Below, in pieces: positions 1 to 64,000 of a DNA stretch of 64,000 nucleotides; positions within the stretch are counted from its first letter, which is position 1, and each line of letters opens with the position of its first letter. Source of the stretch: Desulfomonilia bacterium (GTDB lineage Bacteria; Desulfobacterota; Desulfomonilia; UBA1062); NCBI GenBank assembly GCA_963664325.2, contig CAXXDQ010000003.1:1088001-1152000 (forward strand), in the 5' to 3' direction. The notes under the pieces were generated by a model. It did no database searches and was not told where the DNA came from. It saw only the letters and a list, made by a program, of their open reading frames with translations. A program made the translations under genes and the position numbers.

Positions 1-1
1 T

Positions 2-1819
2 TCCGGGCACAACATAGTCCGGACTTCAACACTTGATGACAATAACCTGTGGAGTCTCGATAAACAGGGTAAAGACACATTCGCCCTGAAATCAACAGTG
101 GCCATCAAATGGCTTGCTGTAAGTGAGAATGGAACCGGACTGGTCCTGTCAGACACTTGCGGTTTGACATCCCGGTTTTATATTGAGCCTGCGACAAGCT
201 GCAGGCCCTTCCCGGAGATGGACCTCAGCGCCGATGTGACAACACAGAAGGCAGTCTCCGAACAGGAGCTGGTTGGTTTTGCCGACACCCACCTGCATCT
301 ATGCGCCAATGAAGGCTTCGGGGGCAAACTGGTGATAGGCAGGAACTTCAGCCCTCTCGGTGTCACCAAGGCTCTACCGGACTGTTCATACATCCACGGT
401 AAGAACGGAGCAAATGATCTTATCGGCAATCTTACCGAGGGCAGGCTCCGACACGACACCAGCGGCTGGCCCGACTTCAAGTTCTGGCCCTACAACAATG
501 CCATGACTCATCAGATGGTTTATTACAGGTGGCTGGAACGGGCCTATCTGGGCGGATTGAGACTTGCCGTCTGTCATGCGGTCAGCAACGAACTGCTCTG
601 CCGTATCTATGGCAGCCTGCCTGGTTATAACTGCAATGACATGGCCGCTGTCGATCGTCAGCTTGACGAGATAAAAAACCTTGAAAAATACATAGACGCC
701 CAGTGCGGAGGCCCGGGCAAGGGATGGTTCCGCATAGTGTATTCGCCGAAAGAGGCAAGAGAGGTTATCGCTGACGGCAAGCTTGCCATTGTCCTTGGTA
801 TTGAGGTCGCCACACTCTTTGATGCAGCAGATGAAAACGACGTTGATCCTCAGTACCTGATAGATAAGCTTGAAGAATATCGCAACAAGGGTGTTCGGAG
901 CATATTTCCCATCCATATCTTCAATAACGCCTTCGGTGGCACCAATGTCTGGGTGCCTGTTATACCCAATCTCGGCAACCGCCTTCTCAGGGGCTCCTAT
1001 TTTGAGTTTGAGGAGTGCCCGGACCCCTCATTTACATACAAGGAACCTGCATTACTTTATCCAGAAGATCCATTCTTCATCATGCTTGCGCCTCTGATAG
1101 GTTTTATGGTGCCGTATTACCCTGCCGACCTTAAGTCGTTCGACAACAAGAGGGGGCTTACTGACATCGGTGAATTCTTTATCCATGAAATGATGAAAAA
1201 GAAGATGATAATCGAGACCGACCACATGAGCCACAAAATGGCCTTCAAGGTACTTTCAATCTGCGAAGAGGAGCATTATCCTGTGGTTGCGAGCCACAGC
1301 TGGATCGATCCGCCTGACGGGAGCATCACCTATCAGTACGCAAGGAGGATCGCAAATGTGGGCGGAATCCTTTCGCTGATGCTTTACCAGGAGAAGCATG
1401 GCGGGTGCCAGATATCGTCACAGTCATGGGCTGAGTCGTATAAAAATGCGGTGAGGGTAATGGGAATGGGCCAGTACCCTGTGGCAATTCCGTACGGATC
1501 TGATGCAAACGGCATGTGCAAACAGCCTGGGCCACGCTTCGGTGAACGGGCCTGCGACGGCAATACGCCTGAAGAGCCTCAAATAAATCCGCTCGTTTAC
1601 CCATTCAAGACACCAATCGGAGGCACCGGCGAGCTTTATCAGCTCAAGGCAGGCAACCGGACATTTGACTTCAATACCGAGGGTCTAGCATGCTACGGTT
1701 TGATTCCGGATTTTGTAGCGGATCTTAAAAACCTGGGACTTACGGATGATGATCTGAAACCTTTTTACCATTCGGCCGAGGGTTATATTGAGATGTGGGA
1801 GCGTGTTGAAAACCGCTGA
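2..1819 (+). CDS. Membrane-dipeptidase (M19)-type amidohydrolase, sphingolipid ceramide N-deacylase (SCDase)-like; 5'-truncated by the window edge
   Basis: Frame is open from base 2. Metal-binding motifs GFADTHLH, IETDHMS, VASHS and YGSDANG; family motifs THQMVYYRWLERA and GLACYGLIPDF. Confidence 0.75.
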   Translation, partial: SGHNIVRTSTLDDNNLWSLDKQGKDTFALKSTVAIKWLAVSENGTGLVLSDTCGLTSRFYIEPATSCRPFPEMDLSADVTTQKAVSEQELVGFADTHLHLCANEGFGGKLVIGRNFSPLGVTKALPDCSYIHGKNGANDLIGNLTEGRLRHDTSGWPDFKFWPYNNAMTHQMVYYRWLERAYLGGLRLAVCHAVSNELLCRIYGSLPGYNCNDMAAVDRQLDEIKNLEKYIDAQCGGPGKGWFRIVYSPKEAREVIADGKLAIVLGIEVATLFDAADENDVDPQYLIDKLEEYRNKGVRSIFPIHIFNNAFGGTNVWVPVIPNLGNRLLRGSYFEFEECPDPSFTYKEPALLYPEDPFFIMLAPLIGFMVPYYPADLKSFDNKRGLTDIGEFFIHEMMKKKMIIETDHMSHKMAFKVLSICEEEHYPVVASHSWIDPPDGSITYQYARRIANVGGILSLMLYQEKHGGCQISSQSWAESYKNAVRVMGMGQYPVAIPYGSDANGMCKQPGPRFGERACDGNTPEEPQINPLVYPFKTPIGGTGELYQLKAGNRTFDFNTEGLACYGLIPDFVADLKNLGLTDDDLKPFYHSAEGYIEMWERVENR

Positions 1820-2052
1820 ACAGATCTTGGGGAGGGTTTCCAGGGAATAGGTCGATGACCGATGTGGCGGATAACCCGTCACAATTGTCGATTCTCCAGT
1901 TTGAACAGTAGATTTTAAGATGGCGGTTTCCGGCGGTACCGAAGAACTGCAGACTTGCAGGCAATTGTTTTAGGCTCTAATCCAGCCCGTATGATAAACA
2001 TCTGTTACTGTGTATTAATCTCTGAATGTAATTGTATATTTTGACAGTACCC

Positions 2053-2080
2053 TTGACATTTCCCGACAGCAACTTATTAT
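2053..2080 (+). promoter_or_regulatory. Putative sigma70 promoter
   Basis: TTGACA-16 bp-TATTAT upstream of a GGGAGGAGG RBS and the ATG at 2138. Confidence 0.45.
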
Positions 2081-2137
2081 TTATAGCATTGGTTTGCGCA
2101 TGAACCCTTATATCTAATAAACAGGGAGGAGGATTTT

Positions 2138-3860
2138 ATGAGAAAATTATCAATAATCTCGATTATTCTCATGGTATCAGCTATGCTGAGCGGCTGCATC
2201 ATATCGATCACTCCGAAAGATAATCCCTTGATCATGTCTCCCGGAGTGACCACGGTATTAACAATCAAGGCCTACTTCACCCCGATAAAGTATGTATGGA
2301 CAGTAGATGATACTGTAGATCCGGCCGCAACAGGCAACTCATATTCATACATGCTAAATGATGTGCTTCCTTCTACGCATACTATCAATGTGGTTGCAGT
2401 TCACTTCCTTTATAAAGACTCGTACACATGGAACATAAAGTATGAGGGCTCAAACAGACCGCCTGTTGCTTCAGCCGGACCTGATAAAAAAGGTCATATA
2501 AGGCGCATCGTGACCCTTGACGGCGGCGGCTCTACGGACCCGGACGGCAATATCGTTTCTTTTCTCTGGGAGCAGACAGACGGGCCTACTGTAACCCTGT
2601 CTGACCCGAGTGCCATACAGCCTCAATTCCTGGCTGAAGTCTCAGCAAGTTCAAGCCTTACATTCAGGTTGACGGTAACGGATGCAGGCGGCCTCTCTTC
2701 AAGCGACACCTGCATCGTCAGTTTCTATGAAGAAACATGGAGCATGTTCATGCAGGACAGTCGGCATACGGGACGAAGCCCGTATATTGGCGCACAGACC
2801 AACAACTTGAAGTGGTCATTCATGACTACCGGCGGGTATGTTTACAGCAGCCCGACTGTCGGTGCAAACGGCATGGTGTATGTGGGCGAATTCGGTGATC
2901 AGGGGGGGGGGGTACAACTTCCCGAGCAAAGTCTATGCAATCGACAGTGAAAGCGGCACTGAAATGTGGTCTTTCCTGACACAAAACTGGATATGGGGTG
3001 CCCCTGCAATAGGGCCTGACGGCACTGTATATGTGGGAAGCGAAGATACCAGCCTATATGCGCTTGACGGGATGACAGGTACGCTGAAGTGGTCATTTGC
3101 AGCTGGCGATTCCATATGGGGCAGCCCGACTGTGGGGCCCGATGGCACGGTTTATTTTGGCAGCTGGGACGGCTTCATATATGCCATTGATCATGCAACC
3201 GGCGACGCGAAGTGGTCCTATGATACAATGAGCCTTGTAATATGCAGTCCGGCCATCGGAACTGACGGTACTGTGTATGCGGGCGACATGAGCGGGAATA
3301 TCATCGCCATTGACGGTGCAACCGGCGAGGATAAATGGGTGTATGTAATGGGGCTGCCAGGCAGTGATCAGGTATGGGGAAGTCCGGCCATCGGTTCTGA
3401 CGGCACTGTTTATATAGGGGGATGGAATTCCGGCAAACTCTTTGCACTCGATGGGGCTACAGGCGCCAAGAAATGGGAGTATAATACAGGCAGCGGCATA
3501 TGGACCTGTCCGGCTATAGGGGCTGACGGCACAGTTTACGTGGGGAGCTATTACAATGGCAAACTGACGGCTCTTGACGGGGCGACCGGCGCCTTCAAGT
3601 GGGCATTTTCAGCAACCGCCGGCAGTTATATGGCTGGCAGCCCGGCGATCGGGGCTGACGGTACAGTGTATGCAGGTGAAGCTGTTATGAAGGATCCACC
3701 GCTTTCTGCAAGCAAGGTTTATGCCCTTGATGGAGAAACCGGCGCCGTGAGATGGGAGTATCTGGTGGGTGACAGGGTTGAGAGCAGCCCGGCCATCGGA
3801 GCGGACGGCACAGTCTATATCGGCAGCAAAGATGGAAATGTCTATGCTTTCGGGGAATGA
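2138..3860 (+). CDS. Lipoprotein with a PKD/Ig-like domain and an 8-bladed PQQ-type (BamB-like) beta-propeller; split by a +1 frameshift in a G11 run
   Basis: Lipobox LSGC; NRPPVASAGPD...LTFRLTVTD PKD motif; eight SP(A/T)(I/V)GxDGTVYxG-type repeats. ORFs 2138..2950 and 2838..3860 join (DQGGG|YNFPSK) if one G is removed. Confidence 0.85.
2902..2912 (+). repeat. Poly-G tract (G11) at the frameshift
   Basis: Sequence cag-ggggggggg-gtac: G10 restores the frame. Confidence 0.9.
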
Positions 3861-4172
3861 TGATACTGGCATAAATAAATATTTCCGATTGAAGTGAATC
3901 ATCCGGGGACTTCAAGTTGCCGGCTGATTCACCATAATATAAATCTCCGTACAAACTATATAGGGACGCTCCTTATATTATAATATTCTCCATAAATCCA
4001 ACTTGACTGCCTGATAATTTATTTGATGAAAATACAATAAAAAAAAGGTACACTCCTGATAAAGATAAAATATCCGCAAGGGAGAAGCGTCTCCAGGTGT
4101 GCCTCTACGAATGACGCGAAATATGCGAAAGGGGAAGAGCTGCTTATTCCATAATTTGTAAGGAGACGCCGT

Positions 4173-6452
4173 ATGAGTAATCCTGACGACAAAACCAAGT
4201 CTTTGCAACATCGCAAGAGGGCCGAGAAAATTGGCCTGGACAAGGAAAGCGGCCTGTGGATGGCTGGCGCGATTACAACAGTGCTGATAGCCGGTACATT
4301 GTTTTCCATATGGACTCTTTCGCGGACCGACCATGAAATGCGTTCCGACTTGCTTCAGCAGGCACAGATAATAGCGCAAACGGTAAATGCCGAAAGCCTC
4401 AAATCCCTTACCGGCACCAAGGCCGACCTTGCTTCCCCTGACTATGTACGGCTTAAAGAACAATTGTCCCTTGTCCGGAAGGTTAACGAGAAGTGCAGGT
4501 TTATCTATCTTCTAGGCCGCAGAAACACACTCGGTTCGCCCGAAAGGAAGAGCGGCCTGGAAGGGGGTGTAGTATTCTCCTTTGTAAACAATGAGCCGCC
4601 TGATTCCAAGGATTATTTTCCACCAGGAAAGGTATATGACAAGGTCACAAAAGTAATGCTCCGTGTCTTCGACACCAGGACCGAAGGTGTAGAGGGTCCT
4701 GTCACCGACCGCTGGGGGGACACAAGAATCACGGCTCTGGAGCCGATAACGGACCCTGGTACGGGCAAGCTGATAGCCGTTCTGGACATGGACTTTGACG
4801 CCAATGACTGGAAATGGGAAGTCGCCGCCAATTCGTTATTGGCAGCAGGCTTGATGATCACATTCCTGATTCTGTTGATAATCGTGGCCCGCTCGCGGGC
4901 GATCATGCATGAAGAGCTGCTAGAAAATGAAACAAAATATCGTCTTGTCGTTGAGAACGCACAGGAATCAATCCTGATCGTACAGGATGTGACCTGTATC
5001 TTCGCCAATAGTGCTGCTCTGGAGACGATTGGATATTCTGAAAAGATATTGACATCCAGGCCTTTCACAGATTTCATCTATCCTGATGATTGTAATATGG
5101 TCGTCGATCGCCATACAAAAAGACTTAATGGTGAGGAGATTCCCCGTGTTTATGATTTCAGGATTGTCTGCCAGGACGGAACCATAAAGTGGGTTGAACT
5201 GAATGCAGCAGTTATATCATGGAAAGGAAAACCAGCAACGCTTAATTTCATGAGTGACATCACCGAGCGCAAGAAGGGTGAGGAGGAGAGGGAGAAGCTG
5301 CAGGTGCAGTTGAATCAGGCCCAGAAGATGGAGTCCGTCGGCCGTCTGGCTGGCGGCGTGGCGCACGATTTCAACAACATGCTCAGCGTCATTCTGGGGC
5401 ATGCTGAACTGGCCATGATGAGGGCTGATCCTGAGCAACCGTTGTACCATAATTTGCAGGAAATACGTAAAGCCTCAGAGCGTTCCGCGGACCTCACACG
5501 GCAACTCCTGGCCTTTGCCAGGAAGCAGACCGTGGTTCCGAAGGTTCTTGACCTCAATGAGGCCGTGGAAGGGATGCTCAAGATGCTGAGGCGGCTCATC
5601 GGCGAAGACATCGATCTGGCCTGGCTGCCGGGCAAGAATCTCGCATCGGTCAAGCTGGACCCCTCCCAGATCGACCAGATCCTGGCCAACCTGCTTGTCA
5701 ACGCCCGTGACGCCATAGCCGGGGATGGCAAGGTAACCATTGAAACGGGTAATGTAACCCTGGATGAAAGCTACTGTGCCGATCATGCGGGATTTGTCCC
5801 GGGAGACTATGTACTTCTGGCCGTAAGTGACAATGGCAGCGGAATGGACAAAGAAACCCTGGCCAACATATTCGAGCCATTTTTCACCACCAAAGGGGTG
5901 GGAGAAGGCACCGGCCTGGGGCTGTCCACTGTTTACGGCATAGTCAAGCAGAACAACGGATTCATCAATGTATACAGCGAACCCGGCTATGGGACCACCT
6001 TCAGGATATACCTGCCCCGGTATACGGGCAAACCCGTACAGATGCTTACAAAAGGTGCTGAGTCGCCTGTCGAGCGAGGCCAGGAAACCATACTGCTGGT
6101 GGAAGACGATCTGGCGATTCTCAACATGACCACTTCAATGCTCCAGCAACTGGGCTATACCGGACTTGCGGCTTCAGGCCCGGGCGAGGCCATCCGTCTG
6201 GCTGAAAACTACATCGGTGAAATCCACCTGCTCATGACCGACGTGGTCATGCCCGAAATGAACGGACGGGATTTGGCCGCCAAACTTTTATCTCTCCACC
6301 CGAATCTAAAGATCCTTTTCATGTCCGGCTACACGGCTGATACCATTGCCCACCACGGTGTTCTGGACGAGGGCGTGCATTTCATCCAGAAGCCGTTCTC
6401 GCTGCAGGATCTGGCTGCAAAAATGCGGGAGGTGCTTAACAGCGACGAATAA
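4173..6452 (+). CDS. Hybrid sensor histidine kinase (2 TM + periplasmic sensor, PAS, HisKA, HATPase, REC)
   Basis: H-box [10 protein letters not shown]; NARDA, DNGSG, FEPFFTTK and GTGLGL boxes; C-terminal receiver (LLMTDVVMP, FIQKPF). Confidence 0.95.
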   Translation: MSNPDDKTKSLQHRKRAEKIGLDKESGLWMAGAITTVLIAGTLFSIWTLSRTDHEMRSDLLQQAQIIAQTVNAESLKSLTGTKADLASPDYVRLKEQLSLVRKVNEKCRFIYLLGRRNTLGSPERKSGLEGGVVFSFVNNEPPDSKDYFPPGKVYDKVTKVMLRVFDTRTEGVEGPVTDRWGDTRITALEPITDPGTGKLIAVLDMDFDANDWKWEVAANSLLAAGLMITFLILLIIVARSRAIMHEELLENETKYRLVVENAQESILIVQDVTCIFANSAALETIGYSEKILTSRPFTDFIYPDDCNMVVDRHTKRLNGEEIPRVYDFRIVCQDGTIKWVELNAAVISWKGKPATLNFMSDITERKKGEEEREKLQVQLNQAQKMESVGRLAGGVAHDFNNMLSVILGHAELAMMRADPEQPLYHNLQEIRKASERSADLTRQLLAFARKQTVVPKVLDLNEAVEGMLKMLRRLIGEDIDLAWLPGKNLASVKLDPSQIDQILANLLVNARDAIAGDGKVTIETGNVTLDESYCADHAGFVPGDYVLLAVSDNGSGMDKETLANIFEPFFTTKGVGEGTGLGLSTVYGIVKQNNGFINVYSEPGYGTTFRIYLPRYTGKPVQMLTKGAESPVERGQETILLVEDDLAILNMTTSMLQQLGYTGLAASGPGEAIRLAENYIGEIHLLMTDVVMPEMNGRDLAAKLLSLHPNLKILFMSGYTADTIAHHGVLDEGVHFIQKPFSLQDLAAKMREVLNSDE
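5281..6020 (+). repeat. About 740-bp direct repeat, copy 1 (kinase core)
   Basis: Nearly base-for-base match to 10121..10860 at offset 4840, with scattered mostly synonymous differences. Confidence 0.9.
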
Positions 6453-6817
6453 GACAGGATTCCGGCCAGGAAGGAATTGTTCCGGAAAGGATTCCTCTCT
6501 ACTCTGTTCAGGGTTTTGAATTTAACCGTGAAATAGTATTGGCAACAACCTTTGTTGCCTGCTGCAGACATAGACTGAATTTGAAATTGGCGCCTTGTTT
6601 TTTCATTTTTACGAGATGCTCCATTATAACTATTAGGGGACGTTCCTTATATTTTGGTGAAAATGCAATAAAAGAAGGGTATAGTCTTTATAAAGATGAA
6701 ATATTCCAAAAGAATGAACGTATTTGAATATTCTTCGAAAGGTCCGTCAATAAATCTTCCCGTACTACGCGAATGTGAAAAAACTTCTTGTCCGGTTAGC
6801 TATAAAGGAGAAGCTGT

Positions 6818-9800
6818 ATGAGTAATCATAACGAAAAGACCAAACACAAGCTTTTGCTCAGACAGGCCGGCAGAAAGAATCTTAGCAGAGGAAGAGGCCT
6901 GTGGATAGCCGTTATGATCACGGTTATATTTGTCATCGGAATGCTGTTTGCATTATGGACCGTCATGCAGGCCGACCGCAGGATGCGCACAGATCTGCTC
7001 CAGCAGGCGCGAGTGCTGGCACAGGCGGTAGATGTCAATAACGTCAAAGCGCTCCACCGGCACCGCTGCCGACCTTAACAAACCTGAGTATCTGAAACTG
7101 AAAGGACAGTTTGCCGCCGTCAAACACGCTAACGAAAAGTACCGGTTCGTTTATCTACTGGGCCGCAGGGACTGTTTTTGCCGCACATGATGGGAAGAGC
7201 CGTAAGGCAGGCGGAACAGTTTTTTTCTTTGTGGACAACGAGCCGCCTGATTCAAAGGGACTATTCTCCGCCAGGACAGGTCTATGACGATGTCTCAAAA
7301 GTATTACTCAGGGTTTTCGACACCCGGACAGAGGCCGTCGAAGGACCTGTGACCGACAACTGGGGCACATGGGGTTTCAGCGCTGGTACCGGTGACCGAC
7401 CCTGTTACCGGCAGGCTGATAGCAGTGCTTGGAATAGATATAAATGCTCTCACCTGGAAATGGGATCTGGCGGCACGGGCGGCCCTGCCTGTAGGGCTGA
7501 CACTCGTTTTGATTATTGGCGTGGCAGCATATTTCTTCACCCGCCGTGTTGACGTCGCGCCCAAACATGTTCTGAAGAGCCTTATGCTCCCGCTTACTGC
7601 AGTGATGCTATTACTTGTCACAAGCTTCGCTGTATTGTTGTTTATACAGCAGGAAGCCCAGCTGAATGAGTCCAGCCGGAAGGTTCTGAAAGAGGCTTCA
7701 AACGGCTTATCACAGGAGCTTGCTGAACAATCCCTGATGCTGGCTGCCCTTGAAGAAATCATTATCAAGGACAAAGGCCTTTGTGAGGCATTCAAAGCCC
7801 GGGACCGTCAACGCCTGCTGGCAGCCTATTCACCGCTCTTCGCCAAACTCAAGGCAGATAATGCAATCACTCATTTTTATTTTATGGACCCGAAATGTAT
7901 CTGCCTGCTGCGTCTACACAAACCGGAAAGATACGGTGATCAAATCAAGCGTTTTACTGCGCTTGAGGCCAAACGCACAGGCAAACCCCGCATCAGGCAT
8001 TGAACTTGGGCCTTTGGGCACTTTCACCCTGCGGGTGGTGCGGCCGGTATATGACAACGGAACACTCATCGGCTACCTGGAACTGGGTAAGGAGATCGAA
8101 GACATCCTGGCCGGAATCCAAAGACAATCGGGTGTCGAATTGGCTTTGACCATTCACAAGAGGCTCCTGAAACGAAGCGACTGGGAATCGAGCATGAAGA
8201 TGATGGGCCGCGAGACCAACTGGGAGCGCTTTCCCGAGGATGTTCTGATTTACTCGTCTCTTTTCCCGTTCCCCGCCGAAGCCGGGAAGTTTGTCGGTGT
8301 GCAGTAGTAAACCACACATATAAGGAAAAAACTTTAGAAGCCAAATTCAACGGGTCTACATGGCGAATTATGATCAGTCCGCTCACGGACGCTTCCGGCG
8401 TACGTGTTGGTGAAATGTTCGTTATGAAGGACATTTCCGAAACAAAGGCAGCACACTGGCGGCTGCTAGCCATCGGCTTCGGGGTTTTGCTGGTGCTGCT
8501 GGCCGGACTGTTTGCATTTCTTTTTGTCCTGTTGCGCCGTACCCGATGCAGGCATCCGTTCCCAGCAGAAGGATCTCAAAGACAGCGAGGAGAGATACCG
8601 CAACATATTGGACAACATGCAGGATGCATATTTTGAAATGGACCTGACCGGCAACATTACCTTTGTTAATGAAGCCACCTGCCGCAGCCTCGGCTACACA
8701 CGGGAGGAATTGATAGGACGGAACTACCGCATGGTTGCTTCCGGAGAAGCCGAGATAAAATATGCCTATGAGATCTACAATAAAGTATTCCAGACAGGAA
8801 AGCCGAACAAGGGTGTTGCCTTCAAAGTCGTGGGTAAGGATGGAAAGGTCGGATATGCGGAGACCTCGATTTCTCTTTTAAAGGATAAAAACGGTGACGC
8901 CATAGGATTCCCGAAGCGTAGCCCGGGACACCACCGAAAAAATATTGGCGGAGGAAAAAATAAAACGGAGCGAAGAACGCTACCGCCTTTTGTCCGAACA
9001 CACAACGGATTCTGTGTGGCTGATGGATATGAATTTCAAGATTATATACCAGAGCCCTTCCGTGTTGAAAAATGAGCGGTTTCACCGTGCAGGAAATCAT
9101 GGAAATGGACGCTGGGTGAGTATATCTCACCCGAGTCGCTGAAACTGGTATTCGAAGTGATATTTCAAGAGAAATGCCCAGGATTGAAACCGATCCGACC
9201 TATAATCCCATCCTGACAATGGAGCTTGAATATTACCGGGAAGGATGGCACTATTATGTGGACGGAAAATAAAATCAGCATCATACGGGATGAGAACTCC
9301 ATGCCGCTGTCCATTCTTGGAGAGTCCCGCGACATCACGGAGCGTAAGCAGGCCGAAAAGAGGCTTAAAGAGAGCCAGGAACTCTACCGCTTGCTGTCCG
9401 AACACACGACAGATTCCGTATGGATGATGGATATGAACCTCAAAACCACATACCACAGCCCCTCCATTGAAAAAATACAAGGTTTCACGCCACAGGAGAT
9501 AATGGAAATGCCCTTGGAGAAGAACCTCACTCCGGCGTCGCTTAAGCTGGTATCTGAAGTTGTTTTCAAGGAGCTGCCTTTGATATGGGCCGATCCTGGC
9601 TATAATCCTGTCATCACGTTAGACCTCGAGTATTACTGCAAGAACGGAACCACCAAATGGGCGGAAAACAAGTTCAGCGTCATACGGGGTTCTGACGGAA
9701 AGCCACTATCCATAATAGGCGAAGCCCGTGACATCACGGAGCGGAAAAGCGCTGAGGATGCACTAAGGGAGAGCGAAGCTCAGAAGAAAGCCATTCTGGA

Positions 9801-11294
9801 CGGTATCACCACCAACATCGCCCTGGTGGATAAAAATATGACTATCCTGTGGGCCAATAAAACAGCTGCAGCATCAGTAAATAAGCTACCGGAAGAGATG
9901 ATCGGCCGGACCTGTCATTCCCTCTGGGGGAACCCCGGCGAGCCATGCGATCAATGCCCGTCTTTGAAGGCCTTCAAAACAAGAAAGTCCGAACATATAA
10001 TCATGCATACTCCAGATGGCCGGATTTGGGACGAAAGGGGTGAGCCGGTTTACGATGCAACAGGAAATGTGGTTGCCGTAGTTGAAATTGCCCAGGACAT
10101 CACCGATATCAAACACGCGGAGGAGGAGAGGGAGAAGCTGCAGGAGCAATTGAGCCAGGCCCAGAAGATGGAATCCGTGGGCCGTCTGGCTGGCGGCGTG
10201 GCGCACGATTTCAACAACATGCTCAGCGTCATTCTGGGGCATGCTGAACTGGCCATGATGCTGACTGACCCCGAACAACCTCTCTACCATGATCTGGAGG
10301 AAATACGTAAAGCCTCGGAGCGTTCCGCGGACCTCACACGGCAACTCCTGGCCTTTGCCCGGAAGCAGACCGTGGTTCCGAAGGTTCTTGACCTCAATGA
10401 GGCCGTGGAAGGGATGCTCAAGATGCTGAGGCGGCTCATCGGCGAAGACATCGATCTGGCCTGGCTGCCTGGCAAGAATCTCGCATCGGTCAAGCTGGAT
10501 CCCTCCCAGATCGACCAGGTCCTGGCCAACCTGCTTGTCAATGCCCGTGACGCCATAGCCGGGGATGGCAAGGTAACCATTGAAACGGGAAATGTAACCC
10601 TGGATGAAAACTACTGTGCCGATCATGCGGGATTTGTCCCGGGAGACTATGTACTTCTGGCCGTAAGTGACAACGGCAGCGGAATGGACAAAGAAACCCT
10701 GGCCAACATATTCGAGCCATTTTTCACCACCAAAGGGGTGGGAGAAGGCACCGGCCTGGGGCTGTCCACCGTTTACGGCATTGTCAAGCAGAACAACGGA
10801 TTCATCAATGTATACAGCGAACCCGGCTATGGGACCACCTTCAGGATATATCTGCCCCGGTTATACAGGCAAAACCGGGGTGCTAAAGACAAAAGGTCTT
10901 ATGGCGGCCTGTCGAGCGAGGCCAGGAAACCATACTGCTGGTGGAAGACGAGCCTTCGATCCTTAACATGACCACATCAATGCTTCAACACCTGGGGTAT
11001 ATACCGGACTGGCGGCTTCAGGTCCGGGCGAGGCCATCCGCTTTGTAGAGACATACGTTGGTGATATCCACCTGCTCATGACCGACGTGGTCATGCCCCG
11101 AAATGAACGGAAGGGATTTGGCCTCCAAACTTTTATCTCTCCATCCGAATCTCAAGATCCTTTTCATGTCAGGCTACACGGCCAATGTAATTGCCCATCA
11201 CGGTGTGCTTGATAAAGGCGTATTTTTCATTCAGAAGCCGTTCTCGATGCAGGACCTGGCTTCGAAACTGAGAGACGTGCTGGACAGCAAATAA
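6818..11294 (+). pseudogene. Large paralogous hybrid histidine kinase (periplasmic sensor, dCache-like domain, about 4 PAS, HisKA, HATPase, REC), broken by more than 10 frameshifts that are probably sequencing errors
   Basis: Consecutive ORF fragments (6818, 7178, 7392, 7750, 8370, 8512, 8945, 9226, 11103) form one domain series homologous to 4173..6452. Most breaks I could place are extra bases in short runs. Confidence 0.85.
10121..10860 (+). repeat. About 740-bp direct repeat, copy 2 (kinase core)
   Basis: Matches 5281..6020. Confidence 0.9.
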
Positions 11295-11406
11295 TAAAAC
11301 CTGGATTCGGTATAAAAGGCAAGAACCTGGAAGGAGTTGCGGCACACCATGTCCATGCCTATGAATGCACTATATTTACAGGAACAAGATAATGCCAATC
11401 TGTATG

Positions 11407-11817
11407 TTACTTATGGTATTTCTCACCCCTTATAATCGTAAAGGCCCTATAAACCTGTTCAAGCAGCATAACGCGGATTAACTGATGGTTGAAGGTCATC
11501 TTTGAGAAGCTCATAAGTATGTCGGCGTCCTTTTCGAATTCCGCAACGTGGCCTTCAGCTGCTCCGGTATAAAAGTAAAGGTGCTTTGTAGAACTGTTCA
11601 GGTTATCCCTGATAAATTCTGCAAACGCTTCCGATGACATCATCTTTCCGGACGGTGAGAGGACAACATGGACACCTTCTCTGGCCTGTTTTTTCACGGA
11701 TTTTACCTCGATAATCTCTGCAGGCACATATCTCTTGATTCTTTTGAAATAATCATCGATGAGTTCGCTGATTCCGCCTCTGAATGTCCTGCCGGCAAAA
11801 TTAAAGATAATCTTCAA
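11407..11817 (-). CDS. rlmH: 23S rRNA (pseudouridine-1915-N3)-methyltransferase
   Basis: SPOUT C-terminus SKMTFNHQLIRVMLLEQVYRAFTI...YHK; follows rsfS. Confidence 0.93.
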   Translation of the reverse strand: MKIIFNFAGRTFRGGISELIDDYFKRIKRYVPAEIIEVKSVKKQAREGVHVVLSPSGKMMSSEAFAEFIRDNLNSSTKHLYFYTGAAEGHVAEFEKDADILMSFSKMTFNHQLIRVMLLEQVYRAFTIIRGEKYHK

Positions 11818-12138
11818 TCAGGTAAGCCTCTGGGCATTAAGCCACATCCCTTCAATATCGTAATATTTTCTCAAATCATCCTGAAAGATGTGTACGACGA
11901 CATCAAAGTAGTCAAGCAGCACCCATCGGCCTTCTTCGGCACCCTCTGTGCTGAACGGCCGGCCTGCATTTTCCCTCAGATATTCTCCGATGGCCCTGAC
12001 CTGCCTGTCCGATGACCCCGAGGCAATTATTATGTAATCAGTAACCGAGGAGTATTTTTTTACATCGAGTACTACAATGTCCTTCGCCTTTGTTTCTTCG
12101 AGCTTTTCTTTGATCTGGGACCACAGAGCTTTCTTCAC
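11818..12138 (-). CDS. rsfS: Ribosome silencing factor
   Basis: KAKDIVVLDV, DYIIIASGSSDRQV, WVLLDYFDVVVHIF, YYDIEGMW. Confidence 0.96.
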   Translation of the reverse strand: MKKALWSQIKEKLEETKAKDIVVLDVKKYSSVTDYIIIASGSSDRQVRAIGEYLRENAGRPFSTEGAEEGRWVLLDYFDVVVHIFQDDLRKYYDIEGMWLNAQRLT

Positions 12139-12764
12139 GCATACATCCTTTCTTCATAGATATATTTTTCTACAGCAGGCGGGACAAATCCTGTTAAAGG
12201 TCTTCCTTCCTTGATGTATTCCCTTATGGCGCTTGATGATATGTCATTGGGCGTAACATCAATAAATATAATATCCCTGCCCGCCATACTTATATAGCCA
12301 TGAGAGGTCTTACTGAATGTTTTTGAAAATTTTCCCATAACCGCATTAAGGCCGGGTTTGTTTGCTCCCGGCCTTGACATTACTATGAAATGGGCAACTT
12401 CAAAAAGCCTTCTGGCGTCATACCAGCTCATAATATCATTGAAGGCATCCCGGCCAAGGATGAAATAGGGGACAGTTTTATATATGGATGAGAAATGTTC
12501 GATTGTTTTTATCGAGTAAGAGGTCCCTTTTGCATCGACCTCGAAAGATGAAACCTCCAGATGAGGATTGCCGGAAATCGCAAGCCTGACTGCTTCAAGC
12601 CGTTTTTCCGAGGATGTTGCGTCGGCCAGTTCCTTGTGAGGCGGGATATGTGAAGGCACCAGAATGACCTTATCAAGAAAGGCCGCTCTCCTTACATCTT
12701 CAGCGGCTCTCAGGTGGCCGTAGTGTATGGGATTGAATGTGCCTCCGAAAATGCCAATTCTCAT
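12135..12764 (-). CDS. nadD: Nicotinate-nucleotide adenylyltransferase
   Basis: GGTFNPIHYGH, PPHK, ISSSAIR. Confidence 0.96.
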   Translation of the reverse strand: MRIGIFGGTFNPIHYGHLRAAEDVRRAAFLDKVILVPSHIPPHKELADATSSEKRLEAVRLAISGNPHLEVSSFEVDAKGTSYSIKTIEHFSSIYKTVPYFILGRDAFNDIMSWYDARRLFEVAHFIVMSRPGANKPGLNAVMGKFSKTFSKTSHGYISMAGRDIIFIDVTPNDISSSAIREYIKEGRPLTGFVPPAVEKYIYEERMYA

Positions 12765-14017
12765 CTATTGCCTTATCTGGCCGTCACCGAAGCAGACGAA
12801 TTTCTCAATTGTAAGCCCTTCGATCCCCATAGGTCCGTAGGCATGGATCTTTGACGTGCTTATCCCAACTTCCGCCCCTAGCCCGAACTGGCCGCCATCG
12901 GAAAAGCGGGTGCTTGCATTTACAAGTACGGTTGAAGAATCCACTTCCTTTAAAAATCGCATGGCCTTTGTATAATTCTCAGTGATAATCGCCTCGGTAT
13001 GGTTTGATCCGTATTTTTCTATATGGTCGATAGCTTCATCGAGCGAACCTACAACCTTGACAGAGAGTATCAGGTCCACATATTCCTCGTACCAGTCAGC
13101 TTCAGTGGCCTTTTTTTTAACAGAAGGCACGATGGCCATTGTCTTTGGACATCCCCGGATTTCGACACCGGCCTTTTCAAACATGGCTGTCATTTCAGGC
13201 AGAAAAAGCTCTGCCATGTCTTCATGCACAAGAAGCGTCTCCATTGCGTTGCAGACCCCGGGACGCTGAACCTTGGCATTGAAACATATTCTGTAGGCCT
13301 TGTTAATATCCGCACCATTGTCAACATATATGTGACATACACCCTTGTAGTGTTTGAGTACCGGAATGCGCGAATTTTCAACAACCGTTCTGATAAGACC
13401 TTCGCCTCCGCGCGGTATGACAACGTCAATATAATCCTCAAGCTTGAGCAGCTCGTTGATCACCGCCCTGTCTGTTACAGGGATAAAGCCTATAATATCC
13501 GGGTTGATACCTGACCCTTCAAGTGTCTTTTTTAATATACCGGCAATAGCCAAGTTTGAATTGAACGCCTCAGAGCCGCCTCGTAGAATAACTGCATTGC
13601 CTGATTTAAGGCAAAGCCCGACTGCATCGGCGGTGACATTCGGGCGGCTTTCATAAATCATGGCCACAACACCGATAGGAATGCGCATCCTGCCTACCAT
13701 CAGTCCGTTAGGCCTTACGGACATACTTGTAATTGATCCGATCGGGTCGGGAAGTTCAGCGATTTCCGTTAAGGCAACAGCCATTCCCTCGATGACCTTA
13801 TCGGTCAGGGTCAGCCTGTCGATCATGGCACCAGAAAGGCCGGACGCCTTGGCCTTCTTTACATCAAGGGCATTTTCTTCTTTGAGCATAACTGCATTAT
13901 CTCTCAATGCTCCTGCCATCTTTCTGAGAACGGACGCCTTTTCCTCGCTGCCAAGCGTGACAAGTTTTCGTGAGGCTTCATTTGCCTTTTTAGCAATTGT
14001 TAAGATATCCGCACTCA

Positions 14018-14018
<1 letters not shown>
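12765..14018 (-). CDS. proA: Gamma-glutamyl phosphate reductase
   Basis: YESRPNVT, catalytic CNAMETLLVH, NASTRFSDG. Confidence 0.97.
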
Positions 14019-16151
<2,133 letters not shown>

Positions 16152-16161
16152 CTATTTGATA

Positions 16162-16419
16162 TTAAGCAGCGGCAATTACCTGGACTACTTTTTTCTTTGA
16201 AGCAAGCGTCTGGAACTTAACCGTGCCTTCAGTGAGGGCGAAGAGCGTGTAGTCTCTTCCGCAACCGACGTTGGGCCCCGGATGGATTTTTGTACCGCAT
16301 TGGCGGACTATTATGCTTCCCGCCTTGCATGTCTGACCATCAAAAACTTTCACGCCGAGCCTTTTCCCTGCCGAATCCCTGCCGTTTCTCGATGTTCCGC
16401 CGGATTTCTTGTGTGCCAT
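16162..16419 (-). CDS. rpmA: 50S ribosomal protein L27
   Basis: [16 protein letters not shown]. Confidence 0.98.
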
Positions 16420-16422
16420 GAC

Positions 16423-16737
16423 TTATGCCCCCTTTGTAATCCCGGTAATGCTGACTTCGGTCAGGTTCTGCCTGTGCCCCTGTTTCTTGTGGTAGCCTTT
16501 GCGGCGCTTCATTTTGAAGATTATGACTTTCGGCCCCTTCATCTGTCTGACGACCTTTGCCTTTACTGACGCGCCTTCAATTACCGGTTTGCCGAGAATA
16601 AAATCATCGCCGCCTATGAAGAGAACTTCGTCAAAGGTTATATCGTCGCCCTTGACTGCTGCGAGTTTTTCCACCTTGAGCTTATCGCCTTCTTCTACCT
16701 TGTACTGTTTTCCGCCTGTTCTTATCACTGCGTACAT
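16423..16737 (-). CDS. rplU: 50S ribosomal protein L21
   Basis: [14 protein letters not shown]...GHRQ. Confidence 0.98.
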
Positions 16738-16875
16738 ACTTCACCCCGTGTGTTCTTAAAAAGGTTTTTGAGCTATTAGTGAAAGAAGCCTCACTTGTCA
16801 AGGGATATTGTGACAATTGCTCTTGCAAACATGACGTTTGAACGATGGAAGGCAAAGACTTGTTTTATATCCTTT

Positions 16876-17967
16876 TTAACCGGCCACCTTCACAGATGCG
16901 ACACTGAAAGAAGGCAGAAATGGATGCAGCCCCCTATCACCGTAATTATCTGTCCCTAGTGTCGGTCCCAGATCGAGTTCGCCAGTGTGGAAAGTGTAGT
17001 CGGGGTTTGGCGATGTGCTGTCGCTGTAATTCAGGGTGTTTTCGACGTCCACATCGACTGTTATATCATATTCTCCACCCGAGATCGTAAACGGTTCGAT
17101 CGTGGCGTTAAGTCCGCCGAGAGTACTGCCGCTGGTTATTATTACCGGGTTGGCGCTGCTGTCATAATCATCAGCGTCGCCCCAGAAATCCGGGTCATCA
17201 AAGAGGTCGATCGTACTGTCGGGTCCTGCGCCACCTGACGGGTGGGCGCTCTCAGTCACGGAAATAAAGAAATTGCTATGATCGGCGTCAACCTCGCGTC
17301 TGAGCCAGAACCATTCGTCATATCCCTCTTCATTAATGTTGACTACAAAATCGCGCTTCCAGTACTTATCGTGAGCATTGAAGTAGAGACGGAAGTTGCA
17401 GTACATTGCATCGGGAATCTCATCAGGCTGGAACGTGGATATATCCCATCCGAACACCGTAGCCAGGTCGGTTTCTTCACATATCGAAGGGAGATGAAAG
17501 TAAACGGGAAACTGCATTTCAATATAAAGGAACTGCATTTTGTAACCGGTATAGGTTCCTTCCGACATAGATGCAGCTGTTAGCAGCTCACTGGTAGCGT
17601 TTTCTGATGAAAAGTCTACAATCAGGGGATTATTTTCCGTATAGGTCGGGTTTGACTCGTCCGGATTTATCAGGTTGATCTGGGTGCTGTCATCTTTGAC
17701 AAGCCAGAAATTTACGAGCGCAATCTTATAAATGTTCGGGGATATATCTGCTTCTGATGAAATTCCGCCGGGGCTGAGGTTCGACACCTTCATAGAAAGG
17801 TTTACAGTGCCCGGACCGCCCGAGGTGACGCTTCCGCCAGTCTCGCTTCCTCCTCCGCCACCGCCTCCTCCGCATCCTGCATTCAGGATTATTGACGAGG
17901 CAAAGAGAACAACCATATAAATTTTAATATAGATCAAGTGATAATTTTTTTCTCTCGGTTTATCCAT
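16876..17967 (-). CDS. Hypothetical acidic lipoprotein with a poly-Gly tether
   Basis: 363-aa ORF with a GGGGG RBS, a hydrophobic stretch ending LNAG-C, then G8; Asp/Glu-rich mature part. Confidence 0.75.
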   Translation of the reverse strand: MDKPREKNYHLIYIKIYMVVLFASSIILNAGCGGGGGGGGSETGGSVTSGGPGTVNLSMKVSNLSPGGISSEADISPNIYKIALVNFWLVKDDSTQINLINPDESNPTYTENNPLIVDFSSENATSELLTAASMSEGTYTGYKMQFLYIEMQFPVYFHLPSICEETDLATVFGWDISTFQPDEIPDAMYCNFRLYFNAHDKYWKRDFVVNINEEGYDEWFWLRREVDADHSNFFISVTESAHPSGGAGPDSTIDLFDDPDFWGDADDYDSSANPVIITSGSTLGGLNATIEPFTISGGEYDITVDVDVENTLNYSDSTSPNPDYTFHTGELDLGPTLGTDNYGDRGLHPFLPSFSVASVKVAG

Positions 17968-18116
17968 GTTACCCCCCTTGTTGCTTATATATTCCTTTTA
18001 TCGGCATTTTCCTGAATTACAAAAGCGTCTGATTGGACATGTTTCCAGGTGAAGGAAATATTTTTTAAAATTATCGAGCTACTTGTTTTCAATAAAAACG
18101 AGGGTATTCTTTTTTT

Positions 18117-20402
18117 ATGCTCTTAAAAGATGCCGGAATCAAGCATCCCCTTGTATGTGTTTTTGCAGGAACTGCTTTTGGGATATGTGCTGTTATGCAG
18201 GATATTCAGGCTTCATCCTTCTGCTTTTTAATACTTGCACTTCTCTTCTCGATCAAAAGACTGCCTCACATATTATCAGGAATTCTGATCGGAGCTCTGG
18301 CCACCTCCTGTGCAGTAAAACCAGCCGGCTTCGAAGGTGAGCACTTGATTTCAGGCAGAATTATTTTATCAGGTTTTGAATACGGCACATACAGGATTGA
18401 AATAAAGGATATTCATGTTGACGGTAAACCTGCACGCGGCAAAGCGAGACTCGGAATTTATGAAAATATCGGGGTACCTTCAGGAGCAGACCTCAGCGCT
18501 ACTGCCAGATTGTCATTCCCGGCAGGCCCCGATAATTTCGCTCAGGCCGATATCAGGCATTCCCTGCTTTCAGAGGGTATTACGGTCACAGGTTACATAA
18601 AGGATTTCAATGATATAAAATTTTCAGGCATAAAGAATCCCGGTTTCAGACCATGTAAAATGCTTGATTCGATCGGGGGCAATGAGGCAGGTGTGCTCAA
18701 AGCAATCATTACCGGTGACAGGTCAGGGCTTACGCCACAGGTAAATGACCTTTTTGCCTCTCTGGGGCTGTCCCATTTGATAGCAATTTCAGGGCTGAAT
18801 TTCGGACTCGTGATACTCTTCGGCTACCTGCTGTCTTTTAATATCATAAGACTGATTCCACCTCTTGCGCAAAGACTTGATACTCCCCTTGTATCAAAGG
18901 CATTCGGGCTGGTCTGCGCAATTGCCTACGGGATGTTTGTCGAGCCGTCATTTCCGACCACAAGGGCGCTTGTTATGGCGTGTATTGTGATCGGGGCATT
19001 TATGACAGCACGAAGGATAAATCTTATCGATGCACTGGCTTTTTCAGGGATATTTATCCTTGTCATCTGGCCGCACAGCCTGTTTACGGCGAGCTTTCTG
19101 CTAACCTTTGCCGCTGTTCTGGGAATAGTGGCCGTAACTCAAAAGCTTAAAAATACGGGCATTGCCGTCCAGTTGGTTGCGGTGCCTTTTATTGCAGCTG
19201 TTTTTACCCTGCCCATATCGGTCCAGTATTTTGGCTTCATTTCACCTCTAAGCATAATTTATAATCTGCTGTTCGTTCCGATTTTCAGCTTTATAATCAT
19301 GCCGCTGTCGCTGATTGGAATGCTCATATCATCCTTCTGGGAAACAGGGGCTCTATACCTGTATGGCCTGTGCATGGATGCTATTTCACTTATTCTAACT
19401 ACAGGAGAAAGGTTCGGAAGTCTGGTTGCCGTGCCGAAACCCGGCATATGGTATTTTTACCTGCTGTATCTGGTTCTTTTTATACTGCTGTTTGCAAAGC
19501 GTTCATTGTTAAAGGCAGCAATTCTTGTTCCGGCCGGCATATCACTGTTTATCTTACCGGTTTTCCTTCAGTATCAAAAAATGAATATGCCGCTGACTTT
19601 CGACTTTATCAGTGTCGGAAACGGTGACTGCATTCTTATTACCAAAGGTCATCATTCTATCTTGATCGACGCCGGAGGGTCTTACACTGATTTTGATACG
19701 GGGAGATTCATTGTAGGCCCAAGGCTTTTATCAAGAGGCATAACGAAGCTCGACCTTGTCGTGGCCACACATTCTCATCCCGATCATATTGGCGGCCTTC
19801 CTTTCATACTCGAAAGATTTAAAGTCGGACAGGTCTGGATCAATTGTAAAGACGATCCCGGTTTCACGGATGTCTTCATGGTTACAGATTTGAAACATAT
19901 ACCTGTTGATGCTGTCTTCGCAGGGGTCAAACTTTCATTTCCAAACGATTTTAATATAGACGTTTTCCACCCCCAGCATCTTTTGGAGGCGGCAGACAGG
20001 AAACTGGACTTGAATTTGCATTCAATTGTTTTAAGGATAGGTGACGGCTCTCTGAGCGGAATTTTCATGGCCGACTCTGACTGGTTCGGAGAGGTTAACA
20101 TGGTGCATCAGGCAAGTGGCATGAGAGCGGATATTCTGAAGGCTGCACATCACGGCTCGAAAAGATCCTGCCTCGATATTTTTTTAAATGAGGTCAGGCC
20201 TGAAACGGTGATCATAACATGCGGAAAAAATAACCATTTCGGCCTGCCTTCAGAAGAGGCGTTAGGACGTCTTAAATCAGCAAAAATAAATACTTTATTG
20301 ACAAGCGTTAACGGTGAGATGTTGATTTCAAAGGAATCTGATACTATAATAATTAAGTCATTTAAAAAATATGCCGATAATAAATTTAGAACTATATATT
20401 AA
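18117..20402 (+). CDS. comEC: DNA internalisation competence protein ComEC/Rec2
   Basis: GLSHLIAISGLN competence domain with many TM helices; MBL domain SVGNGD, THSHPDHIGG, HHGS, HFGLPS. Confidence 0.93.
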   Translation: MLLKDAGIKHPLVCVFAGTAFGICAVMQDIQASSFCFLILALLFSIKRLPHILSGILIGALATSCAVKPAGFEGEHLISGRIILSGFEYGTYRIEIKDIHVDGKPARGKARLGIYENIGVPSGADLSATARLSFPAGPDNFAQADIRHSLLSEGITVTGYIKDFNDIKFSGIKNPGFRPCKMLDSIGGNEAGVLKAIITGDRSGLTPQVNDLFASLGLSHLIAISGLNFGLVILFGYLLSFNIIRLIPPLAQRLDTPLVSKAFGLVCAIAYGMFVEPSFPTTRALVMACIVIGAFMTARRINLIDALAFSGIFILVIWPHSLFTASFLLTFAAVLGIVAVTQKLKNTGIAVQLVAVPFIAAVFTLPISVQYFGFISPLSIIYNLLFVPIFSFIIMPLSLIGMLISSFWETGALYLYGLCMDAISLILTTGERFGSLVAVPKPGIWYFYLLYLVLFILLFAKRSLLKAAILVPAGISLFILPVFLQYQKMNMPLTFDFISVGNGDCILITKGHHSILIDAGGSYTDFDTGRFIVGPRLLSRGITKLDLVVATHSHPDHIGGLPFILERFKVGQVWINCKDDPGFTDVFMVTDLKHIPVDAVFAGVKLSFPNDFNIDVFHPQHLLEAADRKLDLNLHSIVLRIGDGSLSGIFMADSDWFGEVNMVHQASGMRADILKAAHHGSKRSCLDIFLNEVRPETVIITCGKNNHFGLPSEEALGRLKSAKINTLLTSVNGEMLISKESDTIIIKSFKKYADNKFRTIY

Positions 20403-20437
20403 TATTATGTCCAAAAGACGGTAAGGAAATGATTTGA

Positions 20438-21121
20438 ATGTTTAAAAAAATGTTAAGGGTTCATAAAAACGAGGATGGCGGAACAAGGGAATACCGGATG
20501 ACAGCCTCCATGTCAGCAGGATTGACCCTTGTCGAGCTTATAGTTGTCATGATCCTGTCGCTGATACTTGTAGGTTCTGCATTCACGGCGTACCTGGCGC
20601 ACAGCAAGACCAGCGGCGAACAGGGCAGGGTGGTGGCGCTTCAACAGGACCTCAGGGCGGTTATGGATATGATAGAAAGGGACGTTAAAAATTCAGGATG
20701 CCATGATCCAAGACTTTCCGGTACTGCTAACATCCAGCCTATAGGGGCGTCCAGCTCAGGACTAAACTCCCTGGCGCTGAACATGGACTTGAATCTGGAC
20801 GGAGCAACCACAGCCCAGGGTGAGCAGGTCAGATATGTGCTTAACGGGACCACATTGAACAGGGTTGACCAGGGCGTGACAGTAGCCCTGCTGAACAATG
20901 TAACTTCATTCGGGATAATTTATAGAGATGCGAACAATGCGGTTATCACGCCGGCAGGTACGCTTACCCAGACCCAGGCCGGCCAGGTTTTATCGGTAGT
21001 GGTGACGCTCAGGGTTCAGAGCGCAACCCCTGACCCTGATACGGGGCTGCCGGTTGTGAGAAGGGTAACAAGACGGATGCAAAGCCGCAATCTGGAGATA
21101 ACACAAAAACATTTCAACTAA
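20438..21121 (+). CDS. pilW: Type IV minor pilin PilW
   Basis: Prepilin site G|LTLVEL; QQDLRAVMDMIERDVKNSG. Confidence 0.8.
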   Translation: MFKKMLRVHKNEDGGTREYRMTASMSAGLTLVELIVVMILSLILVGSAFTAYLAHSKTSGEQGRVVALQQDLRAVMDMIERDVKNSGCHDPRLSGTANIQPIGASSSGLNSLALNMDLNLDGATTAQGEQVRYVLNGTTLNRVDQGVTVALLNNVTSFGIIYRDANNAVITPAGTLTQTQAGQVLSVVVTLRVQSATPDPDTGLPVVRRVTRRMQSRNLEITQKHFN

Positions 21122-21152
21122 TGAGAAAAACAGAACAGCAGGGAGGTCTAGC

Positions 21153-21596
21153 ATGAGGTTGCGTAATAATTTAATTTTTGGAGAGGACGGGGAAAGCGGC
21201 TTTACCCTTATCGAGCTTTTAGTGGCGCTGGTAATATTTTCCATAGGAATTGTAGGTGCGGCCAGGCTCCAGATAGCAGCGGTTTCAGGCAATTCATACA
21301 GTATGCAGCTGGCTCAGGCGATAAGTGTTGCACAGAACGAAGCTGAAAGGCTCCAGGATATAAACTTTACTGTAGCTCAGGTTACTGACGGCGTTATCGA
21401 TGCTCTCGAGACACCTGGTAATGCCACGACTTCAGGGGCTGTTGTTACTATTAATAATACAAATTATACTCCAGTCTGGACTGCCGTGTCTGTAAATAAC
21501 AATCCAAGATTACGTATGGTAACGATGTTCGTCAACTGGAACGAAAAGGGTGTCCCTCGGGTGTATAGATTAAGATTCTACACTGGAATGGACTAG
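21153..21596 (+). CDS. pilV: Type IV minor pilin PilV
   Basis: G|FTLIELLVALVIFSIGIVG; size and context. Confidence 0.82.
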   Translation: MRLRNNLIFGEDGESGFTLIELLVALVIFSIGIVGAARLQIAAVSGNSYSMQLAQAISVAQNEAERLQDINFTVAQVTDGVIDALETPGNATTSGAVVTINNTNYTPVWTAVSVNNNPRLRMVTMFVNWNEKGVPRVYRLRFYTGMD

Positions 21597-21609
21597 CAGG
21601 AATGAAAAA

Positions 21610-22062
21610 ATGATGAAGAAAGGTATAAACCTATTAGAAAATAAGGATGGTATCGTGCTGGTCATGGTGCTGCTGGTTCTCATGGCTACGATAGTGATCG
21701 GGATATTCCTGGCCAGGACAAGCTTTCTCGAGACCAGGATTGCGGGAAATGAAAAGGAATATAAGCAGACTGTTTATGCGCTTGAAAGTTCAACAGACTG
21801 GGCAATACAAAATAACACAGATGCATTTGCAAACGTGGGGATCAATATCGGTCAGAATTATACCTATAGCTCAGCAAGCCTCCCTACTGACGGTATCATA
21901 AACAGTTCAACGATAACGGTCAGATTAACAGGGATACAGAAACCTCCTCTCGGTTCGGGTTCAGATCCGGCCAGGTTCAGGGCAAGATACTATACAATCA
22001 GCTCCATCCAGGGCGGATATACATTGGATATAGGTGTTTACAGGATATTTCCTAAACAATAA
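21610..22062 (+). CDS. pilX: Type IV minor pilin PilX
   Basis: G|IVLVMVLL lacking Glu5; ETRIAGN motif. Confidence 0.82.
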   Translation: MMKKGINLLENKDGIVLVMVLLVLMATIVIGIFLARTSFLETRIAGNEKEYKQTVYALESSTDWAIQNNTDAFANVGINIGQNYTYSSASLPTDGIINSSTITVRLTGIQKPPLGSGSDPARFRARYYTISSIQGGYTLDIGVYRIFPKQ

Positions 22063-22070
22063 AAAAGGCG

Positions 22071-25000
22071 GTGATTCAAATGATAATCAAAAAAACATTG
22101 GCGGTATTGTTTTTGGCGACAGGATTGATATTGCCGCAGGTCAGCCTTGCCGATGATACGGTAATATTCGGAGGGGAGGCTGTTAACCTTGCTCCTAACA
22201 TACTTATTGTTTTCGATAATTCTGGAAGTATGGGGGATTATATTGATGTGCAGGTAACGCAACAGCCATATGATCCGACAATAACGTATTCGAATCAAGG
22301 CTATGATCCTCACTATGTTTACTATGATTATAACAATCACGGATATTGGGTAGACTGGATATATATAGGTTCCGATCATGAGGTCGATTCAAATGAGATA
22401 GTCTGTGAAGCTGTAAGGAATGCGTTGAACACGGGGGGTGTCTACGGGCCTGTACAGTTATGTGAATCAGGCAGAAGTACCTGCCAGTATTATCCCTGCG
22501 GTTCCTGTTCCTCGTATGGTAATGCCTGCAGGAACGGTACTACTGTTAACAGGACTCTTGCTACTGGAAATTACCTCAACTGGCTTAATCAACCCGATAC
22601 CGTATCGAGAAGAAAAATCGATATTGCCAAAGACACCATATGGGAAGTGATTAAAACAACACCCGGCGTCAGATGGGGGATAATGGTTTTTAATTCACCT
22701 GCTTACAATAGTGATAACTCGCAGGGCGGCCATGTGGAAATCCCGGTCAAGGACAGGGGGAGGGGGTCCTATGTGAATTCATGGCCGTACCCGAATGAAC
22801 CGGACTCCACAACATGCTCGAACGGCAATGCCGACTGCAACTACACAAGAAATCAGATGATCACCGAACTTAAAAACGTAATATATGCCCAGTCAGCGAG
22901 TACATGGACGCCGCTTGCGGAAACGCTTGCAGAGGCAGGTCTTTATTATGCGGGTGCAGCTCCGCACTTCGGGACAAACAGCGCTGCAGGGGCAATGAAT
23001 GGGAGTGTTTATAGAACACCCATTGATTACAGGTGCCGGTCAAACAACGTCATTATCATTACTGATGGTCAGCCTACAACTGACCGGGATCCATTTATAA
23101 TAAGCCAAAATTATCTCTTTGGTGAAACCATAGGTGATGCCGACCAGGATGGAAGGAATGAGTTATACGGATATTCCACCTCAAACAGCGACACCTACTA
23201 TGGCAGCGATTATCTTGATGACGTTGCATATTACCTTTATCATAAAGATCTGATAAGAAGCGGGAATGATGCTTCAGGGAATCCCTTCGGTAATTATGAC
23301 CCGAACAATCCCGAGAGGATCCTGCTGCAGAATGTGGTTACATATACTATCGGATTTAACATCCATACCGATCTCCTTCAGCGTACTGCAGATGACGGGC
23401 AGGGTGTCGGAGCGGGTCTGGGGAGTTATTTTACCACTGAAGCTACAGGCGGCCAGGGTGTGAACCTCGCCACTGCAATAAGAAGAATAGTCGGGGAAAT
23501 ACAGGAAAGGAACGCAAACTATGTCACCCCGGTGGTTCCTGTAAGCCGCTCGAACCGGACTTATGCCGATAATGCGGTATATATGGCATTTTTCTCCCCA
23601 AGCGATAAAACCCCGGGTTTCTGGAGGGGCAACCTAAAAAAGTATGGTCTGGATTCGAATGCCATGCTTCTTGACAGGACCGGAATACCTGCAACCGATA
23701 CTACTACAGGACGCATCCTGGATAGCTCACATTCATACTGGTGGTACAACGGAAATGCCGAAGGTGTAGATGTAACTGTAGGCGGGGTCGGGAACAGGCT
23801 GCTTGACGGGAATATAACCCGGAGGTTTTACACTAATAGAGCAGGAGGAATAATTAGTTTTTCGAATACCACCATATCGGCAACAGACCTGGGATTGTTA
23901 CTTGATACAGAAAGGGACGACCTCATAAACTATTTGACTGCTTCCGGAGTATATTCTCCCACGAGTACTGATGCGAGATATAAAAGATCATGGGTGCTCG
24001 GAGATATCCTTCACTCAAGGCCGGCCGTGCTGTATGACTACGACAGGAATGTAAATGCACTCTTTGCAGGGTCTAATGACGGATTTCTGCACTGTTTTGT
24101 GGATACTCCCGGAAGCGCAGGTTGGCCCAACACGGACACGGTTACGGAAAAATGGGCATATACCCCGTATGATTTGTTAACGAACCTCAAAACAATACCA
24201 TCTTTAAAAACGACAATGCTTATAACCGGCGACAATGAGCATGACATCTTCGTTGACGGTTCACCAATCGTGTATAAGGCCGCCAACAACAGCAATTATG
24301 TGGCTTTCGGCCTGAGGCGAGGAGGATCAAAGTATTATTCGCTCAGGCTGACTGCAAATGATGAGAACTACACGCCGATCTGGGCCTGGGATTCTGACAA
24401 CTACATTTCCAGCCTTGGCGAGCCGATGGGCCAGTCGTGGTCGACACCGCTTTTCTGCAAAATCAAAACAACGTCTACGGACACTACAGGGCAGGAAGTT
24501 CTTCTGCTGGCCGGCGGGTATGATACAAATCAGGACCTTGGAACACCGGCAGCACTGGATACTTCAGGAAGGGCTATTTATGCGGTACAAGCGCAAACAG
24601 GACTTCTTACAACTGCTAATTTGCGTTTTACATATGCCAACACAAACTCGATCAGGAATTGCATAGTCGACCTCATTTCTTATGACGGCAATGATGACGG
24701 GTTCGAAGATGTTATCTATGCAGGCACACTGGGTGGTGATCTGTTTGCATTTACCGACAAGGAAAATAACGGAAGCGGCGGATATGGCGATGGGACCTGG
24801 AGTTCTAGCCTGATTTTCCATGCGGCATCCGATGACGGCACTACTACGAAAAACAAAAAGTTTTTCTACTCTCCGGGTATTGCTCAGGAATCATGGGGAG
24901 ATTGGGTGTTCATAGGTTCTGGAAACAGGGAAGACCCTTTGGACGACCTGCCTGAAGGTGTGAGATCAAATGATTATATTTATGCCGTAAAGAATACATG

Positions 25001-25496
25001 GAGCGGAACCACTATTCAGGATAGCGATCTTTATGATGTTACGTCGGACCTGCTGCAGGATGGGACTACTCAACAAAAACAGGATGTCACTGCACAGCTT
25101 GCTTCGAACACATACAAGGGGTGGAAGATATTGCTGGAAAATGCAGGGGAAAAGGTCACATCTTCACCCCTGGTATATAATAAGGTCGTATATTTCACAA
25201 CGTTCGAACCCAGCATAGCGCAAAATACAGATCCGTGCACGTCAGCAGGTTCAGGCACTGCAAGGCTGTATGCACTTGATTACAGCAACGGTAATGCAGC
25301 TTTTGGTGCGCATAAGGCCAACAGGAGCATACTGCTTGGCGGCGGTATGCCTTCTCAGCCTATTGTAATTGTGACGCAGGCCGACAGCAGCGGCCCGGGA
25401 GGGACATTTGTAGGTGTGACCATGGAAGGCGGATGGTTGGCCCCTCAGGCAGGCGGAATAAGAAATATCCACAAATACTACTGGCGGCTGCAATAA
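22071..25496 (+). CDS. pilY1: PilY1/PilC pilus-tip adhesin (vWA domain + beta-propeller)
   Basis: Signal peptide; MIDAS motifs FDNSGSM, TPLAETL, IITDG; WRGNLKKY, LGDILHSRP, GSNDGFLH, GQSWSTP; Ca-binding DGNDDGFED; C-terminal YWR. Confidence 0.93.
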   Translation: MIQMIIKKTLAVLFLATGLILPQVSLADDTVIFGGEAVNLAPNILIVFDNSGSMGDYIDVQVTQQPYDPTITYSNQGYDPHYVYYDYNNHGYWVDWIYIGSDHEVDSNEIVCEAVRNALNTGGVYGPVQLCESGRSTCQYYPCGSCSSYGNACRNGTTVNRTLATGNYLNWLNQPDTVSRRKIDIAKDTIWEVIKTTPGVRWGIMVFNSPAYNSDNSQGGHVEIPVKDRGRGSYVNSWPYPNEPDSTTCSNGNADCNYTRNQMITELKNVIYAQSASTWTPLAETLAEAGLYYAGAAPHFGTNSAAGAMNGSVYRTPIDYRCRSNNVIIITDGQPTTDRDPFIISQNYLFGETIGDADQDGRNELYGYSTSNSDTYYGSDYLDDVAYYLYHKDLIRSGNDASGNPFGNYDPNNPERILLQNVVTYTIGFNIHTDLLQRTADDGQGVGAGLGSYFTTEATGGQGVNLATAIRRIVGEIQERNANYVTPVVPVSRSNRTYADNAVYMAFFSPSDKTPGFWRGNLKKYGLDSNAMLLDRTGIPATDTTTGRILDSSHSYWWYNGNAEGVDVTVGGVGNRLLDGNITRRFYTNRAGGIISFSNTTISATDLGLLLDTERDDLINYLTASGVYSPTSTDARYKRSWVLGDILHSRPAVLYDYDRNVNALFAGSNDGFLHCFVDTPGSAGWPNTDTVTEKWAYTPYDLLTNLKTIPSLKTTMLITGDNEHDIFVDGSPIVYKAANNSNYVAFGLRRGGSKYYSLRLTANDENYTPIWAWDSDNYISSLGEPMGQSWSTPLFCKIKTTSTDTTGQEVLLLAGGYDTNQDLGTPAALDTSGRAIYAVQAQTGLLTTANLRFTYANTNSIRNCIVDLISYDGNDDGFEDVIYAGTLGGDLFAFTDKENNGSGGYGDGTWSSSLIFHAASDDGTTTKNKKFFYSPGIAQESWGDWVFIGSGNREDPLDDLPEGVRSNDYIYAVKNTWSGTTIQDSDLYDVTSDLLQDGTTQQKQDVTAQLASNTYKGWKILLENAGEKVTSSPLVYNKVVYFTTFEPSIAQNTDPCTSAGSGTARLYALDYSNGNAAFGAHKANRSILLGGGMPSQPIVIVTQADSSGPGGTFVGVTMEGGWLAPQAGGIRNIHKYYWRLQ

Positions 25497-25505
25497 GGAG
25501 TAAAT

Positions 25506-25943
25506 ATGAAAAACATTATAAATGGGAAAATAATTTTACTGGAGAAAATAATAATACTTATCTTTATTTTCTCAATACCTCACTCAGTATATGCCGATCC
25601 TTTAAGTTATGCGCTTGAATCATGGGACCCGGTCGGCGTATGCGGCAGTATAATGGAACCAGGCAGGGACTATATTATAGTCAATGAAAAGAAGATTCTT
25701 ATCATAAATGAAAAAAGACAGGGAAAAATTATTAAAACCTCCATCATGGATATGGAAGATAAGCAGCTTGGCGTAGAGGCCTTGAAAAAAGGGGTTTATG
25801 TGGCAATAAATGGTGCCAAGGCTATGGACAAAGACCAGCAGGCCGTTATTGTCGCGAAAGAGATTTATGTGCTGCCCAAACCCATGTCAGATAAGGAGAT
25901 GAGAAAATATCCGAAACTTCAGAAACCGGTTGAATCCTGGTAA
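25506..25943 (+). CDS. Exported small beta-rich (OB-fold-like) protein, PilY2-like by position
   Basis: AAGGAG RBS; signal peptide ending VYA-D; LKKGVYVAING...IVAKEIYVLP pattern. Confidence 0.6.
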   Translation: MKNIINGKIILLEKIIILIFIFSIPHSVYADPLSYALESWDPVGVCGSIMEPGRDYIIVNEKKILIINEKRQGKIIKTSIMDMEDKQLGVEALKKGVYVAINGAKAMDKDQQAVIVAKEIYVLPKPMSDKEMRKYPKLQKPVESW

Positions 25944-25971
25944 AGAGTTCAGCCATGTTAATGAATAAAAG

Positions 25972-25999
25972 AACGTCCGGTTTATCCGGACGTTTTTTT
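25972..25999 (+). terminator. Rho-independent terminator after the pil cluster
   Basis: AACGTCCGG-TTTAT-CCGGACGTT followed by a T run. Confidence 0.85.
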
Positions 26000-26023
26000 A
26001 TAATATCTGAAAGGGATTAAACT

Positions 26024-26797
26024 TTGGCATTTTATCTTAAAAGAGCAGCCGGAATGGTTTTCGATCCTTTAAGCTTGAGTATCATTCTTCTGGCAGCGGG
26101 TGTGCTCATTATTATTGCTTTAAAAAGGAAACAGCGTCTGGGGAAGTGGCTTATTGCGGCAGCTTTCGTTATCCTCATGCTGGCTTCATCCGGGATTACT
26201 TCAGTATACTTGCTATCCGGGCTGGAAAACGCCTACCCTGTTTTCAAGCCTGACAAAGAAAACACCCGCGGCATAAAATGGATTGTCATCCTAGGAGGAG
26301 GCAAAAATACCTGTCCTGATGTGCCTGTATCGGGGAGGCTTGATCAGGAGGCACTTCAGAGGCTGGTAGAAGGCATATATATTTCAAGAAGGGTTCCGGC
26401 TGCCCGGATTATCCTCTCTGGTGGAATACCTGAAAACGGAATGAGCAATTCCAAGGCTTATGAAATAACAGCTGTTACGCTCGGGATAGACAAATCCAGA
26501 ATCGTTATGGAGGAAAGGCCGAGAGATACATTTGAGGAAGCAGTTAAAATCAGGGAAACAGTCAAAAGAGACAGGTTTATCCTGGTAACATCCGCCTATC
26601 ACATGAAGAGGGCAATGGCGCTGTTCAAAAAACAGGGGATGCATCCCGTTCCAGCACCTGCAGGTCATTTAACGGGTGACTGTTTTCATTTTAAACCTGA
26701 GAACATCCTTTTTAGTTCAAGAAATATCCAGAATTCTTCCAGGGCAGTACATGAACTGCTTGGTATTCTATATTCGAAAATAACAGGACAGATATAA
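26024..26797 (+). CDS. YdcF/ElyC (DUF218) envelope protein
   Basis: IVILGGG, RLVEG, ILSGG, RDTFEEA, LVTSAYHMKRA. Confidence 0.9.
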   Translation: MAFYLKRAAGMVFDPLSLSIILLAAGVLIIIALKRKQRLGKWLIAAAFVILMLASSGITSVYLLSGLENAYPVFKPDKENTRGIKWIVILGGGKNTCPDVPVSGRLDQEALQRLVEGIYISRRVPAARIILSGGIPENGMSNSKAYEITAVTLGIDKSRIVMEERPRDTFEEAVKIRETVKRDRFILVTSAYHMKRAMALFKKQGMHPVPAPAGHLTGDCFHFKPENILFSSRNIQNSSRAVHELLGILYSKITGQI

Positions 26798-26848
26798 GTT
26801 CTTGTACGATTTTGTATTTTTCTATATTTGAGAATTATGGAGGAACAA

Positions 26849-28975
26849 ATGTCAGATAATCCACTACATAAAATCATGTCCCCTGAATCGATAGCAATTA
26901 CCGGTGCAAGCAATAATCCTTCTAAAATGGGAACGATCCAATGCATGAATCTTCTGAACAGCGGTTTTCCTGGCGAAGTAATGCCCATACACCCCAAGGA
27001 AAAAAACGTACTCGGGAGAAGGGCATACCAGAATATCAGCGACCTTCCCTATGCACCGGAACTGGCAATACTTGTGGTTCCAACCGGTCTTGTCGCAGAC
27101 ATGCTGGAGGAGTTTGGGAAAAAAGGGACAAAGCATGCAGTTATTATCTCGGCAGGTTTCAGGGAAACGGGCTCGACAGGAAAACAGCTTGAAGAAAGGA
27201 TAAAGGCAATAGCGGCCAGATATTCGATGCGTTTTCTCGGACCCAACTGCCTGGGCATAATTAATACATGGCTTCCGCTGAACATCACGGTGGTGCCTGT
27301 CGGTAACAGCAAGGGCAGTTACAGCCTTGCATCCCAGAGTGGCACCTATGTAGCGCAGGTTCTGCCATATCTGAGAAAGCACGGGATCGCCATAAACAAG
27401 TCGATAAGCGTAGGGAACGAGGCGAACATAGACCTGGTTGATTGTCTTGAGTATCTGGGTGAAGATAAAACGACAAAGGCTATCGGATTATATATTGAAG
27501 GGATCAGAAGGCCGGAAAGGTTCCTTGAAACAGCCCGCAGGGTTGCAAGAAAAAAACCGATAATCGCACAGTATGTCGGTGGTACGGAAGCGGGTGCCAG
27601 ATCGGGTTCAAGCCATACTGGAGCAATGGCCGGGCCTGATTATATATATGATGCCCTTTTCGAACAGGCCGGTATCATCAGGGTTGATACAATAGAAGAG
27701 GTCTATAAAACGGGCTGGACTCTGGCGGCACAACCGGGTCTGAAGGGGAAAAAGATCGCAATCCTTACAAACTCGGGGGGGCCGGGGACTTCAATTGCCA
27801 ATACCTGCAACAGAGAAGGGCTTGAGGTACCGGAATTTTCAAAAGAACTTCAGCACAAAGTTGCAAAATTCATTCCCGGACATGCAAGTCCAAGAAACCC
27901 TGTTGACCTTACATTTCATATTGATATGAACACATTGACCAGGGATATACCGGATGCTCTATATTCTTCCGGCGAGATTGACGGGCTCATACTGCACGGT
28001 ATTATGGATACGGGTTTCATGAAGGAACTGTATCCGATGTTAAAACCGATGATCAATATTTCACTGCAAGACTTTTTGAAATCCGCAGAGATTGATCTGA
28101 ACGCCCTTGTTTCAATGCCGTTCAGCTATAAAAAGCCTCTTCTGATATCGTCATTTTTCGATGATGAGGACCATGCAACAAGGGTGTTTAATCAAAACAG
28201 GATTCCGGTATTCGACTCGCCTGAAAAGGCGGCTAAGGCTATGGGTGCCATAGCAAAATACTGGCTTGAAATAAGAAAGAGGGCGCTTCCTAAAATTATC
28301 AATAAACAGATTCCGGCCAAGGCTGAAAAGATACTTGGTTCTACAAAGGTTCTGAATGAACATGAATCAAAACTCCTGCTCGCAGCCTATGGAATACCGG
28401 TAAGCAACGAGGGTCTGGCAAAGGACCTTGAAAATGCGGTGCGGCTTGCGGAACGTATCGGCTATCCGGTCGCAGTGAAGGCATGCTCGGCCGATATTCA
28501 GCACAAGACGGAAAGGGGTCTTGTATATCTTGGTATTAATGACAGGTCGTCTCTGGAAAAGGCTTTCAGGGAAATCAGGAAAAAAGAAAAGAATGTGCCG
28601 GTGCTAGTTGCTGAAATGCTTAAAGGGGAAAGGGAATTCATGGCCGGCATCGTAAGACACCCTGGATTTCCGCCATGTGTCGTTTTCGGGCTTGGAGGCA
28701 TATACACCGAGGCCTTAAAGGATATTTCCATCAGGCTGGCCCCTATCAGCCATGATGAAGCAATCACGATGATTAACAGCATTTCAGCCGTTACGCTTCT
28801 GGGGTCGATTAGAGGTATGACAAAAGCGAATAAGGATAAAGTTGCGGACATACTTGTTAATCTCAGCAGGCTTGCAACGGATTTTCCTGGAATAAAGGAA
28901 ATTGATATTAATCCTTTGATTATTGATGAAAACGGCAATCCAAACGCTGCAGATGCGCTTATAATAAAAGGTTAG
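26849..28975 (+). CDS. Acyl-CoA synthetase (ADP-forming), fused alpha/beta
   Basis: CoA-binding GPNCLG, SQSG, phospho-His SHTGA, NPVD; C-terminal ATP-grasp (HKTERG, DINPL). Start chosen after a GGAGG RBS. Confidence 0.93.
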   Translation: MSDNPLHKIMSPESIAITGASNNPSKMGTIQCMNLLNSGFPGEVMPIHPKEKNVLGRRAYQNISDLPYAPELAILVVPTGLVADMLEEFGKKGTKHAVIISAGFRETGSTGKQLEERIKAIAARYSMRFLGPNCLGIINTWLPLNITVVPVGNSKGSYSLASQSGTYVAQVLPYLRKHGIAINKSISVGNEANIDLVDCLEYLGEDKTTKAIGLYIEGIRRPERFLETARRVARKKPIIAQYVGGTEAGARSGSSHTGAMAGPDYIYDALFEQAGIIRVDTIEEVYKTGWTLAAQPGLKGKKIAILTNSGGPGTSIANTCNREGLEVPEFSKELQHKVAKFIPGHASPRNPVDLTFHIDMNTLTRDIPDALYSSGEIDGLILHGIMDTGFMKELYPMLKPMINISLQDFLKSAEIDLNALVSMPFSYKKPLLISSFFDDEDHATRVFNQNRIPVFDSPEKAAKAMGAIAKYWLEIRKRALPKIINKQIPAKAEKILGSTKVLNEHESKLLLAAYGIPVSNEGLAKDLENAVRLAERIGYPVAVKACSADIQHKTERGLVYLGINDRSSLEKAFREIRKKEKNVPVLVAEMLKGEREFMAGIVRHPGFPPCVVFGLGGIYTEALKDISIRLAPISHDEAITMINSISAVTLLGSIRGMTKANKDKVADILVNLSRLATDFPGIKEIDINPLIIDENGNPNAADALIIKG

Positions 28976-28983
28976 GAGGGTAT

Positions 28984-29379
28984 ATGTGCAAGTTTTCAAT
29001 AGATGAAATGATTGGACAATATCCGGAAAAAAACAAACTTCCCTGTGCGGCTGCACATTTGATAGCAGTCCTGGCCGAAAAATCACCAATGGACGTGGGA
29101 AAGGCCGCGAATGGCTTGAATGTTGAACTGACATATTGCCAGCTCGGTCTTTTCGGCTATGGAAGGAAACGTAAATCATCTTATAAAATCCTTGGAAGAC
29201 CTGTTGAAATCGAGAAGATAATTCTGGATAAAATTAAGGCTGAAAGCTTGGAAGGAAAGATTATGTGTTCCGCATTATGGCTGATTGCAGATTCCTGCGG
29301 GATAAGCAGGGCGGAAGCAGGAAATGCAGCGGACTCTCTAGGATTGAAGATTAAAGGATGTCAGCTAGGGGCTTTTTAG
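28984..29379 (+). CDS. Hypothetical protein with two copies of a Cys-containing repeat
   Basis: AGGAGG RBS; LPCAAAHLIA...CQLGLF and IMCSALWLIA...CQLGAF. Confidence 0.85.
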   Translation: MCKFSIDEMIGQYPEKNKLPCAAAHLIAVLAEKSPMDVGKAANGLNVELTYCQLGLFGYGRKRKSSYKILGRPVEIEKIILDKIKAESLEGKIMCSALWLIADSCGISRAEAGNAADSLGLKIKGCQLGAF

Positions 29380-29471
29380 CCGGTTATGCGATCTTCACAA
29401 ACAGATAGTGAAGTGATAAAGCATTTTTTGTTGGCACTTCTCTTTTTAAATAATTGGTAAAGGAGGGTGTG

Positions 29472-30092
29472 ATGTCCCTGACAATATCATGGCTCGGCCA
29501 TGCCAGCGTGCTTGTTTCTGACGGAAATCTTAACGTATACTTTGACCCTTGGATGCTGAACGGCAACTTTCCGCCTGCGGATATAATAATTGTTACACAT
29601 GAGCATCACGATCATTACAGTGAACCGGATATCAGAGTTGTTTCAAAACCTGGCGTAAGGGTTGTTGCTCCGATGAAAATGACCATGGTTACTGATATAG
29701 TGAAACCGGGCGATAAGGTTTTAATAAGCGGGATAGAGATTATGGCAATTCCGGCCTATAATATCGGGAAGGCTTTTCATCCTAAAAATAATGGCTGGGC
29801 AGGGTATATAATCAATATGGACGGGAAAAAGATATATCATACTGGTGATACCGACAGAATACCGGAAATGATGGATATAAAAGTAGACATAGCTTTCATG
29901 CCTTCAGGAGGCACTTTTACTATGACACCAAGCGAGGCGGCCTTAGCCGTTCTTGATGTAGGGGCTAAAGTTGCCATACCAATACACTGGGGTGACATTG
30001 TGGGTTCGTTGGAGGATGCACAGGAATTCAAGAAACTTGCAGGGTGTGAAGTATATCTGCTTAAAAAGAATGAATCCCTAACCCTGGATTAG
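29472..30092 (+). CDS. MBL-fold metallo-hydrolase (UPF0173-like)
   Basis: WLGHAS, THEHHDH, YHTGDT, PIHWG. Confidence 0.92.
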   Translation: MSLTISWLGHASVLVSDGNLNVYFDPWMLNGNFPPADIIIVTHEHHDHYSEPDIRVVSKPGVRVVAPMKMTMVTDIVKPGDKVLISGIEIMAIPAYNIGKAFHPKNNGWAGYIINMDGKKIYHTGDTDRIPEMMDIKVDIAFMPSGGTFTMTPSEAALAVLDVGAKVAIPIHWGDIVGSLEDAQEFKKLAGCEVYLLKKNESLTLD

Positions 30093-30096
30093 CTAG

Positions 30097-32034
30097 ATGG
30101 AAAATGACGTTATCAGCCTGAACAGGGTTTTTGAGAATGCCCCGTTCGGTGTCTGTGCCTTTGATCCCGAGGGAAGAATCGCCTATGTGAATTCAAAATT
30201 CAGTTCGGATGTATCGAGAACCAGAGAAGACCTGCTTGGATCAATTATTTTTGAGAGATTGCCCAGACTTGAACTCGATGATGAGCTTACCAGGAACATC
30301 AGAGATCTTGTAGATAATAAGACGCCTTTTTCAATAATAATTGAGACTTTCAGTTCTCCAAAGTTAAGCGAATCAGGTGTTTTCCAAATTACAGGGCACT
30401 TTATCGATCCATACTATATAATTACAAATCATCTGCTGGGGCATGGTCTGGAGCAGGACAGGCGGTTTAGAGACCTTATACTCGATGCCCCAGATGTCAT
30501 CATACTGCTTAACAAAGGTATAATAAGTTTCTGTAATAAGGCTTTCACCGACATGCTTGGCATTCCGATATCCGACGTTATTGGAAAAGATTTTTCCGAG
30601 TTCGTCAAACTCGGCGAGGAGAATAATTTAGTTCAGACTGGTAACAATGGCACGGTTGCGTTTTCAGTTCAAATCACCCTTGACACCTCTTCAGGGAAAA
30701 AAATACTGGATGGCCGTTTCCATTCTGTTGACAATAGCCAAGGCATGTCCCTGGCCGTTCTGAGAGATGTTACCGAAAAAGTGGCGCTTGAGCAAAGGAT
30801 AATAAGACAGAATGAAGACCTGTCTGCAATCAACTCTATCTCCGAGACTTTGAGTTCGTCCATAAACATGCATGATGTGATAAGCAGGGTGTTGGAGATA
30901 GTGCTTGAAATTATGAACATCGAAACAGGTCTGGTTTTTCTGCTCAATGAAAGAACAAATACCTTAAAATGCATCCATTCCTATGGACTGCCGGATTATA
31001 TCGTTGATACACTCAAAGAGTTGAGGGTCGGTGAAGGCATTGCCGGCAGGGTTGCTGCAACAGGAGATCCGATTATTATTGAAAATGCCTCCGAGGATAT
31101 AAGAATAACCTCGGTAGCCTTCAGGCGATACGGGATAAAATCGTTCGCTTCAATTCCGATAAGATCAAGGACAAGGCTTATAGGTGTAATGAATCTCGGG
31201 GCATACGGCAAACGTGATATTACCGCTGACGACAAGCAGCTTCTGTTAAGTGTGGGTTTGCATATGGGGGCGGTGCTTGAGAATATAATTCTGTTCAACG
31301 AGATTGAAAAAACAACAGAAGACCTTAAAAGCGCCATGATGACGATCGAACACAGGAATGAAGACCTGAAAAGGCTCGTATATACAGTATCTCATGACCT
31401 TAAAAACCCGATAATTGCGATAAACGGGTTCACTACCAGGCTTTTAAAATCCATGTCTGACAGATTAAGCGAGAGAGAGATAAATTATCTTAATTCAATC
31501 AGAGAAAGCGGCCATCACATGGAAAGTTTTGTAAATGACCTGTTAAATTATTCTGCGGCAGAGAATGCCAAGCTGGAGGAAGAATCCCTTGATGTAGGAG
31601 ATGTAATTGAGCGCATAATAATTGAGCTGGAACCTCAGCTGGAAGCCAAATCCGGGAAAGTGGTGATTGATGGCGATATGCCCGTTATAATATCAGACCG
31701 TGCAAGAATAATTCAGATATTTTCAAACCTGATATCGAATGCAATCAAGTATTCCCATCCTGACCGGCAGCCCATAATCAGTATCGGCTACAGACCAAAA
31801 GCGGAGATGCATATATTCTATGTAAAGGATAATGGCATAGGAATACCGTCAGAATATCTTGAAAATGTATTCGACATGTTCTTCAGGACTTATGAAAACC
31901 TGGCTTCAGGAACGGGACTCGGCCTTTCAATTGTAAAAAAAGCCGTGAATGATATGAAAGGTGATATATGGATTGAGTCCGTGAAAAATTCCGGTTCAGT
32001 ATTCTACTTTTCTCTTCCTGATAAAATAAGCTAG
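30097..32034 (+). CDS. Cytoplasmic PAS-PAS-GAF sensor histidine kinase
   Basis: VSHDLKNP H-box; NLISNAIKY, DNGIG, GTGLGL; GAF motif GEGIAGRVA. Confidence 0.93.
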   Translation: MENDVISLNRVFENAPFGVCAFDPEGRIAYVNSKFSSDVSRTREDLLGSIIFERLPRLELDDELTRNIRDLVDNKTPFSIIIETFSSPKLSESGVFQITGHFIDPYYIITNHLLGHGLEQDRRFRDLILDAPDVIILLNKGIISFCNKAFTDMLGIPISDVIGKDFSEFVKLGEENNLVQTGNNGTVAFSVQITLDTSSGKKILDGRFHSVDNSQGMSLAVLRDVTEKVALEQRIIRQNEDLSAINSISETLSSSINMHDVISRVLEIVLEIMNIETGLVFLLNERTNTLKCIHSYGLPDYIVDTLKELRVGEGIAGRVAATGDPIIIENASEDIRITSVAFRRYGIKSFASIPIRSRTRLIGVMNLGAYGKRDITADDKQLLLSVGLHMGAVLENIILFNEIEKTTEDLKSAMMTIEHRNEDLKRLVYTVSHDLKNPIIAINGFTTRLLKSMSDRLSEREINYLNSIRESGHHMESFVNDLLNYSAAENAKLEEESLDVGDVIERIIIELEPQLEAKSGKVVIDGDMPVIISDRARIIQIFSNLISNAIKYSHPDRQPIISIGYRPKAEMHIFYVKDNGIGIPSEYLENVFDMFFRTYENLASGTGLGLSIVKKAVNDMKGDIWIESVKNSGSVFYFSLPDKIS

Positions 32035-32120
32035 CAAACTGATTTTATTATTTTAATAACTTCATAATATGTTCAGGTAAGTTGACAAAAAGGGGTGTTT
32101 ATGAGATATGCCGCTTAGTT

Positions 32121-33311
32121 ATGCCAAATAAATATATATTGATCCCTGAGAAGAAAAAAAATCACAAAAGATATCTCCCGTATCTCCTTTTATCGGTTGT
32201 CGTTTTATTTATTTTTACGATCGTATTTGCCGGCAAGAAAGGAGAGCCGGACGTCAAAGCAGAAGAACAGAAATTCCTTGGGAAGGATGTTCTTAAACAC
32301 ATATCAGAGAAAGATATTAAAAGGTATGATCTTACAATTGACTGGGACCTGCAGAACTTTATTTCAGAGACTGCAGGGAAATATAAAATCGGTTTCGGCG
32401 CTGTTATTGTTATGGATGCAACCAACGGCGATATCATATCAATGTGGGGTAAGGACAGGTCCGGTGAAGACTGCAGCTTGCCTTTGAATTCGTATCTTGC
32501 TGCGAGCATATTCAAGATTGTAACCGCATCAGCAGCGATTGAAAGAGGCATGACCCCGCTTTCTCCTGTTTCTTATAACGGAAACCCATGGACTATTTAT
32601 AAAGGCCAGTTAAAGGACAGGACCGATAAATGGACCCAGCACATTACCTTTGCACATGCATTTGCACAATCGAACAACGTGGTATTTGCCAAGCTCGGCA
32701 TGTCACTCGGTGAAGAGCCCTTATTCCTTAACGCTATGAGATACGGGTTCTGGAAGCCTCCCATGAGGGAATGCTGGTCTGCGCCCAGTACTGTTATGAT
32801 TCCCGAAAACGAATATGATCTCGGTGAGCTTGCGTGTGGTCTTAATCACACAACGCAGATGTCACCGGTTCATGCGGCGCAAATAGTTACACCTGCCCTT
32901 AATAAGGGCATCATGGTCTCACCTAGAATTATCAGGTCAATGCCGGTTGAAAAGACAACGGTAATAAATGAAAAGATTGCTGATGATCTTTACATGATGA
33001 TGGGTGATACAATCAGGTCAGGAACGTTTTCCCGAAGGTTCAGGATGTGCAGTACCGATAGGGTGCTGAAAGAGGTAACGATAGGTGCCAAAAGCGGCAG
33101 TATAAACAGTAAGAATCCCGAGGGCAGGCTTACATGGTTTGTGGGGTATGCCGATCATCCGACAAAAGGTAAAATTACAATAGTCAGTCTTCTTTTAAGA
33201 GACCCTTATTACTGGATCAAAGCTGACGAGTTTGCCAGAATGATAATCAAACAGTATTATGACCATCCGCCTCAAATTGCATCAGCGCCGGTAGTCCGTT
33301 CATTGAATTAG
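32121..33311 (+). CDS. Penicillin-binding transpeptidase-domain protein
   Basis: N-terminal TM anchor; SxxK (SIFK), SxN (SNN), K(T/S)G (KSG). Confidence 0.88.
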   Translation: MPNKYILIPEKKKNHKRYLPYLLLSVVVLFIFTIVFAGKKGEPDVKAEEQKFLGKDVLKHISEKDIKRYDLTIDWDLQNFISETAGKYKIGFGAVIVMDATNGDIISMWGKDRSGEDCSLPLNSYLAASIFKIVTASAAIERGMTPLSPVSYNGNPWTIYKGQLKDRTDKWTQHITFAHAFAQSNNVVFAKLGMSLGEEPLFLNAMRYGFWKPPMRECWSAPSTVMIPENEYDLGELACGLNHTTQMSPVHAAQIVTPALNKGIMVSPRIIRSMPVEKTTVINEKIADDLYMMMGDTIRSGTFSRRFRMCSTDRVLKEVTIGAKSGSINSKNPEGRLTWFVGYADHPTKGKITIVSLLLRDPYYWIKADEFARMIIKQYYDHPPQIASAPVVRSLN

Positions 33312-33388
33312 CAAAGGTTTGTTTCCAGGATAATTCGCCTTGCAATGCTTGACACCCTGTTCTTCACATGTTAGCAGTTTTTTTGGTT

Positions 33389-33465
33389 CGGGACGTAGCG
33401 CAGCCCGGTAGCGCACCTGAATGGGGTTCAGGGGGTCGAAGGTTCAAATCCTTTCGTCCCGACCA
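33389..33465 (+). tRNA. tRNA-Pro (GGG)
   Basis: CGGGACG/CGTCCCG acceptor stem with ACCA end; anticodon arm CCTGA-ATGGGGT-TCAGG; T-loop GGTTCAAATCC; TTGACA at 33349. Confidence 0.97.
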
Positions 33466-33506
33466 ATCTAAATATACTCAAGAAAGAACATGCCGTAAGT
33501 TTAAAT

Positions 33507-35117
33507 TTACGGTTTTTTCTTTTTACGTTTATCCCCGGTTGTCCGCTGTTCGGGTTTTGCTATGCTTATTATCGGTTTTCCTCTTTTCTGTTTGAATCTG
33601 TTCTGAATAATACCCGCTTCATTATGGGGCACGTTGATAAAAGAAAAGTTGTCAAACATTTGGACATCCTGGAAGATATTATCCTTTATGCCGGTTTTAT
33701 CAGAGAGCATTCTTATAAGTTTTTTAGGGTTAAACCCGTGTGTGCGGCCCTGCGCGACAAAGAGCCTGACATTTGTCTTTCCTTGTGGTGCAGACTTTAA
33801 TTCCGTTACCTCTTTGTACCTGCCGGGGTCGAGGACATCCGAAAAGGCATACCTCAGACATGATGCAAGGACAAGGGCCGCATCATTGTCATTTATGAGC
33901 TCTTCCGCGAGTCTTATGTAATGTCTGGAATCTCCCTTGGAGGTAATTGATTGTTCGATAACCTGCTTGATTCCTGATATCCTGGTTCCGATAACCTCAT
34001 CTACAGTAGGGATACGTCCTTTCTTTATGCTTCCTCCGCCTGCGTGCCGTATGATCTCAAGCAGTCTGCGTTCCCTAGGTTCGACAAAAGTTATCGCAAT
34101 GCCCTCTTTCCCGGCCCTGCCTGTGCGGCCTATTCTGTGGACGTATGAGTCTGCATCCTGAGGAATATGAAAGTTTATGACGTGGGTCAGGTCCCTTACA
34201 TCGATACCGCGTGCAGCCACATCAGTGGCAACCAATATCGTAATCTCCCTGTTCCTGAAGCGGTGCATAATCTTTTCACGCATGTTCTGGTCTATATCCC
34301 CGTGTATACCCGCCGTTTTATAGCCGCGCTCTTCCAGACCATCTGCAAGTCCCGATGTTTCAATTCTTGTACGGCAGAATACAAGACCGTAAAAGTCAGG
34401 ATTCACATCGATAATACGGCAAAGAAGCTCAAGTTTGTCATCTTCCCTGACATCATAATAAACCTGTCTGGTCAGTGCAGGAGTTTTTACGGTTTCGCCT
34501 ATCGCAACGGACCTTGGGTGACGCATAAACTTTTTGGCAATGGATATTACCTGTCTTGGCATTGTCGCTGAAAAAAGGAGTGTCCGTCTTTCAGCCGGGC
34601 ATTGAGCTATGATGGACTCGATATCTTCAATGAAACCCATATCGAGCATTTCATCGGCTTCATCAAGGATAAGATACTCAATGCTGTTTGATTTCAAAGA
34701 TCCCCTTTTCAAATGGTCTAGGATTCGGCCCGGTGTTCCAACAACAATATCTGTTCCATCCTTCAGCCCCTTGAGCTGGGGTACGAATGACTGCCCGCCA
34801 TAAACTGCAAGGACTTTGGCCTTTTTACCTCTGCACAAGGACTTCATTTCTCCCGCCACCTGTATGGCGAGTTCTCTAGTCGGAGTTATGATGAGAACCC
34901 TTGTATGGCCGTTAAATGCATCTATGGACTCAATTACGGGTATTCCGAAAGCAGCCGTCTTGCCTGTCCCTGTCTGAGCCTGAACAGTAAGATCACAATC
35001 CTCATTCAGAAGAATAGGTATAATTTCAGACTGTACAGGCGTCGGTTCAGAAAAACTCTTGCGCTCTAACGCAGACATCATCGTTTCCGACAGACCCATG
35101 TTTCTAAATTTTTCCAA
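33507..35117 (-). CDS. DEAD-box RNA helicase, CsdA/DeaD type with DbpA RNA-binding domain
   Basis: AQTGTGKT, PTRELA, TPGR, DEAD, SAT, ARGID, HRIGRTGRAG. Confidence 0.95.
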   Translation of the reverse strand: MEKFRNMGLSETMMSALERKSFSEPTPVQSEIIPILLNEDCDLTVQAQTGTGKTAAFGIPVIESIDAFNGHTRVLIITPTRELAIQVAGEMKSLCRGKKAKVLAVYGGQSFVPQLKGLKDGTDIVVGTPGRILDHLKRGSLKSNSIEYLILDEADEMLDMGFIEDIESIIAQCPAERRTLLFSATMPRQVISIAKKFMRHPRSVAIGETVKTPALTRQVYYDVREDDKLELLCRIIDVNPDFYGLVFCRTRIETSGLADGLEERGYKTAGIHGDIDQNMREKIMHRFRNREITILVATDVAARGIDVRDLTHVINFHIPQDADSYVHRIGRTGRAGKEGIAITFVEPRERRLLEIIRHAGGGSIKKGRIPTVDEVIGTRISGIKQVIEQSITSKGDSRHYIRLAEELINDNDAALVLASCLRYAFSDVLDPGRYKEVTELKSAPQGKTNVRLFVAQGRTHGFNPKKLIRMLSDKTGIKDNIFQDVQMFDNFSFINVPHNEAGIIQNRFKQKRGKPIISIAKPEQRTTGDKRKKKKP

Positions 35118-35354
35118 GTGACTATCCCTTTGTCTTATATTGTTTTATATATCTCGAAGGCACGAAAAAGGCTTGTTTAATAATACCTTTCATGGTGTCG
35201 CCAAGAAATCCATGCGGCGCTTATATCCTATTTAATGAAAAATGCCATACAAATAATAAAGCATATAAAATGAAGCTGTTTAATATAAAATAAAACTGTT
35301 ATAAAATATTTCAGAGCTTTTGGAGCAGATCAGCCTTAATTCTAAGGAGCGAAA

Positions 35355-35531
35355 ATGAGGGAAATTGGCGCAATTGCCGGATACCTTGTGTTCTGGTTGT
35401 TCAGCAAGATGGTGCTTGGCATACAGAGCGGAGCCGTTACACTTTTTTTATCGCTTTTGTTTGCCTTTGCGGTATATGCGCTGATCGCTTATGCAGAGCA
35501 TGAGGATAAAGACAAAACAAAGGATGAATAA
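35355..35531 (+). CDS. 58-aa two-TM membrane protein (absent from the ORF track)
   Basis: AAGGAG RBS; MREIGAIAGYLVFWLFSKMVLGIQSGAVTLFLSLLFAFAVYALIAYAEHEDKDKTKDE*. Confidence 0.65.
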   Translation: MREIGAIAGYLVFWLFSKMVLGIQSGAVTLFLSLLFAFAVYALIAYAEHEDKDKTKDE

Positions 35532-35564
35532 AAGGTCCTTATTTAAATAGCAAGACCATATATA

Positions 35565-38141
35565 ATGAATAAAAAGCTTTCTCTTTTATACAAACGGTAT
35601 TCGATATGGCTGTCTGCGTTTATCGTCATAGTCCTGATTATACTCCTTGCTTATGCTGTATACCGTTCACGGGAAAAATCGATAATTGATCTCTTCAGCT
35701 TCCAGCAGGAAATTGTCTCGAACCAGGCTGCGTCAATGATTGAAGGCGCAATTGACAGATGTGAAATAAAACTTGATTACCTGTCACGGGCATTGAACAC
35801 ATCTCAGAGAAACAATGAGAATATGGTTCAAGACTTTAAAAATTTTTACATGGAAACACAGGACATTGTTGAAACAGTTGTAGATATAGATAGCAATGAT
35901 ATTGTCAGATATGCTTATCCTCCAGAACAATCGGGAGATCTTATAGGGAAAAAAATTGATGACCCCGAAATAATGCATGCCCTGAAGAAGCTTGAAAACG
36001 GCAGGTATCAGGGGGGGGTCAATAATTTCTTTGCCTTAAAAGGGAATGTGGATCCCTGGCTGAATAAGACAATCTGTTTAGGCCTGCCAGTATACAGCCG
36101 GAATGACAAATATAGCGGCGCAGTCCTGGCCCTTGTAAGCCCTCAGCTTTTAATAAGGCATTCGGTGTTGAATAAATCTTCCTTTATTGGGGAATTCTGG
36201 CTTATCGATGATCAGGACAGGATTGCATACCATCCGAACAGCGCCTTGATCAAAAAGAACTTTCATGAGCTGATACCAGCCCGTAAAAAAGGTTTTAATG
36301 TTTCGGATGATGCCAAGAAATATTTTATTGATAATGTAATCATACCCAAGAATAAACCATCAACCTGTATCATATCCTATGCCCCTATCAGAATCGGCAC
36401 ATCGACTTGGTTTATAGTAATGGTTGCACCTTATCACAAGGTTCAAAACCTTATTGCAAGCGCATCACGGAATATCATACTGGGGGCGTTCGGGCTGGTC
36501 ATTGTCGTGATTGTGACCGCGATATCGATTGCCCAGTCCGATGTCAAAAGACTGCGTCTCAAAGAAGAACTGAAAAGACTCATGGAAAGGGAAGAGTGGC
36601 AGAGCAAGGTGTTGAGGGAAAAGATGACTATCGACGGAATCATTGAAGGTTCCCCGGTTCCCACCTTCGTAATCGACAAGAATCACAAAGTAATCCTCTG
36701 GAACCGTGCCTGTACGGACCTTACAGGGTTCAGTTCAAAGGTTATGGTCGGCACCAGAAATTTCTATCAACCGTTTTATGATACCCCTCGTCCCCTCATT
36801 GCTGATTTTATCATTGACCAGAATATCGAAGATTTCAGCCTTTATTACGGTGAAATCAAGGTAAAGAAATCCGAGTTTATTGAAGGCGCATATGAGGCAG
36901 TTAAATATTTTAAAAATCTTAACGGCAGGGGGCGCCACCTGCATTTCATTGCCGCTCCTATCTATAATGAGAGGGGTGAGATAACTTCGGCGATAGAAAC
37001 ATTCCTTGATGTTACAAAAGAGGTTGAACTGACAAAGAGCCTGCAGGAATATGCCGAATCGCTGCAAAACGAACTCGGGGAAAATATAAGGCTGAATAAG
37101 GAGACCGAGTATCTCTACAATTATCTTGGAAACATCATAGACTCGCTTCCTGACAGGATTTTTGACTTAAGCAAGGATGGAATAATTAATTTTGTCAGTA
37201 AACAGACAATTAAAGGCAGAGATGTTGAAACGGAGCTTAAAGGCAAGCATTTTACCGAGTTTGTTGAACCGCATCACAGGGATTATGTGATTTCCAAGTG
37301 GGAAAACGCGCAAAAAGGGATATTTACGCCTTATGAACTTGATGTTGTGACCAGGAAAGGCGAGAAGAGGAATCTGCTTATAACTCCCAGCCCTGTCAAA
37401 GGCACTGACAGATATGTACTTGTGCAGCGGGATATAACAGAGTTCAAGGAGCTTGAAAAAAAATACTATGAAAGCCAGATGCTTGCAGCAATAGGCCAGC
37501 TGTCAGCGGGTATTGCACATGAGGTCAGAAATCCTCTTTCTTCGATAAAAATGAGCCTGCAGATCCTGGAAAAACGATTACAACCGGAAGGCAACGACCT
37601 TCAGAGATTTAAAATAGCACAGAGAGAGGTCGAACATCTTGAAAAGCTCGTGAGTGAAGTGCTGATCTATGCCAAACCGCTTGTTCCCAACAAGGAACTT
37701 TCCGACATGTATTCTATCATCGAGAATGCACTGGCAATGGTTGAAAAATCACTCAAAGATAAGGAAATTGAAGTAAATAGAGATTTCAAGACAGGCTTTG
37801 AAGCAGTGAATGTTGATGCATCCATGATAACACAGGCGCTTATCAATGTTTTTCAGAATGCCGTTGAGGCTATGGAAAACAGAGGCATAATGGTTGTCAG
37901 CCTCAAAGATGAAAACGGGTATGCGGTAATTGAGGTTAAGGACAACGGTTGCGGAATTGATGAGAAGGATATGCCGCACCTTTTCAATCCGTTTTTTACC
38001 ATGAAAAATTATGGAACCGGGCTTGGCCTGTCGCAGGTTAAAAAGATAATTGACCAGCATGGCGGCGTAATAAAGATTTTAAGCAACAGGGGAGAAGGCA
38101 CAAGATTTATAATACAGCTTCCCAAAAACGATGATATATAG
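35565..38141 (+). CDS. Cache-PAS-PAS sensor histidine kinase (NtrB-like)
   Basis: Two TM helices around a periplasmic domain; AHEVRNPL, NAVEA, DNGCG, FNPFFT, GTGLGL. Confidence 0.95.
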   Translation: MNKKLSLLYKRYSIWLSAFIVIVLIILLAYAVYRSREKSIIDLFSFQQEIVSNQAASMIEGAIDRCEIKLDYLSRALNTSQRNNENMVQDFKNFYMETQDIVETVVDIDSNDIVRYAYPPEQSGDLIGKKIDDPEIMHALKKLENGRYQGGVNNFFALKGNVDPWLNKTICLGLPVYSRNDKYSGAVLALVSPQLLIRHSVLNKSSFIGEFWLIDDQDRIAYHPNSALIKKNFHELIPARKKGFNVSDDAKKYFIDNVIIPKNKPSTCIISYAPIRIGTSTWFIVMVAPYHKVQNLIASASRNIILGAFGLVIVVIVTAISIAQSDVKRLRLKEELKRLMEREEWQSKVLREKMTIDGIIEGSPVPTFVIDKNHKVILWNRACTDLTGFSSKVMVGTRNFYQPFYDTPRPLIADFIIDQNIEDFSLYYGEIKVKKSEFIEGAYEAVKYFKNLNGRGRHLHFIAAPIYNERGEITSAIETFLDVTKEVELTKSLQEYAESLQNELGENIRLNKETEYLYNYLGNIIDSLPDRIFDLSKDGIINFVSKQTIKGRDVETELKGKHFTEFVEPHHRDYVISKWENAQKGIFTPYELDVVTRKGEKRNLLITPSPVKGTDRYVLVQRDITEFKELEKKYYESQMLAAIGQLSAGIAHEVRNPLSSIKMSLQILEKRLQPEGNDLQRFKIAQREVEHLEKLVSEVLIYAKPLVPNKELSDMYSIIENALAMVEKSLKDKEIEVNRDFKTGFEAVNVDASMITQALINVFQNAVEAMENRGIMVVSLKDENGYAVIEVKDNGCGIDEKDMPHLFNPFFTMKNYGTGLGLSQVKKIIDQHGGVIKILSNRGEGTRFIIQLPKNDDI

Positions 38142-38180
38142 TGATATAATACATATATTCAATAAGGGTATGATAAAAAT

Positions 38181-39557
38181 ATGTCGAAGATACTTGTAAT
38201 AGATGATGACAGGTCAATCCGTGAAACGCTCGATATGTACCTCAGCGAAGAGGGGTATGACATTATCACTGCTTCCACCGGGACCGACGGGCTTGCAAAA
38301 TATGTGGAAGCCACTCCGGACGTTGTTATACTTGATATAAGACTCCCTGATGTTGACGGTTTCAGGATACTTGAAGACCTTAAAGAAGAGGACGAAAATC
38401 TCAAAATTATCATGATAACCGCATTTCATGACATGGAATCTACAATAAGGGCGATGAAGAAAGGTGCTTTTGATTATATCCACAAACCCATTGATGTAAA
38501 CGAACTGGACATATCAATCAAGAAGGCGCTGCATGCCCTTGAAATGGAAAACAAGCTGAAGGGTTTTGTTGAATCCTCACGGGAATACAAGGTGGGAGAC
38601 ATTATAGGATTAGGCCCCCGCATGAGGGAGATATTCAAGACGATAGGAGTTGTTTCACAGAGCAAGACGCCGGTACTTATCGAAGGAGAGAGCGGTACGG
38701 GAAAAGAGCTCATTGCCAAGGTTATTCACAACAATACGAACCCCAATGAGCCTTTTATTGCCATAAACTGTTCTGCAATTGTTGAAACACTTCTAGAGTC
38801 CGAACTGTTCGGTCATGAGAAGGGGTCATTTACCGGGGCCGTAAACAGGAAGCCGGGTAAATTTGAGCTTGCAAGGAACGGTACGGTCTTTCTTGATGAG
38901 ATCAGTGAGATGTCCTGGAACCTGCAGGCCAAACTTTTAAGGGTGCTTCAGGAAAGGGAATTCGAGAGGGTTGGCGGGAAAGATACCATAAGTGTCAATG
39001 CAAGGATTATAGCTGCAACAAACAAGGACCTGCGTATAATGATAAGGGACAAGCTGTTCAGGGATGATCTTTATTACAGACTTAATATCGTCAGCATCAT
39101 GATACCTCCTTTGAGGGAACGGCTGGAAGACCTGGAACCCCTTGTCGCATATCTCCTGGCAAAGATAAGCAACGAGCTTCATAAACGCATTATAAAGGTA
39201 TCCGATGAAATGATGGAAACATTCAGGAGATACAACTGGCCCGGAAATATCAGGGAGCTTGAAAACCTGCTGGTACGGGCAGCGGTTGTTGCCAAGGGAC
39301 AGGTGCTCGTGAAATCGGATTTTCCGAACCTGGGTGATGAAGGGCATGCCGACAAGGCCACTGGCCAGATTGAAGAATGTGCACAGGATGTCTCGGGCAG
39401 ATACCTGACCCTTGATGAAATAGAAGAGCGCCACATCAGAAAAGTCATAAATGAAACCAAGAAGAACAAAGGAGAAATATGCGATATGCTTGGAATATCC
39501 CGCCCGACGTTTGAGCGTAAGCTTGAAAAATACAATATAACATATGAGCGTGAATGA
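38181..39557 (+). CDS. Sigma54-dependent response regulator (NtrC family)
   Basis: REC domain; [33 protein letters not shown]; Fis-type HTH. Confidence 0.96.
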
Positions 39558-39659
39558 TATTGAATCTCTCAGGCCTGTTCCAATGAATATTAAACGTTTC
39601 ATTTAATGCCCTGAACATTTTTTTAAAGGATCAAAAGGTATTTACATCCGCCTGAAAAT

Positions 39660-39752
39660 TGACAATTCATTGTCACTGCTTAAAAACAAACAAAAAAACA
39701 ATAAGTTAGAAATATATTCGTCAATAAATACAAATTGGCACGGTTCTTCCTA
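39660..39752 (+). promoter_or_regulatory. Putative sigma54 promoter with upstream activator palindrome and IHF site
   Basis: TGACAAT-TC-ATTGTCA (39660-39675); AAACAATAAGTTA, one mismatch to the IHF consensus, after an A-tract; TGGCAC-N5-TTCC (39736-39750) with a variant -12. Confidence 0.6.
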
Positions 39753-39794
39753 TAGAAGATTGTGATTAAACAAAAAAATGGGAGGGCCAAGACA

Positions 39795-40070
39795 ATGAGA
39801 AAGACAATCCAGACCTTAATCGTAACATTCTTCGTGGTTCTTATCACAGCCTCTTTTGCTTTTGCTGCAAATGCAATAACCGGTGATGGAAACTTTCCCT
39901 ATTTCAATCTCGGATGCCTTGTCATGGGTGGACTGACAATCGTATCACTCAAACACAGGTACCCCAGAATGTACCTCAGTGAGGCGATCGGTTCATTTGC
40001 ACTATACGCAGTTCTGGTTGCACTGTTCACGGCCCCGGTTATCGAGTCTGTTAAAAATATAGTAAGCTAG
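39795..40070 (+). CDS. Small membrane protein (signal peptide + 2 TM), unknown function
   Basis: GGGAGG RBS; AFA-A cleavage-like site; two further hydrophobic helices. Confidence 0.8.
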   Translation: MRKTIQTLIVTFFVVLITASFAFAANAITGDGNFPYFNLGCLVMGGLTIVSLKHRYPRMYLSEAIGSFALYAVLVALFTAPVIESVKNIVS

Positions 40071-40147
40071 AGGGAATCCCGACAAAAGCGACAGGGCGAT
40101 ATGCTCTGTCCTGTCAGGCAGCCAAGCGGGACAAGGAGGAAATAATT

Positions 40148-40405
40148 ATGAAAAACCTTACAAGAGAAAGAAAGGACAAAACGACACTGAACAGTATAGT
40201 TATGATAAGTGCGTGGGGTCTCATAATAGTTATTTCCTCATTCGCTTTCATGTATATCGGCCGCTGGATTGACGTAAGCTTTAATACCGAGCCGGCTTTT
40301 ATGGTTGGCATGCTTTTCCTTGGGATATGCATGTGCATATTCAGACTTTACAAGGAAGGGGTCGAAAAATCCCGGAGAATGTACAGGCAGGACAGGACTG
40401 CCTAG
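40148..40405 (+). CDS. AtpZ/AtpI (ATPase_gene1)-family small membrane protein
   Basis: AAGGAGG RBS; YIGRWIDVSFNTEPAFMVGMLFLG matches the GxxLDxxxxTxPxF pattern. Confidence 0.75.
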   Translation: MKNLTRERKDKTTLNSIVMISAWGLIIVISSFAFMYIGRWIDVSFNTEPAFMVGMLFLGICMCIFRLYKEGVEKSRRMYRQDRTA

Positions 40406-40521
40406 GAAAATACCGGATATGCGAATGAAAATAATCAAAGAAAGGCTTTATTGTAAACCACCCGGATCTTTCTTTGATCATATAAAGAGCAAAACGAGTT
40501 TTAACCTTTCCATCTCTTCCC

Positions 40522-40587
40522 ACTGTTCCGGGGGTAGCCGGTTTTAGCATTTGCTGAATGCGGCAATTTCCCGGAACAGTTTTTTTT
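40522..40587 (+). terminator. Long-stem terminator
   Basis: ACTGTTCCGGG...CCCGGAACAGT with inner pairing, followed by T7. Confidence 0.7.
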
Positions 40588-40929
40588 GATTTGCTTTCTT
40601 CTGTGCCTGTCATTGACTAACCTGGTTATCAGGCGTTATAATTTATATTATTGCAATATATTATTATGTTTGAGGAGTTTTACGATGCCGGTTACATGCA
40701 GAGCGATAGGATTAAACAATATTTCAAGGAAAGGAATCCTGAAGATAACCCCTGCTCTGGCTGAAACTACCAATTTATCTGAAACGCTTATGACATACCC
40801 GGAGGCCATCTGTTCAATCAAGGGACAGCCTTCAGCCGGGAAAACATTGCAACATAATTTCCGCTTGATACAAAAGACTTTTGTTGAAAATTATATATGA
40901 ATGAACGGCATGCATGAGGAGGCTTTCTT

Positions 40930-43326
40930 ATGACCAAAAGGGTATATTTTGTTGTCATGATTTTGGCTGCATTGCTAACCTGTTCATGCCGCCTGAAATC
41001 AGAAGGTCCGTGGCATGGGGAACGGACGGATTATCCGAGGACAATTTACAGGGCGGATCAGCTCGGATCAATAAAAGAAAGACTTACCCGCTATCCCTAT
41101 AATGTCCTTTACAGCAGGGTCTTGTCACAGGCAGGACGGACCCCTGCACCTCCGGCACAGAAATATGATCCGCCGACCCAGTATGACAATGCCAATATCG
41201 CAAAATCTGCCGCGTTCGTATATTCCCTTACCGGCGATGGTTCATCCAGGCAGAAGGCTGTCGATATTTTAAAAACCATACCGCAGGAATTCGGCAGCCT
41301 GACCTTTGATCTTCTGGATTACGACATACATATAGCAGAATCAATCATGTGCTATGCACAGGCGCTGGATATGCTGCTCGGCGCAGAGGCGCTCAGTTCA
41401 ACAGAAAGAAAAACAATAGAAGACAGGCTGGGAAACATTACTGATAAGTTCTTTAACAACTGGGCTGAGTTGATCTGCGGGGCATATGAATTTTCCCGCA
41501 ACAACCACCATACCAAGACCGCATCGGCATTCGGAATAGCAGCTATTGTTCTCAATAAGCACCCGATGGCAAAGATTTGGATAGACTATGCCATGAACGA
41601 GGTTGAGGCCGACCTTAACAACCTGATTACACCTGACGGCGGCTATGCTGAAGGCCCGAACTACTGGACATACTCCGCTGTGAACGTCCTTCCTTTCGCA
41701 TGGGCCTACCGTACATTTACAGGCGGCCAGTCCGGGGTATTTACTGACAGACCGTGTTATCTGAGCGGTCTGGGGCAGAATGGAAAAACAGTGACAGTCA
41801 ATGATCTGTTCAGCGACTGGAAACTTAAAGCGGTCTCTGAATGGATGATAAAGGTACGCCAGCCAGACGGGCTTACTCCGCCGATTGATGATTCTAATAT
41901 GAGCGGTTATTTTAATGCAATTCTGTCTGGGGTTTACGGCGACGGCGTTTTTGCATGGGACTGGCTGACTTCATCTTCATATCTGATGTCCCAGAGCTGT
42001 GCAGATATCAGTGTTGATATAATCTGTGCATATGACGACAGCGTAGTCTTGCATGAACCGTCAATGAATCCCAGCATATTCATGCCGGAGTCCGGACATG
42101 CTGTAATGAGGAGCGGCTGGGGTCAAAGTGACAGCTATGTATTGTTTCAGGCTGAAAACGGTATGGCGCGTAAAAGCGGCTACGGACATGAACATCCTGA
42201 CGGACTCAGCTTCATTCTTTATGCGTTCGGCAAAAGCCTGGCAATAGACAGCGGATACATCAATTGGGAAAATCATGACCTTGTAAGGTATGCAAAAAAC
42301 CACAATGTCATACTCGTTGACGGCAAAGGCCCCGAGCCAGGCCTTTATACGGCAGGAGGAGTCGATGCTTTCTTCAGCGATTTCATGACTACTTCATTTA
42401 TGGATTTCAGTTCCGCATGGACCGAATTTTCCGGTATAAGGCATACACGCTCGCTGTTGTTTCCCGGCAAGAGATATCTGGTGGTCTCGGATGATATAGG
42501 TTTGAAAAGCATATTGACGCATACCTACAACTGGCTGCTGCACGGCAATGGAGGCGGTTCTACAGGCGGCACATTTTCCCGGGAAGCCAGTGGAGGCATC
42601 TGGAATAACGGTAATGCAGAATTGGAAGCGGTCGTCGTATCCCCTGAGGGGAACCCGGTACTGAGCAGTCATGATGATTATCATGGTTTTACCTGGGGAG
42701 TTAAGGAGACGCACAGCGTGCTCCAGGCAGATGTTAAAGCCAGAAGGGCACGCTACCTGGCGGTTTTGTATCCTTCGAATGACAGTATGCCGGAACCGGA
42801 GATTGCTCCTCAAAATGCCCCGGATGGCGCTGCAATTGCCGTTATGGAGCCGGATGGCATTACCCTTGTCAGGACCCAATCGGCAGCAAAACTGCAGAAT
42901 AAGTGGACTCTGGACGGAATTGACGGACATCCTGAATTTCCTTCCATTGGAAGCGATGCAGGGTTTTCCCTGATTTCAGCAGATGGCATGGGGGTTGTAA
43001 AACAGATATTCATTCAGGATGCATCATGTCTGAGCATTGGAGGTACTGAAATCATAAAGGCTGATTCGAGGCTAGTTTTAGCCCTTTCGATAGGTACTGG
43101 CATTATCAGCGGGCATGTAATTGCACAGGATGGATGCCGTATCGATATCCTGACTGGAACAGCTCCTTTGTCAGTCGAGGGCAGTACGATAACAGGTTAT
43201 TCATCATCTGCAGACGGCATTACCAGGATTGCTTTTTCAGGTCAGGGAGATTTTTCGGTTTACCTTTCAGGGGATTCAATTATTGAAAGGATTGCTTCCG
43301 ATAGGACCCTGCTTCCTGTTCAATAG
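40930..43326 (+). CDS. Heparinase II/III-family polysaccharide-lyase-like lipoprotein
   Basis: Lipobox-like LTCSC; NNH, DGGYAEGPNYW, MRSGW, GHEHPD, HNVILVDG. Confidence 0.85.
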   Translation: MTKRVYFVVMILAALLTCSCRLKSEGPWHGERTDYPRTIYRADQLGSIKERLTRYPYNVLYSRVLSQAGRTPAPPAQKYDPPTQYDNANIAKSAAFVYSLTGDGSSRQKAVDILKTIPQEFGSLTFDLLDYDIHIAESIMCYAQALDMLLGAEALSSTERKTIEDRLGNITDKFFNNWAELICGAYEFSRNNHHTKTASAFGIAAIVLNKHPMAKIWIDYAMNEVEADLNNLITPDGGYAEGPNYWTYSAVNVLPFAWAYRTFTGGQSGVFTDRPCYLSGLGQNGKTVTVNDLFSDWKLKAVSEWMIKVRQPDGLTPPIDDSNMSGYFNAILSGVYGDGVFAWDWLTSSSYLMSQSCADISVDIICAYDDSVVLHEPSMNPSIFMPESGHAVMRSGWGQSDSYVLFQAENGMARKSGYGHEHPDGLSFILYAFGKSLAIDSGYINWENHDLVRYAKNHNVILVDGKGPEPGLYTAGGVDAFFSDFMTTSFMDFSSAWTEFSGIRHTRSLLFPGKRYLVVSDDIGLKSILTHTYNWLLHGNGGGSTGGTFSREASGGIWNNGNAELEAVVVSPEGNPVLSSHDDYHGFTWGVKETHSVLQADVKARRARYLAVLYPSNDSMPEPEIAPQNAPDGAAIAVMEPDGITLVRTQSAAKLQNKWTLDGIDGHPEFPSIGSDAGFSLISADGMGVVKQIFIQDASCLSIGGTEIIKADSRLVLALSIGTGIISGHVIAQDGCRIDILTGTAPLSVEGSTITGYSSSADGITRIAFSGQGDFSVYLSGDSIIERIASDRTLLPVQ

Positions 43327-43709
43327 CCAAAAAGCACCCGGATATCAGGTACGGGCGCGCAAGAGATTTCAATGACTCGTAAGTGAAATTTTAAATAGCC
43401 AAGATATATTTAGCAAATAGAAGGAAATCATTAAAAATCAAAGGTCGGCCATAACAGTAAGAATTATCAAAATTGAAAATCTTGGCAGATGCTAGATGTC
43501 AAGGGTTTTAATAAAAAACTGCAAGCCTAAGAACTGCAAGGAAAAATACCATAACTATATGAAATAACAAAGCAATACAAATTCATTTTTAACATTTGCC
43601 AATCGTGTGCAATCAGGTTTGACGTTTGATTTATCCTGGTACAGTATCGGGTTACATCAAGTTTATCCATCTTGCCTTTTTGTTAAATTGTTGGGGGAGT
43701 AATTTTTTT

Positions 43710-45008
43710 ATGCCTAGCTCTGTGAGCACAAGGGGTGTTCTTTTTGACGGTATTGCTCCGTCCGAACAGGCACTTCTGGATCAGATCGAAATAGAAGAAA
43801 GACAAGGGTCTGTTTTTGTAAAGTGCCCGAACCTTTTTATAGAGCAGCATGTCAAGCGCACTTATGCCGAAAGGATCAGGAAGGCCTTTGGCAGGGAAGT
43901 TGAGTTCGGCATCGCAGGGAGATCACCTGAACCGCATAAATCAGTAAACAGGCCTGTACAGATGATGCTTCCTGATACGGCACCGATGGCAGTGGGGGTC
44001 AATCCCAAGTTCACATTTGATAATTTCGTCGTCGGGAACTGCAACTCGTTTGCTTATCAGGCGGCACAGGCTGTAGTGGATGAAGGGACCAGATATTCCC
44101 CTCTTTATTATTATTCCGATACGGGGCTTGGGAAGAGCCATATTGCACATGCAATAGGAAACGGATTTATAAAAAGGAAAAAAGGTATAAAGGCAAAATA
44201 CACAACCGCCCAGGACTTTTCACAGGAGTACGTGTACGCAGTAAGGAACGACTGCCTCGAAAAATTCAAGAGGACCTACAGATGCGGGCTGGACCTGCTG
44301 TTTATTGATGATGTCCATGTTTTTTCGAGCAAGGAAAAAACGCAGATGGAGGTGTCTTCACTGCTCGATGACATCATGGCTCTGGGCACCCAGGTAGTAT
44401 TCGCAGGATACAGACCGCCAGGGACCATTCAGCAGCTTGACAAGGGGCTGAAGTCAAGAATGTCTTCGGGACTCATGATACATATCAAATCGCCTGACCT
44501 CCTGACAAGAGCGGCAATTGTCAGGGCCAAGGCCGGCGCCGAGAGCATCGTTATGCCTGATGAGGTTGTGGATTTCATTAGCGGTACTGTTGTCAGCAAT
44601 ATCAGGGACCTTGAAAGTGCCGTTATGACGGTAATAGCAATGGCATCGCTCATGAAGCGCGAGATAAATATGGATATCGTAAAAGAAGCGCTTGAAGGTA
44701 CGGTAACAAGAAGGACACGGATAGACATACCCTTTATCCAGGAAGTTGTTTCAAAAAATTTCGGTGTTGACAGGACAGCCCTTGTATCGCCTTCAAGGAA
44801 AAAGGAAATTGCCTATCCCAGACAGATTGCGATTTACCTGTGCAGGCAGTACACCAGGGATTCCCTGCAGATGATAGGCGAGGCGTTCGGCAGAAAGCAT
44901 TCATCCGTCATCCATACGCTGGAAGTCATGGATGCTCAGTACAGGGACAACCTTAAGACGAAGAAGGAAGTGGATTTTATTATGGAGAAGATAGAGTCCG
45001 GGGTCTGA
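43710..45008 (+). CDS. DnaA-family AAA+ protein (divergent second DnaA homologue)
   Basis: KFTFDNFVVG; Walker A SDTGLGKS; Walker B IDD; LKSR, NIRDLE; domain IV PRQIAIYL...IGEAFGRKHSSV. No dnaN adjacent. Confidence 0.9.
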   Translation: MPSSVSTRGVLFDGIAPSEQALLDQIEIEERQGSVFVKCPNLFIEQHVKRTYAERIRKAFGREVEFGIAGRSPEPHKSVNRPVQMMLPDTAPMAVGVNPKFTFDNFVVGNCNSFAYQAAQAVVDEGTRYSPLYYYSDTGLGKSHIAHAIGNGFIKRKKGIKAKYTTAQDFSQEYVYAVRNDCLEKFKRTYRCGLDLLFIDDVHVFSSKEKTQMEVSSLLDDIMALGTQVVFAGYRPPGTIQQLDKGLKSRMSSGLMIHIKSPDLLTRAAIVRAKAGAESIVMPDEVVDFISGTVVSNIRDLESAVMTVIAMASLMKREINMDIVKEALEGTVTRRTRIDIPFIQEVVSKNFGVDRTALVSPSRKKEIAYPRQIAIYLCRQYTRDSLQMIGEAFGRKHSSVIHTLEVMDAQYRDNLKTKKEVDFIMEKIESGV

Positions 45009-45015
45009 GCCTGAT

Positions 45016-45138
45016 TTCCGCTTCGCATTCAAGCGCTTCCTTTGTCGGCTGCGTCGGAATGCTCCTCGACATACGTCAAAGTATGCCTGCGTTGCTTCCT
45101 CCTTGCTTTCGCGGCAGCATCTTGAATGAATAGCGGAA
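45016..45138. repeat. Palindromic non-coding element (REPIN/MITE-like)
   Basis: 18-bp terminal inverted repeats TTCCGCTtcgCATTCAAG / CTTGAATGaatAGCGGAA; central hairpin CATAC-gtcaaa-GTATG. Confidence 0.65.
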
Positions 45139-45161
45139 TAAACAGGGCAGGGCGTGATAGC

Positions 45162-45241
45162 TTTGATTCGGGCTATGAAGGCCCTCATCCTTCGGGTGCG
45201 ACTACGTCGCGTCAATTTTTGTGATGCAAAAATTTGCATCC
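45162..45241. repeat. Multi-hairpin REP-like element
   Basis: GGGC..GCCC, CATCC-TTC-GGGTG, GCGAC-TAC-GTCGC and GATGCAAA-AA-TTTGCATC in series. Confidence 0.5.
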
Positions 45242-45588
45242 TATTGACATTTTCTTGTCTCATCATTCCGGCTTATAATGAGTTATTGAGCTGTCGAGCC
45301 GTTAAGTAAAACCTTTATTAAGAGTTTGATCCTGCTTATCAGCTGATGAAAATGTCTCTGTCCTCGGCCTGCCTTGTTCCGACATACTGCAAGTTAATCA
45401 GGAAAGATGCTTATTGGATATTTCAAAATGTAGCATGTGAAGGATTATGGCCAGCGCTTGTTGGTATAGTGCGGCAGTTGTATCTTTTTGCGGTGCAATT
45501 TGATAAAAATGGCCCAATGGAAATAAATAATACCGGCGGGCTGAAGGAAACCACGCAACAGTCATAAGCCGCATCAAAGGCGGAAGAT

Positions 45589-46248
45589 ATGGCCAAAATA
45601 AAGAAAGTCGAGGGTTCAAGAAACAACGTTTCATCAGGCAGCAGGTATAACAAAACGCCCTATACGATTGCCGACAACAGCGCCTTTCATGGACTTGACG
45701 AACTGCGGGTGCTGTTGCCGGATGATGATAGCAGGCTCCTTATTCTCGAAGACAAGTTTCTTCTGCGCGACGCAAGCCTGATGATAAAGATGCAGAAAGA
45801 CCTGTTCCGTTTATATGGCGGAGAGCAACCACACCGCTCCCCAAAAGAAACCAGGCCCCGCAAAGAGCCGCCGAAACTGACGAAATCAATCGATCCGGAG
45901 GTGCTTAAAGAACGCCTGTTTGTACTGATTGAAAATGAAGAGCCTTATCTTGAGGAAGGCTTGACCTTGGCTTCGCTTGCACATGCCATTGATATCGAAC
46001 CTCATCAGCTTACCCTTTTTTTAAACCGCCATTTGAAAACCAATTTCCACGATTTCATCAATGCATACCGGATTGAGGCTGCGAAAAAACTCCTTGTGAA
46101 CGAACCGTCTGATAAAATCCTGGCCATTGCGTTCAGGACCGGCTTTAATTCAAAGGCCAGTTTTAACCGCGTTTTCAGGAAGATTACTGGCCTGACTCCG
46201 AGCCAGTACCGTAAGAAGACAGCTGAACCGCCTGAGGATTCCAGGTAA
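45589..46248 (+). CDS. AraC-family transcriptional regulator
   Basis: PYLEEGLTLASLA...NFHDFINAYRIEAAK...GFNSKASFNRVFRKITGLTPSQYR. Confidence 0.9.
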   Translation: MAKIKKVEGSRNNVSSGSRYNKTPYTIADNSAFHGLDELRVLLPDDDSRLLILEDKFLLRDASLMIKMQKDLFRLYGGEQPHRSPKETRPRKEPPKLTKSIDPEVLKERLFVLIENEEPYLEEGLTLASLAHAIDIEPHQLTLFLNRHLKTNFHDFINAYRIEAAKKLLVNEPSDKILAIAFRTGFNSKASFNRVFRKITGLTPSQYRKKTAEPPEDSR

Positions 46249-46282
46249 TCCATTCAGTCCTGATCGGAAAAATTTTAAAACA

Positions 46283-46309
46283 TCGTCTCAATTTATTAAC
46301 TTGAGACGA
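46283..46309. promoter_or_regulatory. Inverted-repeat operator candidate
   Basis: Perfect TCGTCTCAA-N9-TTGAGACGA between the AraC gene and the next gene. Confidence 0.65.
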
Positions 46310-46363
46310 CAGACTTTATTTTCAGGCTCATTGCTGGCTGTATACTGTTTTTGTTGAAAGGGG

Positions 46364-46885
46364 ATGAGAATGAAGTTGCTCGATAAACTTGATAAAAAAC
46401 AAATCAGGGAATTTTTTTCAAAAGGATGGATGACCCATGATGCTATGTGGCTGTATCACTGCATGAAGGAACTGGGACCGGAAAAGGCAAACGAAATCAA
46501 TATTTCAGCGGTACATTCCATGTCCCTTGTCGAGATTAAAAGAATTCTTAAACTCATGGGCCGGAGCAATGAACCTGTACTGACATATGCCGAGCTTGAG
46601 GAGATCATCGATACGACTTACAAGCTGATACAGCCTGAATTCATGAAGCTCTACTATGGATTTCCGGAAAAGAACCTGTTCAGGGGCGGATTTCATGAAT
46701 GCTTTGCTTATGAGGGGGTGAAAAAGTTCGGGATGCAGGATGTCTACCGGTGCGGAATTCTTGAAAGGGTGAAGGGATGGTTTGAAGGAATGGGTGTGAA
46801 ATATGAAATGACCCCGGAGATTACCGGCTGCCTCATGCGAACCGGAGGCAAGTGCGAAGTGGAGTTCCGGACCAGGCTGGCCTGA
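46364..46885 (+). CDS. V4R/DUF6125-like Cys-containing protein
   Basis: WMTHDAMW; spaced cysteines EC...CG...GCL...KCE typical of V4R-like folds. Confidence 0.65.
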   Translation: MRMKLLDKLDKKQIREFFSKGWMTHDAMWLYHCMKELGPEKANEINISAVHSMSLVEIKRILKLMGRSNEPVLTYAELEEIIDTTYKLIQPEFMKLYYGFPEKNLFRGGFHECFAYEGVKKFGMQDVYRCGILERVKGWFEGMGVKYEMTPEITGCLMRTGGKCEVEFRTRLA

Positions 46886-46942
46886 CAAATGATAACAGAG
46901 ACCGTGGTGAAATTCTCAATAGGCTATAAAGAAGGAGACTGT

Positions 46943-47365
46943 ATGATGCGAAAACGAACGCTTCAGGTTGATTTGTCAATTGCGGTTAAGACGTACGACA
47001 TTGATTTCCTGGGTATTGTCAGCAACATCTCGTATATTCGCTGGCTGGAAGATTTGCGGCTACGTATGCTGGAAGTTCATTATCCTCTGCAACAGCTTGT
47101 TTCGGAATTGATCGTGCCAGTTCTTACTCGGACTCATATCGAATACAGGCGGCCTGTCAGAATGCATGATAAGGTTACCGGAAGCCTCTGGATGGAGAAA
47201 TTCGACTCTTCGGGCTGGATTGCTGATGCTGAATTCATGGTTAACGGCAAAATCGCTGCTACTGCAAGCCAGAGTGGTGTGTTTATCAATATCGGGACCA
47301 TGAAACCCGCTAAACCGCCGGAAGGTCTGCAAAAGAAGTTTGACGAGGAGATTCGCGGATCATAG
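46943..47365 (+). CDS. Acyl-CoA thioesterase (hot-dog fold, YbgC/FadM-like)
   Basis: DIDFLGIVSNISYIRWLEDLR, IEYRRP; AAGGAG RBS. Confidence 0.88.
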   Translation: MMRKRTLQVDLSIAVKTYDIDFLGIVSNISYIRWLEDLRLRMLEVHYPLQQLVSELIVPVLTRTHIEYRRPVRMHDKVTGSLWMEKFDSSGWIADAEFMVNGKIAATASQSGVFINIGTMKPAKPPEGLQKKFDEEIRGS

Positions 47366-47668
47366 GAAAAATATAAAGTCCCGGGAGCATGTTTTAACGT
47401 TCAGGTTAAAATAAACAGCATGCTGATTAATCCCGGAAAAGCCAAACGCAAATCCGTTGTACCGAGGTGTGTTTCGTCTGTAACCGGGACCGAGATGAAT
47501 GTGATACTTAAGGGTGTCAAAGAGGGCCTGAAAGGTATAGAATAACCTGAAGACATTACTATTCCACCTTGTTTATGAATAAAGGGAGCTGGTTTCATTC
47601 CTCCTCGGGCACATGAAAGGGATAAAACCAAATTTTATTTCTACAGGTAGTGCTGAAAGCGAGGGCTT

Positions 47669-48592
47669 ATGAATGAAAAAATAATAGACATGCATACACA
47701 CCTGGGCAATATTCTCTATCCCGGAGGAGGAGAACTTATAGAGAAAAAAGGCATAAAGAAGGACATCAAATTCGACATAATCACACTTTCAGAAAAGATG
47801 CTGCACTTTGATCTGGGCGACAAGTCAATGGAGCGTAAAATGTTTGGTAAGTGGATAACACTTGCCGAAAGGGCAAGAAACCTTACCGCAACAAGAGAGA
47901 ATATGCGCCGCTCAATGGATGAAGCCGGAGTTCTGGCGAATGCAGTTATGCCTGTACCGCCTTATGTAAATTTTTCAGACCTTGCCGGGGCAGCCAAAAA
48001 GGATGGCGGGATTCTCCCGTTTACCGGCATCGATTTTTCTCAATCTTCGGATGCCATTGACTTGCAGCTTGAAGCAGATGTTAAAGCGGGTGCCAAAGGG
48101 TTGAAACTCCACCCCGTTATCCAGAAGGAGAAACTTACCAGCGCTAAAACCATGACAGCGATTGAGTCTTTCATGCGTTATAACCTTCCTGTCTTATGCC
48201 ATTGCGGGATGTCATCCTATTACCCCTTGAACGAACACTACATGGAAGAATCCTTATACGGTGAGATATTTTATATCAGAAATCTCGCCCGCGCGTTTCC
48301 AGAAGTCAGGTTCATAGCAGGCCACTCTGGACTGTATGAGGTGGAGGACGCCATAAATATGCTGCATCCCTATGGCAATGTATACATGGAAATATCCTTC
48401 CAGAATCCCAGGACTATCCGAAGGCTTATAAAGACATTCGGCCCGGAAAGGATTCTATATGGAACGGATTGGCCCTGGGGCGACAGGCTCACGGCGGTAA
48501 AGTGCGTGCAGCGCGCATGCGGTAAGGACAAGATAATGGCCGGACGCATCTTTTATGAGAATGCAGCGGAACTCCTGTATATTAATGAATGA
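47669..48592 (+). CDS. Amidohydrolase_2 family protein
   Basis: IDMHTH, GLKLHP, HCG, AGHSG, YGTDWP. Confidence 0.9.
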   Translation: MNEKIIDMHTHLGNILYPGGGELIEKKGIKKDIKFDIITLSEKMLHFDLGDKSMERKMFGKWITLAERARNLTATRENMRRSMDEAGVLANAVMPVPPYVNFSDLAGAAKKDGGILPFTGIDFSQSSDAIDLQLEADVKAGAKGLKLHPVIQKEKLTSAKTMTAIESFMRYNLPVLCHCGMSSYYPLNEHYMEESLYGEIFYIRNLARAFPEVRFIAGHSGLYEVEDAINMLHPYGNVYMEISFQNPRTIRRLIKTFGPERILYGTDWPWGDRLTAVKCVQRACGKDKIMAGRIFYENAAELLYINE

Positions 48593-48670
48593 TCTTTTCA
48601 TGAATTCCCAAATCACTGTCAGACAGATGCCATGTAGTATATTTTATCTTTTCATATATCTTTCCCGGCG

Positions 48671-48723
48671 TTGACATGTCATTTATTGGAGAGTAAAAGA
48701 GAATGAACGTTCATTCTCTTTTA
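48671..48723 (+). promoter_or_regulatory. Sigma70 promoter overlapped by a perfect 30-bp palindromic operator
   Basis: TTGACA at 48671; TAAAAGAGAATGAAC|GTTCATTCTCTTTTA at 48694-48723 begins 17 bp downstream. Confidence 0.85.
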
Positions 48724-48775
48724 TCAAAAACAAAAACTTTCCTCGGGAAAGAAAACATTTTATGGAGGTTCGGAT

Positions 48776-49885
48776 ATGAAGATACTGGTACTTGGCGGCG
48801 CAGGCGATATGGCGATGGATGTCCTTGATGAACTGGGCAAGGAAAAAAAGGTCAAGCTTATAACCATTGCTGACCTTAATCTGGAAAGGGCGAACAAAGA
48901 GGCATCAAACAGGGGAAAGCCTTTTACCGCATGCAGGCTGGATGTCAATGAAAGCGCAAATGTGATCGAGCTTATGAAGCAGCATGACATAACTCTGGGA
49001 TTTGCAGGGCCGTTTTACTATTTTGAAAAGAAAATAGCTGAAATGGCTATTGAAGCAGGCAAACCCTATGTGTCAATTGCCGATGACTATGAATCTTATC
49101 TGGATGTCATAACTCTGGAGGAGAAGGCAAAGGAGAAGGGTGTTCATATACTCACCGGCTGGGGCAATTCTCCGGGCATGACACAGGCCCTTGCAAAGAA
49201 AGGCTACATTTCCATGGATGAGCCCAAACGCATAAACGTTCACTGGGCGGCAGGCTCCAACGAAGCCGCCGGTCCGGCCAATCTGACGCACCTTTTCAAT
49301 ATATTCCAGGGTACATGCAGGCAGACCATACGGGGCAAAGAGGTTGAAGTCCCGTCAGGCAGCGGCCGGAAGGTCGTCAGATTCCCGTTCCCCATGGGCG
49401 AACTGCCGGTATATTATACCGGACACGGAGAGAGCGTATCCATGCCGCGCAATATGCCCGGCCTTGAGGAAGCCACCCTTCACGGAGGCGTCCAGCCGGC
49501 CTATATCCCGCTTCTGGTTATGGGACTGAGCAAATTCGGCCTGATGAACACACATGAAAAAAGAAAGAAACTGGCCAATTTCTTCTACAAGATCGAGAGT
49601 ATATTCGGTTCCGGCGGTCTGGACAAATCGGTAGGCCGTGTAGATATTTACGGTATAGACAAAGGAAAGACGGCGCACCGCACCTATACATACATAGGAC
49701 ACATCGGGAAGATAACCTCTATTCCCTGTGCTGTTGCAGCAATATGGGAGTTGACCGGAAAGTTCAAGAAAAAACCAGGCGGGGTCTATTCACCGGACAG
49801 GATTCTCGATAATCCCGATGAATTCCTGGCTGAACTGATGCGCCGTGGCGTTGAAATATTCTTCTACGAGGAAGGGCTCGACTAG
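48776..49885 (+). CDS. Saccharopine-dehydrogenase-like NAD(P)-dependent oxidoreductase
   Basis: VLGGAGDM, AGPFY, GWGNSPG, HGESV, GGVYSP. Confidence 0.88.
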   Translation: MKILVLGGAGDMAMDVLDELGKEKKVKLITIADLNLERANKEASNRGKPFTACRLDVNESANVIELMKQHDITLGFAGPFYYFEKKIAEMAIEAGKPYVSIADDYESYLDVITLEEKAKEKGVHILTGWGNSPGMTQALAKKGYISMDEPKRINVHWAAGSNEAAGPANLTHLFNIFQGTCRQTIRGKEVEVPSGSGRKVVRFPFPMGELPVYYTGHGESVSMPRNMPGLEEATLHGGVQPAYIPLLVMGLSKFGLMNTHEKRKKLANFFYKIESIFGSGGLDKSVGRVDIYGIDKGKTAHRTYTYIGHIGKITSIPCAVAAIWELTGKFKKKPGGVYSPDRILDNPDEFLAELMRRGVEIFFYEEGLD

Positions 49886-49959
49886 AAGAAGCGCATAAGC
49901 AAAACAGGTTTGATAGCCCGTGTCTCTTAAAAAGGATACGGGCTTGTTAAGGAGACCGT

Positions 49960-51696
49960 ATGCACTATGACCTCATCATCTGTAACGGGACCATTGTTGA
50001 TGGAAGCGGTAAAAAAAGATTCACTGGCGATATAGCCGTCAAGGACAAAAGAATCGCTGAAATAGGCAGTCTCGCAGGTGCAACGGCGGACATCGAGATC
50101 GACGCCGCAAAAAAGGTGGTCTGTCCCGGTTTTATCGACATACATTCGCATATCGATTTTACCGTTGCCGGCGAGAATCATGCGGACTTGCTCAAGCCCC
50201 TTATTATGCAGGGGGTGACGACCGTGGTCGGCGGCAATTGCGGTTTTTCAAGCTGTTATGTCCCGGACAAAAACCGCGACATGACATTGACCTATCTGGA
50301 GAACCTTTCGGGACAGTCGCAAAAGGAGATCGTTGACTGGCGGACGCCCGCGGAATTCTTCAGCAGGCTCGAAAGCAAGGGAATACTTGTGAACCTGGGC
50401 ACGCTGGTAGGGCACGGTTCCCTGAGGATAGCGGCTTCAGGCCTGGTTACAAGGCTGCTTGAACCCGATGAGATGTCCCTGATGGAACGGTACCTTGAAG
50501 AGTCTCTGGAAATGGGTTGCCTCGGGCTTTCCACCGGGCTGCAGTATTTCCCCGGACTTCAGAGCGATACTGAGGAACTGACCAGGCTTGGCGCCATCGT
50601 TAAACGCATCGGCGGGATATTCACCTCGCACATGCGAAGCTATTCCCATACCATAGATAAGTCGATCGACGAGGTGAGCGAAGTCGGCAGGCGCAGCGGC
50701 ATCCCGGTTCAGATATCGCACCTCTACTGGCAGCCGTATTCAAAGGGACTGGGATGGGTAACCAGAAATGCCATAAAATTCGGTTCCTTTGCCTACAACA
50801 AAATGAACATTCCCATACCGATAGAAAAGGGGTTGGCGAAGATAATAGGCATGATTGACGCTAAACGAAACCAGGGCGTGGACATGGCCTTTGACCTCGT
50901 GCCCACCTCCCAGGGGTTTACCGAACTGTTCGCCTTTCTGCCGCCTTACGTTTCGCAGGGCAGCAAGTCCGAGGCGCTTGAGAGACTGGCAGATGCCGGT
51001 TTCAGAAAGAAGGTCTTGTACGACATTTTCAATGTGGAGCCTGACTGGCCTCACAGGGACGGTGCAACATGGTCTTTCAACTACCTCAAAATGACCGGAT
51101 GGGAAGGCCTGCGAGTTATGGCCGTTATGACCCCGGAAAACAACTGGATGGAAGGCCTGACCTTTGAGGAGATAGGGAAGTCTCTCGGGAAGGAGCCTTT
51201 TGACGCCCTGTGCGACCTGTTGATCAATGAAAAAGGCCAGGTCATGGTTTTTCATACCCCGCTCAAGCCCGACGACCCGTTTGCGTTCCGTTCCATGTGG
51301 CTGGGGTTCATGCATCCGTTCTCAGTTCCGGCAACTGATACCATTCTCAGGCCCATCGGGAGGCCGGCTCATGTGTTCTATGACTGTTTCCCGCGCTTCA
51401 TTTCATTTTTCGCAAAAGACAGGCCCATGATGACGCTTGAAGAGGCGGTGCGCAAGACCACGTCCCTGCCGGCAGCCATCATGCGCATAAAGAACAGGGG
51501 TGTCCTTGAAAAAGGCGCGTTTGCCGACATAACAATATTCGATTTTGATAAACTTGCTACAAAGGCAAACTTTTATAAACCGGATGTATACCCGGACGGC
51601 ATCGAGACCGTAATCATCAACGGCAGACCCGTCCTATTTTCTGGCCAGTTCAATAAAGATGTTCTTGCGGGTGCCGTCATAAGGGGTAATGAGTAA
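49960..51696 (+). CDS. N-acyl-D-amino-acid deacylase family amidohydrolase
   Basis: CPGFIDIHSH, QGVTTVVGGNCG, GLSTGLQY, SHMRS, QISH, LEEAVRKTTSLPA. Confidence 0.92.
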   Translation: MHYDLIICNGTIVDGSGKKRFTGDIAVKDKRIAEIGSLAGATADIEIDAAKKVVCPGFIDIHSHIDFTVAGENHADLLKPLIMQGVTTVVGGNCGFSSCYVPDKNRDMTLTYLENLSGQSQKEIVDWRTPAEFFSRLESKGILVNLGTLVGHGSLRIAASGLVTRLLEPDEMSLMERYLEESLEMGCLGLSTGLQYFPGLQSDTEELTRLGAIVKRIGGIFTSHMRSYSHTIDKSIDEVSEVGRRSGIPVQISHLYWQPYSKGLGWVTRNAIKFGSFAYNKMNIPIPIEKGLAKIIGMIDAKRNQGVDMAFDLVPTSQGFTELFAFLPPYVSQGSKSEALERLADAGFRKKVLYDIFNVEPDWPHRDGATWSFNYLKMTGWEGLRVMAVMTPENNWMEGLTFEEIGKSLGKEPFDALCDLLINEKGQVMVFHTPLKPDDPFAFRSMWLGFMHPFSVPATDTILRPIGRPAHVFYDCFPRFISFFAKDRPMMTLEEAVRKTTSLPAAIMRIKNRGVLEKGAFADITIFDFDKLATKANFYKPDVYPDGIETVIINGRPVLFSGQFNKDVLAGAVIRGNE

Positions 51697-51713
51697 AACG
51701 TTAGTGGGAAGGG

Positions 51714-52553
51714 GTGAAGATTATGCGAAATCTGCAGGGTAAAACGGCTATCGTAACCGGGGCGGCAGGCGGCATAGGGACACAGGTCGCAAGGCTTTTT
51801 AATTTAAAAGGTATAAACCTGGTGCTTACCGACATCAATAAGGCAGGTCTTGAGAAGACCGCAGGACAGGTTTCCGGCTCACCGCTTCTTTTTGCTTGCG
51901 ACATCACGGATAAAAATGAAGTTAGAAACCTTGTAACCGGGTCAGTGAAACGTTTCGGGACCGTCGACATTCTGGTGAACAATGCAGGCATAATCATCCC
52001 CTCCCTGTTTGAGGACAGCTCTTATGAAGATATCGAAAAACAGCTCAGGATAAATTTCATGGGGGCCCTAACGTGTTCGCGGGAGGTGATCCCTGTAATG
52101 AAAAAGGCCGGCAGCGGGCATATAGCAACCGTGTCATCAATGGCCGGGATCGTGCCGGAGACCTACAGTTCCATATATACGGCCACCAAATTCGCGCTCA
52201 GGGGATTTAACCTGACTCTAAATTGCGAGCTGAAAAAACACAAGATAGGCGTGTCCACAATATTCCCGGATTCCGTTGCTACGCCCATGCTCCGCTATGA
52301 GGCCAGCCACGGCGGCTCGCCGCTCACCTTCCTTTCTCCGCCGCAGGAGCCGGTGGTCGTGGCTCAGGCCATTCTTAAGGCCATATTGAAGAACAAGGCC
52401 GAGATATATTGCCCGACTTCCACTGGTGTATTCTCAAAGGCCATTATGTGCTGGCCGTGGGCCGTGACAAAGATATGGCCGGTTCTCGAATATATGGGCA
52501 ACAGAAACAGGCCCGTTGTTGAAAAGAAACTCATGGAAACGATCCCTGAATGA
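51714..52553 (+). CDS. Short-chain dehydrogenase/reductase
   Basis: TGAAGGIG, NNAG, YxxxK (YTATK). Confidence 0.94.
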   Translation: MKIMRNLQGKTAIVTGAAGGIGTQVARLFNLKGINLVLTDINKAGLEKTAGQVSGSPLLFACDITDKNEVRNLVTGSVKRFGTVDILVNNAGIIIPSLFEDSSYEDIEKQLRINFMGALTCSREVIPVMKKAGSGHIATVSSMAGIVPETYSSIYTATKFALRGFNLTLNCELKKHKIGVSTIFPDSVATPMLRYEASHGGSPLTFLSPPQEPVVVAQAILKAILKNKAEIYCPTSTGVFSKAIMCWPWAVTKIWPVLEYMGNRNRPVVEKKLMETIPE

Positions 52554-52623
52554 AAAGGGGAAGACAAAATAGAATATATAATTGATTCCGGCAACGGATT
52601 GACCTGGCCTAAGTAGAAGATAT

Positions 52624-52633
52624 TGACCGGTCA
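52624..52633. promoter_or_regulatory. Palindrome upstream of the TetR gene (possible autoregulatory site)
   Basis: TGACCGGTCA. Confidence 0.4.
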
Positions 52634-52681
52634 CATGTTATGAAATACCGGAATCAAAACGCCAAACACCGTGGAGATGAT

Positions 52682-53317
52682 ATGCAGCCGACTTTTCTCA
52701 AACTTCCCGGCAACCGGCAGGAAACAATTTTGGATGCCGCGGCCGGGGTGTTTGCCGAGATGGGGTACAGCGGGTCGAATATTCCGAGCATATGCAAAAG
52801 GGCCGGGATTTCAACGGGCGCCCTGTATAAATATTTCAAGAACAAGGAAGCGCTCTTCCGTGCCGTTCTCGATCATGGCGTGGACATAATCCATTCCTAT
52901 TACGACAACTTCGAAACAGGCGGGCGCCCGGTCTTTGATTCAATAAGGGACCTGTTTTACCTGCAGACGCCGTTTGCCGGGAAATACCGTTCATATCTCA
53001 TCATATACATAGATATAGGCAGCTCTTCCATGAACGCCGTTACCGATTATATATCGGACCGTGTGGAGAATATAGGGCGCGATTTTTTTTATAAACTTGT
53101 TAAAGAGGGAAAAAAGCGGGGCGAGATTAATAAACGCATAGACAGCATGCACGCTGCCTATATGATCGACAACTATGTTACACTTAATGTCTATTCCCTG
53201 GTGTCCGAGCACTACCGCAAGCGGTTTGACCGTTTTTTCAGCAGGGTAAGCCGTGATCTGAGCCAGGAGCAGAGGATAGACCTGATAATAAAATCCTTAA
53301 AGATGTTTCTTGAATAA
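52682..53317 (+). CDS. TetR/AcrR-family transcriptional regulator
   Basis: ILDAAAGVFAEMGY...AGISTGALYKYFKNKEALF; start after a GGAGA RBS. Confidence 0.93.
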   Translation: MQPTFLKLPGNRQETILDAAAGVFAEMGYSGSNIPSICKRAGISTGALYKYFKNKEALFRAVLDHGVDIIHSYYDNFETGGRPVFDSIRDLFYLQTPFAGKYRSYLIIYIDIGSSSMNAVTDYISDRVENIGRDFFYKLVKEGKKRGEINKRIDSMHAAYMIDNYVTLNVYSLVSEHYRKRFDRFFSRVSRDLSQEQRIDLIIKSLKMFLE

Positions 53318-53392
53318 CCTTGACAGGAAATCTCCAGATATATTTCATATTAGCAGAGATAACGCGTCAGGTTCTTATATGAGGAGGCAGGC

Positions 53393-54859
53393 ATGGCCGG
53401 GATGATGAGTGCACGCCAGTACGAGGAAAGCCTGAGAAGGCTCAGGCTCAATGTTTTCATGTTCGGAAAAAAGGTTACCGGCATAGTCGACGATCCGATA
53501 ATACGTCCGTCGATGAATGCCGTAGCCGCCACCTATGAATATGCCGGCAGGCCCGAGTATGAAAAAATACTAACCGCCACCTCACACCTGAGCGGAAAGA
53601 AGATCAGCCGTTTCACCCACATCCACCAGAGCACTGAGGATCTGATCAAAAAGAGCAAAATGGGGCGTCTGCTGGGATCGCTCACCGCCTGCTGCTTCCA
53701 GAGGTGCGTGGGGATGGACGCCATGAACGCTTTATCCATCACCACTCATGCAATCGATGAAAAATGCGGAACTGAATACAACAGGCGCTTCCTCAGATTC
53801 CTTGAATATGTCCAGGAAAACGACCTTGTCTGCGACGGGGCCATGACCGACCCAAAGGGCGACCGTTCACTGCCGCCCGGCAAACAGCCTGACCCTGATG
53901 CCTTCCTGCATATCGTGGAAGAACTGCCGGACGGTATTGTCGTAAGCGGTGCAAAGGCTCACCAGACCGGTGCTGTGAATTCGCATGAAATAATAGTCAT
54001 GCCCACGATCACCATGAGGGAGGAAGACAGGAACTATGCGGTTTCATTTGCTCTGCCTAGCGATGCGGAGGGGATCACCTACATCATAGGCCGCCAGTCG
54101 TGTGATACCAGGAAACTCGAGAGCGCGGGCTTTGACCGCGGCAACATGTTCTATGGCGGTCATGAGGCACTGGTGGTCTTCGACAGGGTGTTTGTGCCCT
54201 GGGAACGTGTTTTCATGAAGGGGGAGTGCGAATTTACGACGCAGCTGGTTGAGAACTTTGCCGCCTACCACCGCCAGAGCTACGCGTGCAAGGTGGGTGT
54301 AGGAGATGTCCTGATCGGCGCCGCCCAGACGGCGGCCGAATATAACGGCGCCGAAAAGGCATCCCATGTCAGAGACAAGATAATCGAGATGAACCACCTG
54401 AACGAAACCCTTTACTGCGGCTGCATCGCCTGCGCGGCGGAAGGCGGGAGGCAGCCCGGCGGGACATACCTTGTCGACCTCCTGCTTGCAAATGTGCACA
54501 AACAGAACATTACCCGGCTGCCCTATGAGATTGCAAGGCTTGCCCAGGATATTGCCGGCGGGCTGGTTGTAACATGCCCTTCCGCACAGGACCTTGAGTC
54601 ACCGGAAACAGGGAAATGGGTCGAAAAATACCTGAAGACGAAAGAGAACATCCCGACTGAACACCGGATGAGGATATTAAGGCTCATCGAAAACATCACA
54701 ATGGGTTCTGCCGCTGTTGGCTACCTCACGGAATCTATGCACGGGGCGGGGTCTCCCCAGGCGCAGAGGATTATGATTTCCAGGCTTGTTGATATGAAAA
54801 AGAAGCAGAAGATTGCAAAGGAACTTTGCGGGATAGAAAAGGGCGGTCAGGTCTTATAG
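53393..54859 (+). CDS. abfD: 4-hydroxybutyryl-CoA dehydratase / vinylacetyl-CoA isomerase
   Basis: CFQRC and HRQSYAC cluster-ligand motifs; GAMTDPKGDRS, ESMHGAGSPQAQR. Confidence 0.85.
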   Translation: MAGMMSARQYEESLRRLRLNVFMFGKKVTGIVDDPIIRPSMNAVAATYEYAGRPEYEKILTATSHLSGKKISRFTHIHQSTEDLIKKSKMGRLLGSLTACCFQRCVGMDAMNALSITTHAIDEKCGTEYNRRFLRFLEYVQENDLVCDGAMTDPKGDRSLPPGKQPDPDAFLHIVEELPDGIVVSGAKAHQTGAVNSHEIIVMPTITMREEDRNYAVSFALPSDAEGITYIIGRQSCDTRKLESAGFDRGNMFYGGHEALVVFDRVFVPWERVFMKGECEFTTQLVENFAAYHRQSYACKVGVGDVLIGAAQTAAEYNGAEKASHVRDKIIEMNHLNETLYCGCIACAAEGGRQPGGTYLVDLLLANVHKQNITRLPYEIARLAQDIAGGLVVTCPSAQDLESPETGKWVEKYLKTKENIPTEHRMRILRLIENITMGSAAVGYLTESMHGAGSPQAQRIMISRLVDMKKKQKIAKELCGIEKGGQVL

Positions 54860-54955
54860 TAGAGGCTACTGGTCAAGGTATGGTTTTGCAGGGGCTGATA
54901 AGAACCTCGGTCCGCCTATGGGCATCAGACCCCTGATGAACTTGGAGAGAGGCGA

Positions 54956-56159
54956 ATGATAAACAGGAGCAGGTTTTGTAACAACTTGATGTTTGCATTA
55001 TTGGAAATCATAGTCATTCTGGCAGCGGTCTTCCCGGCATTTGCCGAAGATGCCGGCAATGGATCGACCTATAAAGATAAAACAAAATCAAGAGATAAGT
55101 ATATTTCATCCGAAGACGGATGGTTCGACATCAGCGGCTTCATTGACCAGGCCTACGGCTTTGCGCCTATTATAATGCCCATCACCGAGCCTGCTGTCGG
55201 ATACGGTGCTGCCGGAGCCCTTGCTTTCATAGACAAGCCCAAGGATGAAGTGGAGGAAGCGGGTTTCGGCAGGCCGAATATCACGGTTTGCGGGCGGGGT
55301 TGGGCACCGAGAACGGGACGTGGGGTGTATTCGGAGCCGACGTGAGGCAGTGGCTGGGCGACAGTCTTCAGACTCAGGTCGGGCTTGTGTATGCCTCCGT
55401 AAACCTGGATTTCTACGGCGTCGGGAAAGACAATTTTCTGCAGGAGCATCCGCTCAAGTACAACCTCGAACCGGCAGGAGGCATGGTCAATTTGAAATAC
55501 CGGCTCGGCAGGACGCGTTTCTGGACAGGGCTCAGCTATATGTTTGCAGAGACCCTGGTCACCTTCGACGATCCCATAGATATCCCGAGGATGCCTGATT
55601 TCGAACGCCACTCACGCATCGGAGGACTGACTCCGTCCATTACATTCGATTCAAGAGACAATATGTTCACGCCGACAAAGGGCACGTATATAGAAGGAAC
55701 GGCCGGACTTTTCAGCCAGGCCCTGGGAGGAGACGGCGAGTTCCAGCTGGTAACTCTCGACGCCATCCAGTATCTGCCTGCCTGCAAAGAACTGACGTTC
55801 GGTGTGGATCGGCGGGGCGACCTTCAGCTTCGATGATGTGCCTTTTTACATGAAACCGTACATCGAGCTTAGAGGTGCTCAGGCAATGCGGTATCAGGGG
55901 GATGAGTCCGCGCAGATGGAGGCTGAGCTCAGATGGCAGCTATGGAAGAGGTTCAGCCTCGTCGGTTTTGCCGGTGTCGGTTTCGGCCTGGAACGACTTT
56001 GGAAAATTCAGCCAGGACTCCACAATAGTAACCGGAGGCGCTGGTTTCCGTTATGAACTGGCCCGTAAATACGGGCTGCATATGGGCATAGACCTGGCGT
56101 TCGGGCCTGACGAGCCCATCATCTACGTCCAGTTCGGCAGTGCCTGGCTCAGGCCGTAA
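54956..56159 (+). CDS. Omp85/BamA-TamA-family beta-barrel without POTRA domains; split by frameshifts
   Basis: Fragments 54956, 55288, 55802 and 55875 join: PITEPAVGYG, DSRDNMFTPTKG, LRG...RYQG, GAGFRY, QFGSAW. Confidence 0.8.
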
Positions 56160-56244
56160 GAGACAGAACGAAAAGGGCCTGTAAATTGCAAGCCGCAAGG
56201 CTGTTGAAACAGTTCTTATCCAGCAAAAGTGGGATGATTATCAA

Positions 56245-57213
56245 TTATTTTTTTCCCTCAGGAACAGCGGTTTCAACAATCGGCTTGCCCTGGAAGAAAT
56301 CCATCAGCAGTTGAGCAGTAATGCCGGGCAGCTCTTCCTGCGGCATATGTCCGCATTTGGAGATCTCGACAAATAAAGAGTTCCTTATGTTTTTTTTCAG
56401 ACTGTAACCGCTTTCAATGGGGACCCATCTGTCGGTATCGCCCCAGATAATGAGGGTCGGGGTGCTTATTTCCGGAACGCGTTTGATGTATTTGTCATAT
56501 TCCTTGAAATCGATTCCCTTCACAATGACCATAAGCGCATCCATTGCACCCTCCGAGCGTATCCTGTCATAATAAGCGTTTATCTGTTCATCCGTTATCT
56601 TGTTCTTGTCGTACATGACCTCGCCGATATTCCACCTGATCATCCATTTGCCGTATATGAGCTTCATGATCTCGCCGGCCCCCGGTACCCGGCCGAGGCC
56701 GATGACGGTCGGGAGTTTCTGGGGATATCCGGCCGCATCGACAAGTACGAGCTTCGATATTTTATCGGGGTGCATGAAGGCCATCAGCGTCGCCACCCCG
56801 CCGCCAAAGGAATTGCCCACAAAGTAGACGTCTTTAAGCCCTTTTGCCTCAAGGAATGCATTCACTTCATTTGTGAGCGTCTCGATGTCGTATTTGCTTT
56901 TCTCGGGCTTGTCGCTCCAGCCGAAGCCCTTCATGTCCATGAGCCAGACATGATAGCCGTTTTTCTGTAAGATCGGCGCAACCTTTTCCCAAGTGTACAT
57001 GGAGGAGGGGAGGCCATGCAGGAGGAACACATCCGGGCCGTCGGCCGGGTATTCCTTGTAATGAATATTTGCGCCGTCAATGATTATGAATTTGTCGGCC
57101 TCGGTCCTGCCCGGGATTTCACCTTTGGGTATGGTTTTTACAAAAAGTCCGCAGCCTGATGTGAAGATTAAAGCCAATGAGCACAAAATAAACATTCTTA
57201 TAATATTCTTCAT
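56245..57213 (-). CDS. Alpha/beta hydrolase lipoprotein
   Basis: Lipobox TSGC; LLHG; nucleophile GNSFGG; WGDTD; GHMPQEE. Start moved to the ATG after an AGGAG RBS. Confidence 0.9.
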   Translation of the reverse strand: MKNIIRMFILCSLALIFTSGCGLFVKTIPKGEIPGRTEADKFIIIDGANIHYKEYPADGPDVFLLHGLPSSMYTWEKVAPILQKNGYHVWLMDMKGFGWSDKPEKSKYDIETLTNEVNAFLEAKGLKDVYFVGNSFGGGVATLMAFMHPDKISKLVLVDAAGYPQKLPTVIGLGRVPGAGEIMKLIYGKWMIRWNIGEVMYDKNKITDEQINAYYDRIRSEGAMDALMVIVKGIDFKEYDKYIKRVPEISTPTLIIWGDTDRWVPIESGYSLKKNIRNSLFVEISKCGHMPQEELPGITAQLLMDFFQGKPIVETAVPEGKK

Positions 57214-57339
57214 GTCTTCTCCTATGGGATTATAACAACAGGGTGGGGTTAAAACGTCCAATCGCGTTTTTTTCAAGTGGAAAGGATACATTTTTTTATG
57301 GACTGCTTTGAGCTTTTTCACACCACTCACCACTCATAA

Positions 57340-57999
57340 CTATCCATTGTCCTTGGCCTGCTTCATTATCTCGACGCCTGAACTGGTGCCTATGCGGGTG
57401 GCGCCGGCCGTGATCATTGCCAGGGCGGTCTTGTAATCCCTTATGCCCCCTGAAGCCTTTACTCCGGCCCTGTCACCCACGATGCTTCTCATGAGGGCGA
57501 CATCCTTAAGAGTTGCGCCGCCTGCGGAAAAACCTGTAGATGTCTTGACGAAGCCGGCGCCTGCCTTCATTGAAATCTGGCAGGCCTTGATCTTTTCCTC
57601 GTCGGTCAGAAGGCAGCACTCAATTATGACCTTTACAATGGCCTTGTCCTTTGCGGCGGCAGTTACCGCCCATATTTCCTCTTCCACAACATCGTAGAAT
57701 TTGTCCTTCAGCGCCCCGATATTTATTACCATGTCTATCTCCTGGGCCCCGGAGAAGATCAGCGTATGGGTTTCAAAGGATTTTATCTCGCAGTTTGTTG
57801 CTCCGAGCGGAAATCCTATGACGGCGCATGTCTTTACCCTGCTCTTTTTAAGCTCTCTGCTTACGAGGGGCACATAATAGGGGTTTACGCAAACGGATTT
57901 AAATGCATATTCTTTTGCCTCTCTGCACAGGTTGATTATCTGTGATTCGGTCGCTTCAGGCTTTAATATGGTGTGGTCAATGTACTCGTTTATTTTCAT
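57340..57999 (-). CDS. deoC: Deoxyribose-phosphate aldolase
   Basis: [33 protein letters not shown]. Confidence 0.96.
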
Positions 58000-58952
58000 T
58001 TTTGTTTCACCTTTTCTGATTTTGTTTTCAAAAGGAGGTTCTCGATCTCGTGACGGAAAGGCATGGAAGGCGCAGTTCCCAGCTTGGTGACGGACAGGGC
58101 GCCCGTCGCATTTGCAAATTGCACGGCCGAGGACAAATCCATTCCGCAGGCCAGCGCCGTTGCGAGTCCGCCGTTGAAGGCGTCACCTGCGCCTGTCGTA
58201 TCCAGGACATCGACTGCAAACGGGTCAATGATATATTCCGCTGATTCCGCCAGTACGAACGCCCCTTTGCCGCCCATCGTTATTATAACGGTTCCGGTGC
58301 CTTTTCTTTTGATAAGATGGGAAGCGATTGCCGCGTCTTCAAATGTTGAGACCTTAATGCCCGAGATGACCGATGCCTCGGTTTCATTGGGCGTGAGGAT
58401 ATCGACCATTGCCAGGAGCTCATCCGGGAGTGGAGACAGCGGGGCCGGCGCAGGATTAAGTATGACCTTTATGCCTTTTGAATGTGCAATCTCCACAGCT
58501 TTGATAATCGCATCCATGTTTGTCTCGAGCTGCACGAGAAGCACGCTGGAACCTTCTATATGAGCACGTGCCGATTCGATCTCGGCAGATGAGATATGAT
58601 CGCATGCCCCCGGCGTGACCAGTATCTGGTTTTCACTCGTGTTTTCATCCACCATGATAAGGGCGGTTCCCGTGGGGTATTCACCGTCCTGCATGATGAA
58701 TGAGGTCTCCATACCCTCTTTGCAGAAGCTGTCCAGGGCGATCTTTGCAAAGGCATCAGTCCCTATTTTGGTGATCATTGTAACTTCTGCGCCTGACCGG
58801 CAGGCCGCCACTCCCTGATTGGAGCCCTTGCCGCCTGGGCCGATTACGAATTGCGAACCCTTGACAGTTTCCCCGTGCACGGGCAGGTGGTGTGCCCGCG
58901 CCATCAGATCGACAATGAAACTACCCATGACGGTTACCCGCGGTTTTGACAT
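57996..58952 (-). CDS. rbsK: Ribokinase
   Basis: [29 protein letters not shown]. Confidence 0.92.
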
Positions 58953-58994
58953 CTTTTGCGCTCCCATATTAAATATTGAAGGTGCAAGGATAAG

Positions 58995-59026
58995 AAAAAG
59001 CGGCGCAAAAGACAAGCGCCGCTTTT
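58995..59026 (-). terminator. Rho-independent terminator (possibly bidirectional) after the GH1 gene
   Basis: AAAAGCGGCGC-N9-GCGCCGCTTTT. Confidence 0.75.
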
Positions 59027-59115
59027 GTTTTCATATAAAGTTTTTGTGCCGATCCGGGTGCTGTCCATGCAAAGCACGTATTACCGTATGTGGATAAACT
59101 CACTATCCCGGATGA

Positions 59116-60399
59116 TTATTCCCTGGGTTTATAATCGTCCGGGAGGCCGCGATCGGCAATGATGTCCCTGTATGTCTGGACCGCATCGGTCGGGATGCGC
59201 TCAAGTGCCGGATCGCTCAGGACATTCACGGTATACAGGCCGAAGCGCTCATCATAATCACCCCATTCATAGTTGTCTGTAAGAGACCAGTAGAAATAGC
59301 CTATCACCTTCACTCCCTCGTTCATGGCCTTCTGCATCCAGTAGACATGGGATTTAAGGTGCTCGGACCTCGTCCAGCCGTCCGGCCGCGGCTTGCCGTT
59401 CTCGGTGGCCATTCCGTTTTCAGCGATCATGATGGGCAGACCGGGATATTCCCGGCCGTATTTTTTCAGGGCCTTGTACAGGCCCTCGGGGTATAAGGTG
59501 CAGAGCCACTTCTTTCCGTCGGCCGGCAGCAGGCCATAGAGTGAAGTGAAGTTATAGTAATAGTCTATGGCGAGGAAATCGATCTTGTCGTCTATATCGT
59601 CGAGCACATATTCTCTCTGAATGATATCACTGTTGATAATGAAACCCAGGAGCCAGTGCCTGAACTGCATGTAATACATGTTTGCTGATACAAGGCTTTC
59701 CGGGTCAAGCTTATGGATGAGGTCATAGGCTTTTCTATGGGCAGTGACGATGTTTTCCTTGACCTTGCCGGCGGCGAACGGGTCGATCTTGCCTGGAGCT
59801 GTAAAGCCGACTGCCCAAGACATGATCGGCCATAAATTGGGCTCGTTGAAGGTAATCCAGTACTTAACCCTGTCACCGTAGCGGGCCACCACCAGGTCGA
59901 CGTAGCGAAGGTAGTAGTCTACCACCAGCGGATTCTCCCATCCGCATTCATCCTCCAGCCACTGGGGATAGTTGAAGTGGATAAGGGTCACCACCGGCTG
60001 CATTCCCCCGGCAGTGATGGCGTCGATGAGATCATCGTAGTAGGCCAGGGCGTCCTGATCGATCACACCACGCGCCGGTTCGATCCTGGACCATTCGATG
60101 CTGATCCGGAAGGCATTATTCCCCATGTTTGCAGCAAGATTAATATCTTCTCTATATCGGTGGAGAAAATCAACAGCCAGGCCGACCCTGTCCTTGGTAT
60201 GTCCCTGACTGTCCCATGCAGCCCACACGCTTGTTGTGTCTCCTCCCTCGGACTGAAAGCCCGCGGTTGACACACCCCAAAGAAATTCGGCAGGAAACTT
60301 CTTCAAACAGCCACAGAAAAACAGACACACCAGAAGAAAGGCGAAAGCGGACAACTTACGGTAAGATAAACTCCTCATACCACAATCCCCACTTTTCAT
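59116..60399 (-). CDS. Glycoside hydrolase family 1 with a lipoprotein-type signal
   Basis: FLWGVSTAGFQSEG, RISIEWSRI; catalytic TFNEP and IAENG; WSLTDNYEW; FCG-C lipobox-like site. Alternative start at 60378. Confidence 0.93.
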   Translation of the reverse strand: MKSGDCGMRSLSYRKLSAFAFLLVCLFFCGCLKKFPAEFLWGVSTAGFQSEGGDTTSVWAAWDSQGHTKDRVGLAVDFLHRYREDINLAANMGNNAFRISIEWSRIEPARGVIDQDALAYYDDLIDAITAGGMQPVVTLIHFNYPQWLEDECGWENPLVVDYYLRYVDLVVARYGDRVKYWITFNEPNLWPIMSWAVGFTAPGKIDPFAAGKVKENIVTAHRKAYDLIHKLDPESLVSANMYYMQFRHWLLGFIINSDIIQREYVLDDIDDKIDFLAIDYYYNFTSLYGLLPADGKKWLCTLYPEGLYKALKKYGREYPGLPIMIAENGMATENGKPRPDGWTRSEHLKSHVYWMQKAMNEGVKVIGYFYWSLTDNYEWGDYDERFGLYTVNVLSDPALERIPTDAVQTYRDIIADRGLPDDYKPRE

Positions 60400-60628
60400 T
60401 ATTTAAACGAAGAGATACACAATTATAAATCAAAAAAATTTGCTTCACAAGCTTCCGTCCAAAAACAGATTAAAAGAGACAGATCCAAGAGCTTATTCAT
60501 AAGGCCTGAAAGGAATTATCCTCTTAACCATAACCTGCCAAGTGGACAGAGATAATGAAGAGTGAATCGCCGTCCAGATTAATTGATTCTTCACTGTTTT
60601 GAATTCGCAATTTATGTTCCAAGCCTTG

Positions 60629-60658
60629 TTGACAGGTTCCTTCAGATGAGGATACAAT
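60629..60658 (+). promoter_or_regulatory. Putative sigma70 promoter
   Basis: TTGACA-18 bp-TACAAT. Confidence 0.55.
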
Positions 60659-60729
60659 TGAAAATAATTACATGAGTATTATTGAAACACTTAACCGGAC
60701 AAGGACGAACGTTTTGCGAGGTATCTCAG

Positions 60730-61044
60730 ATGGTAACAGATTTAACAACGAGAGAGCTTATCAGCTATGTTGCCCAGTATGGGTTCAAACATACCGAAGA
60801 GCAGCTGGATAATTTCCTTAATGATCTTTTAATCCAGACCGAGAAGGAACCGTACAGAACAATACTGCATGACCTTGTTTCAATGTATCATGAAGGCAGA
60901 GCAAACCCTCATTGGGTGCATGTTTACAGGTGCGGTGAAGACCAGTTCAAACGTATTCATGAAGTACTCAACAAAGGAGGGGAATTAAAATATATCTGTT
61001 ACTCTCCTTTAAAAGAAAACATAGGGGCAAAGATAAAATTTTAA
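60730..61044 (+). CDS. Hypothetical protein (104 aa)
   Basis: GAGGT RBS, upstream promoter and globular-looking composition; no motif recognised. Confidence 0.6.
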   Translation: MVTDLTTRELISYVAQYGFKHTEEQLDNFLNDLLIQTEKEPYRTILHDLVSMYHEGRANPHWVHVYRCGEDQFKRIHEVLNKGGELKYICYSPLKENIGAKIKF

Positions 61045-61284
61045 TATAAGCTGTAATCCAATGACTAAACGGGAATTATTCTTACAGATGTTGAATGGGT
61101 TTTCAAACACAACCCGATAAAAACTCCTTTTCACCCTGACAGGAAGTATGGATTATGGTCAGCTTTATGGATGGAAAGCCTTTTCCATAGATGTCATCTC
61201 TCGAAAGAATGGACATTACATTCTCTAATTCTCCTGTACCATCTTCCATTAATTATTCTGTTAAGAGCGTTTCAGCCCGCGTTT

Positions 61285-62028
61285 TTATGATCCGAATATC
61301 GATTTGATACACAATTCACCATAGTTGGATATCTGCTCCCATGCGCTTTTCGTATCGAGTGTATTATACGTTGCCGGATTGATCACGCCATAAGGAAACA
61401 TGGTGATGATATTGCCGCGTGCGTAATCAATCATCCAGCAGCTGTCCACATACCGGAAAACCCTGCGGGTTCCCTTCTTCAGATAGGCTGTGTCTCCGGC
61501 TAGATACACGGATCTTTCAAACTGACCGGGATCAAAGGTGTCCATTTCTCCAGCTACCATGCAGTCCCACACATCCGCTTGAGTATAATAGCCGGAAAAA
61601 CCGGTGGCCCCGATGGGAGTACCGAAGAAAGCCACATATTCGTTTGGCGAAGCATATACGACAGCGATATTGCAGATCACATTGCCGGCGGCGTTAAAAG
61701 TCCATTTAAGCGTGTCAGTTATTACACCGGGATGCCTCTGCGCCAGTTCCGCGCGCATCATCTCCCACCTGTCTTTAAGGGGCAGGTTTGCGCCCATGTT
61801 GGCTATGCTCTGGATTTCTTCCGGTGTGAAAACATATTGCGTGCTTTTTCCGCTCGAGCCTATTGTCGTCGTCAGCTTTTTATAAAGTTGATTGACCGAA
61901 TCCATGGTGGGATTTCCATCTGCGGGCAGAGTCGACTGTATTTCAGCTTGTGTACCCTTGGGATCAATGCATCCGGCCGTCATGAGAAAGGGGATGAACA
62001 ATATGATTGACACTATATATCTTTTCAT
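61285..62028 (-). CDS. ERG2 / sigma-1 receptor family protein with a lipoprotein signal
   Basis: GAGGAGG RBS; MTAG-C lipobox; EL..RHPG, WTFNAAG, ASPNEY..FFGT.IG..GFSG.Y, WMIDYARG. Confidence 0.85.
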   Translation of the reverse strand: MKRYIVSIILFIPFLMTAGCIDPKGTQAEIQSTLPADGNPTMDSVNQLYKKLTTTIGSSGKSTQYVFTPEEIQSIANMGANLPLKDRWEMMRAELAQRHPGVITDTLKWTFNAAGNVICNIAVVYASPNEYVAFFGTPIGATGFSGYYTQADVWDCMVAGEMDTFDPGQFERSVYLAGDTAYLKKGTRRVFRYVDSCWMIDYARGNIITMFPYGVINPATYNTLDTKSAWEQISNYGELCIKSIFGS

Positions 62029-62415
62029 AAAAACCTCCTCAGGAATTTAATGGCTAAAATCAGCTGAACCGTATCCCGATGCAAAATACCATGAATTTGA
62101 ATTACTGTTAAAACATAAATATGAAGAATCTGAAATTTACATATACAATATCCGGCGAAATTATTGGGGTCCCGGAAATCATGGATGTGCAGGATAAACG
62201 CAATTCAATTGATCTCAAATCATTGATGATCATAACGCAAGATTTTGTAGAAATTGCATCCTTTAATGAAACATGTGGATTGAACAAATATAAAAATGTA
62301 TGTTGGGTTTGATTAAAATGGCAGATTAACCTGTAGAAAACTTTTATCGGGTGGCTTTAAGGCAGGGGCTGAAAAAATACTTAAGATAACACGAAAATTA
62401 TTTATATACGGGGAA

Positions 62416-64000
62416 ATGAAAATGTCCATTAAGAAAAATGTAATTCCGCATGATCAAATGATTGGAATGCCATTTATGAATCCTGCAGCGGATCACGAGC
62501 AAAGAATCGAGGATCTGTTGTCACGGCTCACGGTCGAAGAGAAGTGCCTGCTTTCAGCCGGCAAGAAAATGTGGACGACTAAACCCGTTCCCCGCCTGGG
62601 AATACCTCCATTCGGGATGACCGACGGTCCAAACGGTATGGCATTCCATTCCTCAGGCTTTAAAAGAAATACCGCCTATCCCACCAGTATCTGTATGGGG
62701 GCGGCATGGAACCCGGAGCTGGCCTATGATTTCGGCTTGACCTATGCCCGGGAGGTAAGGGCAGCAGGTAACAGGCATATGATTCTGGGACCGGGCATCA
62801 ATATTCATCGCTCACCGTTAAATGGACGCACTTTCGAATATCTTGGGGAAGACCCTTTCCTGGTCTCGAAATTGGTCGTGCCGATAGTAAAGGGGATCCA
62901 GAGTCAGCGGATAGTGGCATGTGTCAAACATTATGCATGTAATAACCAGGAAACCAGGCGGATGAACATCGATGCGATAGTTGATGAGCGTGCCTTGCAG
63001 GAGATTTATCTCCCTGGCTTTAAAGCGGCAGTCCAGGAAGCGGATGCACTTTCTTTGATGGCTTGCTACAACAAGCTCAATGGATTCTACGGATGTGAGA
63101 ATCCTGATTTGCTTATAAAGCGTCTTAGAAAGGAATGGGGATTCAGGGGCTTTGTCGTATCAGACTGGTTTGCCACAAAAGGCACCAGCGGTACTGATGG
63201 TTGTGTCAACGGAGGGCTAACCCTTGAAATGCCCACAATGGGCAGGTATAACAAGCTGGTTCCATCCAGAATCATTTCAGCCGTTCAGGCAGGCAGGATA
63301 AATGAAAAGACTCTTGACGAAAATATTCGCCGGTTGCTCCGGGCCATGTTTTTCGCAGGGCTTTTCGATGATCCCGGGACCTTGCCCAAAGGAAGCCGCA
63401 ACACCCGAGAACATTATGAAGTGGCAAAAAAAATAGCTCAGGAAGGCATGGTCCTCCTTAAGAATGAAAAGTCGTTTCTACCCCTTGATGTCAGTAAAGT
63501 TAAAAAAATCTGCGTACTGGGTCGGAATGCGAACAGAAAGCAGGCACTCCCGATAATAGGAGGCAGTTCTGCAGTCTGGCCGAAATATGAAATCACCCCA
63601 TTGCGCGGTTTGAAAAACAAGTTAATAAATAAAGCCCTATTCGTAAAGAAACCCTCTGATGCCGATGTTGTTGTAGTCGTTGTCGGGCTAAACCATAATC
63701 CCGGGAAAGATGCCGAAGGAAAAGATCGTCCGGGACTGGAACTGCCTGAAAAAGACATCCGGTTAATTATGGCCACGGCAAGAGCAAATGCCAACACAGT
63801 GGTGGTGCTGGTGAACGGAAGCCCTGTTGCGGTAGACCCCTGGATTGATTTAGTTCCGGCCGTACTTGAGTCTTGGTATGGAGGACAAGAAGCCGGTACA
63901 GTTATAGCGGATATACTATTCGGTGATACAAATCCTTCCGGTAAGTTGCCATTGACATTCCCCAGGAAGCTTGCTGATTCCCCGGCGCATGCAAGTCCGA
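62416..64000 (+). CDS. Glycoside hydrolase family 3 (beta-glucosidase-like); runs off the window, absent from the ORF track
   Basis: LSRLTVEEK, RLGIP, TDGPNG, GRTFEYLGEDP, KHY; nucleophile GFVVSDW; VLLKN; NPSGKLPLTFP. Confidence 0.93.
   Translation, partial: MKMSIKKNVIPHDQMIGMPFMNPAADHEQRIEDLLSRLTVEEKCLLSAGKKMWTTKPVPRLGIPPFGMTDGPNGMAFHSSGFKRNTAYPTSICMGAAWNPELAYDFGLTYAREVRAAGNRHMILGPGINIHRSPLNGRTFEYLGEDPFLVSKLVVPIVKGIQSQRIVACVKHYACNNQETRRMNIDAIVDERALQEIYLPGFKAAVQEADALSLMACYNKLNGFYGCENPDLLIKRLRKEWGFRGFVVSDWFATKGTSGTDGCVNGGLTLEMPTMGRYNKLVPSRIISAVQAGRINEKTLDENIRRLLRAMFFAGLFDDPGTLPKGSRNTREHYEVAKKIAQEGMVLLKNEKSFLPLDVSKVKKICVLGRNANRKQALPIIGGSSAVWPKYEITPLRGLKNKLINKALFVKKPSDADVVVVVVGLNHNPGKDAEGKDRPGLELPEKDIRLIMATARANANTVVVLVNGSPVAVDPWIDLVPAVLESWYGGQEAGTVIADILFGDTNPSGKLPLTFPRKLADSPAHASP

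Follow-up and report, generated by a model that had tools for sequence, protein, structure and literature searches.

The gene at 61285..62028 on the minus strand of the window, that is, of the whole 64,000-nucleotide stretch of DNA that was analysed, encodes a predicted lipoprotein precursor of the ERG2/sigma-1 receptor family. The open reading frame (ORF) specifies 247 aa, with an ATG start and a TAA stop; re-translation of the coordinates confirmed the position given in the original prediction exactly, and all five motifs that it had aligned with the sigma-1 receptor are found in the protein, at residues 94, 109, 126, 143 and 198. A Shine-Dalgarno-like GAGGAGG can be read from the sequence 5 nt upstream of the ATG (62034..62040, minus strand). 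Further upstream, a consensus scan picked out a candidate sigma-70-like promoter, TTAACA-17-TATTTT, which matches 9 of 12 positions and is TG-extended (62083..62111, minus strand); the candidate is a weak one, as the 2.2-kb region holds 10 such sites against 5.8 ± 2.5 in shuffled sequence. The GC content of the gene is 0.48, compared with 0.47 for the window.

The gene has no neighbour on its own strand. A gene assigned by Pfam to the GH3 glycosidases lies upstream and divergent from it (62416..63999, plus strand), and downstream, in convergent orientation, the ORF list gives a frame of 120 aa (60682..61044, plus strand) which returned no Pfam, NCBIfam or Atlas lead. A near-consensus promoter-like site, agreeing at 11 of 12 positions, is present upstream of this small ORF. 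Beyond it is a GH1 glycosidase gene whose product has a lipoprotein-like N-terminus, the first in a string that continues with ribokinase, deoC and a hydrolase. A search of positions 59000-64000 against Rfam at E ≤ 0.1 gave 0 matches.

The families recognized in the 48 ORFs scanned across the window include sensor kinases, sigma-54 activators, pilin-like proteins, DnaA, ComEC, and enzymes of sugar and amino-acid metabolism. No squalene, cyclase, epoxidase, P450 or sterol reductase gene was found by Pfam among these 48 ORFs, in agreement with the earlier observation that the window holds no sterol-synthesis gene; the 64 kb covered belong to a contig of ~1.2 Mb. The Obg protein encoded in the window has two relatives at 90-91% identity, and its best named relatives, at 67-71% identity, come from metagenome-assembled genomes (MAGs) of Deltaproteobacteria, Desulfomonilia and Syntrophaceae. 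Desulfomonilia is a class of Thermodesulfobacteriota, and the host is probably an anaerobe of a Desulfomonilia-type lineage, judging from this one marker.

Family membership, fold and pocket residues

The protein matches the Pfam family ERG2_Sigma1R (PF04622) at E = 8.5e-38, with 130.3 bits against a cut-off of 21, and this is the sole family recovered at E ≤ 1; NCBIfam returned no matching family for the 247-aa protein. The match runs from residue 61 to residue 243 and takes in positions 18-205 of the 210 in the profile, placing the domain at 61300..61848 on the minus strand. In a phmmer search of the PDB at E ≤ 1, six distinct sequences were matched, four of which are sigma-1 receptors, from human and Xenopus laevis (E 6.9e-19 to 2.2e-18), while the other two are at chance level (E about 0.8). 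An alignment of 141 family members, which served both as the source of a profile and as the input for structure prediction, gave stronger results still: all four PDB matches of the profile are sigma-1 receptors (E 1e-57 to 1e-54), and neither a bacterial member nor an ERG2 structure was found in the PDB by this search.

The AlphaFold2 model built from the same alignment has a mean pLDDT of 94.1 and a pTM of 0.89. It begins with a helix at residues 2-17, corresponding to the signal peptide, followed by helices at 23-32, 42-56, 69-76 and 84-98, a cupin-like β-barrel at 110-205 that forms the core, and two C-terminal helices at 207-222 and 226-245, so that the ERG2_Sigma1R domain itself is composed of two helices, the barrel and the C-terminal pair. 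When the model was compared with the PDB by Foldseek, the first 42 listed ranks were all sigma-1 receptor chains (E about 2e-17), with TM scores to these chains of 0.71 when normalised by the query and 0.76-0.83 when normalised by the target, the top hits reaching 0.81-0.83. The closest superposition was on 8wue_A, with an rmsd of 1.4 Å over 185 columns. The protein is a true member of the ERG2/sigma-1 receptor family, with homology far beyond chance. What had been proposed from motifs is thus borne out three times over, by a profile match that exceeds its cut-off across most of the profile, by sequence search of the PDB, and by a predicted fold (pLDDT 94) that superposes on the receptor at a TM of 0.8.

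In the alignment with the Xenopus receptor, Asp201 of the query falls opposite the Glu of the motif w-m-v-e-y-g-r-g, and Asp155 opposite the Asp of a-e-i-s-d. The two were numbered as human Glu172 and Asp126 from the chain offsets and the native receptor length, given as 223 aa in PMC8071319, with an offset of 4 residues attributed to a tag. In the receptor, Glu172 binds the protonated amine of the ligand and forms hydrogen bonds with Asp126 and Tyr103; both Glu172 and Asp126 are described as essential for ligand binding (PMC6017133). The equivalent of Asp126, encoded at 61564..61566 on the minus strand, is Asp in 176 of 209 relatives and is kept in at least 90% of the rows of the 141-member alignment. 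Glu130 and Tyr131 (61636..61641, minus strand) correspond to receptor Glu102 and Tyr103; they are invariant in the 141 sequences and are shared by 206 and 205 of the 209 relatives, respectively, and every residue that is invariant in the family alignment is present in the query. The polar triad Tyr131-Asp155-Asp201 is buried in an otherwise hydrophobic barrel.

The presence of Asp at the Glu172 position, together with a retained Asp126 equivalent, had been read correctly; that the Glu-to-Asp change is a special feature of this protein did not hold. At the Asp201 column (61426..61428, minus strand), Asp is found in 104 of the 209 relatives and Glu in 96. All 82 rows of the clade to which the query belongs carry Asp, whatever their N-terminus, and the 127 more distant relatives carry mostly Glu (96) with some Asp (22). 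The change was consequently rejected as a distinguishing mark of altered function, and as far as the alignments indicate it is a trait of the clade and no peculiarity of the query.

Conservation within the 82 clade rows extends over the pocket. Val117, Ala133, Phe135, Phe144, Ser145, Tyr148, Val153, Asp155, Tyr193, Asp201, Tyr202, Arg204, Met210 and Gly214 are invariant or nearly so in these rows, which are made up of 11 from the query's own clade, 20 from other exported forms and 51 from forms that are anchored by a transmembrane (TM) segment or have no N-terminal part. Position 211 differs, being Phe in all 31 exported rows and Leu (30), Met (19) or Val (1) among the 51 others. Since the pocket is constant across types of anchoring, the different forms seem to handle one class of ligand. 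Some changes are specific to the 11-row clade: Arg147 is replaced by Tyr in 9 of the 11 rows, and Cys156 and Cys197 are found in all 11. The receptor entries matched by Foldseek include structures with bound progesterone and dehydroepiandrosterone sulfate, indicating that the pocket of the sigma-1 receptor fold accepts steroids.

N-terminus, anchoring and the bacterial relatives

The N-terminus fits a lipoprotein signal by pattern. Residues 1-19 (61972..62028, minus strand) form a predicted signal peptide that opens with MKR, in which Lys2-Arg3 make up the n-region, a 13-residue hydrophobic run extends over residues 4-16, and the lipobox reads Thr-Ala-Gly-Cys20. Cys20 (61969..61971, minus strand) would be the lipid-modified first residue of the mature protein. 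Of the 11 rows in the query's own clade, 7 retain this Cys and the remaining four are shortened or have a different start; 19 of 21 lipoprotein-type relatives checked fit the same signal pattern. At position -3 the lipobox has Thr, where Leu, Val or Ile would be more usual; at +2 the query has Ile and close relatives have Asp. A eukaryotic-type N-terminal TM helix, acting as a type II anchor, is absent, and the PF04622 model does not need one; both the sequence pattern and the hydropathy support the claim that a lipobox stands in place of that helix.

The stretch after the lipobox had been taken for a linker, and it proved to be a conserved two-helix module instead. This N-terminal extension (residues 21-61; 61846..61968, minus strand) contains the predicted helices 23-32 and 42-56 at a block pLDDT of 89-98, and the pattern recurs in 30 exported relatives that were compared. 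A further idea, that the exported protein would offer a soluble model of the family, was not supported, as the C-terminal helices of exported forms are no less hydrophobic than those of anchored ones. Their mean Kyte-Doolittle hydropathy is 0.57 (n = 27), against 0.39 in TM-anchored (n = 33) and 0.44 in extension-less forms (n = 16), and a loss of membrane-facing hydrophobic helices in the exported forms was rejected on the same figures.

In the TM-anchored relatives, the mean net charge is +2.5 before the hydrophobic segment and +0.3 after it (33 sequences). By the positive-inside rule, this bias suggests an N-in, domain-out arrangement in which the domain of the anchored relatives lies outside the cytoplasm. 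The sigma-1 receptor is likewise described as a type II protein with a lumenal C-terminus (PMC6053353, PMC8561001). On this reading, the lipoprotein form is an alternative means of keeping the shared barrel at the exoplasmic side of a membrane.

The family is well populated among bacteria. A HMMER search of 1.84 billion representatives, counted as clusters at 50% identity, gave 488 matches at E ≤ 1e-3, of which 209 reach E ≤ 1e-10 and 22 reach E ≤ 1e-30, and a profile search of clusters at 90% identity gave 1377 at E ≤ 1e-10 among 4853 candidates. Ten close relatives share 66-89% identity with the query, and PF04622 is carried by all 83 first-round matches. The relatives have four kinds of N-terminus: that of a lipoprotein, a signal peptide with extension, a short hydrophobic anchor, or none. 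Anchored relatives are typically 217 aa long with the anchor directly before the domain, and extension-less relatives measure 185-193 aa. Two other searches added no relatives. A tblastn search of a plasmid collection with the protein gave no match, and a scan of a genome collection with the single protein as query gave 22 pattern-matching stretches with one called relative, in a Heimdallarchaeota MAG (L001), which was rejected as spurious, being a chance match of 40 residues within a 92-aa open frame antisense to a 1407-aa ORF.

A FastTree analysis of 205 rows, restricted to the domain columns, places the query in an exported clade of 11 rows (support 98) inside an exported group of 23 rows (96), which is itself nested in the 82-row Asp clade (99). 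Within the Asp clade there is also a group of 50 rows (96) composed of anchored and extension-less forms. A quick IQ-TREE run with 93 rows recovered the 11-row set (98) and a set of 22 rows (96). Some distant relatives are fused to enzymes: P0100 to an F420H2-dependent quinone reductase, P0214 to a lipoxygenase, and P0186, P0213 and P0220 to FAD oxidases of the ALO type. These fusions to redox enzymes and a lipoxygenase argue for lipid enzyme roles of the family beyond sterol synthesis.

Proposed function and evolutionary reading

The reading preferred here, to which about an even chance of being right is given, is that of an exported, lipid-anchored envelope protein, enzyme or binder, that handles a hydrophobic lipid by stabilising positive charge. 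Upon predicted export and lipidation, the barrel would be placed on the periplasmic face of a membrane, the side that is topologically equivalent to the ER-lumenal side occupied by the sigma-1 receptor domain. From there it may extract a membrane lipid that is hydrophobic and either polycyclic or isoprenoid-like, and a positive charge on this lipid would be held against the carboxylates of Asp155 and Asp201. The charge could be the carbocation of a double-bond shift, as in ERG2-like catalysis, or the ammonium group of a bound amphiphile, as in receptor-like binding. Catalysis seems the more likely of the two because the family is enzymatic on its non-animal side and because of the enzyme fusions in distant relatives.

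With regard to the ligand, a lipid of the envelope or one that is scavenged appears likelier than an intermediate of de novo sterol synthesis, considering the extracytoplasmic site, the probable anaerobic host and the lack of nearby sterol genes. Sterol synthesis is stated to require O2, and the homologous sterol pathway in Deltaproteobacteria is described for aerobic myxobacteria (PMC8237579). The finding that the query shares one invariant pocket with the anchored forms and those with no N-terminal part is just as compatible with a sterol isomerase role for all of them. The nearest Atlas clusters, with scores of 0.81-0.83, are mostly from Myxococcota, and the bias toward this sterol-producing phylum counts against a non-sterol reading, although these clusters serve as leads only.

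Among the alternatives, the one that survives best, while still being unlikely, is that the protein is a non-catalytic binder resembling the sigma-1 receptor. It would serve in the periplasm to carry, sense or chaperone a lipid of sterol-like or cationic amphiphilic type, which might be an aglycone set free by the neighbouring glycosidases. The closest solved structures are those of the receptor and not of an enzyme, with steroids and amines occupying the same pocket, and lipoprotein carriers of hydrophobic ligands are common in diderm envelopes. The position of the gene between those for the GH1 protein, with its lipoprotein-like N-terminus, and the GH3 protein would suit a role connected with glycosidases; however, no operon is shared with either, as the gene is divergent from GH3 and an ORF on the opposite strand separates it from GH1. 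The enzymatic nature of the family's other characterised member and the redox-enzyme fusions of distant relatives also speak against a purely binding role.

It is distinctly less probable that the genome encodes a sterol pathway outside the window to which the protein belongs as an ordinary C-8 (delta8-delta7) sterol isomerase, with the lipoprotein anchor acting merely as a membrane tether. An intact acid pair and pocket speak for such an enzyme, the Atlas clusters lean toward Myxococcota as mentioned, and ERG2 homologues are reported in sterol gene sets of Plesiocystis pacifica, Calothrix and Methylotuvimicrobium (PMC2817430, PMC10202945, PMC13277303). Among the 83 relatives, seven carry the name 'C-8 sterol isomerase' (JGI) and one 'ERG2 family protein [Deltaproteobacteria bacterium]', and two more, from a 'Myxococcales bacterium' and a 'bacterium', are labelled hypothetical; these names, however, are automatic transfers from Pfam or KEGG. 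The predicted extracytoplasmic location and the count of 0 sterol genes in 48 ORFs of the window point away from a routine isomerase, as does a host whose nearest named relatives are Desulfomonilia/Syntrophaceae-type MAGs, given the O2 dependence of sterol synthesis (PMC8237579). That the gene is a relic of eukaryotic or myxobacterial DNA gained by horizontal transfer, now decaying or without function, an idea in keeping with the reading of early bacterial ERG2 homologues as transfers from eukaryotes (PMC2817430), is hardly credible in view of the intact frame, the strong ribosome-binding site, a GC content that matches the window, the retained invariant residues, the ten close relatives and 1377 clusters, and the clade-wide conservation of the pocket.

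It may be speculated, at a low level of confidence, that the ERG2/sigma-1 fold began as a bacterial envelope protein for non-sterol lipids at the outer face of the cytoplasmic membrane, and that this first role survives in the exported Asp-type clade of anaerobic Thermodesulfobacteriota. The sterol C-8 isomerase and the receptor of animals would in that case have been recruited later, and the receptor would owe its ER-lumenal orientation to an ancestor in the periplasm. If this were so, candidate lipids would be hopanoid-like, other isoprenoid or olefinic compounds that are made without oxygen. More generally, if the ligand is not a sterol, an older, oxygen-independent function of the fold is indicated, which bears on how the sterol pathway was assembled. 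A small bacterial member that has no TM segment could also serve as a structural and biochemical model of the family, one in which the C-terminal helices stay hydrophobic.

Comparison with known systems

The sigma-1 receptors of human (5HK1) and Xenopus laevis (7W2B, 8W4B, 8WUE) have both the Pfam family and the fold in common with the query at 24-26% identity. The equivalents of receptor Glu102, Tyr103, Phe107, Ser117 and Asp126 are identical in the query, whereas Glu172, Trp89, His116 and Arg119 are replaced by Asp, Val, Phe and Tyr, respectively. The receptor is a eukaryotic protein held by a TM helix, in contrast to a bacterial protein with a predicted cleavable lipoprotein signal and a two-helix module, although the domain of the query is predicted to be exoplasmic, like that of the type II receptor. 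The sigma-1 receptor has been called an evolutionary isolate with yeast ERG2 as its only known homologue (PMC10094450). The query, for its part, belongs to a sizeable bacterial radiation of 488 clusters at 50% identity and 1377 at 90%, in which the same pocket stands behind four kinds of N-terminus, one of them exported and present in a probable anaerobe.

Fungal ERG2, the C-8 sterol isomerase, has the Pfam family in common with the query, the likeness being one established through PF04622. ERG2 is usually viewed as proceeding by a carbocation route that is stabilised by the carboxylates. It acts in the ER in an O2-dependent sterol pathway, whereas the query is predicted to be exported, and comes from a probable anaerobe with 0 sterol genes in 64 kb. 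Small bacterial cupins, KdgF among others, come after the receptor chains in the Foldseek ranking and resemble the barrel alone (E about 2e-6, TM to target 0.64-0.72). These proteins, of about 110 residues, share 10-19% identity with the query, bind metal, and have neither the C-terminal helices nor the acid pair; the likeness is a remote relation of fold only.

ERG2 homologues are not new to bacteria. They are reported in print for Plesiocystis pacifica and Mycobacteria, in a source that takes the few bacterial homologues then known as transfers from eukaryotes (PMC2817430), and for myxobacteria, where the history of ERG2 is called 'complex' (PMC8237579). Calothrix sp. NIES-4105 has a homologue within a sterol gene cluster (PMC10202945), and that of Methylotuvimicrobium belongs to a sterol gene set (PMC13277303). 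The published accounts treat these homologues as belonging to sterol synthesis. No exported or lipoprotein form and no member from Thermodesulfobacteriota was found described in the literature searched, a coverage with most subscription journals outside it.

Of the original interpretation, the family, the residues, the lipobox and the reading of the window therefore stand, and the new role that it proposed is plausible; the weight given to the Glu-to-Asp change, the linker and the soluble model are weakened or find no support. As bacterial ERG2 homology was already known, the novelty lies in the exported architecture and the host, and is modest but real. Set beside the known receptors, isomerases and bacterial homologues, what is new is, in a modest sense, an exported, lipobox-anchored subfamily with a helical module of its own and some clade-specific changes, in a host that probably makes no sterols.

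Clade-specific residues of the ERG2-like protein

Three residues of the predicted ERG2-like lipoprotein were examined as alignment columns, all encoded on the minus strand, and two of them are cysteines which separate the query's own exported clade from the rest of the Asp clade. Cys156 (61561..61563) is present in all 11 own-clade rows, whereas 60 of the 71 remaining Asp-clade rows have Leu at this position, and the same pattern is seen at Cys197 (61438..61440; 11/11 rows), where Thr is found in 60/71. Cys156 and Cys197 may form a periplasmic disulfide. The third residue, Tyr147 (61588..61590), is shared by 9 of the 11 own-clade rows, while Arg147 is near-universal otherwise.

Genes beside the ERG2-like gene

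A 120-aa open frame (60682..61044, plus strand) is convergent with the ERG2-like gene and is preceded by a near-consensus sigma-70-like promoter-like site (60629..60658; TTGACA-18-TACAAT, 11/12); searches of Pfam, NCBIfam and Atlas gave no family or lead for its product. The neighbouring GH1 beta-glucosidase-like gene (59116..60399, minus strand) has a Pfam E-value of 3.5e-79 and scores under the NCBIfam equivalog cut-offs, and its N-terminus carries a hydrophobic segment ending in F-C-G-C, a sequence pattern resembling a lipoprotein signal; if exported, the enzyme would be unusual. It heads a minus-strand string assigned by Pfam and NCBIfam (56245..59015) of ribokinase, deoC and alpha/beta hydrolase genes, the ribokinase (TIGR02152) and deoC both scoring above cut-off.

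Other genes of the window

The HpaB-family protein at 53393..54859 (plus strand; Pfam E=6.7e-100) reaches 167 bits, far short of the NCBIfam HpaB equivalog cut-off of 480, and by its sequence may be a different member of the family from the O2-dependent hydroxylase. The HpaB family also includes 4-hydroxybutyryl-CoA dehydratase. The identity of this protein touches the question of whether the host is an anaerobe. The DnaA-type gene (43626..45008, plus strand; Bac_DnaA and Bac_DnaA_C) may not mark a replication origin, as GC skew remains positive on both sides of it. Separately, a ComEC-type competence gene (18117..20402) adjoins a plus-strand pilin-like cluster (20438..25943) encoding N_methyl and PilX_N proteins, within which a 1141-aa ORF (22071..25496) matched no Pfam or NCBIfam family.

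Relatives outside the window

The genome-collection scan returned a sole 'relative', L001 (107..232) on a Heimdallarchaeota MAG contig, which was rejected: it is a chance match covering about 40 residues, and the open frame that holds it is 92 aa long and runs antisense to an ORF of 1407 aa. In five distant family members (P0100, P0186, P0213, P0220 and P0214), the ERG2_Sigma1R domain is joined to other enzyme domains, namely an F420H2-dependent quinone reductase, FAD_binding_4 (either alone or together with an ALO oxidase domain) or a lipoxygenase; fusion to such quinone reductase, FAD oxidase or lipoxygenase partners hints at roles for the family in lipid redox pathways beyond sterol synthesis.
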